From Candidatus Beckwithbacteria bacterium GW2011_GWC1_49_16 (GTDB taxonomy: Bacteria > Patescibacteriota > Microgenomatia > UBA1400 > CG1-02-47-37), in contig CP011210.1 of the NCBI GenBank assembly GCA_001029675.1, forward strand, positions 711,528-775,527: a DNA stretch of 64,000 nucleotides, written 5' to 3'. The first letter of the stretch is position 1. The number at the start of each line of letters is the position of its first letter. The notes under the pieces are model-generated. The model searched no databases, was not told where the DNA came from, and saw nothing but the letters and a program-made list of their open reading frames with translations. A program made the translations under genes and the position numbers. Below, piece after piece: positions 1 through 64,000 of the stretch.

Positions 1-91
1 TAAAGCTGGCGGCGCAGGAGGCCATCAAGGCTCCATAAAGTGGCAGCCAGCATGATCAGTAATGCCGAAAATCTTTTCATAGCGGCTTAGT

Positions 92-985
92 TTATTCCTG
101 TCTACCCAAGGATATTACCAGAATATCTACTAATAAAATAGCTCCGGCTAAGATTTGAACAAAGGTCAATCTTTCGCCCAAGAAAGAAAAGCCGATGATG
201 GCGGCGGTAAGCGGATAAGTCAGTTCGGCAAAAGTGGATACTTTGGCTTCGGTCTTTTGTAAGCCTTTGTAGTAGAGCATGAAGGAGGCAATGCCGCCAA
301 AAACGGCGATAAACAAAATCAGCCAAAACTGATTAGAGGTGATGGCGGCAAGAGAATAGGTTTGACCGGTAACTAGGCTGATCAGTAAGGCGGTGGGAGC
401 GGTGATGGCAAAACGTAAAATGGCGGTGGCCATGTAGCTTAAGCGCGACAACATTAACTTAGATAAAACCGTGCCCGAGCCCCAGGCGGCCGCTGCCCCA
501 AGAGCTAAAGCGGCGGCTGTTAACTCGCCGCCGTTACCTAAGAAAGTAGGTTTAAATTCGGGAAATGCCAGAAAATATGAAGCGGTTAAGGCGAGTATCC
601 CAAAGACAGCGAAACGTTTGGTGATTCTTTCTTTAAGAATTAAAACGGCCAGTAAAACGGCAAAAATGGGCTGGGTTTGCTGGAGTAAAGCTACCACCGA
701 GTAACTGATGTAGTCGACTCTTCCCAAGGCGGCGGTAAAAAGAGTGACGCCGATGGTGCCGGAGATTACCCCCACCCCCAGCATTACCCACCAATCTTTG
801 GCTTTCATTTTTTTGTACTCGGGGAGAAAACGCGGTACCCAAGGCAGAAGAATTAACAACCTGACACAATACTCGATAGTCACCAGGGCGGGGGCAGGAA
901 TGGCTCTTAACTCGCGGCGGACAAAGGCGTCGATGCTCCAGATGAGGGCGGCAATAATAATCAACAGCGAATAACGCTTTTTCAT
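92..985 (-). CDS. DMT-superfamily (EamA-like) permease
   Basis: 297 aa, ~10 TM segments, two EamA-like halves; hydrophobic profile typical of drug/metabolite transporter family. Confidence 0.65.
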   Translation of the reverse strand: MKKRYSLLIIIAALIWSIDAFVRRELRAIPAPALVTIEYCVRLLILLPWVPRFLPEYKKMKAKDWWVMLGVGVISGTIGVTLFTAALGRVDYISYSVVALLQQTQPIFAVLLAVLILKERITKRFAVFGILALTASYFLAFPEFKPTFLGNGGELTAAALALGAAAAWGSGTVLSKLMLSRLSYMATAILRFAITAPTALLISLVTGQTYSLAAITSNQFWLILFIAVFGGIASFMLYYKGLQKTEAKVSTFAELTYPLTAAIIGFSFLGERLTFVQILAGAILLVDILVISLGRQE

Positions 986-1046
986 AAACTCCAGCAGGCT
1001 GTTATATCAAAGTACACTAAATTGAAGGCCAGCTCAAGTTTTGGGT

Positions 1047-1367
1047 TTATTTGTCAAAAAAATCCTTCACTTCTCCTGTTTCTAAATCCACATAATACCA
1101 ATTAAAAGTAGCGGTGTGGTCAGATACCCACTCGTAAGCATGAACGGTGTAAATGTTTCCGTCAACACCATCAACTTCAATAATAGGTCTTCCGTCGGTT
1201 GACGCAGAGGTGCCGTCAGGGCCGGTAAATAGATTAAGCCATTCCTGTACTTCCGGTATGTCTTTTACAAGTGATACGGCCTTATCGTTTCTTTTGGATA
1301 ATTGATTAAAATAATATAAACCGCTTAGGATAATTAGAAGTAAAAGAATTTTGATTTTATTTGGCAT
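1047..1367 (-). CDS. hypothetical membrane-anchored/secreted protein
   Basis: 106 aa, N-terminal hydrophobic anchor (ILLLLIILSGLYYF), no recognisable domain. Confidence 0.35.
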   Translation of the reverse strand: MPNKIKILLLLIILSGLYYFNQLSKRNDKAVSLVKDIPEVQEWLNLFTGPDGTSASTDGRPIIEVDGVDGNIYTVHAYEWVSDHTATFNWYYVDLETGEVKDFFDK

Positions 1368-1797
1368 GCTAACGGGTAGAATAATTTTAGCATTTTTTCT
1401 GGCAGGCGATGGTGGCAGTGTATACTACAAGAGATAAAGATTAATAGGGACTAGTTTATTATCCTAGGGTAAGAAAGGGAAATCTAATTTAGGGTGTTTT
1501 AAATCTGAGCCTTCGAAAACTCCAGCGTCGATCTTGTCCTTTGCCGTTAGTTAAACGAGAACCTTCTAGTGAAATACCTTGTATATGACGGTGAAGGCTA
1601 CACATTGGATCCGAAGCGTGTAACACAGGCCAACCTCGACCCTTCCTTACGTCACTAGCTGAATCCGATCCTTGTATCGACCTTGGGTCGCTTTCATGGT
1701 ATCTGCCTGACATAGTAAATACTATATGTTATTCAACAAAGAGTGTCAAGTGTTGCTAAAATGATTCTTTTACGTATATGTAAGGTAAAATAAAGAT

Positions 1798-2463
1798 ATG
1801 AAGATTGATATTCTGACGATTTTTCCTGACATGTTTGCCGGGCCGTTTGCGGAGAGTATCCTTCGCCGCGCCCAAGATAAAAAGCTGGTGAAGATTAAAA
1901 TTCATAATCTGCGCCGCTGGGCCAAAGACCGGCATAAAACCGTTGACGACAGGCCTTTTGGCGGCGGGCCGGGCATGGTGATGCGGGTGGACATTATCGA
2001 CAAAGCCCTAACCGCGCTCGGGTCTGGACACAAAATCTTACTCACTCCTCAAGGGAAAACTTTTAACCAACAAGCGGTGGCTAGCTTAAGCCGCAAAAAA
2101 CATTTGATTTTGGTAGCCGGTCACTATGAAGGCTTTGACGAGCGCGTCCGCAACCTGGTGGACGAAGAAATCTCCATCGGCGACTATATTCTGACCGGAG
2201 GGGAACTGGCGGCGATGGTAGTAGTGGACGCGGTGGTGCGGCTAATTCCCGGCGTGGTGGGAGAAAAAGAGTCGGTCAAAGAAGAATCTTTCAGCCGCGC
2301 CTTGGGCGGCTTGGAGTATCCCCACTATACCCGCCCGGCGGACTATAAAGGCAAAAAGGTGCCTGAAGTTTTACTCTCCGGCGATCACACCGCTATCTCC
2401 AAATGGCGCGCCGAGCAGGCGAAAAAACGAACTAAACAGAGACGGCCGGATTTACTAAGATAA
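1798..2463 (+). CDS. trmD: tRNA (guanine37-N1)-methyltransferase TrmD
   Basis: 221 aa; MKIDILTIFPDMF...RPFGGGPGMVM...ILTGGELAAMV motifs characteristic of TrmD SPOUT fold. Confidence 0.9.
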   Translation: MKIDILTIFPDMFAGPFAESILRRAQDKKLVKIKIHNLRRWAKDRHKTVDDRPFGGGPGMVMRVDIIDKALTALGSGHKILLTPQGKTFNQQAVASLSRKKHLILVAGHYEGFDERVRNLVDEEISIGDYILTGGELAAMVVVDAVVRLIPGVVGEKESVKEESFSRALGGLEYPHYTRPADYKGKKVPEVLLSGDHTAISKWRAEQAKKRTKQRRPDLLR

Positions 2464-2478
2464 TTTAAATTATCTTAG
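2455..2478. promoter_or_regulatory. perfect 24-bp AT-rich palindrome CTAAGATAATTTAAATTATCTTAG spanning both convergent stop codons
   Basis: self-complementary; related copies at 11986..12010, 12448..12472, 56954..56976. Confidence 0.6.
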
Positions 2479-3373
2479 TGGATGAGGAGAGTTGTTGTTT
2501 CAAAGTAGAAAGGGCTTGGTCGATGGTAGACATGGTGACGCCAAGGTCACGCTTGAGCTTGGCGTTGGATAGCTTAAGATACTGTTGGCGGGGGCGGGTA
2601 TCGGTCTTGGCATAATCCTTAAAACTCCCCTGTTTAATCGTGCCGGGAAGATTAAAAGTAGTTTTAATTTTTTGAGCCAGATCAAAAGGGCTAAGCCCGC
2701 TTGAACCGACAAGGTGGTAGGTGCCGCTGGGTTTCTTGTCAAGAAAAACTTTGAGGGCGGTGGCGATGTCGTCGATAAAAGTCGGGATGATGGTTTGATC
2801 GGCAAACATGGGGTGGAGCGAATCGGTTTTCAGTTTGTCGATGATACTTCTGACCAAATCAAGTTTTGACGCAAAATGGCTTCGGAAAGGAAAGGCGATT
2901 CTGACGATGGCGGCTGGGGCGCCGGATTTTCTGACCGCTTCCTCGGCCATGAGCTTGGTCTGGCCGTACCATTCGATGGGATGGGTGGAGTCTTCTTCGG
3001 TGTACCCGCCAGGGGGCGGGTTTTTGCCGTCAAAAACAAAATCGGTGGAGACGTGGATAAGATAAAGCTTTCTCTCGGCGGCAACTCGAGCAATGTTTTG
3101 GCTGCCGACGACGTTGACCTGGTAAACCAATCCCTCCCTGTCACCTTTTTGCTGTGAAGCTTTAGAAACATCGGTAAAGGCAGCCAGGTGGATTAGGCCG
3201 TGGGCCTCGGGGTGGGCGGAAATGACTCTGTCTACTTGGCTTTTATCGGTAATGTCGATGCCGGTAGCAAGATCAAGGTTGACAAAGTCGTATTGAGAAG
3301 ACAAAAGTTCCACCACCCGGGAACCGACCAGACCGGAAAGGCCGGTGCCCAAGATAAGGGATTTGGCTGCCAT
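2465..3373 (-). CDS. rfbD: dTDP-4-dehydrorhamnose reductase (RmlD)
   Basis: 302 aa, N-terminal Rossmann GxxGxxG (ILGTGLSGLVGS), RmlD-like length; operon with rfbC/rfbB. Confidence 0.8.
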   Translation of the reverse strand: MAAKSLILGTGLSGLVGSRVVELLSSQYDFVNLDLATGIDITDKSQVDRVISAHPEAHGLIHLAAFTDVSKASQQKGDREGLVYQVNVVGSQNIARVAAERKLYLIHVSTDFVFDGKNPPPGGYTEEDSTHPIEWYGQTKLMAEEAVRKSGAPAAIVRIAFPFRSHFASKLDLVRSIIDKLKTDSLHPMFADQTIIPTFIDDIATALKVFLDKKPSGTYHLVGSSGLSPFDLAQKIKTTFNLPGTIKQGSFKDYAKTDTRPRQQYLKLSNAKLKRDLGVTMSTIDQALSTLKQQLSSSTKII

Positions 3374-3377
3374 CGGT

Positions 3378-3917
3378 TTACTCCCTCTTAAGTTGCCAAA
3401 AGTCTTCGCCTAAAAGATCCGAAGGGAGCCTCAACTCGTCGGGGTCTTTGGGGTTGAAGGCTTGGTTGGTGAAGTAAATCACCGAGCACGTCCCTTGCCA
3501 GAGGTTGGCAGCGCCGTGGGCGATGCCGGTGGGAACGTACAAGAGCTGGCTCGCGTGGGCGCCTAAAGTTAAACGCATCACTTGGTCCTTGGTGGGAGAA
3601 TCTTGGCGCAAATCTTTGAGCCCGACTAACAGCCGGTGGCGGGCCGGGACGTACCAAATGTCGTCTTGTTTTAAGTGAAGGTGAAAGGCTTTGACCGCGC
3701 CGGGCTGCATGTTGGAAATGCTAATTTGCCTGACTTCAAACTTAGGAAAGGTTTCCAGCGCGCCGGCTTTGATCCGCCCCAGTTCGGTAAAATCGCCGCC
3801 TTCGTCGTGGTAGAGCTTTAAGTCAATCAACTTGACGCCGTCGATGACCGGTTTGCCGCCGTACTCCTGGACGGTAATTTGGGGGTGGTACTGGGAAGAA
3901 ATGTTATCTAGTTTCAT
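3378..3917 (-). CDS. rfbC: dTDP-4-dehydrorhamnose 3,5-epimerase (RmlC)
   Basis: 179 aa cupin; ...QISISNMQPGAVKAFHLHLKQDDIWYV... matches RmlC core. Confidence 0.85.
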   Translation of the reverse strand: MKLDNISSQYHPQITVQEYGGKPVIDGVKLIDLKLYHDEGGDFTELGRIKAGALETFPKFEVRQISISNMQPGAVKAFHLHLKQDDIWYVPARHRLLVGLKDLRQDSPTKDQVMRLTLGAHASQLLYVPTGIAHGAANLWQGTCSVIYFTNQAFNPKDPDELRLPSDLLGEDFWQLKRE

Positions 3918-3923
3918 AATTTT

Positions 3924-4901
3924 CTATTTTACCATTTTTAAAGGCTGCCACCAGTCCCGATTGTTTCGGTACCAGTCAACGGTTTGTTTTAAGTAAATGT
4001 CAAAGCTGTAGCGGGGTTGGTAGTTTAACTTTCTTTGAGCTTTGGACCAATCCAGCGCATAGCGGCGATCATGAGCTGGGCGGTCTTTGACAAACTCTAT
4101 CTGTGACTCAGGCTCACCCATTATTTTTAAAATCTTTTTGACTACGGTTAGATTGTCCAGGTCTTCGGTCAGGCCGCCGATGCAGTAAGTGGCGCCGGCC
4201 TGACCTTTTTTTAACACCTGTTCGATGGCCCGGCAGTGGTCTTCGACGTAGAGCCAGTCTCTAACGTTTTTGCCGTCGCCGTAGACGGGGACTTTTTTGC
4301 CTTCGATGAGGTTGGTGACTGTTAAGGGAATGAGCTTTTCGGGAAACTGGTAGGGGCCGTAGTTGTTGGAGGTGTTGGTGATGGTGGTTTTTATACCAAA
4401 AGTTTTGTGGTAGGCCCGAATCAAGTGATCGGAAGCCGCCTTGGTGGCGGCATAGGGGCTGTTGGGGCGAAAGTGACTTTTTTCCGAGAATTTTTTGTTC
4501 GACCCCAGCGCCAGCGAGCCGTAGACTTCATCGGTGGAGATATGGTGAAAGTGGCTTAACTGGTGTTTAACGGCGGCAGCCAGTAGCACCTGGGTACCGA
4601 CGACGTTGGTGACCACAAAGACCGCCGGGTTGTCGATGGAGCGGTCGACGTGAGATTCAGCGGCAAAGTGGACGACGATGTCAACCCCGGCCATGGCCTG
4701 GTCGACAACTTTAGGGTCGGCAATATCGCCTTTGACAAACTGGTAGCGGGGGTTGCCCTCGAGCGCCTTGAGGTTGGCAAGATTACCGGCGTAAGTTAAT
4801 TTATCGAGATTAACTATCTGGTCATTAGGATGATTCTTAACCCAGTAGTGGATAAAGTTTGAACCGATAAAGCCAGCGCCACCGGTGACTAAAATTTTCA
4901 T
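3924..4901 (-). CDS. rfbB: dTDP-glucose 4,6-dehydratase (RmlB)
   Basis: 325 aa; MKILVTGGAGFIGSNF..., YAATKAASDHL (YxxxK) SDR-extended motifs. Confidence 0.9.
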   Translation of the reverse strand: MKILVTGGAGFIGSNFIHYWVKNHPNDQIVNLDKLTYAGNLANLKALEGNPRYQFVKGDIADPKVVDQAMAGVDIVVHFAAESHVDRSIDNPAVFVVTNVVGTQVLLAAAVKHQLSHFHHISTDEVYGSLALGSNKKFSEKSHFRPNSPYAATKAASDHLIRAYHKTFGIKTTITNTSNNYGPYQFPEKLIPLTVTNLIEGKKVPVYGDGKNVRDWLYVEDHCRAIEQVLKKGQAGATYCIGGLTEDLDNLTVVKKILKIMGEPESQIEFVKDRPAHDRRYALDWSKAQRKLNYQPRYSFDIYLKQTVDWYRNNRDWWQPLKMVK

Positions 4902-4910
4902 ATGCTTATT

Positions 4911-5768
4911 TTACCAGCTACCGGAGGCTCCGCCACCACCAGAAGAGCCGCCGCCAAAACCGCCGGAAGAACCCCCGGAAGAACCACCGGAAGAAAAACC
5001 GCCTCGGGAAGACCACCAAGAATTGGCCAGACCCCTTTTTTGTCGAGTGCGGTAGTTTTTGGACAAGATAAAGTCTAAAAGCAAACCCAAGAGGCCGATG
5101 AAAATTCCGCCGACTAGGGAAAAGAATAAAAGACCTAAGACAAAACCTAAAGCCCCACCGGGCCAAAAACGCTTAGTCCGGCCCAAAAAGGCCAAGGCAT
5201 AAAGCGACAAAATTATCAAAACTAAGGGCAAAAAGTTAAAAGTCGACGCACCCGCTTCGGCTGGCTCATCAAAAGCGCCAGGATCTTGGGATAAAACTTC
5301 AATGATGGCGGTAACTGCCGCAATGACTCCGGCGTCGTAGTCACCGACTTTAAATTGAGGGGTAATTTCGCTTCTTATGATATTTCCCGCCCGAGAGTCA
5401 GTTAAAATCGCCTCGGCGCCGTAGCCGACCTCGATTTTTAACTGTCGGTCGTCAACGGCAATTAAAAGCAAAACGCCGTTGTCTTGACCCTTTTTGCCGA
5501 TGCCCCATTGTTCAAAAAGCGCCACGGCTACGTTTTCGACCGTATCGCCTTCAAGGCTTTTGAGGGTTACCACCGCGATTTCGTAGCCGCTGGCGGCTTC
5601 AAAAGCCGTCAGGTCGTTTTCTAACGTGGCTTTGGTGTCTTCTGACAGGACTTGGGCAAAGTCGTTGACATAACCTGCTGGTTGGGGAAAATCCCTGGCC
5701 AAAACTTGCCCCGCCAGAATTACCCCGCCTAAGATCAAAGCCAAACTCACCTTTAATAGCTTTTTCAT
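4911..5768 (-). CDS. TPM-domain protein (YgcG-like) with Gly/Ser-rich C-terminus
   Basis: 285 aa; signal peptide, TPM phosphatase-like domain, TM, then GGSSGG repeats. Confidence 0.65.
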   Translation of the reverse strand: MKKLLKVSLALILGGVILAGQVLARDFPQPAGYVNDFAQVLSEDTKATLENDLTAFEAASGYEIAVVTLKSLEGDTVENVAVALFEQWGIGKKGQDNGVLLLIAVDDRQLKIEVGYGAEAILTDSRAGNIIRSEITPQFKVGDYDAGVIAAVTAIIEVLSQDPGAFDEPAEAGASTFNFLPLVLIILSLYALAFLGRTKRFWPGGALGFVLGLLFFSLVGGIFIGLLGLLLDFILSKNYRTRQKRGLANSWWSSRGGFSSGGSSGGSSGGFGGGSSGGGGASGSW

Positions 5769-5770
5769 GG

Positions 5771-6331
5771 TTATTGACCCAGATCTACTTGAGGAGCCTG
5801 CTCGGCCTCCGGGGTGGCCTCAAAATAGGCCCTGGCGTCAAAGTTAAAGCTGTTAGCAATCAGGTTGGTAGGAAAACGCTTGATAGTGGTGTTGTAGTCT
5901 CTTACTTGGTCGTTGTAGCGTTTTCTCTCGACGCTGACCCTGTTTTCAGTCCCGGCCAGTTCGTCCATGAGAGACAAAACGGCGGTGTTGGACTGGAGTT
6001 GGGGGTAGTTCTCGACTATGACCAGAAGCCTACCCAGGGCTGATTCTAGATCTGTAGCGGCTTGGGCCTTGGCGTCGATAGTGCCAGCGCCGGAATAGCG
6101 GGTTCTGGCCTCGGCTATAGCTCCAAATACCTCTTGTTCTTGGGTAAAAATGCCCTTAACTGAGTTAACCAGGTTAGGAATAAGGTCAAAACGCCTTTGG
6201 TATTGGGTTTCGACCTGGGCCCACTGATTGTCGATGTTTTGGGTTTTGGCGACTAGGGAGTTATAGGTAGAGACTAAAGAAAGGCCTACTAAGACGACTA
6301 AAACGCCTAACCCGAGTAAAAATTTTTTCAT
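5771..6331 (-). CDS. LemA family protein
   Basis: 186 aa; N-terminal TM + LemA-like conserved core (YNDQVRDYNTTIKRFPTNLIA). Confidence 0.75.
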   Translation of the reverse strand: MKKFLLGLGVLVVLVGLSLVSTYNSLVAKTQNIDNQWAQVETQYQRRFDLIPNLVNSVKGIFTQEQEVFGAIAEARTRYSGAGTIDAKAQAATDLESALGRLLVIVENYPQLQSNTAVLSLMDELAGTENRVSVERKRYNDQVRDYNTTIKRFPTNLIANSFNFDARAYFEATPEAEQAPQVDLGQ

Positions 6332-6370
6332 ATTTTTTCACCCCCTTTTCACTTGAACATCAATTTTGTT

Positions 6371-6886
6371 CTAAGTATGTTTGTCGGCCACCTTTGAGGC
6401 TCCGTATGATTCTGGTTTGGTCTTGGCGGTAAAACCGTTGCCGGTCACCATGCCAACGACTTCCCTGATCATGTCGCGGGTCTCGCCGGCGCGGCCGACG
6501 TCGATGTGAATTTCTAGTTCGTAATGGCCGTGGCCGTTGAGGCGGCGGTTTAGGCTGGGCAGAAAAATTTGGGCGGTCTCCAAAGACAAAAGGGTTTCCA
6601 GGTAAATTTTGTCGCGTAAGGACTTGGCGGCCTCTTCTAACTTGCCTTGCCAGAAATAACGACCGCCAAAACCGACCCGGTGGACGACGATGGCGGTAAC
6701 CAATTTGAGCTTAGAAATGCCGTTTTGGCCGCGCTTGTGAGAGTCGGAACCGATAATCAGCCGGTAGGTAGCGTTGGGCTCGGCTTCGATGAAGCTGGCG
6801 ACGGCCTCGATTAAATCATTTTGTTTGAGTTTCCCTAAGGTAGGACTGACAAACATACTAAAAAAGGGTGTAGATGAAGGGGGCAA
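6371..6886 (-). CDS. DUF458/YkuK-like RNase H-fold protein
   Basis: 171 aa; N-terminal ...TYRLIIGSDSH... resembles YkuK family signature (YKLIIGTDSQ). Confidence 0.5.
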   Translation of the reverse strand: MPPSSTPFFSMFVSPTLGKLKQNDLIEAVASFIEAEPNATYRLIIGSDSHKRGQNGISKLKLVTAIVVHRVGFGGRYFWQGKLEEAAKSLRDKIYLETLLSLETAQIFLPSLNRRLNGHGHYELEIHIDVGRAGETRDMIREVVGMVTGNGFTAKTKPESYGASKVADKHT

Positions 6887-7049
6887 AGGCAGAGCCTTCT
6901 GTAAAGATAATTAAAAGTCCAAACAAAAGAAACACCACCAGCATGGGAGCCAGCCACCAGAGTTTGGCCTGCCAAAGAAAGGCAAAAAGCTCACCGATAA
7001 TCGAACCCCTCTGTTTACCTTTTTGGGCGGCGGATTTAAGTTGGTTCAT
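6858..7049 (-). CDS. DUF5989 (SxtK-like) small membrane protein
   Basis: 63 aa, single TM, C-terminal ...GSAFAPFIYTLF typical of DUF5989 proteins that follow carbamoyltransferases. Confidence 0.55.
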   Translation of the reverse strand: MNQLKSAAQKGKQRGSIIGELFAFLWQAKLWWLAPMLVVFLLFGLLIIFTEGSAFAPFIYTLF

Positions 7050-7069
7050 AGGCTCAATTATACCGCTTT

Positions 7070-8809
7070 TTAATCCGGTTCGAAACGGTCGCGGTGCCGG
7101 CGGTTTCTGTCGGTGACGGTGACTTGTTCTTTTTCAACCAAGAAATTGCCTAAAACGACGTCATCAATGTTGGTTCCCATGAAGCAATTGTAAGCCTCCT
7201 CTGGGGTACAGACGATGGGTTCGCCCCGGACGTTAAACGAGGTGTTGATCAAGACGGCGCAGCCGGTAATCTTTTCAAACTTGTTGATGATGCCCCAGTA
7301 AAAGGGGTTTTGCCGGCGGTTGACCGACTGGATGCGGGCGGAGTTGTCGACGTGGGTGACGGCGGGAATATCTTTGGTTTTGACCTGGGCCACCAAAAGC
7401 ATGTAAGGGGTGGGGCGGTCGATGTCAAAATAATCGCTTAAGTATTCCTCCATTACCACCGGGGCAAAGGGACGGAAGTCTTCTCTGAATTTGATCTTCA
7501 GGTTGACCCGGTCTTGGTTTTCGGGGTTTCTGGCGTCGGCTAAAATCGAGCGGTTGCCCAAGGCCCGCGGGCCCCACTCCATCCGACCGGCAAAGATGCC
7601 GACGACGCGTTGGGCGACCAATTTGGCGGCTATGACCTGGAAAAGTTTTTGTTTATCGTTAAAGTGGCGGTAGGTGACGTCTTTGGCCTGAAGCATACTT
7701 TTGATGTCACTTTCGGAAAATTGGGGGCCAAAGTAAGCGGTGTCAAAGACAAAGTTCCTTTTTTTATTCAAGAGGCAATTTTCGATATAGTAGGCGACCC
7801 CCAAAGCGCCGCCGGCGTCACCGGCTGCCGGCTGGACAAAGAGGTTTTTGAAAGGGGTTTCCCTGATGATCCGGCCGTTGGCGACGCAGTTTAAGGCCAC
7901 GCCTCCTGCCAGACATAAATTTTCCTCCCCGGTTTCTTGACAAAGACTCTTGGCCATTTTGAGAATCACCTCTTCGGTGACCACCTGGATACTTTTGGCT
8001 ACATCTTCATAGTGTTGAGTTAAAGGGGCTTCGGGGTCGCGGACGCCTGACTTACCCAAAAGCTTGATGAAACGGTCGTTAATCATTCTCAAACCGTACT
8101 CATAGGAAAAATACTTAAGGTTCAACTTAAAACTGCCGTCGGCTTTGATGTCGATGAGCTTATCTTTGATCAGCTTAACGTAGCGAGGCTTACCGTAAGG
8201 AGACAGCCCCATGAGTTTGTACTCGCCGGAGTTAACCTTGAAGCCGCAATAGTAAGTGAAAGCGGTGTAAAGCAGGCCCAAAGAATGGGGAAAGTCGATC
8301 TGGTGGGTGAGACTGATTTTATTCCCCCGGCCGACTCCCTTAGTGGCGGTGGCCCACTCGCCGACGCCGTCGATGGTCAAAATGGCAGCGGATTTGAAAG
8401 GAGAAACCAGGAAAGCGCTGGCGGCGTGGGACAAGTGGTGAGGAATAAAAACGACGTCGCCATCCCAGTTTAACTCCTGCTGGATTAAATATTTGATCCA
8501 GAGTTTTTGCTTGAGCCAAATGGGCATGGCCTTAAGAAAAGAAAACAAACCCTTGGGAGCGGTAGCTAAATAGGTTTTTAACAAGCGCTCAAACTTGATA
8601 AAAGGCTTTTCGTAGAAACCGACATAATCAAGATCTTTGACCTTGATACCGGCTTCTTTGAGACAGTAATCGATGGCGTTTTTGGGAAAAGATTCATCGT
8701 GTTTAACCCGGGTGAAGCGTTCTTCCTGGGCGGCGGCTAAAATTTTGCCGTCTTTTAACAGAGCTGCGGCCGAGTCGTGGTAAAAACAGGAAATACCCAG
8801 GATGTACAT
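7070..8809 (-). CDS. carbamoyltransferase (NodU/CmcH family)
   Basis: 579 aa; MYILGISCFYHDSAAALLKDG... Kae1/HypF-like N-domain plus C-terminal carbamoyltransferase domain. Confidence 0.85.
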   Translation of the reverse strand: MYILGISCFYHDSAAALLKDGKILAAAQEERFTRVKHDESFPKNAIDYCLKEAGIKVKDLDYVGFYEKPFIKFERLLKTYLATAPKGLFSFLKAMPIWLKQKLWIKYLIQQELNWDGDVVFIPHHLSHAASAFLVSPFKSAAILTIDGVGEWATATKGVGRGNKISLTHQIDFPHSLGLLYTAFTYYCGFKVNSGEYKLMGLSPYGKPRYVKLIKDKLIDIKADGSFKLNLKYFSYEYGLRMINDRFIKLLGKSGVRDPEAPLTQHYEDVAKSIQVVTEEVILKMAKSLCQETGEENLCLAGGVALNCVANGRIIRETPFKNLFVQPAAGDAGGALGVAYYIENCLLNKKRNFVFDTAYFGPQFSESDIKSMLQAKDVTYRHFNDKQKLFQVIAAKLVAQRVVGIFAGRMEWGPRALGNRSILADARNPENQDRVNLKIKFREDFRPFAPVVMEEYLSDYFDIDRPTPYMLLVAQVKTKDIPAVTHVDNSARIQSVNRRQNPFYWGIINKFEKITGCAVLINTSFNVRGEPIVCTPEEAYNCFMGTNIDDVVLGNFLVEKEQVTVTDRNRRHRDRFEPD

Positions 8810-8812
8810 AAA

Positions 8813-9037
8813 TTAGAACTGCTGGTAGGCGTTTTTGATGTCGTCCTCTGGTTCGCGGGGCTGCCAGTAAGTGTCGGGGTTTTTGATAAACAACCTTTTA
8901 ATCCCGATAACCAGCTGAAACACCAACCCAAAAGGAGTGACCAAAAAATAATAGAAAATTCCCAGAATTAAAGTGGTCTGGATCTTACCTAAACCAGCCG
9001 CAAGTTTTTTTAACCAAGCTATAAGCGGTTTAACCAT
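8813..9037 (-). CDS. small 2-TM membrane protein (possibly SxtJ-like)
   Basis: 74 aa, hydrophobic core ILGIFYYFLVTPFGLVFQLVIGI; position immediately upstream of carbamoyltransferase. Confidence 0.35.
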   Translation of the reverse strand: MVKPLIAWLKKLAAGLGKIQTTLILGIFYYFLVTPFGLVFQLVIGIKRLFIKNPDTYWQPREPEDDIKNAYQQF

Positions 9038-10209
9038 GAGCGAATTGTACCATGGTTGAAAAGGGTTTCTGCCAGTTTTCTGTGGCCGGCGGGAGCGGGG
9101 TGGCCGTCTTGGGGGAAAAAATAACTCCGGTAGCTTTGATCCACCAAAAGCGGCAAAGGGTCAAGGAAAGAAATCGACTGGACGGCAAAAAGGTCTTTGA
9201 AGCGCTGTTGAGGCTCAAGGTCTTGGGGCAACTCGCCGGCTTGGCCCAAAGGAAAAGTCTGGCTGGGGGCGGGAATGATGTTGACCAGTAAGGGAATGTT
9301 TTCGGCGACAAGCAACTGGTTTAGCCCCAAAAGCACTTGGTCGAGTTTGTCCCAAAGCTCACCCATCTGCCTGCTGCAGTCTAAAACGTAGAGACAGGCT
9401 TCGGCCTCTTGGGCAGGGATGGTTTGAGGTTCAGTTAACCTCAACCATTTTTTGATGTTGGTGACGGTGGCGGGCGAGTTTTGCTCCAAATTAGTCATGG
9501 CTAAAATTGCCAGGTGAGAGTTTTTAAGTAAAGGCAGGCGGAATTTCCAATTGCTGGAAACTCTTTCCACATGGTAGCCGCCGCGGACGGCCCGGTCGGT
9601 AGACTCGATGGCGCTGGGTAAACCTTTGTCGTCGGTTTTGACCCAGACCATTTCGCGTAAATCGGCAATGTCGTTGTAAGGAAAAAGGTTTAAGATAATA
9701 AGGTCGGGTTTTAACTTTAAGCCTTCTTGGTTTAAATAAACGTAATAGCTGTCGGGGGCAAAGCCGTCGTGCCAGCCGGCGTTTATCACCTCGATGTTCC
9801 TACCTTGGGCTTCCTGAGTCAGTTTTTCCTCTAAAATATAAGAGAAAGTTTGCTCGTCGTCGACTCCCCAACCAAAAGTGACCGAGTCGCCGAGCATGAG
9901 CACGCGGTAGGTGTCAGCGGGTTTGTCGATGGCAAACTCTTTCCCCCGATAGCCCAAGGAATTGGTGGTGTAGTGGGCGGTAAACTCGTGAGTCAAGGCT
10001 TGGTGCTCGGCGTCGAGGTTGGGTAACAAGGTGGAGGGAAGACTCTGGCTTTTTTTAAACACCCGGGGGCTGACTGATTGAGCCTGACTAAGAGTGAGTT
10101 GGGGTTTGAATAAGCGGACGGCGGCTTCGGCAAGACTCAAGGCTAAAGCGGTAGAGACAACGACCAAGGCCAAGACGGCTAAAAATGATTTTTTCGGCGC
10201 CGGCCTCAT
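9019..10209 (-). CDS. SGNH/GDSL-family hydrolase, membrane-anchored
   Basis: 396 aa; GDS block (VLMLGDSVTFGWG) and C-terminal DGHPAPAGH catalytic Asp/His block; N-terminal TM anchor. Confidence 0.55.
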   Translation of the reverse strand: MRPAPKKSFLAVLALVVVSTALALSLAEAAVRLFKPQLTLSQAQSVSPRVFKKSQSLPSTLLPNLDAEHQALTHEFTAHYTTNSLGYRGKEFAIDKPADTYRVLMLGDSVTFGWGVDDEQTFSYILEEKLTQEAQGRNIEVINAGWHDGFAPDSYYVYLNQEGLKLKPDLIILNLFPYNDIADLREMVWVKTDDKGLPSAIESTDRAVRGGYHVERVSSNWKFRLPLLKNSHLAILAMTNLEQNSPATVTNIKKWLRLTEPQTIPAQEAEACLYVLDCSRQMGELWDKLDQVLLGLNQLLVAENIPLLVNIIPAPSQTFPLGQAGELPQDLEPQQRFKDLFAVQSISFLDPLPLLVDQSYRSYFFPQDGHPAPAGHRKLAETLFNHGTIRSWLNRL

Positions 10210-10227
10210 TTAACTATGATAGCACAC

Positions 10228-10707
10228 TCACCTGTCTTTGATCAGGCCGCCTATAATCCGATGAGAAAAAACAACTTTGCCTTTGAAGCGGATTTCCTCG
10301 TAGCCGGAAAACATTTTAATATCCCCTTGTTGTTGGTAACGGTATTGCCAATCGCCCCGAGTCAGACTTTTGGGGCCGCGAAAAGAGTGCCAAGTTTTGG
10401 GTTTGGTGGTAAGGCAAGTTTTAAGAAATTGAAAACAATCTTTTGACAGGTGATCAAGGCCATCGGCCATGCCGCCGCCGTAGAGAGCGTTCCAAACCGG
10501 TTTGCCTTTGAAACGCACCAACTCGGTGCCCCAGGAGCGGTAGTGGCCGGTGTAGGAATCGCGGTAGAACCAGTCGCCGTCTTTGAAAGTCAACTCGTAG
10601 TAGCCCGGCCTTTGGGATTTTTTCTCATAGCCTCCCCCGCCGGCGTAGGTAGCCGCAGTAGCTTTTTGAAGAAACTGGTCGAGGGTTTTGAGAGGAAAGC
10701 TAGGCAT
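10228..10707 (-). CDS. conserved hypothetical protein
   Basis: 159 aa, no TM, Gly/Tyr-rich; no confident family assignment. Confidence 0.4.
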   Translation of the reverse strand: MPSFPLKTLDQFLQKATAATYAGGGGYEKKSQRPGYYELTFKDGDWFYRDSYTGHYRSWGTELVRFKGKPVWNALYGGGMADGLDHLSKDCFQFLKTCLTTKPKTWHSFRGPKSLTRGDWQYRYQQQGDIKMFSGYEEIRFKGKVVFSHRIIGGLIKDR

Positions 10708-11269
10708 GATTCGATTTTAGAATAATTAGTAATGCCTTAACAGCATAATAGGCAGAGACGGCGGTGAGAATGTGCCAAGTAAAATGAGTGCCAACCGGAA
10801 AGTGGAGGCAGACTACCGGTTCAATCGTGCGAAAGAAAATGGCCAAAGAATAAATTATAAAGACGCTAAAAAATCCCCTCGCTTGCGGCCCAAACTTTTT
10901 GACCGCTACTAGTCCCATGCCTAAAAGAGTAGCCGCGTTGAAAAAGTGGCGGATAGAGCCGTTCAAGAATTCTCGAGGTGTAGCGATGGTGATGACTAGT
11001 AAAGTGGCGGCAAAGGTTGGGGTTGTGAATAAAGCTTTAGCAGAAGTTTTGACAAATTTTTTAATAAACAGGTAGAAGAAAACCAAAAAGAAAAGATAGA
11101 TGGGAGCAACATCCATAAGCATGGTATACGGGCTTCTAAAAGTGTGGTAGGTGGTGCTACCTACTGCTATCAGCAAAACAGATAAAGGCAAAAGCTTCAC
11201 TTTCCAGTCAGCGATTTGGTGTTTTTTGACTAATTGCCAAATGTAATAGGCAGAGATGAATAAAGCCAA
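10700..11269 (-). CDS. polytopic membrane protein with intramembrane His residues (possible hydrolase)
   Basis: 189 aa, 5-6 TM, His in TM helices (STTYHTF, HFF, HFTWH); N-terminus may be longer than ORF call. Confidence 0.4.
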   Translation of the reverse strand: MALFISAYYIWQLVKKHQIADWKVKLLPLSVLLIAVGSTTYHTFRSPYTMLMDVAPIYLFFLVFFYLFIKKFVKTSAKALFTTPTFAATLLVITIATPREFLNGSIRHFFNAATLLGMGLVAVKKFGPQARGFFSVFIIYSLAIFFRTIEPVVCLHFPVGTHFTWHILTAVSAYYAVKALLIILKSNHA

Positions 11270-11361
11270 GTTAGTAATGGCGTTAACCGGCTCGGCGTTC
11301 CAGGCACTTGAACCAGCTCTTTCTCAGTATTCGGTGTAGGGCAATAAAGATAAATAGTTAG

Positions 11362-11982
11362 TCATTTTTCCAGGCTGTGCCACAGGGCGATTGAGCCGTA
11401 TGATTTGTAGGGAGACCAAGGGGCGATGATTTTTTCAATGCGAGTCGGGCTGACGCGACGCAGGCGGTAGAGTTTAATTATGGCTTTTCTTAACCCCAAA
11501 TCGCCGTGAGAAAAAACGTCTTCGCGGCCCAGGGTAAAAATCAAAAACATTTCACTTGTCCAGGGTCCGATGCCTTTGACTTGGGTTAAGTGGTCAATAA
11601 CTTCGTCGTCGGCCATTTGCTCAAGCTTATTAAGCTTTAAGCTGCCGTCCAAAAACTTTTCAGCTAAATCTTTTATGTAGGAAACTTTGCCCCAGGACAT
11701 ACCTACCGAGCGAAGTTTAGCGTCGGCAATTTTAAGCGCCTGGTGCGGCGAAACCTTGCCGTCGGCAAATAAACCCTCCCAGCGACTGATAATGGCGTCA
11801 GCGGCTTTAGTGGAAAGTTGCTGGCTAATTAGCTCACGGCTCAAGGACCGAAAGTAGTCGGACAGGCGCCACTTTTTGACCCAAGGTTTGAGCCAAACGG
11901 CAAAATCCAGATCCTGCATCACCTGGTGGATTACCGGGTCGACTTTTTTAAAGTGATTTTTGACTCTTTTATAGTCGACCAT
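11362..11982 (-). CDS. HhH-GPD DNA glycosylase (AlkA / 3-methyladenine glycosylase II-like)
   Basis: 206 aa; helix-hairpin-helix plus Gly/Pro-Asp (VKGIGPWTSEMFLIF...D) motif. Confidence 0.75.
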   Translation of the reverse strand: MVDYKRVKNHFKKVDPVIHQVMQDLDFAVWLKPWVKKWRLSDYFRSLSRELISQQLSTKAADAIISRWEGLFADGKVSPHQALKIADAKLRSVGMSWGKVSYIKDLAEKFLDGSLKLNKLEQMADDEVIDHLTQVKGIGPWTSEMFLIFTLGREDVFSHGDLGLRKAIIKLYRLRRVSPTRIEKIIAPWSPYKSYGSIALWHSLEK

Positions 11983-11997
11983 TAATAGTTAAATAAT

Positions 11998-12447
11998 TTA
12001 AATTATCTTACTAGTGCTGGATTGCTGCTTTTTGGCTTTTATCTCACGCCAAAAACCTGTGCCTTTGCCGCGACCGACTGTTAAAGCATCTAGAGCAAAG
12101 TTTTCTATCTTGTCAAAGATCGACTTAATTTTTTGCTCCCTTAAAATCCTGTCTAAAACTTTATGATACCCCTGGCCGGAATACTTGAGTTTACGATTAA
12201 CGTCGGCAATGGTCGATTGACTAACTTTAATTAGTTTTTTGATCGCTTCGTAGTTGTAACCCTGTTTCAACATTAAAGCAATAGTGATTCGTTTTGATAA
12301 AACTATTCTCTCCGTAGGGGACAAAAAGTCTTTTAAAAAAAGTAAAATGTCCTCATGTTTATAAAGTAAGGAGAGAGTTTCTAGAAAAATTGAGTTTATT
12401 TCTTGCTTAACTTTATCGGCTAAGAAGTACCGGGAAACTTGTGACAT
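11998..12447 (-). CDS. TrpR/YerC-YecD-like HTH protein
   Basis: 149 aa; ...SPTERIVLSKRITIALMLKQGYNYEAIKKLIKVSQSTIADV... TrpR-like HTH; flanked on both sides by an AT palindrome. Confidence 0.5.
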   Translation of the reverse strand: MSQVSRYFLADKVKQEINSIFLETLSLLYKHEDILLFLKDFLSPTERIVLSKRITIALMLKQGYNYEAIKKLIKVSQSTIADVNRKLKYSGQGYHKVLDRILREQKIKSIFDKIENFALDALTVGRGKGTGFWREIKAKKQQSSTSKII

Positions 12448-12481
12448 AGTTAAATGATTTAAATTATCTAACTAACTAACT

Positions 12482-13666
12482 TTACTTATAATACTTCTTC
12501 TCTTTCAACTTGTCAGGCAGGAGCGAGTGACGGGGATATTTCTGGTAGCCTTGGCCGTAGCCTAAGTTTTTCATGAGGCTAGTGACCGGGTTTCTGATTG
12601 ACAGGGGCACGGGCAGGTTGCCGTGCTTTTTGACGTCGGCCAGGGCGGCCATGTAGGCGTCGTAGGCGGAGCGGTCTTTGGGGGCTTTGCTCAAATAAAC
12701 CACGCCGTGGGCTAAGTTTTCCTGACACTCGGGGTAGCCGATGGTTTCACAGGCTCTGAAGACTCCGTTGGCCACCACCAAGGCGGTGGGCTGGGCCATG
12801 CCGATGTCTTCGGAGGCAAAAACGACCATGCGCCGGGCGATAAACAAGGGGTCTTCGCCGGCGTCGACCATGCGGGCCAGATAATAAAGGGCGGCGTTGA
12901 CATCGGAAGCGCGCATGGATTTGATAAAGGCGGAAATGGTGTTGAAGTGCTCCTCGCCGGCTTTGTCGTAGCGTAAATGCTTAGACTGGAGGGCGGATTT
13001 AAGATTGGCGATAGTGATGGACCGATACAACTTATGGGTGGCTTCGAGCAAGTTTAAGGCCTGGCGGGCGTCGCCGTTGGCAAAAGTGATGACAAAGTCG
13101 CGGGCCGAGTTTGACAGTTTGACTTTTAAAGCTTTGGCGCCGCGAGTGGTAATTTTAACTAAGTCTTTTTCCGAAAGCTCATATAGGACAAACACCTGGC
13201 AGCGGGATAAAAGTGGGCCGATGACTTCAAAAGAGGGGTTTTCGGTAGTGGCGCCGATTAGAGTAATGGTGCCGTCTTCGACAAAGGGCAAAAGAAAGTC
13301 CTGCTGGGCCTTGTTGAAACGGTGGATTTCGTCGAGGAAGACAACGGTTTTTGGTTCACTCCGGGAGAGTCCCTTCGGCCACTCCCGGAGTGTGGGACGG
13401 TTGGCTTCTTCGACCACTTTTTTGACGTCGGCTTTGCCGGCAGACACGGCCGAGAGGTGGTGAAACTGGGAGTCGGTTTCGTGGGCGATAATGCGAGCCA
13501 GCGTAGTTTTGCCGCAGCCGGGCGGGCCCCAAAAAATCATCGAGTGGATTTGGTTTAAACCTATCGCTTGGGCGATAGGTTTGCCTTTACCGACCAAGTG
13601 GTCCTGGCCGATGAAGTCTTTTAAGCGTTGAGGTCTTAGCCTGTCCGCCAGAGGAGCTTTTGACAT
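12482..13666 (-). CDS. rarA: replication-associated recombination protein A (AAA+ ATPase)
   Basis: 394 aa; Walker A GPPGCGKTT, LDEIHRFNK, MgsA C-terminal domain. Confidence 0.9.
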   Translation of the reverse strand: MSKAPLADRLRPQRLKDFIGQDHLVGKGKPIAQAIGLNQIHSMIFWGPPGCGKTTLARIIAHETDSQFHHLSAVSAGKADVKKVVEEANRPTLREWPKGLSRSEPKTVVFLDEIHRFNKAQQDFLLPFVEDGTITLIGATTENPSFEVIGPLLSRCQVFVLYELSEKDLVKITTRGAKALKVKLSNSARDFVITFANGDARQALNLLEATHKLYRSITIANLKSALQSKHLRYDKAGEEHFNTISAFIKSMRASDVNAALYYLARMVDAGEDPLFIARRMVVFASEDIGMAQPTALVVANGVFRACETIGYPECQENLAHGVVYLSKAPKDRSAYDAYMAALADVKKHGNLPVPLSIRNPVTSLMKNLGYGQGYQKYPRHSLLPDKLKEKKYYK

Positions 13667-13704
13667 AATACCAAACTAAACCCAAAGAGAAACTTTGTCA
13701 ACCT

Positions 13705-14475
13705 TTATTTACCGGGAATGGCGATGCCTTTAACCACTTGCTGGTACTGGTCGCCCAGCTTTTTCTTGGCCCAGTAGCGGTTAGAACGGTAAAGGGAATA
13801 AAAGGTGCCGGCGTCGGACCAGAAGCCGGAAAGCTCGGCCCAGTTTAGCCGGCCCTTTTTAAGGTAAGCGTTGTTGATGTCGGTGACCTCGAGCTCTCCC
13901 CTGCCGGAAGGTTTGAGGGATTTGATGATATCAAAAACGGTAGTGTCGTAGATATACAGGCCGGTGACGGCGTAAGGGGAAACGGCTTTTGGGGGCTTTT
14001 CGTGGATGGTGATTATTTTTTGCGGGTCGTTTTTATCAAACTCCGGATTGCCGAAGCGTTCGGGGTCGGGGACTTTTTTTAAGAAAATGGTAGCGCCCTG
14101 CTTAAAATTCTTGACCGGACTACTAATGTCGGCGTCGGTGGTGTTGTCGCCTAAGATGATGGTGACGGGGCCGTGGTCGGCAAAGTCCTCGGCGTAGCTT
14201 AAAGCGTCGGCGATGCCTTTGGAACCGCCTTCCTGGTAGGCGTACTCTAAATGGTCAAGGCCGAACTGCTTGCCGTTTTTTAAGACGCTGACGAACTGGC
14301 CGGCGTGGATTTCTCCGGCGATGACCAGGATGTTTTTTATGCCGGCTTTGACCAGGGTCTGAATGGGGTAAAAAATCATCGGCTGGTCGTAGACTGGGAG
14401 CAAGTGTTTGTTGGTGGGTAAAGTCAGGGGCTCGAGTCTGGTGCCTTTGCCGCCGGCTAAAATGACGCCTTTCAT
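13705..14475 (-). CDS. rfbA: glucose-1-phosphate thymidylyl/nucleotidyltransferase (RmlA-like, short form)
   Basis: 256 aa; MKGVILAGGKGTRLEPLT...K motif of sugar-nucleotidyltransferases. Confidence 0.75.
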   Translation of the reverse strand: MKGVILAGGKGTRLEPLTLPTNKHLLPVYDQPMIFYPIQTLVKAGIKNILVIAGEIHAGQFVSVLKNGKQFGLDHLEYAYQEGGSKGIADALSYAEDFADHGPVTIILGDNTTDADISSPVKNFKQGATIFLKKVPDPERFGNPEFDKNDPQKIITIHEKPPKAVSPYAVTGLYIYDTTVFDIIKSLKPSGRGELEVTDINNAYLKKGRLNWAELSGFWSDAGTFYSLYRSNRYWAKKKLGDQYQQVVKGIAIPGK

Positions 14476-14488
14476 AACTTTTCCTTTT

Positions 14489-14719
14489 TTAAGCTCGGTA
14501 ACTTATAAAAATTAAGATCGCGGTGCCTAAGAAACTTAAGAATAAATATTCTAGCACAACCAGAAGGTGGAGGCTTTTGTCGGTAAGATGGATGATAATG
14601 CCGTAGAGAAAATAAACCAGGCCGATGACCACGGCGGTAACCAGGCGCAAGTCCGGCAGGGTTAGGTAAACTACTGCCAAGACGGCCAAAATCAGGGCTA
14701 ACCACAGGTTTTGCCTCAT
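14489..14719 (-). CDS. small 2-TM membrane protein
   Basis: 76 aa, hydrophobic; overlaps stop of upstream gene by 4 nt (operon-like). Confidence 0.3.
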   Translation of the reverse strand: MRQNLWLALILAVLAVVYLTLPDLRLVTAVVIGLVYFLYGIIIHLTDKSLHLLVVLEYLFLSFLGTAILIFISYRA

Positions 14720-15642
14720 AGGATCAAGCCTTGTTTAACAAACAAGAGGATCAAAAGTAGTATACCTAAAAAGATAAAGTGAGCCAAACTCTTGCCGGAA
14801 AGGCGGGTGATTTTCTTCCTGGTGATGACAACGGCGTCGATGACGATTAACGCCAAAAGCAGTAAAGTTAAGCTCAATGACATGGCCCGGGTCAATTGAA
14901 ATGAGTTTAAGAAGGGAAAACGGTCATAAAGACCGGCGACCCGGGGTTGGTCGATCAGGGCAACGGTGACCTGCTCGGGGGTGGCGATTTCTTCGGTAGG
15001 CTCGGCCCCGACGCTGGCGATCGGGGTGGCCGTTTCTTCGGCGGCCACTTCGGCCACGGCGACTTGGGCCACTTGAGCCGAAGCCGGGGTACCAAACATT
15101 TGGACGACTAAAGTGGTTTCTTGACCCATGAAGTTGCCGCTGACCACGGCGATGCCGATGTCGTGGTAGCGGGGGGAAACGATGTTGGCTTTATGGGTGG
15201 GCGAGTTCATCCAGGCGGAGACGACCGAACCAGAATCCATAAAATCGCGGGCGAGGTTTTCGCCGGCGTAAAGATAAGAGTAGCCGGAGGCACCAAAAAA
15301 GTACCAAGGGGTAGTGCCGTCGGGTGAAGTGTGCGACCAGTAGTTTTTAGCCATCATGTCGGAGGCTTTTAATGAGGCGGCGTTGGCTAATGCCTGGTTG
15401 ACGGATAGCGTCGGCAATCCCAGCTCGGCGCGTTTGGCGTTGGTAAGATTGACCAAATCGGCCGCGCTGATCGAGGAAGCAATGCCTAAAACTCCAGGGA
15501 CTGCCCGGCCGACCACGGTGATTAACAGCTGGCCGACGATAATCAAGAGCAAAAAAGAGCTTAACGAAGATAGCTGGAGGGCTTTGGCTTTGTAGTTGTT
15601 TGACCCACGCGGGGTAAACAAATGGGCAAGCATTTCACGCAT
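14716..15642 (-). CDS. CAP/SCP/PR1-domain protein with N- and C-terminal TM segments
   Basis: 308 aa; ...YWSHTSPDG...GENLARDF...WMNSPTHKANI... CAP-domain signature blocks. Confidence 0.7.
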   Translation of the reverse strand: MREMLAHLFTPRGSNNYKAKALQLSSLSSFLLLIIVGQLLITVVGRAVPGVLGIASSISAADLVNLTNAKRAELGLPTLSVNQALANAASLKASDMMAKNYWSHTSPDGTTPWYFFGASGYSYLYAGENLARDFMDSGSVVSAWMNSPTHKANIVSPRYHDIGIAVVSGNFMGQETTLVVQMFGTPASAQVAQVAVAEVAAEETATPIASVGAEPTEEIATPEQVTVALIDQPRVAGLYDRFPFLNSFQLTRAMSLSLTLLLLALIVIDAVVITRKKITRLSGKSLAHFIFLGILLLILLFVKQGLIL

Positions 15643-15705
15643 ATGATCATTCTAGATAATGGTCGATTGTTTCACAAGTGGAAAGGCAATAAATATTATG
15701 CTAGC

Positions 15706-17085
15706 ATGGACGAGATGTTGAGACGGGTAACAAATTTGATTCTGGCTTTGATTTTTGGTTTGTTGGTTTCGGTTGTTCCCGCCCACGCTGCCGAAGCCAC
15801 CCAAAGGGTAATTGTTAAATTCAAACCCGCAGTCCCCCAAGTGATCCAAAATCGGCTTAATGACCAGCTTAGGGTGAGGTTAATCGAGTCGCTTTTGACA
15901 GCCAGAACATTCGTGGTAGCCGTCCCGGCAGGTTTAGAAGAAACAGTGGCCAACTTCTATCAAAGGAGCCGGTTGGTAGATTACGCCGAGCCGGACGGTT
16001 TCGCCCAAGCGGTGGAAATCCCCAACGACCCGGAGTTTGCCAACCAGTGGGGCCAGACAAAAATCGAAACGCCCCAAGCTTGGGATACGACTAGCGGCGG
16101 CCCCGGCGTGCAGGTGGCTATTTTAGATACGGGGATTACTGATAATCACACCGATTTAACCGGCAAAGTCGATTCTTGGGTGAACTTTACCGACGCGGCT
16201 TCAAGCTACGACAACAACAGTCACGGCACGCATGTGGCTGGCATCGTGGCGGCAATGACCAACAACAACTTAGGGGTAGCCGGCACCGGCAGGGACAGCC
16301 GACTTCAATCAGTTAAAGTATTGAATGACTCTGGCAGCGGCTATTATTCCTGGGTAGCCAATGGCATTTACTGGGCAGCGGATAACGGCGCCGAGGTGAT
16401 CAACATGAGCTTGGGAGGCACCAGCCGGTCAACGGCTCTGGAACAGGCAGTCAATTACGCCTGGAGCAAAGGAGTAGTCTTGGCGGCGGCGGCGGGCAAC
16501 AACGGCTCAAGTTCAAGACTTTATCCGGCCTATTACGCCAACAACATCGCCGTGGCGGCGACAGACCAAAACGACCGCAAAGCCAGCTGGTCTAACTATG
16601 GCTCGTGGGTGGATGTGGCTGCTCCCGGAGTGAGCATCGTCTCGACTACGCCAGACGAAAATTACGCTTACTACTCGGGTACAAGCATGGCCACGCCGCA
16701 CGTGGCCGGAGTGGCGGCTTTGATCTTTGACGCTTTCCCGGGCTACACCAACCAACAGGTTCGCGACCGCCTCGAGTCAACCGCCGACAATATTTCAGGC
16801 ACCGGCTGGTACTGGCAGTACGGCCGAATCAATGCCGCCACCGCTGTCAGCGGGGCGGCAGCCTCACCCAGCCCCTCGCCGTCACCGTCTCCGAGTCCGT
16901 TACCGTCACCGAGCCCATCCCCGTCTCCCTCACCCAACCCCAGTCCTTCGCCGTCTCCAAGCCCGTCGCCTTCGCCCAGCCCGAGTCCGGTGCCATCACC
17001 ATCATCGTCACCAAGCCCCAGCCCTTCACCGTCTCCGTCACCCTGGTGGTGTATATATGCACCTCGACACCGCCTGTGTCAGTAA
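15706..17085 (+). CDS. subtilisin-like S8 serine protease with C-terminal Pro-Ser linker
   Basis: Asp/His/Ser blocks (DTGI..., HGTHVAGIVAA, GTSMATPHVAG); start moved to the Met preceding the signal peptide (MDEMLRRVTNLILALIFGLLVSVVPAHA); ORF-track start 15622 overlaps divergent gene. Confidence 0.85.
   Translation: MDEMLRRVTNLILALIFGLLVSVVPAHAAEATQRVIVKFKPAVPQVIQNRLNDQLRVRLIESLLTARTFVVAVPAGLEETVANFYQRSRLVDYAEPDGFAQAVEIPNDPEFANQWGQTKIETPQAWDTTSGGPGVQVAILDTGITDNHTDLTGKVDSWVNFTDAASSYDNNSHGTHVAGIVAAMTNNNLGVAGTGRDSRLQSVKVLNDSGSGYYSWVANGIYWAADNGAEVINMSLGGTSRSTALEQAVNYAWSKGVVLAAAAGNNGSSSRLYPAYYANNIAVAATDQNDRKASWSNYGSWVDVAAPGVSIVSTTPDENYAYYSGTSMATPHVAGVAALIFDAFPGYTNQQVRDRLESTADNISGTGWYWQYGRINAATAVSGAAASPSPSPSPSPSPLPSPSPSPSPSPNPSPSPSPSPSPSPSPSPVPSPSSSPSPSPSPSPSPWWCIYAPRHRLCQ
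16861..17040 (+). repeat. (SPSP)n-encoding low-complexity repeat (Pro-Ser linker)
   Basis: ~60 codons of SP dipeptide repeats (agcccgtcgcc-type units) inside the protease gene. Confidence 0.9.
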
Positions 17086-17094
17086 CCTAAACTC

Positions 17095-17439
17095 ATGAAA
17101 CCCTTTTTATTTAGCCTTGGTTTGCTGGCGGCGGTAACCACCGGCGACAGTTACTCCAAGACCGAAGTGACTACTCAAATCGAAGGCGAAGGCCAGGTTT
17201 ATACCCGGATCGAACAGGAAGTTAACGGGGAAAAACAGGTGCTGGAAGCGAATGAGCCCGGGACTTATAAACTCGAGTTCGGCAGTCCACCCCAAGAAAT
17301 GGTAGTTGAGGCCAGCGATTCGGCCGAGGCGGACCAGATCCCAGAACCGGAAACTGTAAGGCAAAAAACAAAGAGTTTTCTCTTGAGGATACTTCAGTCA
17401 ATTAAATCGCTGCTTGACAAAATTCTACCAAGTCGGTAG
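17095..17439 (+). CDS. hypothetical secreted protein
   Basis: 114 aa with signal peptide, acidic. Confidence 0.4.
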   Translation: MKPFLFSLGLLAAVTTGDSYSKTEVTTQIEGEGQVYTRIEQEVNGEKQVLEANEPGTYKLEFGSPPQEMVVEASDSAEADQIPEPETVRQKTKSFLLRILQSIKSLLDKILPSR

Positions 17440-17584
17440 AACTATATATTTAGTCAATTAAACTGGCGCTTGACAGCACCAGGAAAAGTTTCTAGACTAC
17501 TTTAACACTTGCCTGCCCAGTAAAGTGTCAGGTTTTTATGACCGACAACCAAACTGGCTGGCTAACAATTTCGTTTAATATCAA

Positions 17585-17613
17585 CCGACCGAATTCTGGG
17601 TCGGTTTTTTTGT
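17585..17613 (+). terminator. rho-independent terminator
   Basis: caaccgaccgaattctgggtcggttttttt: 8-bp GC stem followed by U-tract. Confidence 0.7.
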
Positions 17614-17667
17614 TGCCTACTATCCCTCTCTAACTAAGTTGAACCCTTGAAAGGGGGTGAAAAATAA

Positions 17668-18123
17668 ATGGTAAAGAAATTAATTGCAGCAGGTGCCGGC
17701 GCTTTGATGCTGGCTTCCGTCGCCACCCCGGCTTTTGCTTGGCACTGGTGGGGCGGATCTGATGATCTGACCGTCAGCAACCACGCCTGGGTGAAAAATA
17801 CAGTCATCACCACAGCCGATACCGGAGACAACAGTATTCACGGTAAATACGTCTTCGGCGGTGACATTGACACTGGTGACGCGTTAGCTGGAGCTGACGT
17901 GCTCAACCAGGTCAACTACACTGAAGTTGCTGGCTGTGACTGTTTTGATGATGTCACCATCAGAAACCGAGCCGGCGTGAGAAACTTTGTCTACACCTCG
18001 GCCGATACCGGAGACAACAGCATCCACGGAAAACTGGTCTTCGGCGGTGACATTGACACTGGTGACGCGTTAGCTGGAGCCTTCGTCACGAACGTGGTCA
18101 ACACCAACATTGTTGGTGAGTAA
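17668..18123 (+). CDS. secreted protein with two copies of a TGDN/DTGDA repeat
   Basis: 151 aa; signal peptide; internal duplication ADTGDNSIHGK.VFGGDIDTGDALAGA x2; strong SD AAGGGGGTGA. Confidence 0.55.
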   Translation: MVKKLIAAGAGALMLASVATPAFAWHWWGGSDDLTVSNHAWVKNTVITTADTGDNSIHGKYVFGGDIDTGDALAGADVLNQVNYTEVAGCDCFDDVTIRNRAGVRNFVYTSADTGDNSIHGKLVFGGDIDTGDALAGAFVTNVVNTNIVGE

Positions 18124-18195
18124 ACCCTACTTTATTGTCCCGCGAAGGGGGGTAAACGCCTCCCTTCCGGGGCAAGGGTAGAAAGAAGTTTTTAA

Positions 18196-20193
18196 ATGAA
18201 AAAATTATTAGCCATTATCTTAATATTACTTTTGACCGTCGGCCCGATGCTGGGGCCGATGGCGGTTTATGCCGACGAGGCCGTGCCGTCGGCAGAGACC
18301 GAAGAGACGGTCGAACCTGAGTCCTCGCCCGAACCGGAATCATCGACTACAGTTGAAAACGAGGCCGAGGTGACCAACGAGGTCGAATCGACGGCCAATA
18401 CGGGCGAGAACACGATTGAGCAGACAGATCCTTCACCCTCACCTTCCCCTAGCGCAGAGCCTTCCACTGAAGCTACTCCCTCGGCAATCACTACCGGCGA
18501 CTCGGTGGCGGTAACCGAAGTCGAAAATCAAGTCAACTCGACCGAGGTCAACTCCCAAGTGATTCAACTGACCATCAATATTTTCTCTGCCGGGGACGTG
18601 GATTTGTCCGACCCGGCGATAATTCAGCAAATCGCCGAACAGGCGGTAGCAGACAACAGCGGAGAAACGGAAATCAACGTGGTGGCCTTTAGCGTCGACA
18701 ACCTGGCCTATGTGTCTAACGAGATTGTGTCGACAGCCAACACGGGTGACAACACGATTGAGGCAACGGGGTCGGCGGAAATTAACACCGGCGACGCCTA
18801 CAGCGTGGTGTCTTTGTTAAACCAGTTAAATACCACCATCGTCGACTCGACCCTCTACCTGGTGACCATCAACGTTTTCGGCGAGCTTGACGGAAATATT
18901 ATCCTGCCGGAGCTTACCGGCGCCAACAGTTCATCTGGCTGCTGTGACGGTGATACTCAAATCAACAACCAGGCGGTGGTGGAAAACCAGGTAGCAAGTA
19001 ACGCCAACTCCGGCGGCAACGCGGTGGCGGCTCAAGAAGAAGCCGAGATCACCACCGGCGAAGCCACCAGCGTGGTCAATGTAGTCAACATAGTCAACCA
19101 AACCTGGATCAATGTTTTGTTTCATTACTTAGTGGTCAACACCTTTGGCAGCTGGACCGGCAGTTTCCTGGGCTGGGACGACTTTTTGGCTCAAGCGGCG
19201 GGAGATTTAACCTTAACCTCAAGCAGTCAAAATCAGGGAGATGCCGACTGTGATGGCTGTATCGGCGACGTTGATGTTACCAACCAGGCATACCTTTCAA
19301 ACCAAATCAGCTCTTCTGCCAACACGGGCGGGAACCAGGCAAGCGGCAACTCGGGGCAAATTAACAGCGGCAATGCTTACAGCGTGGTATCGCTTTTTAA
19401 CCTGGTCAACACCACTATCTTGCGCTCGACCGGCTTTTTCGGCTTTATTAACATCTTTGGCAACCTGACCGGCAACATCGGCGGGGCGAGTTTGTTTATT
19501 GAAGAAGAAGCAATTGAAGCGACTCCGGAAGAAGACGCAGCCGAAGGTGAAGGCCCGGCTCCCAGAGAAACGGGCGGAGTCCTAGAGGTAAGCCAAGCCC
19601 ACAACGTCGGCGACTATGTTTTGCCCGGCGACACGGTTACCTTTGTGGTGGAAGTGAAAAACCCCGGCGGGGGCACGGTCTATGACCCGGTCTTGACCAT
19701 TGATCTAGTTTCCGGTGGCGAGTTTTTGGGCGGAGCCGAGTTTAATCTTGCCGACATCGGCGCCAAGAAAAAACTAACTATCACCACCGGCTTGGTGCTG
19801 TCGGATCTGGCCCCCTTTGGCGACTATACGGCGGTGGCCACGGTAACAGGCAAGGTCGGCCCCGATGACGAAGAAATCGTCGCTTCGGCCGACAGCTTCT
19901 TTAGCATTTTGGGCTTTACTCCAATTGGGGCTACCGACTTAGTTCCTCCTGCCCAAGCGGCCGAGGAAACAGGAGAAGTTTTGGGGACAACCTCGACTAC
20001 TTTAGGCCTGACCCAGGAGCAGCTGACCCGGCTCTTCTGGATTTTGCTGGTGTTGTATCTTATAGCCAAGGCGGTTGAAGAAAGAGAAAAGCTGGCTTTG
20101 GCCTGGAACAAAAACAAGGGCTTTCTGGTTGACAAGGCTTTAGCTTTGAAGTCACTGTTGATGGCTCTGATCGCTTTGATTAAATCCTCTTGA
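18196..20193 (+). CDS. large cell-surface repeat protein (ANTG-N-I / NTGDAYSVV repeats) with C-terminal TM anchor
   Basis: 665 aa; signal peptide; >=5 copies of S.ANTG(D/E/G)N.I...TG.A(Y/T)SVV..(N/L)..NTT motif; C-terminal ETGEVLG...hydrophobic...K/E-rich tail. Confidence 0.6.
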   Translation: MKKLLAIILILLLTVGPMLGPMAVYADEAVPSAETEETVEPESSPEPESSTTVENEAEVTNEVESTANTGENTIEQTDPSPSPSPSAEPSTEATPSAITTGDSVAVTEVENQVNSTEVNSQVIQLTINIFSAGDVDLSDPAIIQQIAEQAVADNSGETEINVVAFSVDNLAYVSNEIVSTANTGDNTIEATGSAEINTGDAYSVVSLLNQLNTTIVDSTLYLVTINVFGELDGNIILPELTGANSSSGCCDGDTQINNQAVVENQVASNANSGGNAVAAQEEAEITTGEATSVVNVVNIVNQTWINVLFHYLVVNTFGSWTGSFLGWDDFLAQAAGDLTLTSSSQNQGDADCDGCIGDVDVTNQAYLSNQISSSANTGGNQASGNSGQINSGNAYSVVSLFNLVNTTILRSTGFFGFINIFGNLTGNIGGASLFIEEEAIEATPEEDAAEGEGPAPRETGGVLEVSQAHNVGDYVLPGDTVTFVVEVKNPGGGTVYDPVLTIDLVSGGEFLGGAEFNLADIGAKKKLTITTGLVLSDLAPFGDYTAVATVTGKVGPDDEEIVASADSFFSILGFTPIGATDLVPPAQAAEETGEVLGTTSTTLGLTQEQLTRLFWILLVLYLIAKAVEEREKLALAWNKNKGFLVDKALALKSLLMALIALIKSS

Positions 20194-20235
20194 CAATAGG
20201 CTATAGGCTGATATACTAGCCCCCGCTCAATCAAA

Positions 20236-20266
20236 AGTTCCTGCTATATAGAGGAACTTTTTTTTG
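20236..20266 (+). terminator. rho-independent terminator
   Basis: agttcct-gctatatag-aggaact + T8. Confidence 0.6.
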
Positions 20267-20321
20267 GCCAAGGGCCAATCAGCCTTTGGCTGATATAAGC
20301 ACGAAAGGGGGTGAAAAATAA

Positions 20322-21083
20322 ATGAAACTGAAATTAATTATTTTAGGATTGGTTTTGGCGGGAGCGTTTACAGCTGGGGCTATCAAATCCAACACTAATC
20401 GTTCTGCTTATGCTTGCGGTGGCGATTGTAATGGGGACCACGAAGATGAAGTGACTATCTGTCAATGTAGGGTAAGGGAAGATGTGCTTCAGTGTCGCAC
20501 TATTGAAGTTGACGAGGAAGATGTTGAGGATATTTTTGAGGCATACCCACGCTCTTACCTTGGAGCATGCACGTCACCATCCCCCAGCCCTTCTCCATCA
20601 CCGGAGCCAAGCGAAGAACCTTCGCCTAGTCCATCGCCGAGCCCAACTCCGGAAACAGAAGTCGGTTTAGGAGTTAACGGCCCGTCATGTACCAGCAACA
20701 GCTTTAGCGCCAACATCTCTGTTTTGGTAGGGGGTGTGGGTCAAGAAGGAGTTGAAGTCAAGTTCAACTACCAGGACCAAGAAAAAAGCGCCACCACCAA
20801 CGACAAAGGTGAGGCCAGCGTCGACTTTGAATTCAAAGGCAATGGTGAAGTCAAAGCCACTTCTGCCGGTTACCCGGAGCAGAAAGCTGGTGTCGAAGCC
20901 GTCAGGGAAGATTGTCCCAGCACGGGAGGCACAGGCGAAGTCCTGGGAGCAGCTACCGGTGGACAAGTCCTAGGTGCTATGGCCGATACCGGTGACCCGG
21001 TAACCGATCTCATGTTAGTATTATTTACCATGGGATCAACCCTCGCGGGAACCGGATTGAGGCTGTATAGCAAGAAAAGCTAG
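20322..21083 (+). CDS. secreted Cys-rich/PS-linker protein with prealbumin-like C-domain and sorting-signal-like C-terminus
   Basis: 253 aa; signal peptide, Cys-containing N-domain, SPSP linker, C-terminal 125 aa identical to paralog 21202..22113, then ...GTGEVLG...AMADTG + TM + KKS. Confidence 0.6.
   Translation: MKLKLIILGLVLAGAFTAGAIKSNTNRSAYACGGDCNGDHEDEVTICQCRVREDVLQCRTIEVDEEDVEDIFEAYPRSYLGACTSPSPSPSPSPEPSEEPSPSPSPSPTPETEVGLGVNGPSCTSNSFSANISVLVGGVGQEGVEVKFNYQDQEKSATTNDKGEASVDFEFKGNGEVKATSAGYPEQKAGVEAVREDCPSTGGTGEVLGAATGGQVLGAMADTGDPVTDLMLVLFTMGSTLAGTGLRLYSKKS
20622..20992 (+). repeat. 371-bp perfect direct repeat, copy 1
   Basis: identical to 21640..22010 (offset 1018 bp) by direct inspection. 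Confidence 0.9.
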
Positions 21084-21201
21084 CGGATAGGATAAGAATT
21101 GGACAGAGATCGCCCTGCCCCAGAAACTGGGGCAGGGCTAAGGTTGACAAACTAGAATTATCTGTTAAACTACCGAAAAGCCTGTCACAAAGGCGTTTTT
21201 T

Positions 21202-22113
21202 ATGAAAAAGATTTTTGCTTTAATCTTCCTAATAACCATTTCCCTATTTTTAGGGTCTAGGATGCGCGTATTGGCCCAACAACAGCTGGTGACTATTTGT
21301 CACGCTACCAGTAGCCAGACTAATCCCTATGTCCAAATTACTGCCGCTTACCCAGCTATTTATGGACCAGCTGGTCACTTCAGCGAACCCGGCACTACCA
21401 ATGCCGGCCATGAAGAAGATTACGAAGGACCCTGCACTTGTGAAGATCTACCAGCTAACTGCCCTAGCCCTTCACCAAGCCCGTCTCCGTCACCAAGTCA
21501 TTCACCCTCGCCATCTCCATCTCCTAGCCCGAGTCCGTCGCCATCTCCCAGCCCATCGGTATCTCCTTCACCATCGCCCAGCCCCTCACCATCGCCGAGT
21601 CCGGAAGTTTCTCCCAGCCCAAGCCCAAGGGTGAGCCCGTCGCCTAGTCCATCGCCGAGCCCAACTCCGGAAACAGAAGTCGGTTTAGGAGTTAACGGCC
21701 CGTCATGTACCAGCAACAGCTTTAGCGCCAACATCTCTGTTTTGGTAGGGGGTGTGGGTCAAGAAGGAGTTGAAGTCAAGTTCAACTACCAGGACCAAGA
21801 AAAAAGCGCCACCACCAACGACAAAGGTGAGGCCAGCGTCGACTTTGAATTCAAAGGCAATGGTGAAGTCAAAGCCACTTCTGCCGGTTACCCGGAGCAG
21901 AAAGCTGGTGTCGAAGCCGTCAGGGAAGATTGTCCCAGCACGGGAGGCACAGGCGAAGTCCTGGGAGCAGCTACCGGTGGACAAGTCCTAGGTGCTATGG
22001 CCGATACCGGAACCGCTGTCGAGAGTGCATTTCAGTTAATTTTCAGCCTGGGAGCATTAATGCTAGGATGGGGTATCGGGATTTATGCCAAAAAAGAAAA
22101 CTTGGTGGAATAA
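21202..22113 (+). CDS. paralogous secreted Cys-rich/PS-linker protein with sorting-signal-like C-terminus
   Basis: 303 aa; different N-domain, long SPSP linker, identical C-domain, ...AMADTG + TM + KKENLVE. Confidence 0.6.
21640..22010 (+). repeat. 371-bp perfect direct repeat, copy 2
   Basis: identical to 20622..20992. Confidence 0.9.
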
Positions 22114-22690
22114 AAAACTTAAGTTCGGACAGAAATTTTGGCGGGGTTTTACCAGGCAACAAAAACACGGCATTTATTTAATCTTTAGCGGCGTCTTACT
22201 GGTATTGGTTTTTGCCAGCTGGAGGTGGCACGAGTCAAGAATTTTGGCTTTTAACCGGCAGTTTGAAGTGGTGGAGACAAGCGGGGTGGCTCCAGTAGCA
22301 ATCAAGATCCCTAAGGTAAATATTGATTTGGCGGTGACAGAGGCGACGATTACCGACAATACCTGGGAGATATCGGCAACCGGCGCCAGTCACTGGGACA
22401 ACTCTGCCAATCCGGGCGAGGGCGGCAACATTGTCATTTACGGCCACAACAAAACCAATCTTTTCGGACCAATCAGGTGGGTCAGCCCGGGCGAAATCAT
22501 TGAAGTAACCGGCGCCGACGGTAAAGTTTATGAGTATAAAATTACGGAAACAGTGATTACCGAACCCAACGACGTGGCCTATGTTTTACCTAAAGACAAA
22601 GAAACCCTGACCCTTTATACCTGCACCGGGCTGTTTGACAGTAAGCGCTATATCGTGGTGGCCGAGCCTTACAACGAACCCCTAAACTGA
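22085..22690 (+). CDS. sortase (transpeptidase), membrane-anchored
   Basis: 201 aa; N-terminal TM; catalytic His (NIVIYGHN) and TLxTC Cys (TLTLYTCTG) plus Arg (KRYIVVAEP). Confidence 0.8.
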
Positions 22691-23895
22691 AACTTCTTGT
22701 CGCCAAGATAACCGTTGGCTTCGGGCTTAACGATCTGGCCGAAAAGCAAACTTGCCGGGTGGACGGCGTAGTCACCATAGGTCAGGTTGACTCGGTCGAT
22801 CGCCTCGGTAAGACGTTGGCTTCTTTGCTCGGCGGTAAATAAAGGCAGGGACAAGTTGTCTTTGACGGCGAGTAACCCCACCCAGACGCCCAAGAAGCGA
22901 ACCGGATAGCGCCAGCGCCAACTACTATATATAGTATAGACCCGGTCGAAGATGTCACGGCCCGAGTCAGTAAAAGTCTTGCCGGTGACGTGGCCGACGC
23001 GAGACCTGCCCCCGCCGCGTAAGCTCAAGCCAAACTGGCGGCCAGTCAGTCCCATCTGGCGCAGTTTAAAAGCGGCCTCTTCGACTAAGTTTCTTAAAAC
23101 GCCTTTGATTTGCCGGGGGTTGGTGGTATCGGCAAATAAGGTAAAAGTGCGCGAAACCGATTTGGCGTCGCCAAGTTCCTTGAGGGTGACCACAGGGCTA
23201 TAGTCCTCTCCCCGGGCGATCTGCTTTAACCTCGGCCCCCAAAAGGGACCGAAAGCGGCGTCAAGCAACCGATCAGGAGTGGCGGCAATTTGAGGTAAAG
23301 AGTAAATGCCTAAAGCGTGGAGTCTGGCGGTCAAGCGGTAGCCAATGCCGCAGACGGCGTCAAAAGGAGCTTGGGCTAAAAGCCGGGCTTGATTTTGCTC
23401 GGTTATTTCCAAAATCCCCTTGCGGGGAGCCAGGTTTGAAGCCAGTTTGGCGAGTAACTTGTTTTTAGCAATGCCAATGGAGCAGCCTAAGGCTTCGCCC
23501 AGCTCAAGACTAACCCGCCGCTGAATGTCGCGGGCGACTTCTTGTGGAGAGTAAAGCCTGTGGGTATGAGTCAGGTCCAAGAAAACTTCGTCTAAGGAAA
23601 AAACCTCGACCCTGTCGGTGTAGCGGCTGACCAGGTCAAGAAACTGCCGGGTGTAGAAAAAGTAGCGATCAAAGTTTGCCGGAACCAGAATAATCTCGGG
23701 GCAAAGGCTTTCAACGTCAGTGAGGCTCATACCGGTTGCCACACCTTGGGTTTTGGCCTCGTCGGAGCAGGCGATGACGCAAGACCGGCCGGCGGCTTTT
23801 AAAATGCCGACGGGTTGGCCGCGCAGGGTAGGATTTTCTTGCTGCTCGACTGAAGCAAAAAAGCTGTTAAGGTCGGCATGGAGGATGACGAGCAT
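22669..23895 (-). CDS. dinB: DNA polymerase IV (Y-family)
   Basis: start placed at MLVILHADLNSFFASVEQQ (canonical DinB N-terminus); the ORF-track upstream extension to 24135 would overlap the divergent coaBC. Confidence 0.85.
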   Translation of the reverse strand: MLVILHADLNSFFASVEQQENPTLRGQPVGILKAAGRSCVIACSDEAKTQGVATGMSLTDVESLCPEIILVPANFDRYFFYTRQFLDLVSRYTDRVEVFSLDEVFLDLTHTHRLYSPQEVARDIQRRVSLELGEALGCSIGIAKNKLLAKLASNLAPRKGILEITEQNQARLLAQAPFDAVCGIGYRLTARLHALGIYSLPQIAATPDRLLDAAFGPFWGPRLKQIARGEDYSPVVTLKELGDAKSVSRTFTLFADTTNPRQIKGVLRNLVEEAAFKLRQMGLTGRQFGLSLRGGGRSRVGHVTGKTFTDSGRDIFDRVYTIYSSWRWRYPVRFLGVWVGLLAVKDNLSLPLFTAEQRSQRLTEAIDRVNLTYGDYAVHPASLLFGQIVKPEANGYLGDKKFQFRGSL

Positions 23896-23964
23896 AGTTT
23901 GAGTAAAAACGAATAAAGCCCGAATGTCAAGAGCCTTCCTACCCATTTGGTACAATCTAGTGGT

Positions 23965-25176
23965 ATGAAAAAACAACCAAGGGTAATAGTCGGCGTCACC
24001 AGCGGGATTGCGGCCTTTAAGACCGTGGAGCTGGTGCGCAGGTTGAAGCGGGCCGGAATGGCAGTTAGAGTAATAGTTAGCCCATACACCTTCAAGATGG
24101 TGGCGGGGGAAGATTTGGCCAAAGCCTCGGGCCATAAAGTTTATGGCAAGTTATTTGAGGCCAATTTTGACTACAAAAAGGTTCTAAAAACCCGGGTGGT
24201 AGACCATATTAAACTGGCGGATGAAGCGGACTTAATTGTGGTAGTGCCGGCGACGGCCAACACCATGGCCAAACTGGCCTATGGTCTGGCGGATAACTTT
24301 TTGACCACGACAGTGCTGGCGGCGACCTGCCCGGTGCTGGTGTGCCCGTCGATGAACGTTAACATGTGGCAGCACCCGGCAGTTAAGAATAATGTCAAAC
24401 GCTTAAAAGATTTAGGTTATCTTATTCTGGGGCCAGCCGAAGGCAGGCTGGCTTGCGGCTGGCAGGGCAAAGGCAGGTTGGAAAACATCGTGGCCGTAGT
24501 TAAGGAGGTTGACAGGTTGCTCAATGCCTCTCAAAGGCTCAAAGGCAAAAAAGTCTTGGTGACTTATGGGGCGACCAGGGAGCCGATTGACCGGGTGCGG
24601 GCAATAACCAACCCAAGTTCGGGGAAGATGGGGGCGGCGGTGGCCGAAACGCTGTATCGGCGCGGGGCCGAGGTAAGCGTATTTCGGGCAGAAAACGCGG
24701 TGGAGCCCAGATACCGGATGAAGCAGGCAACCTTTGTTGAAGCCCGTGATTTGGATAGGCTGATTAGCCGGGAGATAACCAAGTTTGATATCTGTTTCCA
24801 AGTGGCGGCGGTGGGAGACTTTATGCCGAAAACAACCTACCCGGGCAAGCTTGACAGCGCCAAACCGTTGAAGCTAACTCTGACGCCCGGCCAAAAAATC
24901 GTCACCAAAATCAAACGGCTGGCGCCGAAAATAAAATTGATCGCTTTTAAGGCCGAATATGGCTTAAACCCTAGAGAAATGGCAGCGGTGGGTAAGGTAA
25001 AATTAAAACAAACTAGAGCCTACGCAGTGGCGGTCAATGATGTCAGCCGGCCGGATCGAGGGTTTGGGACGGAGACGAACGAGCTGGTAGTGGTGCTTAA
25101 ATCCGGCAAGATCAAAAAGATTCCCCTGGCCGGAAAAAACGAAGTGGCAGAGAAACTGGTAGATATGGTATTGTAG
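23965..25176 (+). CDS. coaBC: bifunctional phosphopantothenoylcysteine decarboxylase / phosphopantothenate-cysteine ligase
   Basis: flavoprotein N-domain (VIVGVTSGIAAFKTVELVRRL) + CoaB C-domain; start could be 23947. Confidence 0.85.
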   Translation: MKKQPRVIVGVTSGIAAFKTVELVRRLKRAGMAVRVIVSPYTFKMVAGEDLAKASGHKVYGKLFEANFDYKKVLKTRVVDHIKLADEADLIVVVPATANTMAKLAYGLADNFLTTTVLAATCPVLVCPSMNVNMWQHPAVKNNVKRLKDLGYLILGPAEGRLACGWQGKGRLENIVAVVKEVDRLLNASQRLKGKKVLVTYGATREPIDRVRAITNPSSGKMGAAVAETLYRRGAEVSVFRAENAVEPRYRMKQATFVEARDLDRLISREITKFDICFQVAAVGDFMPKTTYPGKLDSAKPLKLTLTPGQKIVTKIKRLAPKIKLIAFKAEYGLNPREMAAVGKVKLKQTRAYAVAVNDVSRPDRGFGTETNELVVVLKSGKIKKIPLAGKNEVAEKLVDMVL

Positions 25177-25180
25177 GTTT

Positions 25181-25468
25181 ATGTTAACCAAAACAGACAT
25201 AACCAAAATTAGAAAAGTGGTTAGGGACGAAACAGAGTCTGAAGCCAAAACTACCAGAAGGGAATTACAGGGAGAAATCAAACTGTTAAGAATAGAGCTA
25301 CAAAAAGAGCTGAAAACTATTACGGGCAGGATTAAGGACTTAGAGGGTCAGACTAGAAAGGTTCGCAAAGACATTGAGCTGATGTTGGGATTTTTTGATC
25401 GGGAGTACTTGGATTTACAGAAAAGGGTTGATAAGGTCGAAGAGCGCCTGGGAATTGCTTCGGCGTAA
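25181..25468 (+). CDS. small coiled-coil protein
   Basis: 95 aa, heptad-rich (ELQGEIKLLRIELQKELKTITGRIKDLEG). Confidence 0.35.
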   Translation: MLTKTDITKIRKVVRDETESEAKTTRRELQGEIKLLRIELQKELKTITGRIKDLEGQTRKVRKDIELMLGFFDREYLDLQKRVDKVEERLGIASA

Positions 25469-25691
25469 AAGTGGCGAAGACAACGGTAAAGTTATTGTTG
25501 CCAAGCTAGACAACCAAGCCGTCGGCTATGTAACTGCCGAATTTGCCCCATGGAATAAATTAGCCAGAATTCATGGATTGATTATTCACCAGGAACTAAG
25601 AAGAAAAAAGCTTGCCTCAAAATTAGTTACTGAAGATGAAAATCTCCATGGGGTTACCTACTTAAAACTCTTCAAGTGGTCTGAAGTTTAA
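25395..25691 (+). pseudogene. GNAT acetyltransferase C-terminal remnant
   Basis: motif A-like HQELRRKKLASKLV present but motifs C/D absent; overlaps previous ORF in another frame. Confidence 0.3.
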
Positions 25692-25717
25692 ACGAGGTTG
25701 GTGCTTTAACGGCCAGT

Positions 25718-25757
25718 AAAACCTCCTCCCTAAAAAAGAGCGGAGGAGGTTTTTTGA
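25718..25757. terminator. bidirectional intrinsic terminator
   Basis: aaacctcctccc-taaaaaagagc-ggaggaggtttttt between convergent genes. Confidence 0.7.
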
Positions 25758-25765
25758 CGACACTT

Positions 25766-25987
25766 TTACATTGAAGGTTCTGTAGCAGTGTCTTCGGCTG
25801 CCTCACCGGGCAAAGTTGGTTCAGGTGTTTCAGGCTGAGGTTCGCTTGCCGGAGGCGGCGGCGGCTTGGGCATACCAGGGTCAGGCGCCGGCCCACCAGG
25901 AGTCGGCATAGGAGGTGTTGGAGGAGGCGTATCGCTTCCCCCAGATGGCGGGGTAGACCCCGTTGGGTTTTGGGTATCATCCATCAT
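25766..25987 (-). CDS. small proline-rich (disordered) protein
   Basis: 73 aa, ~35% Pro; strong SD AAGGGGGTGA 8 nt upstream; TTCGAA repeats in its promoter. Confidence 0.35.
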   Translation of the reverse strand: MMDDTQNPTGSTPPSGGSDTPPPTPPMPTPGGPAPDPGMPKPPPPPASEPQPETPEPTLPGEAAEDTATEPSM

Positions 25988-26007
25988 GTCCTGTCACCCC
26001 CTTTCAT

Positions 26008-26039
26008 AAATTCGAAATTCGAAGCACGAAATTCGAAAC
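26008..26039. promoter_or_regulatory. three AAATTCGAA(A) direct repeats (palindromic TTCGAA cores)
   Basis: aaattcgaaattcgaagcacgaaattcgaaac in divergent intergenic region. Confidence 0.5.
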
Positions 26040-26122
26040 TTTTTTATACCTCTACACTATAAGAGAATTTTTCCCAGAGCGCAAGTTTAAATTAGCTATT
26101 GACAAGCAGCCAGTTTTGTTAT

Positions 26123-26140
26123 ATTCATATATTCGAATAT
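26123..26140. promoter_or_regulatory. perfect 18-bp palindrome CATATATTCGAATATATG (candidate ArsR-family operator)
   Basis: self-complementary by inspection; abuts the start codon of the ArsR-YHS regulator. Confidence 0.55.
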
Positions 26141-26629
26141 ATGTATAAACAGATTTTCGAGCTTCACGCCGACACCTATAAGGCTTTAGCGGCGGCGAAG
26201 CGCTTGGAAATCGTCCAGCTGTTGCGCGACCAGGAATTGACGGTAACTAAAATCCAGCAGATGTTGGGTCTCCCCCAACCCAACCTGTCGCAGCACTTGC
26301 AGGTGTTGCGCGAACATAAGCTGGTTAATACTAAAAGAAACGGCCAACACGTTTATTACAAACTCTCCCACCCCAATGTGGTCAAGTCTGTCGATTTGGT
26401 GCGGGAGATGCTGGTGGAGCAAAACCGCGGTGACGACAAACTCACCGAAGAGCTGCGGCTGAAAATGAAAGACTTAGTGCCTTTGAGCATCGACCCTGTC
26501 TGTCACATGCGGGTCAGCCCCAAGACGGCGGCGGAAGCGACGGGCTACAAGGGCAGAACTTATTACTTTTGCGCTTCGGGCTGCAAAAAAACTTTTAAAA
26601 AAAGCCCGCAAAAATATGTCCGGCAATAA
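26141..26629 (+). CDS. ArsR/SmtB-family metalloregulator with C-terminal YHS/TRASH metal-binding domain
   Basis: HTH (LTVTKIQQMLGLPQPNLSQHLQVLREHKLV); C-term DPVCHM...YYFCASGCKKTF; start moved to internal Met (ORF track 26099). Confidence 0.7.
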   Translation: MYKQIFELHADTYKALAAAKRLEIVQLLRDQELTVTKIQQMLGLPQPNLSQHLQVLREHKLVNTKRNGQHVYYKLSHPNVVKSVDLVREMLVEQNRGDDKLTEELRLKMKDLVPLSIDPVCHMRVSPKTAAEATGYKGRTYYFCASGCKKTFKKSPQKYVRQ

Positions 26630-27107
26630 ACTGGTGATTTTGATGATCGCGACGACTTTACTTTTGATCGGCGGCGGCGCCTACCTTTTAGGCAAAACGA
26701 GTCAACCGGAACTTAAGGTCAGCGGGGAAGTTAAGACAGAAGTGACGGAGACAAGTTTCGACTGGGGCGAGATACCGATAAACGGCGGTAATGTCAGCCA
26801 TGATTTTATTATTGCTAACTCCGGCCCAGGGGCACTCAAGCTGGCAAGTGTGGCCACTTCGTGTATGTGTACCACAGCAAAAGTTACTATCGGTGATAGC
26901 CAAAGTCCCTTTTTCAGCATGCATTCAAATTCCACTTGGACGGGAGAAGTTGAACCGAAGGGTGAGGCAAGGCTGACCGTAGAGTTTGATCCGGCCTACC
27001 ACGGGCCGAGCGGCTTGGGGGCGATTACCCGCCAAGTGGTGGTAGAGACTAATGATGGTAACCTTCCCCAATTAACCTTTAACTTAACGGCTAATGTGGT
27101 TAACTAA
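26616..27107 (+). CDS. secreted hypothetical protein (Ig-like?)
   Basis: 163 aa, signal anchor; SCMC motif. Confidence 0.4.
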   Translation: MSGNKLVILMIATTLLLIGGGAYLLGKTSQPELKVSGEVKTEVTETSFDWGEIPINGGNVSHDFIIANSGPGALKLASVATSCMCTTAKVTIGDSQSPFFSMHSNSTWTGEVEPKGEARLTVEFDPAYHGPSGLGAITRQVVVETNDGNLPQLTFNLTANVVN

Positions 27108-28008
27108 GCTAAACAAAAAAACCATCAGCTTGAGCCTGGCGTTACTTTTGATGCTGGACGCGGCAGCGGCGGTGGGGCTGGCGGAATACTTTTTACTCAA
27201 AAGGTATTACACCGGCAGGGCTTCGGGCCAGCAGGCGGAACCTCAATTGGAAGAAATTACCCGCCAGGTGCTGCCGGCCGGAGGTTACACCACGAGTATT
27301 TCCTGGGGAGATTTGGGTAAAAAGCTGGTCGAGGCGGGAGCGATTGACGAGAATAAATACCAGCAAACTTTTACCAGCAAGGCCGACGGCCAAGAGGAAT
27401 TGGGCTTGCTTGAGGGCAACTCGGATAAAAAAATTGCCGTCAGCGAGAATAACTCCCGGTTTTTGGTCAATACCCTGTGGGCTTTGGGACTGACTAACAA
27501 ATCCAAGGTTCTTGATGAAGGGCCGATGGCAACCTACGACGTGCCCACGGAAAACTTTGCTTCGACCGCCGGCTGGACTTTGGGTAAAAAACAAGCTATG
27601 GAACTTTATAGTAGCCAGGAGATAATCCCCTTAACCGAGGCTCAACAGGAGCAGGTGAAAAAAATTGCCGAAAATGTTTACCGGCCCTGCTGCGGCAACC
27701 ACACCGCTTTTCCGGACTGCAACCACGGCATGGCGGCTTTGGGCTACATTGAACTGGCGGTGGCCAACGGTCTATCGGAAAAACAAATTTATCAGGATTT
27801 GTTGGCTTTTAACTCTTTCTGGTTCCCGCAAACATATGTGGAGATGGCGGTTTATTTTGAAACGGAAAAAGGAGTCAGCTGGAACAAGGTTGACGCCAAG
27901 TTGGCTTTGTCGAATGAGTATTCCTCGGCCCAAGGGGCGCAAAAAATTCGCCAGGCGGTGCAAAATGTAGAGGGCCTGAAAAGCCAAGGAGGCAGCTGTG
28001 GGGCTTGA
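27094..28008 (+). CDS. membrane-anchored hypothetical protein with CCGNH...C.H Cys/His cluster
   Basis: 304 aa; N-terminal TM; VYRPCCGNHTAFPDCNHGM motif. Confidence 0.4.
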   Translation: MWLTKLNKKTISLSLALLLMLDAAAAVGLAEYFLLKRYYTGRASGQQAEPQLEEITRQVLPAGGYTTSISWGDLGKKLVEAGAIDENKYQQTFTSKADGQEELGLLEGNSDKKIAVSENNSRFLVNTLWALGLTNKSKVLDEGPMATYDVPTENFASTAGWTLGKKQAMELYSSQEIIPLTEAQQEQVKKIAENVYRPCCGNHTAFPDCNHGMAALGYIELAVANGLSEKQIYQDLLAFNSFWFPQTYVEMAVYFETEKGVSWNKVDAKLALSNEYSSAQGAQKIRQAVQNVEGLKSQGGSCGA

Positions 28009-28417
28009 AGCACGAGACGCACACCAGTTGACGTTGGAGCAGGCGGTCAGCGAAATAAAGGACCTTGACTGCGACCAAGTAAGCGAGACACAGTGGGAAG
28101 ATTTGGGCGAGGCCTGGATGGGGCAAATCCATTTTGACCCGGGAGTCCACGAGCGGATGGACCAAATGATGGGCGGCGAGGGTTCGGAATCTTTACGTCA
28201 AGCCCACATGCGCATGGGCCAAAATTATTTGGGCTGCGGGTCAAAAAATTTAGGCATGGCGGGCATGATGAGAACAGGAATGATGGGCTGGGGCGGCGGC
28301 TGGCAACCGTGGTATCAGCCAGCAGGAATTTTGTCTTCAATCACCTGGCTGGCGGTGATAGCGGCGCTAATAGCCATTACCAGATATTTTTGGAAAAAAG
28401 GGGGTGAGAAGAAATGA
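27998..28417 (+). CDS. Met-rich (candidate Cu(I)-binding) membrane-anchored protein
   Basis: 139 aa; MDQMMGGEG, HMRMGQ, MAGMMRTGMMGWGGGW Met-motifs; C-terminal TM. Confidence 0.5.
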   Translation: MGLEARDAHQLTLEQAVSEIKDLDCDQVSETQWEDLGEAWMGQIHFDPGVHERMDQMMGGEGSESLRQAHMRMGQNYLGCGSKNLGMAGMMRTGMMGWGGGWQPWYQPAGILSSITWLAVIAALIAITRYFWKKGGEKK

Positions 28418-28680
28418 AGCTTGACAAGATGGTGCTGGCCAACGCTTTCGGGCTGGCGACCGCCATTTTATGGGTGGTTTGCTCCCTAATGGTGGCCTTG
28501 CTGCCCAATTTTAGCTGGGAAGTGATGCGCTGGTGGATGCACGGCATGGATGTCGATGCCATGGGCGGCTGGAACCTAAACTTATTTAATTTCCTAGCCG
28601 GCGGGTTGACCTTGGTGATTACCGCTTGGGTAACCGGCTATATTTTTGGCTGGTCCTGGGAAAAAGTGAGTAGAAAGTAA
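28414..28680 (+). CDS. small 3-TM membrane protein
   Basis: 88 aa hydrophobic; SD AAGGGGGTGA upstream. Confidence 0.4.
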   Translation: MKLDKMVLANAFGLATAILWVVCSLMVALLPNFSWEVMRWWMHGMDVDAMGGWNLNLFNFLAGGLTLVITAWVTGYIFGWSWEKVSRK

Positions 28681-28687
28681 ATTTGAA

Positions 28688-29497
28688 ATGTTTAACCAAA
28701 TTTCTTTAATCGCCGCTTTTATTGCCGGCATGGTGGCTTTGTTTGCTCCCTGCTGTTTTTCTTATTTGCTGCCAGCCTACTTTGGCAATATTTTTAAGGA
28801 AAAAAAACGAGTGATACTGATGACTCTGATTTACTCTTTGGGAATTTTTGTGGTGATGCTGCCGGTGGTTTTGGGCGCCCGGGTTTTATCCGGTTTGATT
28901 TTTCAAGTTCACGATCAAACCTATATTTTAGGCAGTTTGTTTATGATTTTGGTGGCGATTCTGGCCTTTTTGGGAATTAAACTGCCTATGCCCCAGATTG
29001 CCCAAAGACAGCCGGGACGGCCCGATGTTGTCTCCACTTTTACTTTAGGTTTGTTTTCCGGCATCACTTCAGCCTGCTGTGCGCCTGTGTTATTAGGTGT
29101 GATTACTTTAAGCGCTTTAACGCCGGGGATACTAACCAGCTTGTTAATCGGAGCGGTTTATGTCTTAGGCATGGTTGCGCCGCTATACGTAGCTTCAGCT
29201 TTTATTGAGAGTCAAAAACTTTTGGAGAAACCAATTATGAGACGGCAAATCACCAGTTTGATGTTAGGCGGAAAGACCTACCCGATTTTTGTTTCCAACT
29301 TAATTGCCGGAGTTACTTTTGCTGTTACCGGTCTGTTGCTACTTTATCTGACTTTAACTGGAAAATTGGGCATGCCCGAGCCGGCCAAAATTAGTTTTGA
29401 ACTTAATCAATTTACCCAAAGTCCGCTGACTAACTTAATTTTTGTCATAATTGGCTTATATCTGCTTTATAAATTTGTCAGACGGGGGGTCAAATGA
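28688..29497 (+). CDS. DsbD/CcdA-like transmembrane protein (Cys pairs in TM helices)
   Basis: 269 aa, 6-8 TM; APCCFSYLLP and SACCAPVLLG. Confidence 0.45.
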   Translation: MFNQISLIAAFIAGMVALFAPCCFSYLLPAYFGNIFKEKKRVILMTLIYSLGIFVVMLPVVLGARVLSGLIFQVHDQTYILGSLFMILVAILAFLGIKLPMPQIAQRQPGRPDVVSTFTLGLFSGITSACCAPVLLGVITLSALTPGILTSLLIGAVYVLGMVAPLYVASAFIESQKLLEKPIMRRQITSLMLGGKTYPIFVSNLIAGVTFAVTGLLLLYLTLTGKLGMPEPAKISFELNQFTQSPLTNLIFVIIGLYLLYKFVRRGVK

Positions 29498-31542
29498 CTT
29501 ATACCTGTCCGATGCACCCGGAGGTCAAAGAACCAGAATCCGGCCGCTGTCCTAAGTGCGGCATGGACCTGGTACCGGCCGATGGTGATGATCATGCCCC
29601 GGAGGACCACTCCGGGCATGATCATGCTGACCACGACCACGCCAGCATGATGGCTGATCCTTCGGCGGCCAAAGAATTTTTGACCAGGTTTATTATTGTC
29701 ACGGTACTACTTATTCCTTTGGGGCTACTTAAACTGTTTGGCGGACCAGCCTATCTTGAATTTGCAGTAGCTTCGATTATTTTCTATTTTGGCTTAATCT
29801 TCTTTGAACACGCCCGCCACGAAGTGATGATGCGCCAGTACGGCATGATGACTTTGGTGTCGGTCGCTGTCGGCTCGGGCTATCTTTTTTCTGCCGCCGG
29901 CACGTTTATTCCGGCCATTGGGGTGGAGTTTTACTTGGAAATCTCGACTTTAATCTGGGTGCTACTCTTTGGCCATTTTTTGGAAGCCAAAAGCTCGTCG
30001 GCTGCCGGCAATGCTCTACAAGAAGTGGCTAAACTCTTACCCAAGGAGGCACACTTTTTGACAGGAGACCAAGTGAAAGACGTTAGTTTGAGTGAGCTTA
30101 AAACCGGGGATATGGTTCGGGTTCTGCCGGGAGAAAAAGTGCCCGCCGACGGAGTCATCGTTCGCGGCCAGGCTAACTTTAGCGAGGCTCACATTACCGG
30201 CGAATCCAAGCCTGTGGAAAAAGGTAAAACCAACCGGGTGGTGGCCGGGGCGATCTGCCTGGATGGGTCGGTTGAAGTTAGACTCGATCGCGTGGGTGAA
30301 TCTTCCACCATTGGCCAGATTCAAAAATTAATCGCTACGGCTCAAAACACCAAGCCGTCGGCCCAGCGGCTGGCCGATAAAGCCTCCAGCTGGTTGACAC
30401 TCATTGCCTTGATTGTTGCCTTGCTGGCGGTGGCGATTTGGTGGCTTTTAATCGGCCAGCCGTTTGTTTTTAGCTTGACCTTGGCAATTACGGTTTTGGT
30501 GATCGCCTGCCCCCACGCTTTGGGTTTGGCGATTCCGACCGTAACCACAATTGCCACGAAACTAGCGGTTAATAACGGAGTGTTTATCAAAGACATGGCC
30601 AAACTCGAAGTGGTCAAAAAAGCCGACTATGTGGTTTTTGACAAAACCGGAACTTTGACTCGCGGCGAGTTTGGGGTTACCAAAGTTGAAGCGGTTGATA
30701 AAGACGAAAGAAAGCTTCTGGCCATTGTCGCCGGCCTGGAGGTCCATTCGTCACATGTCATCGGTCAGTCGATTGTGAAGTTTGCTAAACAACAGGGAGT
30801 TAAACCGGCGCGGGTAACCGAATTTAAAAACCTCGCCGGTAAAGGCATAAGAGGCGAGGTTGACGGTCGCACCTACTTTGTTGGCTCGAGCGCCATGATG
30901 AAATCCATGAGCCTAAAACCGAACCCTTTGGCCAGCGTCTTCATCGCTACTCAAACAGAAATTCTCGGCAGTATTACCCTCGCCGATGAAGTTAAGCCCG
31001 AAGCCAAAACCGCGATTGACAAACTTCACCGTTTGGGCGTTAAAGTGGCGATGTTGACCGGAGACAGCCGCAAGATTGCCGAGGTGGTGGGAAAAAAACT
31101 TAATATCGACACTATCTTTGCCGAGGTTATGCCGCGAAACAAATACGAGCATATTAAAAGTTTGCAGGATAAAGGTCGAGTAGTAATTATGGTCGGCGAC
31201 GGGGTTAATGACGCGCCGGCTTTGACTCAAGCCAATGTTGGTATTGCTGTCGGCGCCGGGACTGACGTGGCGGTAGAAGCCGGCGATATAGTCTTAACCC
31301 GCTCCAACCCGGAAGACATCAGCCGTTTAGTGATGCTTTCGCGCCGGGTTTATCGGAAAATGATTGAAAATCTGGTCTGGGCTTTGGGTTACAACACTTT
31401 GGCGATTCCGGCAGCGGCCGGTCTGTTTATGCCTTGGGGAATCCAGCTAAAACCTGAATACGGCGCCATTTTGATGAGCCTGTCGAGTGTGATTGTGGTG
31501 ATTAACGCCATGAGTTTAAGAAAGGCAAAGCTGGCGATATGA
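29494..31542 (+). CDS. P1B-type copper ATPase, CopB-like (CPH motif)
   Basis: 682 aa; DKTGTLT, GDGVNDAP, TM6 CPH (VIACPHALG); N-terminal TCPMHPE...CPKCGM metal-binding module + His-rich stretch (HSGHDHADHDH). Confidence 0.9.
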   Translation: MTYTCPMHPEVKEPESGRCPKCGMDLVPADGDDHAPEDHSGHDHADHDHASMMADPSAAKEFLTRFIIVTVLLIPLGLLKLFGGPAYLEFAVASIIFYFGLIFFEHARHEVMMRQYGMMTLVSVAVGSGYLFSAAGTFIPAIGVEFYLEISTLIWVLLFGHFLEAKSSSAAGNALQEVAKLLPKEAHFLTGDQVKDVSLSELKTGDMVRVLPGEKVPADGVIVRGQANFSEAHITGESKPVEKGKTNRVVAGAICLDGSVEVRLDRVGESSTIGQIQKLIATAQNTKPSAQRLADKASSWLTLIALIVALLAVAIWWLLIGQPFVFSLTLAITVLVIACPHALGLAIPTVTTIATKLAVNNGVFIKDMAKLEVVKKADYVVFDKTGTLTRGEFGVTKVEAVDKDERKLLAIVAGLEVHSSHVIGQSIVKFAKQQGVKPARVTEFKNLAGKGIRGEVDGRTYFVGSSAMMKSMSLKPNPLASVFIATQTEILGSITLADEVKPEAKTAIDKLHRLGVKVAMLTGDSRKIAEVVGKKLNIDTIFAEVMPRNKYEHIKSLQDKGRVVIMVGDGVNDAPALTQANVGIAVGAGTDVAVEAGDIVLTRSNPEDISRLVMLSRRVYRKMIENLVWALGYNTLAIPAAAGLFMPWGIQLKPEYGAILMSLSSVIVVINAMSLRKAKLAI

Positions 31543-31937
31543 TCGTTGCCGGTTTGCTGGCAAGCTTGGGTTTAAGCGCTTTTTACTACTTAGTTTTGTT
31601 TTTGTTAAGTCAAGATCCGTTTTATCCACTACAACAATTTTTGAGCCTTTGGCCCTGGATGAGTCTATTAATCATCGGCTTCGGAGTCCAGTGGTCAATA
31701 TTTGTCAAATTACGCCAGGGGAAAATGATGGTCGGCGGCACGAGTGCTATTTCCGGCACGGCGATGGTAGCTTGCTGTGCCCACCATGTCAGCGACTTGT
31801 TGCCCTTTTTGGGTTTGGCTGGAGCGGCCATCTTTTTAGTTAACTATCAGAAAGAGTTATTAATTGTCGGTATTGTCAGCAACTTAGCCGGCGTGGGTTT
31901 TATGGCCTGGAGACTGTGGCGGCAAAGCCAGATATGA
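31539..31937 (+). CDS. membrane protein with ACCAHH motif
   Basis: 132 aa, 4 TM. Confidence 0.4.
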   Translation: MIVAGLLASLGLSAFYYLVLFLLSQDPFYPLQQFLSLWPWMSLLIIGFGVQWSIFVKLRQGKMMVGGTSAISGTAMVACCAHHVSDLLPFLGLAGAAIFLVNYQKELLIVGIVSNLAGVGFMAWRLWRQSQI

Positions 31938-32353
31938 AGAAAATCTTGGTCATTTTTAGCCTGGCTTTGTTCTTGACTCTGGGGATTTTGGTCTTAAAAG
32001 GCCAGGCGAAAACTGACGCGACCCGGGCTTACGAAACCAAACAACAAACCATGGGCGCCGTGGAGGTGGTAGTGGTGCCGGAGCAGCTTGAGACAAACTC
32101 CCCCGCCGTCTTCAGCTTAAGCTTAAATACTCACTCTGTTGAGCTAAATTATGACTATACTAAAATTGCCAAACTTACTGACGATCGGGGTAGTAACTAC
32201 CAAGCTCTTTCTTGGGAAGGCGGCAGCGGCGGCCATCATCTTGAGGGTAAACTGACTTTTGAGCCTTTAGAAAAGAGGGCTGACTCTATCACCCTGACTT
32301 TATCGGGCATTGACGGTCAAACTAAAGACTTCACTTGGCTAATTCTGCCCTAA
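31916..32353 (+). CDS. secreted hypothetical protein
   Basis: 145 aa, signal peptide. Confidence 0.4.
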   Translation: MAAKPDMKKILVIFSLALFLTLGILVLKGQAKTDATRAYETKQQTMGAVEVVVVPEQLETNSPAVFSLSLNTHSVELNYDYTKIAKLTDDRGSNYQALSWEGGSGGHHLEGKLTFEPLEKRADSITLTLSGIDGQTKDFTWLILP

Positions 32354-32410
32354 AACTTGCTAAAAGTTGCCAAAAAATGATATGGTAAACGGACTTAAAG
32401 GGGGTGATAA

Positions 32411-32794
32411 GTGATGAAAAAACTTGGACTGTTGATTATTGCTTTAATCGTAGTGGCCGGGGTGGTAATTGCGGCAAAGAACAAACCCAGCCAAGAAACA
32501 AGCATAACCGAAGAGGTGATGCCGGCCGGGAGTGAAGCCACAAGCCAAGAGGTTAAATCAGGCAGTTATTTCTTTGACCCCTTTGAGATCACCGCTAAGG
32601 CAGGAACGGTAACTATCACCAACACCGAAAACCAAGGCTTTCATACCTTTGTCATCGACGAGTTAGGCGTCAAAGAAACTTTGGCCGCGGGCACGAGCTT
32701 TAGTTTTGAAGCCGAACCGGGCACTTATGCCTTTTACTGCGACGTCGGCAACCACCGTGAACTAGGTATGGAGGGTGTGTTAACCGTGGAGTGA
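32411..32794 (+). CDS. cupredoxin (plastocyanin/amicyanin-like blue copper protein)
   Basis: 127 aa; signal anchor; ligands H (GFHTF), C-x2-H-x4-M (YCDVGNHRELGM). Confidence 0.75.
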   Translation: MMKKLGLLIIALIVVAGVVIAAKNKPSQETSITEEVMPAGSEATSQEVKSGSYFFDPFEITAKAGTVTITNTENQGFHTFVIDELGVKETLAAGTSFSFEAEPGTYAFYCDVGNHRELGMEGVLTVE

Positions 32795-33652
32795 GGCGGC
32801 GGCGGCTTTGAGTCGTTTGACTTTGTCCGAGCTTAGGCCCAGGTCGGAGAGGCGCTGGTCTGTGGCAGTGGTAATATCTCGACACAAAACCAAGTCGTTT
32901 TGGAGCAGGCTTTGGCGGTCGCGAAGGTCAAGAAAAGTAAAACAGGTCAGGGGGTGAAGGTTATTGGCTTCGATTAGTTGTTCCAGGCTACCCTTTTCCG
33001 GATAACGCCAAGCGAGTAACTTCATGCCCTTGCAGCGGCCGTATTTGACGGCGTTTGAGGTCAGCTTGGTGTTGGTAACCAGCCACGCTTGGTGAAACTT
33101 ATTGACGTGATTTGAGTTTGACTTGTAGCCGGCGACGACGTCCTCGAATCTGGCCTGGGTGTAGAGGGCGTCGCGGGATCTAGATTTGGTACCCGGGCGG
33201 TTGTGATATTTACACTCGATTAAAAAATGCTGGTCGTCTTTCAGGGCGGAAACGTCGATCTCGTGCTCGATACACTGGCCTTGAACCGTGACTTGGGTTT
33301 GGGTGGTAAAACCCAAGTGGTCAAGTAAACGGGCGACAAATTTTTCAAAAGGGTATCCCGAAGGCCCCAGTTTCATGATGGCGTCTTTTAAAGAGTAGCG
33401 GTGGTGAATTCCTTCTTGGAATTGAGCCAGTGAATCAAAGACCTGACGGTAGATGGCGCGGGTGGTAATACCATCGTAGAGCTTGCCGGTAAGAGAAACC
33501 AAGACTTTGTCGATTATCTCCGGCTTGGCGCCGGCGCGCTTGAGTGAACTTCTAACCTTAGCTTCGGAAAAGGGCTCACTAACTCCCGAGGCTTTGGTAA
33601 CAGAAATGGCCATAAAATTATTATAGCCCAAAAAGGCTGTCCTGAAGGTCAA
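32780..33652 (-). CDS. ATP-cone domain fused to Mrr-like restriction-endonuclease domain
   Basis: N-term ISVTKASGVSEPFSEAKVRSSLKRAG (ATP-cone); D...E.K nuclease core (IEHEIDVSAL...FLIECKYH). Confidence 0.55.
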   Translation of the reverse strand: MTFRTAFLGYNNFMAISVTKASGVSEPFSEAKVRSSLKRAGAKPEIIDKVLVSLTGKLYDGITTRAIYRQVFDSLAQFQEGIHHRYSLKDAIMKLGPSGYPFEKFVARLLDHLGFTTQTQVTVQGQCIEHEIDVSALKDDQHFLIECKYHNRPGTKSRSRDALYTQARFEDVVAGYKSNSNHVNKFHQAWLVTNTKLTSNAVKYGRCKGMKLLAWRYPEKGSLEQLIEANNLHPLTCFTFLDLRDRQSLLQNDLVLCRDITTATDQRLSDLGLSSDKVKRLKAAAASLHG

Positions 33653-34355
33653 AAGTAAAATCTAAAATTCCGCTGCGGGTGAAAACCGGCGCCAAGCCGA
33701 AACTGCCCTGGTACTTGATAAAAACATAACCTAAGAAGAAAAACAAAATAGCGGCGGCGAGGTTGACCAGGTGGACCTTCCGACCGAAAAGGGTTACCGC
33801 CCGACCGCGAAGAATTTTTTGAGCCGTGGTGGGTCGCCTCTGCCACAGCCAAGCTAGTAAAAACAAGGGTAAAACCAACCCCAGGCTATAAGCCAGAATT
33901 AAGTTTAGGGCAGCGGCAAGCGAACGGCTGTTGGCGGCCAAGGTAATGATCGCCCCCAAGATCGGGCCGACGCAGGAAGAGGCGCCCAGGCCGGAAAAAG
34001 CCCCGAGCCAAAAAGTGGCCATGAGGTTAGGGTTTTTGGGCAATCGGTGGTTAAAAGAAAAAAGAAACAGCGACCGGCCAAAAAGTTGAAGCAGGCCTTC
34101 GCCAATTAAAATCAGACCGATAACTAGAGTAATCAACTGACGGTAGCTATTAAACAGGGTAAAAAGAAACAAAAAACCCAAGCCTAAGGGCACCATTAAG
34201 CTTAAGACCCCCAAGGAAAAAACTGCCGTGGCCAAGATTAGCCGCCGTCGCTGATGAAAGGCTGTAGCCAAAAAACCGGGCAAAATCAGGGCTGAACAAG
34301 GAGACAAGAGTGAGATGATGCCGCCTAAAAAAGCAGCTAGTAGGCTAATAGTCAT
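33621..34355 (-). CDS. ccdA: cytochrome c-type biogenesis protein CcdA-like (DsbD family TM)
   Basis: 244 aa; SPCSALILPGFL and CVGPILGAI Cys motifs in TM1/TM4. Confidence 0.7.
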   Translation of the reverse strand: MTISLLAAFLGGIISLLSPCSALILPGFLATAFHQRRRLILATAVFSLGVLSLMVPLGLGFLFLFTLFNSYRQLITLVIGLILIGEGLLQLFGRSLFLFSFNHRLPKNPNLMATFWLGAFSGLGASSCVGPILGAIITLAANSRSLAAALNLILAYSLGLVLPLFLLAWLWQRRPTTAQKILRGRAVTLFGRKVHLVNLAAAILFFFLGYVFIKYQGSFGLAPVFTRSGILDFTFDLQDSLFGL

Positions 34356-35094
34356 GACCTAAACTATAGGGGACGTGGCGCTTAAAGTCTACGGCCGTTA
34401 ACCGATCGGTGATTTTTTCCACCAATTTTTGGTCAAAGCCTAACTTTACCACCTCGTCGGGGTCAAGCTTTTTGTCGGCGAGTAAATGTAAAATCGGGTC
34501 GGCGGCTTGGTAGGAAAAGCCCAGCTCTGCCTCATCGGTTTGGCCGGCCCAAAGGCCGGCGGTGGGCGGCTGGTTGATGATCGATCGGGGAATCTTTAAA
34601 CTTGCCGCTAGCTTGATCACTTGGGTTTTGTAGAGGTGCTTTAGGGGCTCTAAATCACTCGCCTCGTCGCCAAAGCGGGTGTAGTAACCAAGCAAGGCTT
34701 CGGAGCGGTTCTCGGTGCCGACGACTAGGGCGGTTGCCTCTTTGGCCTGGTCGTAAACATAAATCATTCTGGTTCGGGCGATGATGTTGCCTAACCTAAC
34801 CTGACTGCCCTCGGCCTTGAGCTTGTTGGCGGCGGCGGCAACGGCAGCAGTAATATCAAACCTGAAAAAGTTTTTTTTCGGCAGCTTGACCCGCTTGACC
34901 ATGGTTTCGGCTTGGGTGATATTTTGGCCGGCGTAGGGCAAAGACAGGGCAATAACTTTTCCGGGACCTAGAGCTTTGACGGTTAAAGCCAGGGCGACGG
35001 CTGAATCGACGCCGCCGGAAACGGCCACCACTGCTCGGCTAAAACCTTGCTCCACTAAGGTAGATTTGATAAAGGCGGTGATTTTTTTAACCAT
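34345..35094 (-). CDS. nadE: NH3-dependent NAD+ synthetase
   Basis: 249 aa; PP-loop SGGVDSAV. Confidence 0.85.
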   Translation of the reverse strand: MVKKITAFIKSTLVEQGFSRAVVAVSGGVDSAVALALTVKALGPGKVIALSLPYAGQNITQAETMVKRVKLPKKNFFRFDITAAVAAAANKLKAEGSQVRLGNIIARTRMIYVYDQAKEATALVVGTENRSEALLGYYTRFGDEASDLEPLKHLYKTQVIKLAASLKIPRSIINQPPTAGLWAGQTDEAELGFSYQAADPILHLLADKKLDPDEVVKLGFDQKLVEKITDRLTAVDFKRHVPYSLGHDY

Positions 35095-35112
35095 GGTCCC
35101 CTATTATAACCT

Positions 35113-35718
35113 TTAGCCTAGCGACTTTTGGAACAGGCCGTTGAAGTCGTGTTCGTCTTCGGAGGCAAAAACCGGGCCGACAAAAGCAAACTGGCGAAAC
35201 CCAAGCCGCTCGATTAACTGGTCGGGGTATAAAAGGTCTTGGTCCAGGCGCAAGGGGTCGGGGTTTGAAGTTTGAGAACTGTTGGGCGAGCCGGGGTAGA
35301 TTGACTCGATATAGAGGTAATCGCGAGCCAGTTTGGTAAGCTGGTCTACGGTCGCTTCGGCTTTGGGCTGGGGAAGATAACAGAGAACGTCGATGCAAGT
35401 GACTACTTCAAAGCTATGGGGCGGGTAAGGTAGGTCAGGGAGTTTGGCGTACTTGAGCCAGGCTTTGGCCGGCGAGTGGCTTAAACAATAAGCCGAGGCT
35501 TCGGTACCAAAAGCGGTAAAGCCCATGCGCCTTAAGGCTAAAGTCAAGCCGCCCATGCCGGCGCCGACATCAAGAAAACGCCACTGGGGCAAAGGGTTGA
35601 TGCGGGCCAGTAAGGCCCGGGCATTCTCCCAACCTTCTTGTCTAAAACGGGTAAGATAGTCGTCGTAGCTACCCGAGGTGTAGTAGCTTTTGTCAAAGGG
35701 GCTACTTCTCATAAACAT
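35113..35718 (-). CDS. class I SAM-dependent methyltransferase
   Basis: motif I FLDVGAGMGGLTLAL. Confidence 0.7.
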   Translation of the reverse strand: MFMRSSPFDKSYYTSGSYDDYLTRFRQEGWENARALLARINPLPQWRFLDVGAGMGGLTLALRRMGFTAFGTEASAYCLSHSPAKAWLKYAKLPDLPYPPHSFEVVTCIDVLCYLPQPKAEATVDQLTKLARDYLYIESIYPGSPNSSQTSNPDPLRLDQDLLYPDQLIERLGFRQFAFVGPVFASEDEHDFNGLFQKSLG

Positions 35719-36745
35719 ATAAAGGCACTTCGGTAAACCACTTGTGCTTCCAGCCGTAGTCGATTTCCAGGAAGTCCATCTTTTTCATGCCCAAGTTAAG
35801 CGCGTCTTCGATTTCGAGTAAATTAAAATAGTTGCCGATGCCGGGGAAACGGGCGACGTCGTAACCGCATTTGACCGGGAAGTAGCAGTTTTGGTAAAGG
35901 GCGATTAAATCGACGCCGGCAATTCTGCCGCCGATTTTGACGCTGACCATCCTGACTTGGTAGCTAACCGACTTTTTGCCCAAGGCGATGACGTGGCGAA
36001 AGGCGGCCACTCGGCGGGGGTCTTCCCAGTCGGTGTCCTCGCCTTTTTGGCGGAAACGCTCTTGGCTTAAAGCCACCAGGTGCTTAAAGTCGCCAAAGCG
36101 GTCAAAAATGATTTGGGGGTTTTGGGCTTCGATAATCCGTTTGTCGCGGCGCAAATTATAGCGGCGTTTCTTTTTTAACCGGGCCAAAAAGTCGTCGAGG
36201 CTGGTAATATCGGTTAAGTCGAGAACGTACTTGGGGTCGTCGGAGGCGAGCTCAAATAGTTGCCCCGGGGCGTTTAAAGCATCGGCGGCGATGGCATTTA
36301 AGTGAAGCGGGCTGGGAGCGGCAGCAAGAAGCAAAGGAATAAAAATGGGGTCTTTGACTAAAAGCTTGCTTTCCTCCTGCCACCAGCTGCCAAACCAAAA
36401 ATATTTTTTCTTTTCTGCCTCGTACCATAAAGGCAAAACCGCCACCGTTTGCTCGTTTGATTTGAGGGTAAGAAAATAAGGCTGGTGGTGGTAACCGCGG
36501 TAAAAAGCCAAACGAAACTCCCAGGTGTCAAATAGGGTTTTTTGAGGCGAAAATTCTTGCCATAAAGCCTGGCAAGTACCAAGGTCGGAGACGACTTCAA
36601 CGGTGAGGTTTTTAAGCGCCCGGGCGTTGCCGTTGGTGCGATAGAAGCGGCTAAACTGGGGAGAAAGTTTCAGTTGATCCAGTAAAAAAGCCCCCGATTG
36701 AGGGCGTATACCCGGAGGTTCAAGATTAGACTTAGCAGGCTCCAT
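35702..36745 (-). CDS. GNAT-fold acyltransferase of FemAB/BioF2/CelD-like family
   Basis: 347 aa; C-terminal half resembles Acetyltransf_6-type fold; assignment approximate. Confidence 0.45.
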   Translation of the reverse strand: MEPAKSNLEPPGIRPQSGAFLLDQLKLSPQFSRFYRTNGNARALKNLTVEVVSDLGTCQALWQEFSPQKTLFDTWEFRLAFYRGYHHQPYFLTLKSNEQTVAVLPLWYEAEKKKYFWFGSWWQEESKLLVKDPIFIPLLLAAAPSPLHLNAIAADALNAPGQLFELASDDPKYVLDLTDITSLDDFLARLKKKRRYNLRRDKRIIEAQNPQIIFDRFGDFKHLVALSQERFRQKGEDTDWEDPRRVAAFRHVIALGKKSVSYQVRMVSVKIGGRIAGVDLIALYQNCYFPVKCGYDVARFPGIGNYFNLLEIEDALNLGMKKMDFLEIDYGWKHKWFTEVPLYVYEK

Positions 36746-36830
36746 TTATTTTAAACGTACTCAAATAATAAATTGTTTTGAACGATTGTCAATGATTAAT
36801 TTTGATCGTGGTAAACTATAATCCTAGCAT

Positions 36831-37631
36831 ATGTTTAAAGGCAAAAAAGTGTCGGCGGTGGTGCCGGTATACAACGAGCAAAAAACGGTAGCCAGCGTCG
36901 TCTGGGCGCTGATACTCACCCGGGCTGTCGACGAAGTGGTGGTGGTCAACGACGGCTCGACTGATAAAAGTTTGACTATCCTGGATGGCTTTGGGGAGAA
37001 AATTAAGCTAATTAACCTCAAAAAAAACCGGGGGAAAGGCGGGGCGGTGGCCGAAGGGATAAAGGCTTCAACCGGGGAAATAATCGTCATGGCAGACGCG
37101 GACCTGGTGACCATGGAAGAAAAACAGATTAAAAAGCTGTTGGCGCCCTTGAGCAACCCTCAAGTCGACGGGGTGATCGGCCAGCGGTTTAAAGGCTTGT
37201 TGCCGATGACCATGGTGGCGATTGCCGGAGAAAGAGCCTATTACAAAAATGACCTTATCCTCCATCTTGAGCCAATGAAAAAAACCCGCTTTGGGCTGGA
37301 GATGTATTTAAACCAAGTTTACAAAAATAAACGCGTCGAGGTGGTGGCTTTGAAAGGACTGTGGGGCTTGTTTAAGTACCAAAAACGGGGCCAAAAGGGG
37401 TTTAAGGAGATGTGGGAAGAGTTTAAAGAGGTGGCGGCGGAACTTAAACGGCAAGGCAAGCTACCGTCGACGGATATCAAGCTGATTAAAAAAATCCGCC
37501 AAACTACCAGTTGGGAAGAAATAGAAGACAAGGTGGCAGAAATTGACAACCGCGATTTGAGAGAATTTTTGCAAAAGTATGTTTTGACCTACCTGAAAAG
37601 GGCAAGAAGGTGGCTAAATGAAGTGGTTTAA
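36831..37631 (+). CDS. family 2 glycosyltransferase
   Basis: VSAVVPVYNEQ...VVVVNDGSTDKS...DAD GT-A motifs. Confidence 0.75.
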   Translation: MFKGKKVSAVVPVYNEQKTVASVVWALILTRAVDEVVVVNDGSTDKSLTILDGFGEKIKLINLKKNRGKGGAVAEGIKASTGEIIVMADADLVTMEEKQIKKLLAPLSNPQVDGVIGQRFKGLLPMTMVAIAGERAYYKNDLILHLEPMKKTRFGLEMYLNQVYKNKRVEVVALKGLWGLFKYQKRGQKGFKEMWEEFKEVAAELKRQGKLPSTDIKLIKKIRQTTSWEEIEDKVAEIDNRDLREFLQKYVLTYLKRARRWLNEVV

Positions 37632-38280
37632 AGCCGAGGTGGCAGTTTTTTTGGCGTTGCTGTTGGCGACGGTAGGCTGGTTGTGGTACAGATTAAACTT
37701 GACCCAGGAGGAGTTGACGGCTTTAAAAAATCAAGAGCAGACGGCTGAAACGATCCAAGCGGCAGCGGCGGATATTTTTCCCGACGGCCAGATAGAGTCC
37801 TTAAACATCGAGGTGCTTGAAGTAATGCTGGCGAGCCTGTCGGCCAGACTTGAAGTTTTAGAAGCCGGCGGCGGTCAAAGCGGTCAAGGCGGTCCGGCCC
37901 CGGCCCCGGCAACCACGACCACGGTTTCATTTCAACCCCAAGTGATTTATCTGGGTGCGGCCAGCACCCAAAACCGCGACTGGACCGAAACGGGGCAGGC
38001 AGTGACCATCAACTCCGGCGACTACCCTGCTGACGTTTCGGCTACTTTTGAGGCCGGGTTGTCGATTGTCGGCGGCGAAGCCTGGGCAAGGCTTAAGAAC
38101 AAAACCACCGGAGCGGTGTTGTCGGTCACCGAAGTGATGCATAATAATAGTAGTACCACCTGGAAAACTTCCCCTGCCTTTAAACTTCATTCCGGCTACA
38201 ACAATTACGTGGTGGAATTAAAATCGTCAAGCGGCGAGACCGTCAATCTTGCCGGAGCCAGAATCAGGATTAGTCGATGA
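37618..38280 (+). CDS. membrane-anchored hypothetical protein
   Basis: 220 aa; TM + coiled region + beta-rich C-term. Confidence 0.4.
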   Translation: MKWFKAEVAVFLALLLATVGWLWYRLNLTQEELTALKNQEQTAETIQAAAADIFPDGQIESLNIEVLEVMLASLSARLEVLEAGGGQSGQGGPAPAPATTTTVSFQPQVIYLGAASTQNRDWTETGQAVTINSGDYPADVSATFEAGLSIVGGEAWARLKNKTTGAVLSVTEVMHNNSSTTWKTSPAFKLHSGYNNYVVELKSSSGETVNLAGARIRISR

Positions 38281-38630
38281 AAAACAAGTTCGGCTTAACC
38301 AAAGTCTGGAAGAAGTGGCTGACGGTAGTTTTTGTAGTGGCGGTTTATCACCTGCTGCGTGACATCTTCCAGGAGTTTTTTAAGCTAAGCTTCTGGTTTA
38401 CCGATTTTTTACACTTTGTGCCGGACAAAAACGCGCTCCCCCGGAAACTCCAGTGGCTGCTACTTGACGGCTACAGCCAGTGGTTGACCTTTCCGGTGGA
38501 GATCTTTTTAATCTGGGCCGTTCCCAAGGCGTGGAAAAAGGAATACTTCGCTACTATTGACGCGCTGGTGTTGACGACGGTAATGGTAACCGAAACCTGG
38601 TGGCTGTTGACGGTGATAAACTACAGCTAG
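38277..38630 (+). CDS. membrane hypothetical protein
   Basis: 117 aa, 3 TM, Trp-rich. Confidence 0.35.
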   Translation: MKNKFGLTKVWKKWLTVVFVVAVYHLLRDIFQEFFKLSFWFTDFLHFVPDKNALPRKLQWLLLDGYSQWLTFPVEIFLIWAVPKAWKKEYFATIDALVLTTVMVTETWWLLTVINYS

Positions 38631-38818
38631 CCCTTCGACAGACTCAGGGTTATAACCCCCTCTCGTGGTAAAATACACATGCCTTGCCGCGTGCGAGCGG
38701 AGCGAGCTTTACGCGGCCCCATCGTTCCCGGTCCGATCGCGACATTAGTGGGATCGTGACCGAGGATCCTCGACCTCGATTTCATCGAGTCGGGACTAAC
38801 GATTAAGATAATTAATTA

Positions 38819-39073
38819 ATGAATAATGTTTATATCTTACAGTCTTTAAAAAATGGTAGATATTACATTGGTTGCACAAGTGACTTAAAGTCTCGGCTGG
38901 TTAAACACAACAAAGGGCATGTTCTATCAACTAGGCCTTACAGGCCGTGGCGTCTGGTCTATCAAGAAAGGTATAATACATTATCAGCCGCAAGGAAAAG
39001 AGAGAATCAAATAAAGTCTTGGCACAAACGAGCGGCTATTGAAAAGTTAATACGCGGTCCCGATCACGGCTAA
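38819..39073 (+). CDS. GIY-YIG nuclease-domain protein
   Basis: 84 aa; VYILQS..GRYYIGCTSDLKSRLVKHN...RPWRLVY GIY-YIG signature. Confidence 0.7.
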   Translation: MNNVYILQSLKNGRYYIGCTSDLKSRLVKHNKGHVLSTRPYRPWRLVYQERYNTLSAARKRENQIKSWHKRAAIEKLIRGPDHG

Positions 39074-39091
39074 TAGCCTGATCGAAATCGG

Positions 39092-39166
39092 GGCCCCATC
39101 GTCTAACGGTTAGGACGCAAGGTTCTCAACCTTGTAATCCGGGTTCGATTCCCGGTGGGGTCACCA
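39092..39166 (+). tRNA. tRNA-Glu (anticodon CTC)
   Basis: cloverleaf folded by hand: acceptor GGCCCCA/TGGGGTC, D-stem GTCT/GGAC, anticodon stem CAAGG/CCTTG, loop TTCTCAA, T-stem CCGGG/CCCGG with TTCGATT loop, encoded CCA. Confidence 0.85.
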
Positions 39167-40661
39167 TTTTGGAAATGGCAGCAGAATTGGGGGCAGCGCT
39201 GGCTGCGCCCCCCTCCGCAGACAGCGCTGCAAAGGGATATTTTAAGTCCGGCCGGAGGTGCCGATTAAATAAAGAATAGTTCGAGCCGACAGTTTTTGCC
39301 ATGATTGCCAAATCATGGCACTCATTTTTTGCGCGCGCGATTTTTTGCGCCTGCAAGGCGCTAATTACGAATTCCCTCATAAGTTCGAGCCAAGAAGAAC
39401 CACTTTTTGAAACTCTGGCAATTTGCTCCGCAATTTTTAACTTCTCGTCAAATAGTTCGTTTTTCTTTTGTTTATAAACTTCCGGTTCCACTACTTGATC
39501 TAAATAGCCATCCAATAAACGGTTTAATTTTGTTTCAATTTCTTTTTGGTTCTCGCCAAGCCTTTGTAATTCCGTTTCAGAATTTGCCTGATCTTTTAAT
39601 TCGTCTGCCGCCATCCACTTTTCAAAATATGGCTCCCAATCTTGGTGCAAGCCGCAATCACCCACAACTTTTTTTAGTTGTTGCTCAATTTCATCTTCGG
39701 GAGCATATTTTTGCAAACAAGGTTTCAGCTTTTTAGTACAGCGATAATAGATAAAAGTTTGCGAAGTTCCATTTTTATACTTTTTAATATGTTGTTCGGC
39801 GGTGATTGCGGCGCCGCACTCGCCACAAGTGGCTAAACCGGAAAAAGCAAAATCATGGCCATGTTGTCGTGGACGTAAGATTTTTTCCACTTGCTTTTGT
39901 ACTTCCTTAAATAGTTGTTTGGAGATGAAGCATTTGTGGGAACCCTCGTAATATTCGTTAGCATATTTTAAAATCCCCACATAAAACTTGTTTGATAACA
40001 TTCGCTTTATTTGGTCAACTTTAATAGGTTTCCCACAACTTTCCCGATTCATCCCAAACCTAAAACAAAAGTTTGAAATTTCCGTAAAAGATTTATTGCC
40101 TTCGGCAAAAAGTTGAAAAGCTTTTTTAACAACTTTAGAAAGTTCGGGGTCAACATCAACGGCTCTGGTTTTAGGATTATTAATGTAACCATAAGGCGCT
40201 TTACTCGGCCACTCACCACGCCGAAGTTTTTGCCGATTGCCCCGTTTTACATTTTCCGATAAATTATCCACATAATATTTTGACTGGCCGAAGGCAATTG
40301 ATAACATAAATTTTCCTTGGGGAGTATTTTCAAACCAAAAAGACGGAAATTTCAAATCCAAAAGTTTTCCGGTATCCAGTAAATAGATTACTTTCCCGCC
40401 ATCAACTGAATTTCTAGCCAATCTGTCTGGATGCCAGGAAATTATGCCCTGCGCTTCGCCTTTCTCAATTTTCTTCAACACTAGCGCAAATTGCTCACGA
40501 CCTGGCATTTTGGCGGTTTTGGCTTCGGTAATAAATTCAGTTATTTCTAAATGGTCACGTTTGGCAAATTCTTTTAATTCTGCAATTTGCGCTTCAATAG
40601 ATAAAACTTGTTTATCTTTTTCATCAGTTGATTTTCGGCAATATGCTATGTATTTATTCAT
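39126..40661 (-). CDS. large serine recombinase (resolvase N-domain + recombinase domain + Zn ribbon)
   Basis: 511 aa; catalytic N-domain YCRKSTDEKDKQVLSIEAQ..., long C-terminal recombinase/coiled-coil region with Cys cluster (CGECGAA...C); 3' end overlaps tRNA-Glu antisense. Confidence 0.9.
   Translation of the reverse strand: MNKYIAYCRKSTDEKDKQVLSIEAQIAELKEFAKRDHLEITEFITEAKTAKMPGREQFALVLKKIEKGEAQGIISWHPDRLARNSVDGGKVIYLLDTGKLLDLKFPSFWFENTPQGKFMLSIAFGQSKYYVDNLSENVKRGNRQKLRRGEWPSKAPYGYINNPKTRAVDVDPELSKVVKKAFQLFAEGNKSFTEISNFCFRFGMNRESCGKPIKVDQIKRMLSNKFYVGILKYANEYYEGSHKCFISKQLFKEVQKQVEKILRPRQHGHDFAFSGLATCGECGAAITAEQHIKKYKNGTSQTFIYYRCTKKLKPCLQKYAPEDEIEQQLKKVVGDCGLHQDWEPYFEKWMAADELKDQANSETELQRLGENQKEIETKLNRLLDGYLDQVVEPEVYKQKKNELFDEKLKIAEQIARVSKSGSSWLELMREFVISALQAQKIARAKNECHDLAIMAKTVGSNYSLFNRHLRPDLKYPFAALSAEGGAASAAPNSAAISKMVTPPGIEPGLQG
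39161..39262. repeat. inverted repeat IR-A (~95-100 bp), left boundary of recombinase segment; begins in tRNA 3' end TCACCA
   Basis: reverse complement of 40767..40870 with 1-2 mismatches, compared by hand. Confidence 0.85.
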
Positions 40662-40766
40662 ACTTTGCTTTTGTACTCTTGTAACATATTGTAACTTGTT
40701 CTTTTAAAAAGTTCTTTAAATATCTACCTTATTAATTTTTGCGTTTTTTCTTCTGTTCTTTTTTTA

Positions 40767-40870
40767 CGGCAACTCCGACCGGACTTAAAATATCCCTTTG
40801 CAGCGCTGTCTGCGGAGGGGGGCGCAGCCAGCGCTGCCCCCAATTCTGCTGCCATTTCCAAAATGGTGAG
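40767..40870. repeat. inverted repeat IR-B, partner of IR-A
   Basis: ...ggcagcgctggctgcgcccccctccgcagacagcgctgcaaagggatattttaagtccgg... in opposite orientation. Confidence 0.85.
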
Positions 40871-40996
40871 CGTTTACGAAAAAATTCGAACCTTTTTTAA
40901 AAATTGTTAACGCATTGCGTCAGCTCCTCGCTCGCCTTCGGCTCGCTTCGTCGCTATTCGCGTTCTGCGCGGCGCCCCCACCCGCCGCGCCTCCGA
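40865..40996. repeat. inverted repeat IR-C (~131 bp), left boundary of cargo segment
   Basis: reverse complement of 48364..48495 essentially identical. Confidence 0.85.
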
Positions 40997-41316
40997 AAAC
41001 TGTCGGCTCGAATCCTAAAGAAAAAACGCAAAAATTTTAAAGAACTTTTTCAATGTCCTATAACTTAAATGGCCGTTCTGGTTGTACTCAACTCGGATTG
41101 CTCCAAATTGTCCAAAACGGCCATTAAAAAAAGCAATCCGAAAAAAGTTGAGTACAATTAAAATATACAAAGTTTCAACATCAAAAACAAGAGTCTCTTG
41201 CATTTGTTTTTTAGCGTGGTATTTGATATAAATATCATAGTACAATAAATCTAGATTTTCGATGATTAAAGTATGATATGCTTAAAGAAAATGCTGTCAA
41301 AATTGGGAGCGCCAAC

Positions 41317-41335
41317 GAGAGAGAGAGAGAGAGAG
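41317..41335 (+). repeat. (GA)9G dinucleotide tract
   Basis: gagagagagagagagagag between an upstream ATG (41273/41291, frame 2) and the in-frame signal peptide of the giant ORF (frame 0). Confidence 0.9.
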
Positions 41336-41636
41336 TAAACGGCTTCGCCGTTTTGTAACAACTTTCCTTCTAATTTTATCTTTACTTCTTCAAAATTTTT
41401 TATTCCTTATTAATCCTGTCTACGCCGCAACTAATTCTTGGGATTTTTCAACTTCGTCTAATTACACTTATGATGATACAAAAATTGAATTTTCTTCGGG
41501 TCAAGCGCAACTAAAAGCAACTTCAAATTGGTACAACACTTCATGGTCAAGGCGTAAAGCAATTACAGTTACAGGTTCTACGGCGGGTGCACAAACAAAT
41601 TATCAACTTAAACTTACAGTACCTTATGATTCGGAC

Positions 41637-44600
41637 ATGCAAGCAGATTTTGATGATATAAGGTTTACATCTTCTGATGGGACTACTTTAATTGATCACT
41701 GGCTAGAGTCGAAAACGGATTCAACTACTGCTGACTTTTGGGTAGAGATTCCATCAATTCCAGCCTCTCCAAATACCACAATGATATACATATATTACGG
41801 AAATTCCAGTGCGAGCAGTGCTTCAAATGGAGACAACACATTTCTTCTTTTTGATAATTTTGATGGGGTATCTATGGATGGCTTTTCTCGGGTAAGCCAA
41901 CAAACACTTTTTTCTGGAAGTGGAAGTGAAGATTGGTTAGGGAGAACTGTTTTTGTTGATGATGGATCGAAGTGGGTATTGGTTTATAGACAAGCTGCTA
42001 ATCATTGCTGTGATACTGCAGCAGTCATGCATATTCGGTTTTCGACAAATGAAGGTGCTTCATGGACAAATGCTGATACATTTACGAATGGCTCGGCTGT
42101 TACTGGAGCACCCTTCAGTCGACACTCAACAAATGCCGTTGCTGATCCTGTCCTTATGAAAGCACCAAACGGCGACTTGCTACTTCATGTAGGAGAGGTG
42201 AACAGCGGAGGAAATCCTATGGGTGCATACCAATATCGTAGCACTGATGGTGGCGCAACATGGACTGACGAAGGTTTAATAAACAATGACACTGAGATAT
42301 ATAGCGGCCAGGATTATACAACTGTAGATAATGATCTCTATGCTATCTTTTGGAAAGATGCAGGATCGGATGGTGCTCCTTACCAAACCTTACTTTATAA
42401 ATCAACTGACAACGGAATAACATGGGCACTAGTGAGCCCGATAACAACAAGCGGTACTGATGAAGGGGGGATTGAATACGTTGGAAGTAATACATTGCTG
42501 GTTGTTCTTAGGGACACGCCAGCAAGCAAAACTTATCAGAGAATTTCAACAGACTTAGGACAAACATGGGGTACACAAACAGATATTTCATCTTCGGTTG
42601 GAGTATTGCAGCGACCAAGAATGAGAATATTTTCTGATGAGCCTAACAGAGTGTATCTATATGGACGTGATCAATTGGCTGGAAATGACTATACGGTTCT
42701 TTACTACACTGATAATAATGGTTCAACATGGAGTTTAAAATTTTATCCAGATACAACATCATATGCGGATACCGGCTATTCAGATGTTTTAAAACAGACA
42801 GACGGTGATTTTTATATGCTTTCTTATGGAGGAACTAGTGGTACATCAAGTATTAAAGAATACATTTTCAATAAGAGCGCGACATTACAAATAGATACAA
42901 CAAAGTGGACAACTGATAATGCTACTACGTCAATTTCTAACTCCCAGTTAACATATCAAGAAACAGATACAAATATTACGTGGGGCGTCGTTAAATCAGT
43001 AAATTCAGTTTCTCGCCCATTTATTGCTGAAATTGACTATACGTTAACAAGCGGTGAATATGCACATTTTATGTACGGACCTAATCCTGATTCTGCTCAA
43101 TCTACTGCGAATGGTTATGTTTGGTGGATCGACATTAATGACCCAACAAACCCAATGCAGGACTTGACCAGAGTTGAAGACGGCACTTTTAATGACATTC
43201 AACGCAATGTTCAAGTTTCCCCGGATATTGCCAATAACGAAACTTTTAATCAAAAATTTATATTTCATAGCACTGGAGAAACGGCTTTAACAAACGGGAC
43301 ACAATATATTTCGGGAAGCGATACAACCTATTCGTCGGGAAAAATAGCATTAGGAACTGATAGTGGATCAGTTGTAAAAGTAAATACAATTAAAGTCCGC
43401 GTGTATGCAAATCCCGAACCCACAAGCTCAATAGGCTCAGAAGCTACTTTGTATGATACTTCTAACCCTACAGTACAACCAACTTCTGCAAACTCACTGA
43501 CTTTTGTATCATTATCTGCGTTTTCAGAAACAGCGACAAAAAATGGAGGACAAATTAAGTACCAGGTTTCTAATGATAGTGGCACCACTTGGTGCTGGTA
43601 CAGCTCTGGATGGACAACAACGAGTTCCGGTTATTCAGAATCCAACACTGCGAGTGATGTTAATACAAATATTTCTACGTTTCCCGTCGGAAGCGGATCG
43701 TTTTTATTCAAAGCTTATCTGAATTCTGATGGTTCTCAACTTGTTCAACTTGATGCCATAGGGGTAACTTATGTAGCCGACAATACGCCGCCATCTATTT
43801 CTTTAACGGCACTGAGTCCTGATCCAAATACTGACACCACACCTACTCTTTCCGGGACAGCCACAGACACTCAAGGGACAGTGTCTAATGTCCAGTTTCA
43901 AATGGACTCAACTTCCGGTTCGTGGACTGCTTGTACTGCAGGTGATGGAAGTTTTGATGAGACAACGGAAACTTTTACCTGTACTCCTTCGGCATTATCT
44001 GACGGAAGTCATACTATGTATGTCCGTGCAACAGATAGTAACAGCAACACGACTTCTAATGCCAATGCGTCCACCGATAGTTTTACGATTGATATTACTA
44101 CTCCCGCCTCTTTTGATTTAGATTCGCCCGGAGATAATTCGTATACTAATTCCGAAAGACCAACTTTTAAGTGGAAAGCGACAACAGATGCAACCGCCGG
44201 ACTTTCTAAATATGTTTTGGAAATAGACAATCCTTCGATCGGCTCTGGCCAACCTTCTGGTGACTTCACTATTGATAGTATTCCCACCAGTAGAACAACT
44301 GATTACGAAACAAATAAATATACCATCCATTACGAAAACTTCTCGGATTCTGATTCCACAAATAATTATATTTCTGTCTATACCAAATCACACAATGATT
44401 GGGGTTCATCTGAAAATGACGGAAAACTTAGAGAAGGAAAAGTAAGTTGGAAAGTAAAAGCAGTTGATAATGCCGGTAATGAAAGATCTTCTTCTCGAAC
44501 TATGTTTATGGACAAGACTTCCCCATCTGTAGTATTCACTCAAATAAACAGTACGCCTTACACAACTAATAATTTCTTGACCACAGATAAAACACCAACT

Positions 44601-45725
44601 ATCTTTGGAAAAATAACTGATTCATTATCCGGTGGCGATTCGTCACAAACTCAAGATGAAAACGGGCCAAAAGTTGCCAGTGCTCCTAAAGAAGTAAATA
44701 TTAAGGTGGAGAAAAAAGAAGGATTAACTTACAAGCTTGTAACATTGTACAAGATCAATATGGATAATCCATACTATACTTGCGACCTAAACAAAACTAT
44801 AGATAACTCAAAACAAAAATGCGATAAATATTTGCCTTTTGAATACACACCAAAAGAGATCTTAAATTTAGGGACTTATAAAATAACTCTTTCTGGAAAA
44901 GATAAGGCAGATAACACGTCGTCAGAAACAAGCTTTACTTTAAATATCACCACCCTAGCTCAAATCACTACACCTGAAGAAAAAGAAATTATTGAGGAAG
45001 GAATAAAAGAGTTACCCAAGGAAGAACAGGAAAAAGTAAAAGAAGAACTAGAAATCACTAAACCATCTGAAACACCACAACCAAATATTTTAGAAAAGGC
45101 TAGTCAGGGAGTTGTTAACATAAGCAAAAACATTATTCATGGAGCTGGTAACTTAATTACTACAATATTTACTGGAATTGGTAACGGAATAAGCTTTGTA
45201 TTTAATGGTGTTGGTTCAGGCCTAGCGTTTATGGGTAATACTATTGGGAACAGCTATAGTACTCTTGTTGATCATGCGCCTGGTGTTACCAAAAATATTT
45301 TGTTAGCGGTAGGAACTAATGTTAATAATGCAATCAATGAAGCAAGAAATGGAATCGCAAACCTCGCCTTTAGTATTGGCGAAAAAACAGATGATGTTTC
45401 TCATGGTGTAGGAACCGCGATTATTAAGATCGGTTATCTGTTCGTACCGGAAGCCACCAAAATATCTAACGTTACAGCAGTTGCGCTATCTCCCATGTCA
45501 GTCAGGATAACATGGGAAACAAATCATCCAGCAAACGGCAAAGTAAACTGGGGGTTTGAAGATGGAATATATGAATTTGAGGATCAAACACACAAAAGAA
45601 CCAGTAAGCATGAATTTGTTCTTGAAAATCTCAAACCCGATACTGAATATCATTATGAAGTCATGAGCCAAAACAGAAATTATGTATATGACGCTAACCG
45701 GAAATTTAAAACTCCGGCAAAATAA
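41637..45725 (+). CDS. giant secreted surface protein: DUF2341-like N-region, 5x Asp-box (BNR) sialidase-like propeller, Ig/FN3-like C-terminal domains
   Basis: 1362 aa from first in-frame ATG; open frame extends upstream to 41286 and encodes a signal peptide (FLLILSLLLQNFLFLINPVYA/AT) with no in-frame start: see (GA)n finding; Asp-boxes STNEGASW, STDGGATW, STDNGITW, STDLGQTW, TDNNGSTW. Confidence 0.8.
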   Translation: MQADFDDIRFTSSDGTTLIDHWLESKTDSTTADFWVEIPSIPASPNTTMIYIYYGNSSASSASNGDNTFLLFDNFDGVSMDGFSRVSQQTLFSGSGSEDWLGRTVFVDDGSKWVLVYRQAANHCCDTAAVMHIRFSTNEGASWTNADTFTNGSAVTGAPFSRHSTNAVADPVLMKAPNGDLLLHVGEVNSGGNPMGAYQYRSTDGGATWTDEGLINNDTEIYSGQDYTTVDNDLYAIFWKDAGSDGAPYQTLLYKSTDNGITWALVSPITTSGTDEGGIEYVGSNTLLVVLRDTPASKTYQRISTDLGQTWGTQTDISSSVGVLQRPRMRIFSDEPNRVYLYGRDQLAGNDYTVLYYTDNNGSTWSLKFYPDTTSYADTGYSDVLKQTDGDFYMLSYGGTSGTSSIKEYIFNKSATLQIDTTKWTTDNATTSISNSQLTYQETDTNITWGVVKSVNSVSRPFIAEIDYTLTSGEYAHFMYGPNPDSAQSTANGYVWWIDINDPTNPMQDLTRVEDGTFNDIQRNVQVSPDIANNETFNQKFIFHSTGETALTNGTQYISGSDTTYSSGKIALGTDSGSVVKVNTIKVRVYANPEPTSSIGSEATLYDTSNPTVQPTSANSLTFVSLSAFSETATKNGGQIKYQVSNDSGTTWCWYSSGWTTTSSGYSESNTASDVNTNISTFPVGSGSFLFKAYLNSDGSQLVQLDAIGVTYVADNTPPSISLTALSPDPNTDTTPTLSGTATDTQGTVSNVQFQMDSTSGSWTACTAGDGSFDETTETFTCTPSALSDGSHTMYVRATDSNSNTTSNANASTDSFTIDITTPASFDLDSPGDNSYTNSERPTFKWKATTDATAGLSKYVLEIDNPSIGSGQPSGDFTIDSIPTSRTTDYETNKYTIHYENFSDSDSTNNYISVYTKSHNDWGSSENDGKLREGKVSWKVKAVDNAGNERSSSRTMFMDKTSPSVVFTQINSTPYTTNNFLTTDKTPTIFGKITDSLSGGDSSQTQDENGPKVASAPKEVNIKVEKKEGLTYKLVTLYKINMDNPYYTCDLNKTIDNSKQKCDKYLPFEYTPKEILNLGTYKITLSGKDKADNTSSETSFTLNITTLAQITTPEEKEIIEEGIKELPKEEQEKVKEELEITKPSETPQPNILEKASQGVVNISKNIIHGAGNLITTIFTGIGNGISFVFNGVGSGLAFMGNTIGNSYSTLVDHAPGVTKNILLAVGTNVNNAINEARNGIANLAFSIGEKTDDVSHGVGTAIIKIGYLFVPEATKISNVTAVALSPMSVRITWETNHPANGKVNWGFEDGIYEFEDQTHKRTSKHEFVLENLKPDTEYHYEVMSQNRNYVYDANRKFKTPAK

Positions 45726-45727
45726 AT

Positions 45728-46057
45728 ATGGATAAAATTAATTTAAACAAAGATCAAAAGTTAGTTGTGGACTCTTTCTATAAAGTTAGGACCAAGAAAG
45801 GTTTAAACAGTTTTATTGAGGATTTATTTTCACCGGAAGAAACATTAGATTTAGCCCAACGACTAAAAATCGCTAAGTTAATTCTTGACGGAAAAACTTA
45901 CGAAGAAATTGCGGCAGAAATTCCTGTCAGTACCTCAACCATTTCAAAAATAGGCCAAGTAATTAAATTCGGAAAAGGTGGTTTTATTCTCTTGCAGAAT
46001 AATACAAAAGCACAAAAAGCTAAAAAGCAAAACGGAAAGGAGGTATCAAAAATATGA
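45728..46057 (+). CDS. TrpR/YerC-like HTH protein
   Basis: 109 aa; ...SPEETLDLAQRLKIAKLILDGKTYEEIAAEIPVSTSTISK... Confidence 0.5.
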   Translation: MDKINLNKDQKLVVDSFYKVRTKKGLNSFIEDLFSPEETLDLAQRLKIAKLILDGKTYEEIAAEIPVSTSTISKIGQVIKFGKGGFILLQNNTKAQKAKKQNGKEVSKI

Positions 46058-46428
46058 TTAACTTAGAATTTCAAATTTATCATTTACTAACAGGGCTTGC
46101 CGGAGGATTAGTTCGTGGATTAGTTGGAATAATGAAACAAACCCAGAAACCGGACGAGTTTAAAATTCATTGGAAATATTTTGGTTTAACCATGTTAGTT
46201 TCAGGAGTTGTTGGGGTAGTGTCAGGAATTATTGCTGATGGCGATTGGAGAATATCGTTACTTGCCGGATACGCTGGCACTGATTTTCTGGAAAGTCTTT
46301 ACAGATTAAGATTCCCTCAAATGTTCAGTATTGCTCAAACCGTTAAAACGGTAACAGAAGAAAGTAACACCGGAAAAGTAACAACACAAACAACTACGCC
46401 AGTAACAGCACCAGTAGTGACAAAATAA
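46054..46428 (+). CDS. small 2-TM membrane protein (holin-like topology)
   Basis: 124 aa; two TM helices, Thr/Val-rich tail. Confidence 0.35.
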   Translation: MINLEFQIYHLLTGLAGGLVRGLVGIMKQTQKPDEFKIHWKYFGLTMLVSGVVGVVSGIIADGDWRISLLAGYAGTDFLESLYRLRFPQMFSIAQTVKTVTEESNTGKVTTQTTTPVTAPVVTK

Positions 46429-46433
46429 AAAAA

Positions 46434-47585
46434 CTAGAAGTGGTAGATAGTGGCTTTGCCTTTTCCTTCAGTTTTGATTGTTCCTCGTTCTACTAAATCT
46501 TCTAGGTAATTAGTCGCGGTGCTTTGGGAAACATGAAGTAATTCTCTTACATCATCATTGTTGATTTGTTTTTTCACTTCAATTAGTTTTTCGATCTTCA
46601 TTAAATTTTCTTCCCGCTTTGTTTGTCTGGCGTGATTAGCTTTTAATCTTCTAGCTTCCAACTCTGTATTTAATTTGTCATCAACCCGTTGTTGAATTTC
46701 CTCATCACTGACCTGTGGAGCTTGAGGAACTTGGGGTTTTTCTGCTGGTTTTTCCGGCTCAATGTTGATTGTTGGTTCTGGTTGCGGAATAACTGGTTCC
46801 GGTTTTGTTTCTTCTGGCAGTTTTTGTTCTTCAATTGGCGGAGTTTGAACAGGTGGTGTCTCTGTCGTTTCTTGTTTTGGTTCCTCTTTTTGAGATGGTA
46901 AAGAAAGATAAGGAGAAGGATCAATAAAACCAAGGTAACCATTTGCTAAATCGGGATTGTTTGGTTTGATTGCAAAATGTAAATGTTCGCCAAAAGCGGC
47001 ACCCGATGAACCGGATAAACCAATAACTTTGTTAATTCCAATCTCATCGCCTTCTTTGACTTTTGTTTCTTGAAGATGTCCATAAATTGATTGTCCCCAG
47101 GAATGTTGAATTGTGATTGATGTTCCAAAATCGCCATTATCTCCAGACTGAATAACTTTTCCAGAATCACAAGGAAAAACTTCATTTCCGGCAGATAAAC
47201 CAAAATCTAAACCGTTATGTCCAACAATTCCCCACTCCTGAAGTTTCTTTTTAATTTTTTCGTTGGCTGATTGCTGGCCAAAAGAAAAAGTAACCGGAAA
47301 ATTACCGGAGAACGGATAATGTAAAGCGGGAATGTTAATAATCGGCGGAGAAACAGGAGGTACGCTTTCTGTCGGTGGTGTTTCTGTTATTGTTTCGGCG
47401 GGTTGTGGCATTTCTGCTGTTGGTGTTACAGTCGGGGGTGTTTGTGTTTGCTCTGGTGTTGCTTGTACCGGTGGAGTTTTCATCGGCGGATGGTCAGTCG
47501 AAGGAATCACTGGATTTGTTGTTTCCGTTGTTGTTTGGTTTTGGTCTTGGGGAATATCATCAGCCATATATAAACAGTGTATCAA
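46434..47585 (-). CDS. M23 (LytM-type) metallopeptidase with Pro/Thr/Glu linkers and C-terminal winged-HTH
   Basis: HNGLDFG...HLHF M23 His motifs; C-terminal ...DVRELLHVSQSTATNYLEDLVERGTI... wHTH; no obvious signal peptide. Confidence 0.75.
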   Translation of the reverse strand: MIHCLYMADDIPQDQNQTTTETTNPVIPSTDHPPMKTPPVQATPEQTQTPPTVTPTAEMPQPAETITETPPTESVPPVSPPIINIPALHYPFSGNFPVTFSFGQQSANEKIKKKLQEWGIVGHNGLDFGLSAGNEVFPCDSGKVIQSGDNGDFGTSITIQHSWGQSIYGHLQETKVKEGDEIGINKVIGLSGSSGAAFGEHLHFAIKPNNPDLANGYLGFIDPSPYLSLPSQKEEPKQETTETPPVQTPPIEEQKLPEETKPEPVIPQPEPTINIEPEKPAEKPQVPQAPQVSDEEIQQRVDDKLNTELEARRLKANHARQTKREENLMKIEKLIEVKKQINNDDVRELLHVSQSTATNYLEDLVERGTIKTEGKGKATIYHF

Positions 47586-48363
47586 AATGGGACAAGGAAA
47601 TCTTTTGTCTTCTTCTCTTGTTTTTCTTTTTGTTGTTGGCGGCTCCCCCGCCCCCGCCCCGTTGAGAACACAAAGCTAAAAAGGAGGGAACGCGACAGAA
47701 AACCATCGAAGGAGTACAGCCTTTCAAAGAGCGTTCCCGACTAACGCGAGCCCGCAAAGATTTACTTTGTTTTAAAAGAAACCAGCGGGCGAGCCCATCG
47801 AGAGTCATCGCGCAGGGCGCTAAAATAAAAAAGCGCGAAGCGCTTAACCTTAAGCGGGCGCGCAAGCCCTGATAAAACAGGAAGGGGTACAAATAAAGAA
47901 GGCGGGGGCGAAAAAGCGGATACCCCAGAACGCGCGAGCCTTAAAAGTCAAAACAAAAGATGAGCCCCGCTCGCAAGCGGGGCGAGGGACGCGCAGTAGG
48001 AACTCTTAGAAAAGTAAAGCCGTTGTCGCAACCCGCCCCTAGGCGGGTCAGCGCGCGATGAATGGGGTCGCCGCCAACAATTAATCGGGAGGGTGGGTTG
48101 ATACGGAATACAGAATAACCATTTAAACTTTAGTCATGTAGTCTTGTACACTTCTACAAAAGCAAAGTATCTACAGAGGGGCGGGAAACCGCCGGAAGGA
48201 ATTTTGATCTTGTTCTTCCGTTTGGCTTGGCGAGAACCAAAAAAGTGGTGGAACCGGAAGTTTTGTGCTTGGAATCGGCCAATTTCCACCATTTTGGCCG
48301 ATTCATTTGTGGTATTATAGGGAAAGCGGAAGCTTTCCAAAAATCGCGCGCGCAAAAAATGAG

Positions 48364-48495
48364 CGGAGGCGCGGCGGGTGGGGGCGCCGCGCAGAACGCG
48401 AATAGCGACGAAGCGAGCCGAAGGCGAGCGAGGAGCTGACGCAATGCGTTAACAATTTTTAAAAAAGGTTCGAATTTTTTCGTAAACGCTCACCA
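48364..48495. repeat. inverted repeat IR-C', partner of IR-C; ends in TCACCA core (attR-like)
   Basis: as above; followed by aattttgcc resembling sequence after tRNA. Confidence 0.85.
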
Positions 48496-48562
48496 AATTT
48501 TGCCACTAAAAAATCCCCTGCTTTTTTAAACCAATGGTGATTTAAGGGTATGAAGCTAAAAG

Positions 48563-48847
48563 TTATTGCTGTTGACCGAAGCCTCCGCCGTCTTGTCTGG
48601 GAGGCCGGGCGACGTCGACCCTTAAGGGCCGGCCGTCGAGATCCTGGCCGTCAAACATTTCTTTAGCTTTTTGCATTTCCTCGGGGGTTGACATGGTTAC
48701 GAAACCAAAACCCTTGGAACGCCCGGAGGCTTTGTCGGTGATGACGATAGCATCAGTGACAGTACCGGCCTGGGAAAAATGCTGCTTTAATTGATCGGTG
48801 GTAACTGTGTAGGATAAGTTGCCTACGTAAAGTTTGTTGTTGTCCAT
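48563..48847 (-). CDS. RRM-type RNA-binding protein (glycine-rich tail)
   Basis: 94 aa; RNP2 LYVGNL, RNP1 KGFGFVTM. Confidence 0.8.
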   Translation of the reverse strand: MDNNKLYVGNLSYTVTTDQLKQHFSQAGTVTDAIVITDKASGRSKGFGFVTMSTPEEMQKAKEMFDGQDLDGRPLRVDVARPPRQDGGGFGQQQ

Positions 48848-48975
48848 TAATTAATTCACCACCCTTCAAGAGGGTAAATATTAGAGGAAATTAGAGCAAA
48901 ATGGGAAGGGTGCATGAGGTGGAAGAAGTGGGGGTTTTTTAATCTGTCCTTCTGATTATAAAGCAAACTCAAAAA

Positions 48976-50385
48976 CTAGCAAGAGGCAGTTGGGCAGTAG
49001 AGGTTAAAGGTGGCTACCGGGTGGAGAAAGGCGTCCAAGAAGCTGGGGCGGGAGACGACGGTGAAATGGGTGACAAACTTGTCGCCGAAAACTAGCCCGT
49101 CTTTTTGAAGCTGAAGCGACAGGTTATATTCGCCGGGAACGTCCGGAGTAGCGACAACCAAGTTAAGCTTGGCTTCCGCAAATGGTTCGGTAACGGGTAG
49201 AGGGCTGACGGAGATTGACCCTGCCGGCAAGTTGGTGGCAAAATTCAAGCTATAGTTTTCTTTATCCCAGATCGACTGACCCAAGTTTTTTATTTTGAAG
49301 GAAAAGGCGTAGTGGTAGTCGACGACCAACTTGTCGGGCAAGACGGCGTCGGCAAATTGACCGTAGTGGATTTGTTCCGGGTCGCCGGCGGGTTTGTCTA
49401 AGTTTTTGACGGCCTCAAACTGGGGGTAAAAACTTCCCTCCGGCTTTTGCCAGGAAAACCGACCAAAAGGATCCTGGGGGTAATTTAAAACAAAAGGGGT
49501 GACGGCGACGACCCGAGGATCCTGCCAGATTTGAGTGAAGGCGGTGGTAAAGTAGTCGGCGACGGCCTGGGGGGTGTGGGCGCCCAAGACTTTTTCCTGG
49601 TTGTGGGCCCAGCCGGTTTCGGTGATAAAAACCGGTAAGTTGGGGCCGACGCCGAAACGGGAGAGATAGTTTAGCTCGGATTTAAAACTCTCGACCGAAC
49701 CAAGACCGGTAGCGGCGGGCGAGCCGGAAAAATCAGGGTTGGGGTAAGAATGGGAGGTCCAGCCGTCAAAATGGGTAAAAAAATTGGGGTCGTAATCAAA
49801 CGCCCAGGAAAGGTAGGTAAGTAAAGTCATGGTCGAGGCGGAGTCGGGGGCGGCGGCGTCTAGCCCCGCCGGCAGAACGAAAAAATCATCAGAGGCGGCT
49901 TTAAGCTCCCGGCTAAAGGCGGCGGCCACGGCCACGTATTCTTCGGGTTTGACTTCCCCGCCCCATTCTTGGGCGTGGTTGGGCTCGTTGAATAAAACAA
50001 CGTAGCGATTCTTGACCACCCAGTTTAAGGAGTTTAAAAACTGGCTCCAGGCGACGGCATCTTCGGGACGGGGTTTGGCCCAGCCGCCGTCTTCGGCGTG
50101 GGTAGCCAGCCTTACCAGAGGGATGAGGCGGTAGCGACGGAGAGAATCAAAGATTTCCTGCCACTTGGCAACATCTCTATCGCCGTCCTCGATGACTAAG
50201 GTGACGTAACCCCAAGTGCCGCCGGAGCTGTTGACCAGCTTGGCGGCGGCGGGGATGTCACCTTCACTCAAGATGTGAATGCCGTAAAGGTTGTTGGGAG
50301 AAGACAAAGGCGAGACGACGGCGTGGGCGCCAGCCGGAAAGAAAATGAGGGCCAGGGCAATAAAAAACAAGATAAGCTTTTTCAT
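48976..50385 (-). CDS. secreted clan GH-A glycoside hydrolase (GH5-like)
   Basis: start set at MKKLILFFIALALIFFPAGAHA signal peptide; NEP (VVLFNEPNH) acid/base and ITETGW nucleophile motifs. Confidence 0.6.
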   Translation of the reverse strand: MKKLILFFIALALIFFPAGAHAVVSPLSSPNNLYGIHILSEGDIPAAAKLVNSSGGTWGYVTLVIEDGDRDVAKWQEIFDSLRRYRLIPLVRLATHAEDGGWAKPRPEDAVAWSQFLNSLNWVVKNRYVVLFNEPNHAQEWGGEVKPEEYVAVAAAFSRELKAASDDFFVLPAGLDAAAPDSASTMTLLTYLSWAFDYDPNFFTHFDGWTSHSYPNPDFSGSPAATGLGSVESFKSELNYLSRFGVGPNLPVFITETGWAHNQEKVLGAHTPQAVADYFTTAFTQIWQDPRVVAVTPFVLNYPQDPFGRFSWQKPEGSFYPQFEAVKNLDKPAGDPEQIHYGQFADAVLPDKLVVDYHYAFSFKIKNLGQSIWDKENYSLNFATNLPAGSISVSPLPVTEPFAEAKLNLVVATPDVPGEYNLSLQLQKDGLVFGDKFVTHFTVVSRPSFLDAFLHPVATFNLYCPTASC

Positions 50386-50496
50386 CGGAAAGGCAATTAT
50401 AACACCTTGTGGACCGGCTTGATTTTCAAGGGGGTTGCGGTATAATGCGGCTTTACTGATTTTAAATTGCCCGGTGAGGCGTATCCGGCGATTTTT

Positions 50497-50961
50497 ATGG
50501 TTCAAGTAAATTTTCATTTCACCAGCGAAGGCTTAAAAGAGCTTAAAAACGAGCTGAGGAAGTTAACCGAAGAGAAACGGCCGCGGCTGATTAAACGAGT
50601 CACCGTGGCCAGAAGCCACGGGGATTTGTCGGAAAACAGCGAGTACTCGGCGGCACGCGAGGACTTGGCGTTTGTGGACGGCAGGATCGAGGAACTTGAG
50701 GGTCTGATTGCCAAAGCCAAAATAATCAGAAACAAAGGCGGCAACCACGAAGTCAAACTCGGGTGCCGGGTAACGCTTAAAGTGGGCCGGAAAGAGGAAA
50801 CCTTTGAAGTGGTGGGCGAATGGGAAGCCGACCCTTTGAAACAAAAAATCTCCCACACCTCGCCTTTGGGCCAAGCCTTACTGGGCAAGAAGAAGGGTGA
50901 CAGGGTGGAAATTGACGCCCCGGCCGGGAAGCTGACTTATCACATTCAAAAGGTCCACTGA
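50497..50961 (+). CDS. greA: transcription elongation factor GreA
   Basis: coiled-coil N-domain + FKBP-like C-domain (GDRVEIDAPAGKLTYHI); start set at MVQVNF... Confidence 0.85.
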   Translation: MVQVNFHFTSEGLKELKNELRKLTEEKRPRLIKRVTVARSHGDLSENSEYSAAREDLAFVDGRIEELEGLIAKAKIIRNKGGNHEVKLGCRVTLKVGRKEETFEVVGEWEADPLKQKISHTSPLGQALLGKKKGDRVEIDAPAGKLTYHIQKVH

Positions 50962-50962
50962 T

Positions 50963-50990
50963 TTGACAGCGGCGTTTTAATTGCTATAAT
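50963..50990 (+). promoter_or_regulatory. sigma70-like promoter (TTGACA-16-TATAAT)
   Basis: ttgacagcggcgttttaattgctataat, consensus hexamers. Confidence 0.55.
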
Positions 50991-50999
50991 TCCCTCAAC

Positions 51000-51065
51000 A
51001 TGAACTGGCAAACAGCAGACACCAAGAAAAAGACAACCGCTCAAAGGAGGGGTGTGTCTGCGTAG
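51000..51065 (+). CDS. putative 21-codon leader peptide MNWQTADTKKKTTAQRRGVSA
   Basis: short ORF immediately after promoter, three consecutive Lys codons, followed by terminator; hypothetical. Confidence 0.25.
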   Translation: MNWQTADTKKKTTAQRRGVSA

Positions 51066-51086
51066 TGTTTTAAATTTAAACAAAAT

Positions 51087-51113
51087 GCAAACCCCTCCAA
51101 CGAGGGGTTTTTT
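51087..51113 (+). terminator. intrinsic terminator / attenuator hairpin
   Basis: caaacccctc-caac-gaggggtttttt; alternative pairing with ggagggg at 51046..51052. Confidence 0.6.
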
Positions 51114-51124
51114 AGTGGTGAAAT

Positions 51125-51919
51125 ATGTCCAATAACAACTTAATGCGAATGTTTGAAAATCGGTTTTTGCCGATTGCTGCTATGTTAGTTAATAATCACT
51201 CTCTGTCTGTGGATATTATTAATAAACCCAAGTTTGTAGATAGCATTAAAAATCTAGAAGAGTTGGTGCTGGATCGTAGATTTGATGCCATAGCAACTGA
51301 AGTATTTTCGCGGAAAAATTACCAGTCAATGGCGGAAAAAATAAGGTCGATAGACACTTTGTACGAAATTTTTCTAGAAACAAAGGCAGTGCTTGATTTG
51401 CTTGAGAACAAACAAGAGTTAAAAAACAATTTCCATCTGATGAGAGACTACCAAACTGCAAAAATGGAGGGGGAAATGGGGAGTTTTGACCGACACTCAA
51501 AAGTGGCTTTTGTGGGTAGTGGCCCATTTCCTTCAACCGCGATTGCCTACCATCGAACCTTTGGCTGTCAGATAACTGGCGTTGATTACAATCCTGAAGC
51601 AGTAATGCTGGCTGATAAAATGTTAAATCGTCTTGGACTCGAAGGATCGATTTGGTCAGTTTCCTGTGCTGGAGAAGATTTTGACTACTCCGGATTTAGT
51701 CATGTGGTTTTAGCAGGGATTGCCGAACCTAAAGAAGAAATTCTTGAGCAAATTTATCAAACCACCAATAGCAACATAAGAGTTGTGTCCAGAACCACAG
51801 ATGGGCTAAGACAGTTCTTCTACAAACCAGTAAAAGAAACAGGAAATTTTATACAGGTAGATAAAGTTGTAGACGAAAATAATATTTTCTACTCGATACT
51901 ACTAGTACCTAAAAATTAG
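51125..51919 (+). CDS. nicotianamine-synthase-like (NAS/CntL-family) protein
   Basis: 264 aa; KVAFVGSGPFPSTAI matches NAS signature (KVAFIGSGPLPLT). Confidence 0.6.
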   Translation: MSNNNLMRMFENRFLPIAAMLVNNHSLSVDIINKPKFVDSIKNLEELVLDRRFDAIATEVFSRKNYQSMAEKIRSIDTLYEIFLETKAVLDLLENKQELKNNFHLMRDYQTAKMEGEMGSFDRHSKVAFVGSGPFPSTAIAYHRTFGCQITGVDYNPEAVMLADKMLNRLGLEGSIWSVSCAGEDFDYSGFSHVVLAGIAEPKEEILEQIYQTTNSNIRVVSRTTDGLRQFFYKPVKETGNFIQVDKVVDENNIFYSILLVPKN

Positions 51920-51923
51920 CGTT

Positions 51924-52961
51924 ATGAACAGGTTAAAAGTGGTGATTATTTTTGGCGGCAGATCAGTGGAACATGAGGCTTCGGTAATCTCTACTAGGTC
52001 AATCATGAAGTTTATTAATAGGCAAAAATATGAGGTGATCCCGATTGGTATTACTGTTGGGGGTCTCTGGGTGGAGACTAACGAGGCCGATAAGTTTTTA
52101 AACTCTAAGAAAAAGCTTCTGGTTGATAGAGGTAGTCGATTTAATCAGATTCCGAAAATATTACAGAGTCTACCTAAAAATACTGTAGTTCTCCCTTTAA
52201 TGGAGTGTACTACAGGTGAAGATGGGGTGATTCAGGGATTTCTAGAGCTTGATGGGCTGCCTTATGTCGGCACCGGCGTTTTTGGTTCGGCTTTGTGTAT
52301 TGATAAAGTTAAACTCAAAGAAATTCTTCAGTTTCATAATCTACCGGTAGCGCCGTTTTACTGGTTTAGAACTACAGACAAGCTAGATACTAAATTAGTA
52401 AATAACTTTCCATTATTTGTAAAACCAGCTAGATTAGGGGGCAGCATAGGGATTTCGAGAGTGAACAACAATGATGAACTTCAAATAGCTGTTAGGCTGG
52501 CTAGCCAATATGATAATAAAATCATTGTTGAAAACGGTCTGGATGATATTCGCGAAATAGAGGTTTTAGTGGTGGGCAACAACTCCCCTAGGTGCTTTAT
52601 TATTGGTGAGGCTATAACTAACAACAAATTTCAAGATTATGAAGCAAAAAGCCAAGAACAAAGACAACTAGTAGCGCCGGCAAAATTAAGCACCAAAATT
52701 AAAAACAGAATTAAAAGAGCGGCGATAAAAGCTTATCAAGTTAGCAACTGCGCTGGTTATGCTAGAGTTGATATCTTTCTACGAAAAGAGGGGGATAAGT
52801 TTTGGGTTGGTGAAATAACTACTAAGCCAAGCTTTAATAAAACTGAAAGCTACCTAAAGGCTGCCGGGAGGTTAGATGAATATCAGGGATTAATTAACCA
52901 GCTAATCCAACTGGCTGTTGAAATGTGGCAGAAAAAACAGCGGCTAAAAACTAGTTTATAA
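51924..52961 (+). CDS. ddl: D-alanine--D-alanine ligase (ATP-grasp)
   Basis: 345 aa; KVVIIFGGRSVEHEASVISTRSI N-terminus and ATP-grasp core. Confidence 0.75.
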   Translation: MNRLKVVIIFGGRSVEHEASVISTRSIMKFINRQKYEVIPIGITVGGLWVETNEADKFLNSKKKLLVDRGSRFNQIPKILQSLPKNTVVLPLMECTTGEDGVIQGFLELDGLPYVGTGVFGSALCIDKVKLKEILQFHNLPVAPFYWFRTTDKLDTKLVNNFPLFVKPARLGGSIGISRVNNNDELQIAVRLASQYDNKIIVENGLDDIREIEVLVVGNNSPRCFIIGEAITNNKFQDYEAKSQEQRQLVAPAKLSTKIKNRIKRAAIKAYQVSNCAGYARVDIFLRKEGDKFWVGEITTKPSFNKTESYLKAAGRLDEYQGLINQLIQLAVEMWQKKQRLKTSL

Positions 52962-52968
52962 TAAGATT

Positions 52969-55275
52969 ATGTTCTGGGCGGATAAACTGGCTAGCGACAT
53001 CGTCAAATCGGGCAAACATAAACCCTTGTGGGTGGACGACATGAAGACGCCCTCGGGAAGAGTCCACGTGGGGGCGTTGCGCGGGGTGGTGGTTCATGGT
53101 CTTGTTTACCAGGCTTTGATCAAAGAAGGGCAAAAAGCGACTTATTCGTATGTCATCAACGACATGGACCCGATGGATGGCTTTCCTAACTATCTGCCGA
53201 TTAAGTTTAAAAAGCACATGGGAGAACCGTTGTTTAAAATCCCCTCTCCGGAAAAGGGTTACCAGTCAATGGGACAAGCTTACGGCCAGCAGTTTATCGA
53301 CACTTTTAACCGGTTGGGATTTAAACCCAAGATTATCTGGTCGAGCCAGTGGTATAAGCAGGGCAAGTTTGACGCGGTGATTAGACAGGTGCTTGATCGG
53401 GTGGATTTGGTCAGAAAACTTTACCATGATATCTCCGGCTACGATAAGCCGAAAAGTTGGTATCCGTATCAGGTGATTTGTCCCCAGTGCGGCAAGGTGG
53501 GGACGACCATCGCCACCTCCTGGGACGGGAAAAAGGTCGGCTACGAGTGCAAAAAGGATTTGGTCGTCTGGGCCGAAGGCTGCGGCCACAAAGGCGAGGT
53601 CGAGCCGAAGGGACTAGCCGGCAAACTGATGTGGAAAGTAGACTGGGCGGCTCACTGGAAGGTAATCGGGGTGACGGTTGAGGGCGCCGGCAAAGACCAC
53701 ATGAGTCAAGGTGGTTCGTATGATTTATCCAGCGCCATTTGCGAAAAAGTTTTAGATTATCCCAAACCGTTTGCCTTTCTTTATGAGTGGTTTTTGGCTA
53801 AAGGCGGCAGTAAGATGAGCTCGTCGCGGGGCATCGGGGTGTCGGCGAGCCAAATGGCCGAGACTCTGCCGCCGGAAATCTTGCGCTTTTTGCTGGTCAA
53901 AACTCCCTACCGTAAAGCGATTATCTTTGATCCGAATAACAACGAGACGGTGCTCAATCTCTTTGACGCCTATGACCAGGCGGCTGAAGCCTACTTTAAC
54001 AAGAGCGACCCGCTACTCGCCCGGGTATTTGAGTTGTCTCAACCGAGCGGCAAGACCCCCAAAAAAATATTTTTACCTCGCTTTCGCGACGTGGTTAAGT
54101 TGTTGCAAGACCCGAAAGTGGACGAAAAAGAAAAGTTTGCCGAGATTAAAGGAGGCAAGTTGACGCCGGCAGAAGAGCGCGAACTTGAAAGGCGAGTTAA
54201 GTACGCCAAGATTTGGCTTAGTGAGTACGCGCCGGAAGAACAAGTGTTTCAGATGACCAAAATTCTGCCGGAGACGACAGCCACGCTCTCGGCTGAACAA
54301 AAAACCTACCTTCAAACCATCGTCAAAGTTTTAGATAAGGACTGGCAGGACGCTGACCAGTTGCAACAGGAGCTGTATCAAACAGCCAAAAAAATGAAAC
54401 TGGTCGCTGGTGACGCTTTCGGAGCGATCTATATTTCCCTTCTCAATAAAAGCCACGGCCCCAAAGCCGCCTGGCTGATTTTAGACGAAGGAAAAGACAA
54501 GGTTGCCAACAGGCTTAAGCAGGCAGCCGAGTACCAAGTCGCAGAGGTAAGGGTCGCCGAGTCCAAATACCCGGTAATCAAAGCGCCTAAGTTTGTCAGC
54601 ATTAATCCTGACATGGCCAAGGCTTACCCGTCGATTAAAGTGGCTATGGCTGTCATCCGGGGAGTTAATAATAAGGTCGATAACGACCGGTTCGTCACTT
54701 ACCGCAATCAAGTAGTTGATAGCCTTAACGGGATTACCTTAGACGACATTAGCGCTTCAAGGAAAATCAGCTCCTACCGCAAAGCGATTCGGGAAAGCGG
54801 CATCGACTGGCACAAAAGAAGGCCGACGATGGAGGCGTTACTGCGGCGCGTGGCCCAAGGGAAGCAGCTTTACTGGATTAATCCCCTGGTGGATATCGGC
54901 AACTTGATGGCGATGAAACACCAAGCCAGCCAGGGAGTCTTTGACCTTGACCAAGTTAAACTACCGGCGATAATGAGAAAATCAGGAGGCGGCGAAAAGG
55001 TTTTGATGCTGGGAGATACCAAACCGATCACTTTGCAAAAAGGCGAGATTTGTTATTTTGATAGACAAGGCCCGTTTATCGTCGATCTGTGCTGGCGCGA
55101 CGCTAAGCGGACCGGGGCGACCGAAAAAACCCGCGACGTGATGTTTTTATCCGAGGCGGTTTATGACATCAGCCGGAAAGACCTTGATGACGTTCTGGAC
55201 GATCTTATCGCCACGGTGACCCGCTACTTGGGAGGTAAAGTCGAAACAGCTGGTATTGTTACGGCAAACAAGTAA
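52969..55275 (+). CDS. lysK: class I lysyl-tRNA synthetase fused to C-terminal B3/4-like domain
   Basis: HIGH-like HVGALRG, KMSKS-like KMSSSRG, Zn-binding CPQCG...C; C-terminal ~230 aa with VDIGN...FDLD...GE...D..GP pattern of PheT B3/4 domain. Confidence 0.8.
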   Translation: MFWADKLASDIVKSGKHKPLWVDDMKTPSGRVHVGALRGVVVHGLVYQALIKEGQKATYSYVINDMDPMDGFPNYLPIKFKKHMGEPLFKIPSPEKGYQSMGQAYGQQFIDTFNRLGFKPKIIWSSQWYKQGKFDAVIRQVLDRVDLVRKLYHDISGYDKPKSWYPYQVICPQCGKVGTTIATSWDGKKVGYECKKDLVVWAEGCGHKGEVEPKGLAGKLMWKVDWAAHWKVIGVTVEGAGKDHMSQGGSYDLSSAICEKVLDYPKPFAFLYEWFLAKGGSKMSSSRGIGVSASQMAETLPPEILRFLLVKTPYRKAIIFDPNNNETVLNLFDAYDQAAEAYFNKSDPLLARVFELSQPSGKTPKKIFLPRFRDVVKLLQDPKVDEKEKFAEIKGGKLTPAEERELERRVKYAKIWLSEYAPEEQVFQMTKILPETTATLSAEQKTYLQTIVKVLDKDWQDADQLQQELYQTAKKMKLVAGDAFGAIYISLLNKSHGPKAAWLILDEGKDKVANRLKQAAEYQVAEVRVAESKYPVIKAPKFVSINPDMAKAYPSIKVAMAVIRGVNNKVDNDRFVTYRNQVVDSLNGITLDDISASRKISSYRKAIRESGIDWHKRRPTMEALLRRVAQGKQLYWINPLVDIGNLMAMKHQASQGVFDLDQVKLPAIMRKSGGGEKVLMLGDTKPITLQKGEICYFDRQGPFIVDLCWRDAKRTGATEKTRDVMFLSEAVYDISRKDLDDVLDDLIATVTRYLGGKVETAGIVTANK

Positions 55276-55558
55276 GTTTATGTTTCCGATTTTGTTTTTT
55301 ATCAGTCTAGGAATTTTTTTAGGAGTTTTTCTCCAGTTTAAACGCCGGCGGATTATTGCCTGGGTAGATAAAGTGGTAGTATTTACCGTTTACATTTTAT
55401 TGTTTCTTCTAGGAATAAACATAGGTGGTAACGAAGAAATTGTTGCCAGCCTAGGCACTATTGGATTTCAGGCACTGCTAATAGCATTGGCGGGAGTCGC
55501 TGGTAGCATACTCTCTGCCTATATTTTGAGTAGGCTTATATTCAACCATGAAAACTAG
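55256..55558 (+). CDS. LysO/YbjE (DUF340) family membrane protein, N-terminal piece
   Basis: 100 aa, 3 TM. Confidence 0.5.
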   Translation: MLRQTSKFMFPILFFISLGIFLGVFLQFKRRRIIAWVDKVVVFTVYILLFLLGINIGGNEEIVASLGTIGFQALLIALAGVAGSILSAYILSRLIFNHEN

Positions 55559-56153
55559 CTTGCAGTTGTTTGCCGTTTTTATTCTTGGTCTAATTTTAGG
55601 TTATTACGAATTGGCTCCGGAATTTTTAATCAACAATGGCCTAGTGGAATACGTTTTATACGTGATGCTGTTTTTTGTGGGCGTATCTATGGGGCAAGAT
55701 AAAAAAGCTTGGGGTGTTGTAAAAAAACTTAAGGCAAAAATTTTCTTGGTACCGGCAGGTACTGTATTAGGCACATTTATAGGGGCAGTTGTGGTAAACA
55801 CTTTGATTAAGGACTTGCGGTTTATCGAGGTGGTAACCGTTGCCGCTGGCATGGGTTACTATAGTCTACCTAGCGTAATTTTAAATCAGCTTGGATTTGA
55901 AGTTTTGGGCGTTTTGGCACTACTGACTAACTTATTCAGAGAAACTATTACTTTATTAACCACGCCAATTCTGGCTAAATATTTTGGTAAGCTTTCCCCT
56001 ATCGCGGCAGGAGGGGCAACTACATCTGATGTAACACTACCGGTAATTGTTGAATTTACTGGTAAGCAATACGGGGTAATCGCTATTTTTAACGGAGTGG
56101 TGATAACTATTTTAGTACCGTTTATGGTTACGGCTTTGGCTTCATTGCTGTAA
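55548..56153 (+). CDS. LysO/YbjE (DUF340) family lysine-exporter-like membrane protein
   Basis: 201 aa, 6 TM, DUF340-like. Confidence 0.55.
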   Translation: MKTSLQLFAVFILGLILGYYELAPEFLINNGLVEYVLYVMLFFVGVSMGQDKKAWGVVKKLKAKIFLVPAGTVLGTFIGAVVVNTLIKDLRFIEVVTVAAGMGYYSLPSVILNQLGFEVLGVLALLTNLFRETITLLTTPILAKYFGKLSPIAAGGATTSDVTLPVIVEFTGKQYGVIAIFNGVVITILVPFMVTALASLL

Positions 56154-56167
56154 AATATTTTATATAC

Positions 56168-56944
56168 ATGATTAAACGCGACGAGCTGACGAAGTTTATT
56201 TACCAAACCATCGGCGAGGGATTGATGACCAAGGCCTTGGAAAAAGACGAGGTGGCCAACGGGGTGCAGTTTTTGGGTGGCGAGGAAGTAAAGAAGGTAG
56301 CCCTGGGAGTAAGCTTGAATGAAGATTGGTTGAAAGAGGCGGCCAAAGCAGGCGCCCAGTATTGTGTTTTTCATCACGGCTTTGACACCAGAACCTGGAA
56401 GTCGCGCTTCCCCACCTTTGGCCAAAAAAGATTGAGACTGATGGTTAAAAATAACTTCACTATCGCCGGATTTCACTACACTCTTGACGCCCACCCGACG
56501 CTGGGAAACAACGCCACCATCATCCGCGAGCTCGGCGCCGAGATCGACCAGCCTTTGTACGACGAGTGGGGTTATACGGCCACTTTTAACCACCCCCAAG
56601 ACGTCAAAGAGTTACAGCAAAAGTGCGCTAGGCTTTTTAGCCACGATATTTTGGCGGTACTATCCGGACCCGAAAAAGTGACCACCATCGGCGTCGTCTC
56701 CGGTGCCGGCAAACCGGCAATGGCCGAGATTGCCGAGATGGAAGCCAAAGGAGTGGAGCTTTATATCTCTGGTGAAACCAGCGAGTGGCTGATCCACCAA
56801 ATGAAAGAGTCGGAAATTAACTATTTTTGCGGCGGGCATTACGCCACCGAGGTCTTTGGGGTGCAGGAGCTGGGCAAGTCGATCAAAAAGAATTATCAGG
56901 ACAAACTGGAAGTCGAATTCATCGACATCCCAAACCCGATCTAA
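56168..56944 (+). CDS. Nif3-family dinuclear-metal-centre protein
   Basis: 258 aa; VFHHG, TLDAHP, GGHYATE motifs. Confidence 0.8.
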   Translation: MIKRDELTKFIYQTIGEGLMTKALEKDEVANGVQFLGGEEVKKVALGVSLNEDWLKEAAKAGAQYCVFHHGFDTRTWKSRFPTFGQKRLRLMVKNNFTIAGFHYTLDAHPTLGNNATIIRELGAEIDQPLYDEWGYTATFNHPQDVKELQQKCARLFSHDILAVLSGPEKVTTIGVVSGAGKPAMAEIAEMEAKGVELYISGETSEWLIHQMKESEINYFCGGHYATEVFGVQELGKSIKKNYQDKLEVEFIDIPNPI

Positions 56945-56987
56945 TACAATACTAAGATAATTTAAATTATTTAAGTAAGGAGGAGTT

Positions 56988-57266
56988 ATGAAAAAGGTAA
57001 CTGCCGACGAAATGCGCTGGCAAGTTAGCCAGCTGAAGAAAGATAAATTAGTTTACGCGGTGGAGTCGGCCGCGGTGTCTCTGGTGGTGATGGTCTTGAT
57101 CTTCGGACTGGGCATCGCCCTGCCGATTGTCGGCCTTTACGCCCAAACGGTGATGAGGCTACTTTTGATCATTGCCGTGGGCTACTTTTTGTACATGGCG
57201 GCGGGTAACACCAAAAGGTGTTTAAAAATCCGCAAGCTCGAGAGAATGCTTGATGACCAGGGATGA
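56988..57266 (+). CDS. small 2-TM membrane protein
   Basis: 92 aa; preceded by AT palindrome and AAGGAGG SD. Confidence 0.35.
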   Translation: MKKVTADEMRWQVSQLKKDKLVYAVESAAVSLVVMVLIFGLGIALPIVGLYAQTVMRLLLIIAVGYFLYMAAGNTKRCLKIRKLERMLDDQG

Positions 57267-57807
57267 AGCTTTAGCGCTGGTCAGCGGCTGGACCAAGAAC
57301 CAGAACTTAATCAAGCACATGCTGGCGGTAGAGGCCCAGATGCGGGCTTTGGCCAAGCATTTTAGGGAAGACCCGGAGCAGTGGGGCTTGGCAGGGCTAA
57401 TCCACGACGCCGACTATGACCAGTGGCCCGAATCACACCCCCAAAAAACTCTGGACGAACTTCAGAAACGGGGCGAGCCTGGTTGGCTGACCGACGCGGT
57501 CCGAAGACACGCTTGGGGCTATCACGGTTTTAAAGAAGAGCCGGAAACTAAACTTGAGTGGTCGCTTTACTGCTGTGACGAGCTCTCTGGCCTGATTATC
57601 GCCTGTGCCCTGGTAAGACCCGATAAAAAGTTAGCCTCGGTTGAGGTCGATTCTGTGTTAAAGAAATGGAAGAAAAAAGACTTTGCCGCCGGCGTCCATC
57701 GGGAACAGATCGAGTTGTGCGAAGAGAAACTTGGGATTAAGCTTAATGATTTTATCGGTATTTGTCTTCAGGCTTTACAGGGGATAGCGGGTGATTTAGG
57801 GTTATAA
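57250..57807 (+). CDS. HD-domain phosphohydrolase
   Basis: H...HD (GLIHDADY) metal-binding motifs. Confidence 0.7.
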   Translation: MMTRDEALALVSGWTKNQNLIKHMLAVEAQMRALAKHFREDPEQWGLAGLIHDADYDQWPESHPQKTLDELQKRGEPGWLTDAVRRHAWGYHGFKEEPETKLEWSLYCCDELSGLIIACALVRPDKKLASVEVDSVLKKWKKKDFAAGVHREQIELCEEKLGIKLNDFIGICLQALQGIAGDLGL

Positions 57808-57817
57808 TAAGGAATCT

Positions 57818-59083
57818 ATGTTAGACATTGCTTTTATTCGCGACAATGCAGCGGCAGTCAAAAAAGCGGCTAAAGACAAAGGGCTTGAGCCGGCGCTGGT
57901 TGATAAGGTACTTGAGGCTGACAAGAAGAGGCGTGAGTTAATCGGTAAAGTTGATGAGTTACGGCAGGAAAAAAACCAGCTGACCGAGAAAGATAGAGAC
58001 AAGGGAAAGAAAATCAAAGCAGAACTCAAGAAGCTTGAACCGGACTTAAGAAAAGCAGAGGCCGAGTTTGAAACGACGCTAAAACAAATCCCCAATCCGG
58101 CGGCTGACGACGTCAAGGTGGGCAAAGACGAAAATGACAACGAGGTGGTTAGAAATTGGGGTGAAAAAACAAAATTTGACTTTAAAGCCAAAGAACACCT
58201 GGAATTGGGTGAGGCTTTGGGGATGATCGATACTAAGAGAGCGGCTAAAGTGTCCGGAGCCAGGTTTGCCTATTTGACCGGGGACGCGGTGCTGTTGGAA
58301 CTGGCCTTGGTGAATTTGGCTATGGAAACTCTGATCAAAGAGGGCTTTACGCCGATAGTCCCGCCGGTTCTAATGAAAGTGCCGGTATTTCATGACTTGG
58401 GCTATTCGGAACATTTAGGTAACGAAAACTACTATTATGTCGCCGGCGACCCGGATAAGAAAAACCAAGGCGAGGAGGAAGAAGGTTACTATTTGGTGGG
58501 TACGGCTGAACACTCGATCGTGCCTTTTTACAAAGACGAGGTCCTGTCTGCTTTTGACCTACCCAAAAGATTTGTCGGTTTTTCCTCGGCCTTTCGGCGC
58601 GAGGCCGGCTCCTACGGCAAAGACACCAAGGGAATTTTGCGAGTCCACCAGTTTGACAAAGTGGAAATGGTGTCTTTTGCCCGCGCCAGCGAAAGCGACA
58701 AGGAACACGAATTTCTTTTGGGTTTAGAAGAAAAGCTTTTTCAGGCCTTAAAAATCCCCTATCAGGTAGTGAAGATGTGTACCGGAGATTTGGGAGCGCC
58801 GGCGGCCAGAAAGTATGACCTCGAAGCCTGGCTGCCGGGACAAGGAAAATACCGCGAAGTCACCTCAACTTCAACTTGTACCGATTTTCAAGCCAGAAGA
58901 CTAAACATTAAATATCGAGAGGGCGATAAACTAAAGTACGCTCACACTCTAAACGGCACCGCTTTGGCCATCGGCCGGACGATAATTGCCATCATGGAAA
59001 ACTACCAGGCTAGTGACGGGTCGGTTGAAGTGCCTGAAGTGTTAAAAAAATATCTCAATAAAGATGTTATTTCAAAAGGTTAA
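57818..59083 (+). CDS. serS: seryl-tRNA synthetase
   Basis: 421 aa; N-terminal coiled-coil arm, class II motifs (FRREAGS, GTALAIGRTI). Confidence 0.9.
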   Translation: MLDIAFIRDNAAAVKKAAKDKGLEPALVDKVLEADKKRRELIGKVDELRQEKNQLTEKDRDKGKKIKAELKKLEPDLRKAEAEFETTLKQIPNPAADDVKVGKDENDNEVVRNWGEKTKFDFKAKEHLELGEALGMIDTKRAAKVSGARFAYLTGDAVLLELALVNLAMETLIKEGFTPIVPPVLMKVPVFHDLGYSEHLGNENYYYVAGDPDKKNQGEEEEGYYLVGTAEHSIVPFYKDEVLSAFDLPKRFVGFSSAFRREAGSYGKDTKGILRVHQFDKVEMVSFARASESDKEHEFLLGLEEKLFQALKIPYQVVKMCTGDLGAPAARKYDLEAWLPGQGKYREVTSTSTCTDFQARRLNIKYREGDKLKYAHTLNGTALAIGRTIIAIMENYQASDGSVEVPEVLKKYLNKDVISKG

Positions 59084-59714
59084 AGAAGAAATCCTCTCCC
59101 CCATCAGTGGCTTGATTAAAGTGGTAACGGTGTTCAACCGGCCGCGGCTGATGGTGGGCAACATGGTTCAGTCCGGCGGCATGGTCAAGGCGATTTGGGA
59201 CAAAGCCTTAGCCAAGCTTGACCGCGAGGGGCAAAAAGTAAACAAGGCCCTGGTGTTGGGCCTAGGCTGCGGCGACTGCGTTTTTAGCATCAATAGACAT
59301 TACCCATACGCTCGCGTCACCGGGGTGGAGCTTGATCCGGAAGTGATCAATATGGCCGAATGTTATTTTAACCTGGCGACGGCAAAGAACCTGAAGGTAG
59401 CCATTAGCGAGGGGGCTGACTATGTAGCCAAAAAGACTTCTGCCAAAGGCGGAGCGGCCGCTGACCAAAAGTTTGATCTGATTATCGTCGACGTCTATTT
59501 GGGCCAAGTGATGCCCAAAAAGTTTAAGGAGAAAAAGTTTCTGGCTAACCTGGCTAAACTTGTGGCCAAAAACGGGGTGGTGGTGATCAATCATTTGTTT
59601 TTCGGCGGCCACAAAAAGGAAGCGGAAAGATTTATTAAAGACTTAGAAAAAATCTGGCCGCAAATAACTCTACAGAGAACGGCCAGCAACCTGGTAATTT
59701 TTGCCAGAAAATAG
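59064..59714 (+). CDS. spermidine-synthase-fold methyltransferase-like protein
   Basis: LVLGLGCGDCV...VTGVELDPEVI...DLIIVDVY. Confidence 0.55.
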   Translation: MLFQKVKEEILSPISGLIKVVTVFNRPRLMVGNMVQSGGMVKAIWDKALAKLDREGQKVNKALVLGLGCGDCVFSINRHYPYARVTGVELDPEVINMAECYFNLATAKNLKVAISEGADYVAKKTSAKGGAAADQKFDLIIVDVYLGQVMPKKFKEKKFLANLAKLVAKNGVVVINHLFFGGHKKEAERFIKDLEKIWPQITLQRTASNLVIFARK

Positions 59715-62409
59715 GCTTATGGTATTTAAGTTTTTGGGTAAGTTGGTCGATACCAACCAAAGAGAAGTTAATCGGCTAACTCAAGTGGTGGGGAAGATCA
59801 ATGGCTTGGCCGACAAGGCAAAAAAGCTTGCCAAAAAAGACTTTTCCCAAAAAACGGCCGAGTTTAAGGAGCGTTTAAAAAAAGGCGAGAGCTTGGATGA
59901 GTTGCTGCCTGAAGTTTATGCCGTAACCCGGGAGGCGGCAGAGCAGGCCACAGGCTTGCGGCCGTTTGACGAGCAGCTGATGGCAGCGATTGTCTTCCAC
60001 CAAGGTAAAATTGCCGAACAAAAAACCGGCGAAGGCAAAACCTTGTCGGCGGTGGCGGCGTTGTACCTTAATGCTCTTGCCGGCCGCGGCTGTCATTTGG
60101 TGACGGTCAACGACTATTTAGCCCGGCGCGATACCGGCTGGATGGGGCCGATATACAGGCTCTTGGGGCTGTCGGTCGGAGTGGTCTATGCGGGCCGCGG
60201 CGACCAGCCGGCAGAAATATATGACCCGGAATACACCGACGAGGCGGCCACGGACGAACGCTTGCGCTACCTGAAGCCCGTGTCGCGGCAAGAGGCTTAT
60301 CGGGCGGACATTACTTACGGCACTAACAACGAGCTTGGCTTTGACTATTTGCGCGACAACATGGTAGCGGCTTTACCCCAAATGGTGCAACGGGGACACA
60401 AATTTGCCATTGTCGACGAGGTGGACTCGATTTTAGTAGACGAAGCCAGAACCCCGCTGATTATCTCGGCGCCTGATACCGAGCCGACGGACAAGTACTT
60501 TAAATTCGCCGGTTTGGTCAATGAGCTGTCGGCCGCGACCGACTATGAAAGCGACGAAAAGCACAAGACGGTTAACTTAACCGAGCACGGAATCAAAAAA
60601 GTAGAAAAGAAGCTAAATGTTGATAACCTGTACGAAAAAGACTTTGATACCATCCATCACTTAGAACAGGCTTTAAAAGCCCGGGAGCATTTCAAAAAAG
60701 ACCGCGACTACGTGATCAAGGACGGCGAGATTATTATCGTTGACGAGTTTACCGGCAGATTGATGTTTGGCCGGCGCTACTCGGAAGGGCTACACCAGGC
60801 GATCGAGGCTAAAGAGAATGTGACTATCAAACAGGAGTCAAAGACGCTGGCGACGATTTCGTTTCAGAATTATTTTAGGATGTATGACAAACTGGCCGGC
60901 ATGACCGGGACGGCGGCGACCGAGGCGGAAGAGTTTAAGAAAATCTATAACCTGGAGACGGTGGTGATCCCCACCCACGAACCGATGGTGCGATCCGACC
61001 ACCCGGACTTGGTCTACAAAACGGCCCGGGCCAAGTACGCGGCCATCGGCCGCGAGGTAGAAGAAAGACACCAAAAGGGCCAGCCGGTGTTGATCGGCAC
61101 CTCGTCGATTGACAAAAACCAGATCGTGGCCGAACTTTTGAAAAGAAAAAAAATCCCCCACCAGGTCTTAAACGCCAAAAACCACGAAAAAGAAGCCCAG
61201 ATTATCTCCCAAGCGGGCAAGGTGGGCGGAGTGACGGTGGCGACCAACCTGGCCGGCCGGGGCGTAGACATTGTTTTGGGGGGCGATAGCCGCGAGTTTG
61301 AGAGCAAAAAAATCTGGCAGAAACAGCACGACAAGGTAGTCAGTCTCGGCGGGCTTCACGTCATTGGCGTCGAGCGGCACGAATCGAGAAGAATCGATAA
61401 CCAGCTTCGGGGTCGCTCCGGCAGGCAGGGGGATCCGGGCTCATCGCGGTTTTATGTCTCATTGGAAGACGACATCATGCGCATTTTTGGCGGGGAACAA
61501 ATAAGTAAGTTAATGACCACGTTTAAGATGCCGGAAGACGTGCCCTTGGAACACGCCATGGTGAGCCGGGCCATCGAACAGGCCCAAGTCAAAGTGGAAA
61601 GCTTTCACTTTGATGCCAGAAAACATTTGGTCGAGTACGACGACGTGATGAACAAGCAAAGGGAAATTATTTATCAAAGGCGCAAGGCGATATTGACTAA
61701 TTTTGACGACGAGAAGACCCGGGGCAAATTGAAGACTAGGCTGGGTGAGATTTTGGACCAGCAGATTGAGCAGATGGTTAACCTTAGAGTCAATCCACAA
61801 ACACAAGCCATAGACTATGAAACTTTGGTAAAGGACTTGGTGATGGTGGTGCCGTTTGACCCGGCTTCGCAAAAAAGGATCACCGACCAACTGGAAAAGG
61901 CGGAGGGTCAAGAAAAAGTGGCGGAATTGGTTAAGGGCTTAGTGGAGAGGACTTACGAGCAGAGAGAGAAAGAGCTAGGTGAGGGGTTAATGCGGGAGAT
62001 AGAAAAATTTGTGCTGCTGTCTACCATTGACAAGCTGTGGATGGATCATTTGGACGCGGTGGACGATTTGCGCGAAGGCATCGGCTTGAGAGGCTACGCC
62101 CAACGCGACCCCCTGGTGGAATACAAAGGCGAAGCCTTTTCGATGTTTGAGAAGCTGGTGGCGACGATCGACTATGAGGTAGCCAGAAGGGTGTTCAGAG
62201 TCCAGGTGGGTCAGAGGCCAACTCCGCCACAGGCTGATCGGCCTATGGCCGAAACTCCGCCGCCCCCGCCGCAAGCTGACGCAAGCAGGCGGGCAGGCCC
62301 TTCACCGGCTGACGCCGGCAAACACAAACTAGGCCGGAATGATCCGTGTTGGTGTGGGTCGGGTAAAAAATGGAAAAAGTGTCACTACCCGGAGCTGCCG
62401 GCGAACTAA
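59701..62409 (+). CDS. secA: preprotein translocase ATPase SecA
   Basis: 902 aa; DEAD-like motor, C-terminal Zn finger CWCGSGKKWKKCH; start may be 59719. Confidence 0.9.
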   Translation: MPENRLMVFKFLGKLVDTNQREVNRLTQVVGKINGLADKAKKLAKKDFSQKTAEFKERLKKGESLDELLPEVYAVTREAAEQATGLRPFDEQLMAAIVFHQGKIAEQKTGEGKTLSAVAALYLNALAGRGCHLVTVNDYLARRDTGWMGPIYRLLGLSVGVVYAGRGDQPAEIYDPEYTDEAATDERLRYLKPVSRQEAYRADITYGTNNELGFDYLRDNMVAALPQMVQRGHKFAIVDEVDSILVDEARTPLIISAPDTEPTDKYFKFAGLVNELSAATDYESDEKHKTVNLTEHGIKKVEKKLNVDNLYEKDFDTIHHLEQALKAREHFKKDRDYVIKDGEIIIVDEFTGRLMFGRRYSEGLHQAIEAKENVTIKQESKTLATISFQNYFRMYDKLAGMTGTAATEAEEFKKIYNLETVVIPTHEPMVRSDHPDLVYKTARAKYAAIGREVEERHQKGQPVLIGTSSIDKNQIVAELLKRKKIPHQVLNAKNHEKEAQIISQAGKVGGVTVATNLAGRGVDIVLGGDSREFESKKIWQKQHDKVVSLGGLHVIGVERHESRRIDNQLRGRSGRQGDPGSSRFYVSLEDDIMRIFGGEQISKLMTTFKMPEDVPLEHAMVSRAIEQAQVKVESFHFDARKHLVEYDDVMNKQREIIYQRRKAILTNFDDEKTRGKLKTRLGEILDQQIEQMVNLRVNPQTQAIDYETLVKDLVMVVPFDPASQKRITDQLEKAEGQEKVAELVKGLVERTYEQREKELGEGLMREIEKFVLLSTIDKLWMDHLDAVDDLREGIGLRGYAQRDPLVEYKGEAFSMFEKLVATIDYEVARRVFRVQVGQRPTPPQADRPMAETPPPPPQADASRRAGPSPADAGKHKLGRNDPCWCGSGKKWKKCHYPELPAN

Positions 62410-64000
62410 CCGAAAGTAAAAGCGAAAAGCTGTAAACCGGAATCGAGAAATTCTAAAGTAAGGGTGTGGTCGCCGGGAGTGGCTAGCTCCACCAAATTGT
62501 AAAGGCGGGCCGAATCGACGCTGACGATTGATATCTCCCGACCATCGAGAAAGACCCTGACCCGCCCGGAGGCGGCGGCGGTGTCCATAACTAGGTTAAC
62601 CTGTTTGGCGTCAAAGCGAAGGCTAAGGCGAGCGCCTGGCTCGGGCTCGGCGTGTTCTTCGGCAATTAACCACTGCCCGGAAAAGGCCACTTGGTTTAAT
62701 TGAAGGCTATCGGGAGCAGTATAAGCGGTGGTTTGGTCGGGACGCAAATCTTCGAGCGAGGCGTAGCCTGACAGCCGGCCGTAACCCAAATAGGTTTCGG
62801 GGGTGCGGCTGGCAGATTGATACTCTTGAAGATCGACCATGGGAGTATCGGTTTCGCCCAAAAGCAACTGGATGTTTTTTTCGGTTTCGGCGTACTGGCC
62901 TTCGCCGAAATGGGTGTAGCGGACACGGCCCTGTTTGTCGATTAAGTATTTGGCCGGCCAGTAACGATTATTGTAGGCGCGCCAAATGTTAAAGTCATTA
63001 TCCTGGACCACCGGATAAGTGACGCCAAAGTCCTCCATCGCTTCGATTACGTTTTGGGTGTCTTTTTCGAACTCAAACTCGGGGCTGTGGACGCCGATGA
63101 TCACCAAACCAGAATCGGCGTATTTTTGATACCAAGAGGTCAGATAGGGCAGGGTGCGGATACAGTTGATACAGGAATAAGTCCAGAAATCAACTAAAAC
63201 CACTTTACCCCGGAGGCCGGCCAAAGTTAGGGGTTCGGAGTTAACCCAGTGAGTCCAACCATCAAGCTCGGGGGCAGGACCAAAATTTTTTAAGTTGATC
63301 CCCTGCTTTTTCTCCTCCGTTTCTTCCTGGAGCCTCTTCAACTCTTTTTCGACCATAGGATTGTCCTCTAGGGAAGTTAGGCCGGTACCGTAGCCCGGGA
63401 AACGATTTAAAACCCAAGCTTGAAACTGACGATCGAGGTTGAGGTAAATTGCCAGAGCGGTGGCGATCATAAGCAGGCCGAAAACTTTTTGGATGAGAAC
63501 GGTTTTGTCGGTGAGTTTCATTAGGCGCCTGCTGCCCATAACGATGGCTAGCAGAGGAATGGCCGTGCCCAAAGAATAGGCTAAAACTATTGGCACAGAC
63601 GAGGCTGAAGTTTGGCCGGTGGCAGCCAAAGTAATGATGGCAGCCATAATCGGGCCGACGCAAGGAGTCCAAACCAAACCCAAGCTGATGCCAACCAAAA
63701 GGCCGGCGCTAAAGCCGTCGCCGGTGACCCTGCTGCCGCCGCGAGAGGCAAGGCGGGAAACCAACCTTTCCCAAAGTAGATTTAATTGGGGGACGACCAA
63801 AACCAGACCAAAGGCTAAAATGACCAAGGCGGCCAAGGTGCGCAAGAAGTCGGCGGAAAGACCAGTGGCTTTGACGATGGCAGTCAGAAATAAGGTAAAG
63901 AGAGTGAAACTAACTACAAAACCGGTAACCACACCCAGGGGCTTTTTCTTGCCGCCGGTGACTCCGGTCGATAAGACAATCGGTAGAAGCGGCAGGATGC
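62406..64000 (-). CDS. CcdA/DsbD-like TM domain fused to TlpA/ResA-like thioredoxin domain (partial; N-terminus beyond window)
   Basis: TPCVGPIMAAI (second CcdA Cys motif) and thioredoxin WTYSCINCIRTLP CxxC; first TM helices/Cys expected upstream of 63932. Confidence 0.7.
   Translation of the reverse strand, partial: ILPLLPIVLSTGVTGGKKKPLGVVTGFVVSFTLFTLFLTAIVKATGLSADFLRTLAALVILAFGLVLVVPQLNLLWERLVSRLASRGGSRVTGDGFSAGLLVGISLGLVWTPCVGPIMAAIITLAATGQTSASSVPIVLAYSLGTAIPLLAIVMGSRRLMKLTDKTVLIQKVFGLLMIATALAIYLNLDRQFQAWVLNRFPGYGTGLTSLEDNPMVEKELKRLQEETEEKKQGINLKNFGPAPELDGWTHWVNSEPLTLAGLRGKVVLVDFWTYSCINCIRTLPYLTSWYQKYADSGLVIIGVHSPEFEFEKDTQNVIEAMEDFGVTYPVVQDNDFNIWRAYNNRYWPAKYLIDKQGRVRYTHFGEGQYAETEKNIQLLLGETDTPMVDLQEYQSASRTPETYLGYGRLSGYASLEDLRPDQTTAYTAPDSLQLNQVAFSGQWLIAEEHAEPEPGARLSLRFDAKQVNLVMDTAAASGRVRVFLDGREISIVSVDSARLYNLVELATPGDHTLTLEFLDSGLQLFAFTFG

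Follow-up and report, generated by a model that had tools for sequence, protein, structure and literature searches.

What is a lysyl-tRNA synthetase (LysRS) doing with an extra domain behind a complete catalytic and anticodon-binding body? The gene that raises this question lies in a 64,000-nucleotide stretch of Candidatus Beckwithbacteria bacterium GW2011_GWC1_49_16 (contig CP011210.1), here called the window, to which all coordinates refer. It is a single reading frame without interruption, and its product matches a deposited sequence, 'lysine--tRNA ligase [Candidatus Beckwithbacteria bacterium]', with 100% identity. Its first parts are these:

52969..55275, + strand: LysRS-B3/4 ORF, complete, 768 aa plus stop (ORF list, Pfam, NCBIfam).
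52969..54534, + strand: LysRS1 body, residues 1-522 (TIGR00467, PF01921, PF19269).
53065-53085, + strand: HVGALRG, residues 33-39, the HIGH-like motif of the Rossmann catalytic domain.
53812-53832, + strand: KMSSSRG, residues 282-288, the KMSKS-like motif of the same domain.
54535..54588, + strand: linker, residues 523-540, poorly conserved and of low pLDDT.

The LysRS1 body is composed of a Rossmann catalytic domain and a helical anticodon-binding domain. Pfam places tRNA-synt_1f (PF01921) at residues 2-359 (E 2.5e-90) and Anticodon_2 (PF19269) at residues 437-519. Over residues 1-518, NCBIfam TIGR00467 (lysS_arch) reaches 353.5 bits, well above its cut-off of 147.55. H33, G35, K282, M283, S284, S286 and G288 are invariant across 60 fusion proteins. 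By the curated equivalog cut-off and both signature motifs, residues 1-522 are assigned to class I LysRS, as the initial annotation had read from HVGALRG and KMSSSRG. It had also put the protein at ~250 aa longer than usual. Non-fused relatives stop at the equivalent of residues 521-523, leaving a C-terminal extension of ~246 aa. In the alignment of fusion proteins the linker columns show no conservation, and residues 525-530 fall below pLDDT 50 in the full-length AF2 model. That model combines a mean pLDDT of 92.2 with a pTM of 0.66, which points to the synthetase body and the extension as two rigid bodies whose relative position is uncertain. The model indicates that they are joined by a flexible tether.

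The extension itself contains the following features, with G656, F658, I704 and L727 as further equivalents of CtdA pocket residues:

54589..55272, + strand: CtdA-like B3/B4 module, residues ~541-768 (PF03483, PDB profile search, AF2, Foldseek).
54901-54903, + strand: N645, equivalent of a CtdA pocket residue (pocket alignment).
55099-55101, + strand: D711, equivalent of a CtdA pocket residue (pocket alignment).

The initial annotation called this a PheT-type B3/4 domain; the domain stands, the type does not. The motifs it quoted are all present in the ORF, among them VDIGN at 641-645 and FDLD at 658-661, and the module also holds FDRQGP at 697-702. Both of the profile searches it had proposed are positive, tRNA-synt_1f as above and B3_4 (PF03483) at residues 604-732, with E 1.2e-18 and 67.8 bits against a gathering cut-off of 29.3. 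Searched against the PDB, the family profile finds CtdA first (9mkl, 7.7e-9; 9f7e, 1.8e-8) and then PheT (3.5e-7). A structure prediction of the extension, likewise suggested there, gave an AF2 model with pLDDT 91.8 and a B3/B4 fold by Foldseek. This model aligns with CtdA 9f7e/9mkl over 230-239 columns at TM 0.80-0.86 (E ~1e-16 to 1e-17), against TM ~0.58 for PheT. Judged from sequence and model, the module is best described as a complete B3/B4 protein of the free-standing type, ~230 aa long and closer to CtdA than to PheT. Membership of the PheRS beta editing domain was rejected, as H265, G318 and R244 are missing and no other PheT domain is present.

CtdA removes canavanine, a toxic arginine mimic, from tRNA (Hauth et al. 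2023, PMC10018355; Maldonado et al. 2025, PMC12449066). Its aminoacyl pocket is formed by N105, G116, E118, C166, Q173 and I189, and the changes N105A, G116H/W and Q173G inactivate it (PMC12449066). In 60-104 fusion proteins the equivalents N645, G656, F658 and D711 are 100% invariant, while mean column identity is 51-56%. Four of the six pocket positions are thus invariant against 17-19 of all 239 columns (hypergeometric p ~3e-4). Of the conserved residues that set CtdA's specificity, Glu118 is replaced by the invariant F658, Cys166 by I704, and Gln173 (Glu173 in C. perfringens) by the invariant D711. Position 704 is I in the window protein and Asn in most relatives; the window subtype, SQGVFD...GPFIVDLCWRD, departs from the majority at the C166- and I189-equivalent positions.

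We consider it probable that the gene encodes a working class I LysRS, predicted to activate lysine and charge tRNA-Lys, together with a post-transfer editing domain for mischarged tRNA-Lys in the form of a tethered CtdA-family deacylase. The analysis establishes the domain identities, the fold, the pocket conservation, the distribution and the fusion to both LysRS classes; hydrolytic activity, tRNA-Lys as its target, the kind of substrate and action in cis or in trans are inferred. The LysRS body would charge tRNA-Lys first. Where the amino acid is wrong, the flexible CCA 3' end that bears it would then enter the B3/B4 pocket, either while the tRNA is still on that enzyme molecule or once it has been released, and the conserved Asn645 would assist the hydrolysis of the ester bond. 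Lys-tRNA-Lys would be rejected by a pocket remodelled relative to CtdA, with Phe658, Asp706, Asp711 and Asn/Ile704 in place of Glu118, Arg168, Gln173 and Cys166. Its acidic and aromatic lining points to a substrate with a cationic side chain. Our leading guess is arginyl or guanidino analogues on tRNA-Lys; the lysine look-alikes thialysine and oxalysine, or ornithine, are alternative guesses. Arg, Thr, Met and others are wrongly loaded onto tRNA-Lys by E. coli LysRS, which is unable to deacylate the products (PMC5370406). For class I LysRS a rather selective behaviour has been reported, ornithine for example not being charged (PMC8001834), which weakens the need for editing.

How widespread is the fusion? 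The survey that had been suggested found it in 104 of the 120 best homologues and at 76 of 80 species-level loci, widespread in Microgenomates-type Patescibacteria. In a set made up of the 150 best cluster representatives and two further references, B3/4 follows a class I LysRS in 28 and the unrelated class II LysRS in 15, the latter bodies being confirmed as lysS_bact. Class I- and class II-attached domains have a signature in common, [SG]xG[AGV]FD...D[FLY]NYRD, found in nearly all class II C-terminal fusions; one of these, P0224, is an exception with a CtdA-1-type pocket. By identity the two sets interleave (P0122/P0126 66%, P0143/P0141 54%, P0152/P0150 49%). The same slot between GreA and HD-SerRS is occupied in 4 of the 80 species-level genomes by one ORF of 733-743 codons that joins a class II body to B3/4. 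The same subtype behind both classes of body suggests that the module's function follows lysine and not the enzyme scaffold. The only apparent stand-alone close relative in the first search, P0121, turned out to be a frameshift-split fusion. DUF2000 is fused in some B3/4-bearing proteins.

An N-terminal B3/4 domain on ArgRS keeps the CtdA-type pocket, PxG[GA]E[DN]...CRRWNWR[EQ], in agreement with the known activity of CtdA on Can-tRNA-Arg. Three N-terminal LysRS fusions also carry the CtdA-1-type pocket and not the 'Lys-type'. Because of these and P0224, the correlation between pocket and synthetase is not absolute. Close relatives whose LysRS cores are equally similar (60-67% identity) have the same gene order and no B3/4 domain, so the domain is dispensable. 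This dispensability, the exceptions between pocket and synthetase, and the deviation of the window subtype at the C166 and I189 equivalents are counted against the editing reading. The occurrence of B3/4 on class II LysRS and on ArgRS was absent from the initial annotation, as were the gene block and the HD-domain partner described below.

We found no published description of LysRS-B3/4 or ArgRS-B3/4 fusions. Tentatively, and with rather less confidence than in the reading of the single gene, we suggest that bacteria of the candidate phyla radiation (CPR) have an unrecognised cis-editing system for basic amino acids. It would comprise a CtdA/B3-B4 clade dedicated to tRNA-Lys, the first post-transfer editing domain for LysRS, so tied to lysine decoding that it was kept through in-place class I/II LysRS swaps, with the ArgRS copies as a built-in filter for canavanine and analogues, and would give the non-CtdA-1 branch its first function. 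The module family may equal, or lie near, the 'CtdA-2' clade, which is likewise without C166.

Of the functions first proposed, tRNA anchoring or editing/trans-editing, editing is the best-supported reading, and anchoring survives as an unlikely rival. Under it the module would be a non-catalytic tRNA-binding domain that makes this small-genome LysRS bind tRNA-Lys more tightly, the effect that appended domains have in other synthetases. B3/B4-fold proteins do appear as RNA or ribosome binders; LRRC47, which sits on the 40S subunit, is among the Foldseek matches (hit 32), and such proteins may be non-catalytic, which counts against editing. One class II fusion, P0142, also bears a tRNA_bind (EMAP/YtpR-like) domain, an add-on of just this kind, and the dispensability in close relatives fits too. 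However, the strictly invariant residues are homologues of the CtdA aminoacyl pocket and include the Asn whose mutation kills CtdA. A pure RNA-backbone binder has no need of a conserved small-molecule pocket, nor of pockets that are largely of one type on ArgRS and of another at the C-terminus of LysRS.

The genes around the fusion bear on two further alternatives. Across related loci the conserved order is GreA-LysRS-(NIF3)-HD-SerRS, which in the window comprises, besides LysRS:

50467..50961, + strand: GreA, upstream anchor of the block (tblastn; Pfam annotation in loci L083 and L084).
56168..56944, + strand: NIF3/DUF34 gene, downstream of LysRS in the block (PF01784, E 1.3e-41).
57250..57807, + strand: HDIG/HD-domain protein, 185 aa, candidate functional partner (PF01966, TIGR00277).
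57818..59083, + strand: seryl-tRNA synthetase, downstream anchor of the block (tblastn; loci L083, L084 and L086).

By tblastn, 44 of the 81 loci have GreA upstream of LysRS and 49 have SerRS downstream of it. NIF3 directly follows LysRS in relatives L083 and L084; in L083, the locus of the closest relative, LysRS ends at 9304 and NIF3 starts at 9306, with 1 nt between them. The intergenic slots hold other cargo by lineage, such as NAS-like and Ddl-like genes in the window and an M20 peptidase in L084. In the window, two genes of the lysine exporter family LysO stand between LysRS and NIF3:

55280..55558, + strand: small LysO-family subunit, 92 aa from the ATG at 55280 (PF03956, E 5e-10).
55548..56153, + strand: large LysO-family subunit, 201 aa (PF03956, E 3.6e-60).

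The initial annotation had placed two LysO-type ORFs of 100 and 201 aa immediately downstream, and both match PF03956. The 100-aa figure follows from a mechanical TTG start at 55256; this form scores 39.6 bits against a gathering cut-off of 23.8, and the small protein aligns with residues 1-58 of E. coli LysO (E 2.7e-4). The large protein scores 203.2 bits against the same cut-off over profile positions 2-189 of 190. It is 30% identical to E. coli LysO residues 108-295 (E 5e-17) and 36-37.5% identical to Bacteroidota 'lysine exporter LysO family protein'. Both ORFs are collinear with the N- and C-terminal parts of E. coli LysO (YbjE, 299 aa), with PF03956 in common, but the E. coli protein is one polypeptide, whereas the window has two overlapping genes of 21-30% identity to it. 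The split that the initial annotation pointed out is a regular two-gene form. In Bacteroidota, RefSeq annotates it as two overlapping genes, a 'LysO family transporter' of 92 aa and a 'lysine exporter LysO family protein' of 208 aa; Parabacteroides and Bacteroides have the two-gene form, and the 92-aa gene type is present in Parabacteroides.

It is quite improbable that LysRS-B3/4 and the LysO pair form one operon for lysine homeostasis or defence against lysine antimetabolites, the exporter removing analogues and editing clearing mischarged tRNA, with the gene linkage as the central feature. The one-strand packing is tight (4 nt from the LysRS stop to the small LysO ATG, an 11-nt overlap between the LysO genes, 14 nt to NIF3), and RefSeq lists E. 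coli lysO as an L-lysine/thialysine exporter. Yet the genomic link, which had been called notable, was found in 0 of 81 related loci and not in L083, where NIF3 follows LysRS; the same slots are filled by other cargo in other lineages, and the Bacteroidota two-gene LysO occurs without LysRS. The two-gene form in Bacteroidota and the absence from the related loci make the link idiosyncratic. The pair is predicted to be an ordinary two-subunit exporter of the lysine/thialysine type, inserted into the operon in this lineage only. It may act together with the synthetase on lysine or its analogues, but it does not belong to the conserved system.

At 28 of the 81 loci an HD gene follows downstream of LysRS-B3/4, mostly directly behind it. 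The HD protein of the window is 38% identical (E 6e-38 and 5e-34) to an HD domain fused behind B3/4 in the class II LysRS proteins P0135 and P0142. With this orthologous fusion, the fused DUF2000 and best solved matches to YqeK-type Ap4A hydrolases (E 0.0013), the module might have another hydrolytic role or a regulatory one: it could adjust charging by deacylating cognate Lys-tRNA-Lys, or join the HD protein in acting on a different LysRS product such as aminoacyl-adenylate or dinucleoside polyphosphates. We hold this to be very improbable, as all characterised B3/B4 enzymes (the PheRS editing domain and CtdA) hydrolyse mis-aminoacylated tRNA and the YqeK similarity is marginal. The HD gene still adjoins LysRS where B3/4 is absent, so its link may be to LysRS and not to B3/4.

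That the module is an ordinary CtdA, acting on canavanyl-tRNA-Arg in trans and fused to LysRS in order, for example, to be co-regulated with it or to stay close to the tRNA pool, is the least probable alternative: CtdA is its nearest solved relative, the flexible linker would permit trans action and some LysRS fusions (the N-terminal ones and P0224) bear a CtdA-1-type pocket, but the window's family lacks E118, C166, R168 and Q173 (having F658, I/N704, D706 and D711), the true CtdA-type pocket sits on ArgRS fusions, and a subtype kept through class I/class II LysRS switches is tied to lysine or tRNA-Lys.

If the module, fused to LysRS of both classes and to ArgRS in many Patescibacteria, is active, the few known editing domains of synthetases would gain new members, and the non-canavanine branch of CtdA, a family discovered only recently, would acquire a testable function. 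The fusions would also reveal which errors of translation matter to ultra-small, scavenging bacteria. The swapping of class I and class II LysRS bodies in place, before an accessory domain that is retained, is an unusually clean non-orthologous displacement.

How does the fusion compare with known systems? CtdA, the free-standing canavanyl-tRNA(Arg) deacylase (PDB 9f7e, 9mkl) and the best profile match, has the whole ~230-aa B3/B4 fold in common with the module, down to the helical insert specific to CtdA. At a structural-alignment identity of ~17-18%, the module keeps the essential Asn (N105/N645), the pocket Gly (G116/G656) and the ALLRR/ALRKR helix, whereas E118, C166, R168, Q173 and I189 become F, N/I, D, D and N/L in the window's family. 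Unlike CtdA, the module is fused in one ORF behind LysRS, and its partner is not ArgRS. The B3/B4 domain of PheT, the bacterial PheRS beta subunit, belongs to the same Pfam family and has the fold core, the pocket location, the conserved Asn (N254/N645) and the VDxxN motif in common with the module. Its helical inserts differ, His265 and Gly318 (E. coli numbering) correspond to Gly656 and Asp711, and R244 has no equivalent (Y635). The PheT domain is embedded among B1, B2 and B5-B8 and edits Tyr/m-Tyr-tRNA-Phe, whereas the window ORF has none of these neighbours. Canonical class I LysRS (archaeal/spirochaete, TIGR00467, ~520 aa) matches residues 1-522 end to end and ends at about residue 520 without an editing domain; the window enzyme has 246 more C-terminal residues. 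One deacylase fold in both fused and free-standing form, as here, is also seen in ThrRS N2/ThrRS-ed, AlaRS/AlaX, ProRS INS/ProXp and PheRS B3/B4/CtdA, pairs whose specificity diversified through pocket changes (PMC11415595). LysRS editing has been described at the catalytic site, as pre-transfer cyclisation, without a dedicated post-transfer domain (PMC11415595, PMC5370406), and ArgRS is not among the editing synthetases reviewed in PMC11415595. In the candidate-phyla-radiation-type lineages of the fusions, LysRS and ArgRS alike carry a B3/4 domain.

Three ORFs lie on one strand within 52969-56153. They and their neighbors are arranged as follows.

50467-50961: GreA
51125-52961 (+): a nicotianamine-synthase-like (NAS-like) methyltransferase-fold gene (264 aa) and a D-Ala-D-Ala-ligase-like (Ddl-like) ATP-grasp gene (345 aa)
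52969-55275 (+): class I LysRS with a C-terminal B3/B4 module, 768 aa
55280-55558 (+): small LysO ORF
55548-56153 (+): large LysO ORF, 201 aa
56168-56944: NIF3
56988-57266 (+): predicted membrane protein, 92 aa, no Pfam match
57250-57807 (+): HDIG/HD protein, 185 aa
57818-59083: SerRS

The first of the three ORFs is 100% identical to a deposited Candidatus Beckwithbacteria lysine--tRNA ligase, which assigns the window to a Patescibacterium of the Microgenomates type. The initial annotation read it as a class I LysRS carrying a C-terminal B3/4 domain of the PheT type. Every sequence motif it quoted is found in the protein, and the class I body and the B3/4 domain are both borne out by profile matches above cut-off. 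The class I LysRS equivalog of NCBIfam, TIGR00467, matches residues 1-518 (353.5 bits; cut-off 147.55). Pfam places tRNA-synt_1f at residues 2-359 (E 2.5e-90), Anticodon_2 at 437-519 and B3_4 at 604-732 (E 1.2e-18; 67.8 bits, cut-off 29.3). Unfused relatives stop at positions matching residues 521-523, which makes the extension about 246 aa long. Rfam at gathering thresholds finds only tRNA-Glu in the entire window, with neither an L-box nor a T-box upstream of the LysRS operon.

The extension is a whole B3/B4 protein of the free-standing type, more than a PheT fragment. A profile built from 15 diverse extensions was run against solved structures. Its top matches are the canavanyl-tRNA(Arg) deacylase CtdA (9mkl, E 7.7e-9; 9f7e, 1.8e-8), with PheT chains next, starting at 3.5e-7. 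Residues 530-768 were modeled with AlphaFold2 (pLDDT 91.8, pTM 0.89); by Foldseek, the model superimposes on CtdA over nearly its whole length (TM 0.80-0.86, E 1e-16 to 1e-17), versus TM ~0.58 for PheT B3/B4 domains. Since profile and fold are both nearer CtdA, the B3/4 assignment stands but its PheT-type qualifier does not. The full-length model has pLDDT 92.2 but pTM only 0.66, and residues 525-530 are its sole disordered stretch. In the model, this indicates two rigid bodies, LysRS and B3/B4, joined by a flexible tether.

The aminoacyl pocket of CtdA consists of N105, G116, E118, C166, Q173, and I189 (Maldonado et al., PMC12449066). N105A, G116H/W, and Q173G inactivate the enzyme, and C166 tunes its Can-versus-Arg specificity (PMC12449066). 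Mapped via HMM alignments, these positions correspond to N645, G656, F658, I704, D711, and L727 of the window protein. N645, G656, F658, and D711 are 100% invariant in sets of 104 and 60 fusion proteins, where mean column identity is 51-56%. Thus 4 of 6 pocket positions are invariant, versus 17-19 of 239 columns overall (hypergeometric p ~3e-4), which suggests that the catalytic framework has been retained while the specificity positions were swapped for a conserved, family-specific set. CtdA R168 corresponds to D706 in the extension family (93%). The pocket is not PheT-like either, because PheT H265 and G318 are replaced by G656 and D711. C-terminal LysRS fusions, class I and nearly all class II, share the signature [SG]xG[AGV]FD...D[FLY]NYRD; the one common to CtdA, N-terminal LysRS fusions, and the majority of ArgRS fusions is PxG[GA]E[DN]...CRRWNWR[QE]. 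One C-terminal class II LysRS fusion, P0224, is an exception and carries the CtdA-type signature.

The spread of the fusion was surveyed in two ways. Among the best 120 homologs of the whole protein, 104 contain B3_4 (720-1077 aa) and 16 do not (~520 aa). Where a source is named, it is one of Beckwith-, Pace-, Roizman-, Gottesman-, and Woesebacteria, Microgenomates, and CPR3. Fused and unfused proteins match the window LysRS core equally well (60-67% identity). Scanning GTDB with one genome for each species gave 141 relatives, and 80 were retained; the query was an alignment of the majority subtype, so the window's own 'DIGN...CWRD' subtype is underrepresented among these loci. In all 80, B3/4 is encoded immediately after a LysRS body. 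The conserved block in related loci is GreA, LysRS-B3/4, (NIF3), HD, and SerRS. An unfused relative, P0073, has that gene order, and the 15.6 kb of its locus that were examined contain no B3/4 gene, which argues that the domain is dispensable and has been dynamically gained or lost.

The C-terminal domain alone, as query in a word-indexed homolog search, returned one protein. P0121, the single candidate for a free-standing close relative, was rejected as a frameshift-split LysRS fusion. One assembly (locus L001, 468-2691) has LysRS-B3/4 as two ORFs of 480 and 263 aa that share 11 nt, and LysRS alignment is lost beyond about residue 453; the split, which gives the impression of a stand-alone B3/4 gene, comes from a frameshift or an assembly error. 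P0157 and P0173 are genuine stand-alone relatives with short genomic contexts.

Synthetases of other kinds carry the same module too. When 1.84 billion representatives were searched exhaustively with a profile, 4445 proteins matched at E up to 1e-3.

Architectures called by local BLAST and Pfam/NCBIfam scans for the best 150 of the 4445 proteins plus two added references
Class I LysRS + B3/4: 28
Class II LysRS + B3/4: 15, every one matching lysS_bact; two with an extra HD, one with DUF2000
B3/4 + ArgRS: 8
B3/4 + class II LysRS (N-terminal B3/4): 2
B3/4 + class I LysRS (N-terminal B3/4): 1
B3/4-only proteins: ~98, fragments among them

The top match of the profile, which derives from class I fusions, is a class II fusion, P0122 (E 6.6e-104). 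By sequence identity, the domains attached to class I and to class II bodies are intermixed (P0122/P0126 66%, P0143/P0141 54%, P0152/P0150 49%). In 4 of the 80 loci a class II body and B3/4 form a single ORF of 733-743 codons (L030 368-2590, L032 1241-3469, L036 5483-7711, L062 5507-7705); a further class II fusion ORF lies at L086 4619-6781. In L030, L032, and L036, the three with detectable flanks, the class II fusion takes the LysRS place in GreA-LysRS-HD-SerRS, where sister lineages have the class I version, and the contig of P0122 has this arrangement too. From these alignments and gene orders, the catalytic body appears to have been swapped in place between two unrelated LysRS classes, with the accessory domain retained. 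Its persistence through such an exchange would tie its function to lysine or tRNA-Lys, not to the scaffold. Two proteins outside the window, P0132 and P0140, have DUF2000 fused behind the LysRS-type module, and P0142 has an EMAP/YtpR-like tRNA_bind domain between LysRS body and B3/4.

The ArgRS proteins with N-terminal B3/4, likewise outside the window, are P0156, P0195, P0217, P0225, P0230, P0255, P0258, and P0261. Most of the eight keep a CtdA-type pocket (Cys166-type CRRWNWRE motif), making the domain a candidate built-in canavanine filter.

The HD protein of the block is 38% identical to the HD behind B3/4 in the class II LysRS proteins P0135 and P0142 (E 6e-38, 5e-34), and is orthologous to that fused domain. 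Of 81 loci, 28 have an HD gene downstream of LysRS-B3/4, mostly immediately after it, and the gene still adjoins LysRS where B3/4 is absent. The best solved matches of the family are, weakly, YqeK-type Ap4A hydrolases (E 0.0013). The HD-LysRS association is an unexplained lead.

The initial annotation also described a split LysO exporter and a notable genomic link to LysRS. Both downstream ORFs are LysO-type, matching PF03956 Lys_export (Pfam). The large ORF aligns with E. coli LysO residues 108-295 (30% identity, E 5e-17), where the Pfam domain spans 113-297, and the small one with residues 1-58 (E 2.7e-4), so that the pair is collinear with one E. coli protein. The small ORF likely starts at ATG 55280, 4 nt past the LysRS stop, giving 92 aa; in a word-indexed homolog search it returned only itself. 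Parabacteroides distasonis has an annotated 92-aa 'LysO family transporter' overlapping a 208-aa 'lysine exporter LysO family protein', and Bacteroides finegoldii has the same pair of products under the match. The two ORFs are therefore a regular two-gene form and not a broken gene. Conservation of the link was considered and rejected: LysO stands beside LysRS in 0 of 81 related loci, and in the closest relative's locus (L083) NIF3 follows LysRS by 1 nt. On this basis, the pair is a lineage-specific insertion. A metagenome scan with the large subunit found no relatives. A functional link is conceivable, given the annotation of E. coli lysO as a lysine/thialysine exporter, but conservation does not support it.

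The NAS-like and Ddl-like genes resemble the LysO pair in looking inserted, and together they may serve the biosynthesis of a small molecule. They are missing from the GreA-LysRS gap in L083, and in L084, another related locus, the gap holds an unknown gene and an M20 peptidase; it looks like an insertion hot spot. The 92-aa membrane protein between NIF3 and HD is absent there in L083 and L084. Overlapping the GreA ORF on the opposite strand is the start of a 513-aa ORF (48976-50517, -) with an apparent N-terminal signal/hydrophobic segment and no Pfam match at E up to 1e-3. Farther upstream, at 39092-48900, the 3' end of tRNA-Glu(CTC) (39092-39166) is overlapped by a large serine recombinase gene (39126-40661, -). 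After it comes a low-GC stretch (36-42% vs ~50%) with genes for a DUF2341/BNR/Big_13 surface-type protein of 1362 aa and for an M23 peptidase. The region is probably an integrated element; an att-like direct repeat was looked for and none was found.

All characterized B3/B4 enzymes hydrolyze mis-aminoacylated tRNA (PMC12449066, PMC11415595), and known LysRS editing is pre-transfer cyclization of Hcy, Hse, and Orn (PMC5370406). We therefore propose a post-transfer editing domain, and consider it reasonably probable that the LysRS-attached module is a deacylase for tRNA-Lys. A pocket attached to LysRS would no longer need to spare arginine, which would explain why the Can/Arg discriminators C166, Q173, and E118 were lost and why two Asp and one Phe were gained. 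Speculatively, the leading substrate candidates are Arg-like or other cationic non-cognate residues, with thialysine, oxalysine, and ornithine as alternatives. One caveat concerns ornithine, which class I LysRS reportedly does not charge (PMC8001834).

No description of LysRS or ArgRS B3/B4 fusions was found in the full-text literature searched, a coverage that lacks subscription journals, and the words LysRS, 'fused', and 'fusion' are absent from the CtdA papers. The architecture is visible via existing database Pfam calls, yet appears to be uninterpreted. The deacylase fold is a known one; newly observed here are copies with a remodeled pocket, attached as dedicated add-ons to LysRS and ArgRS.
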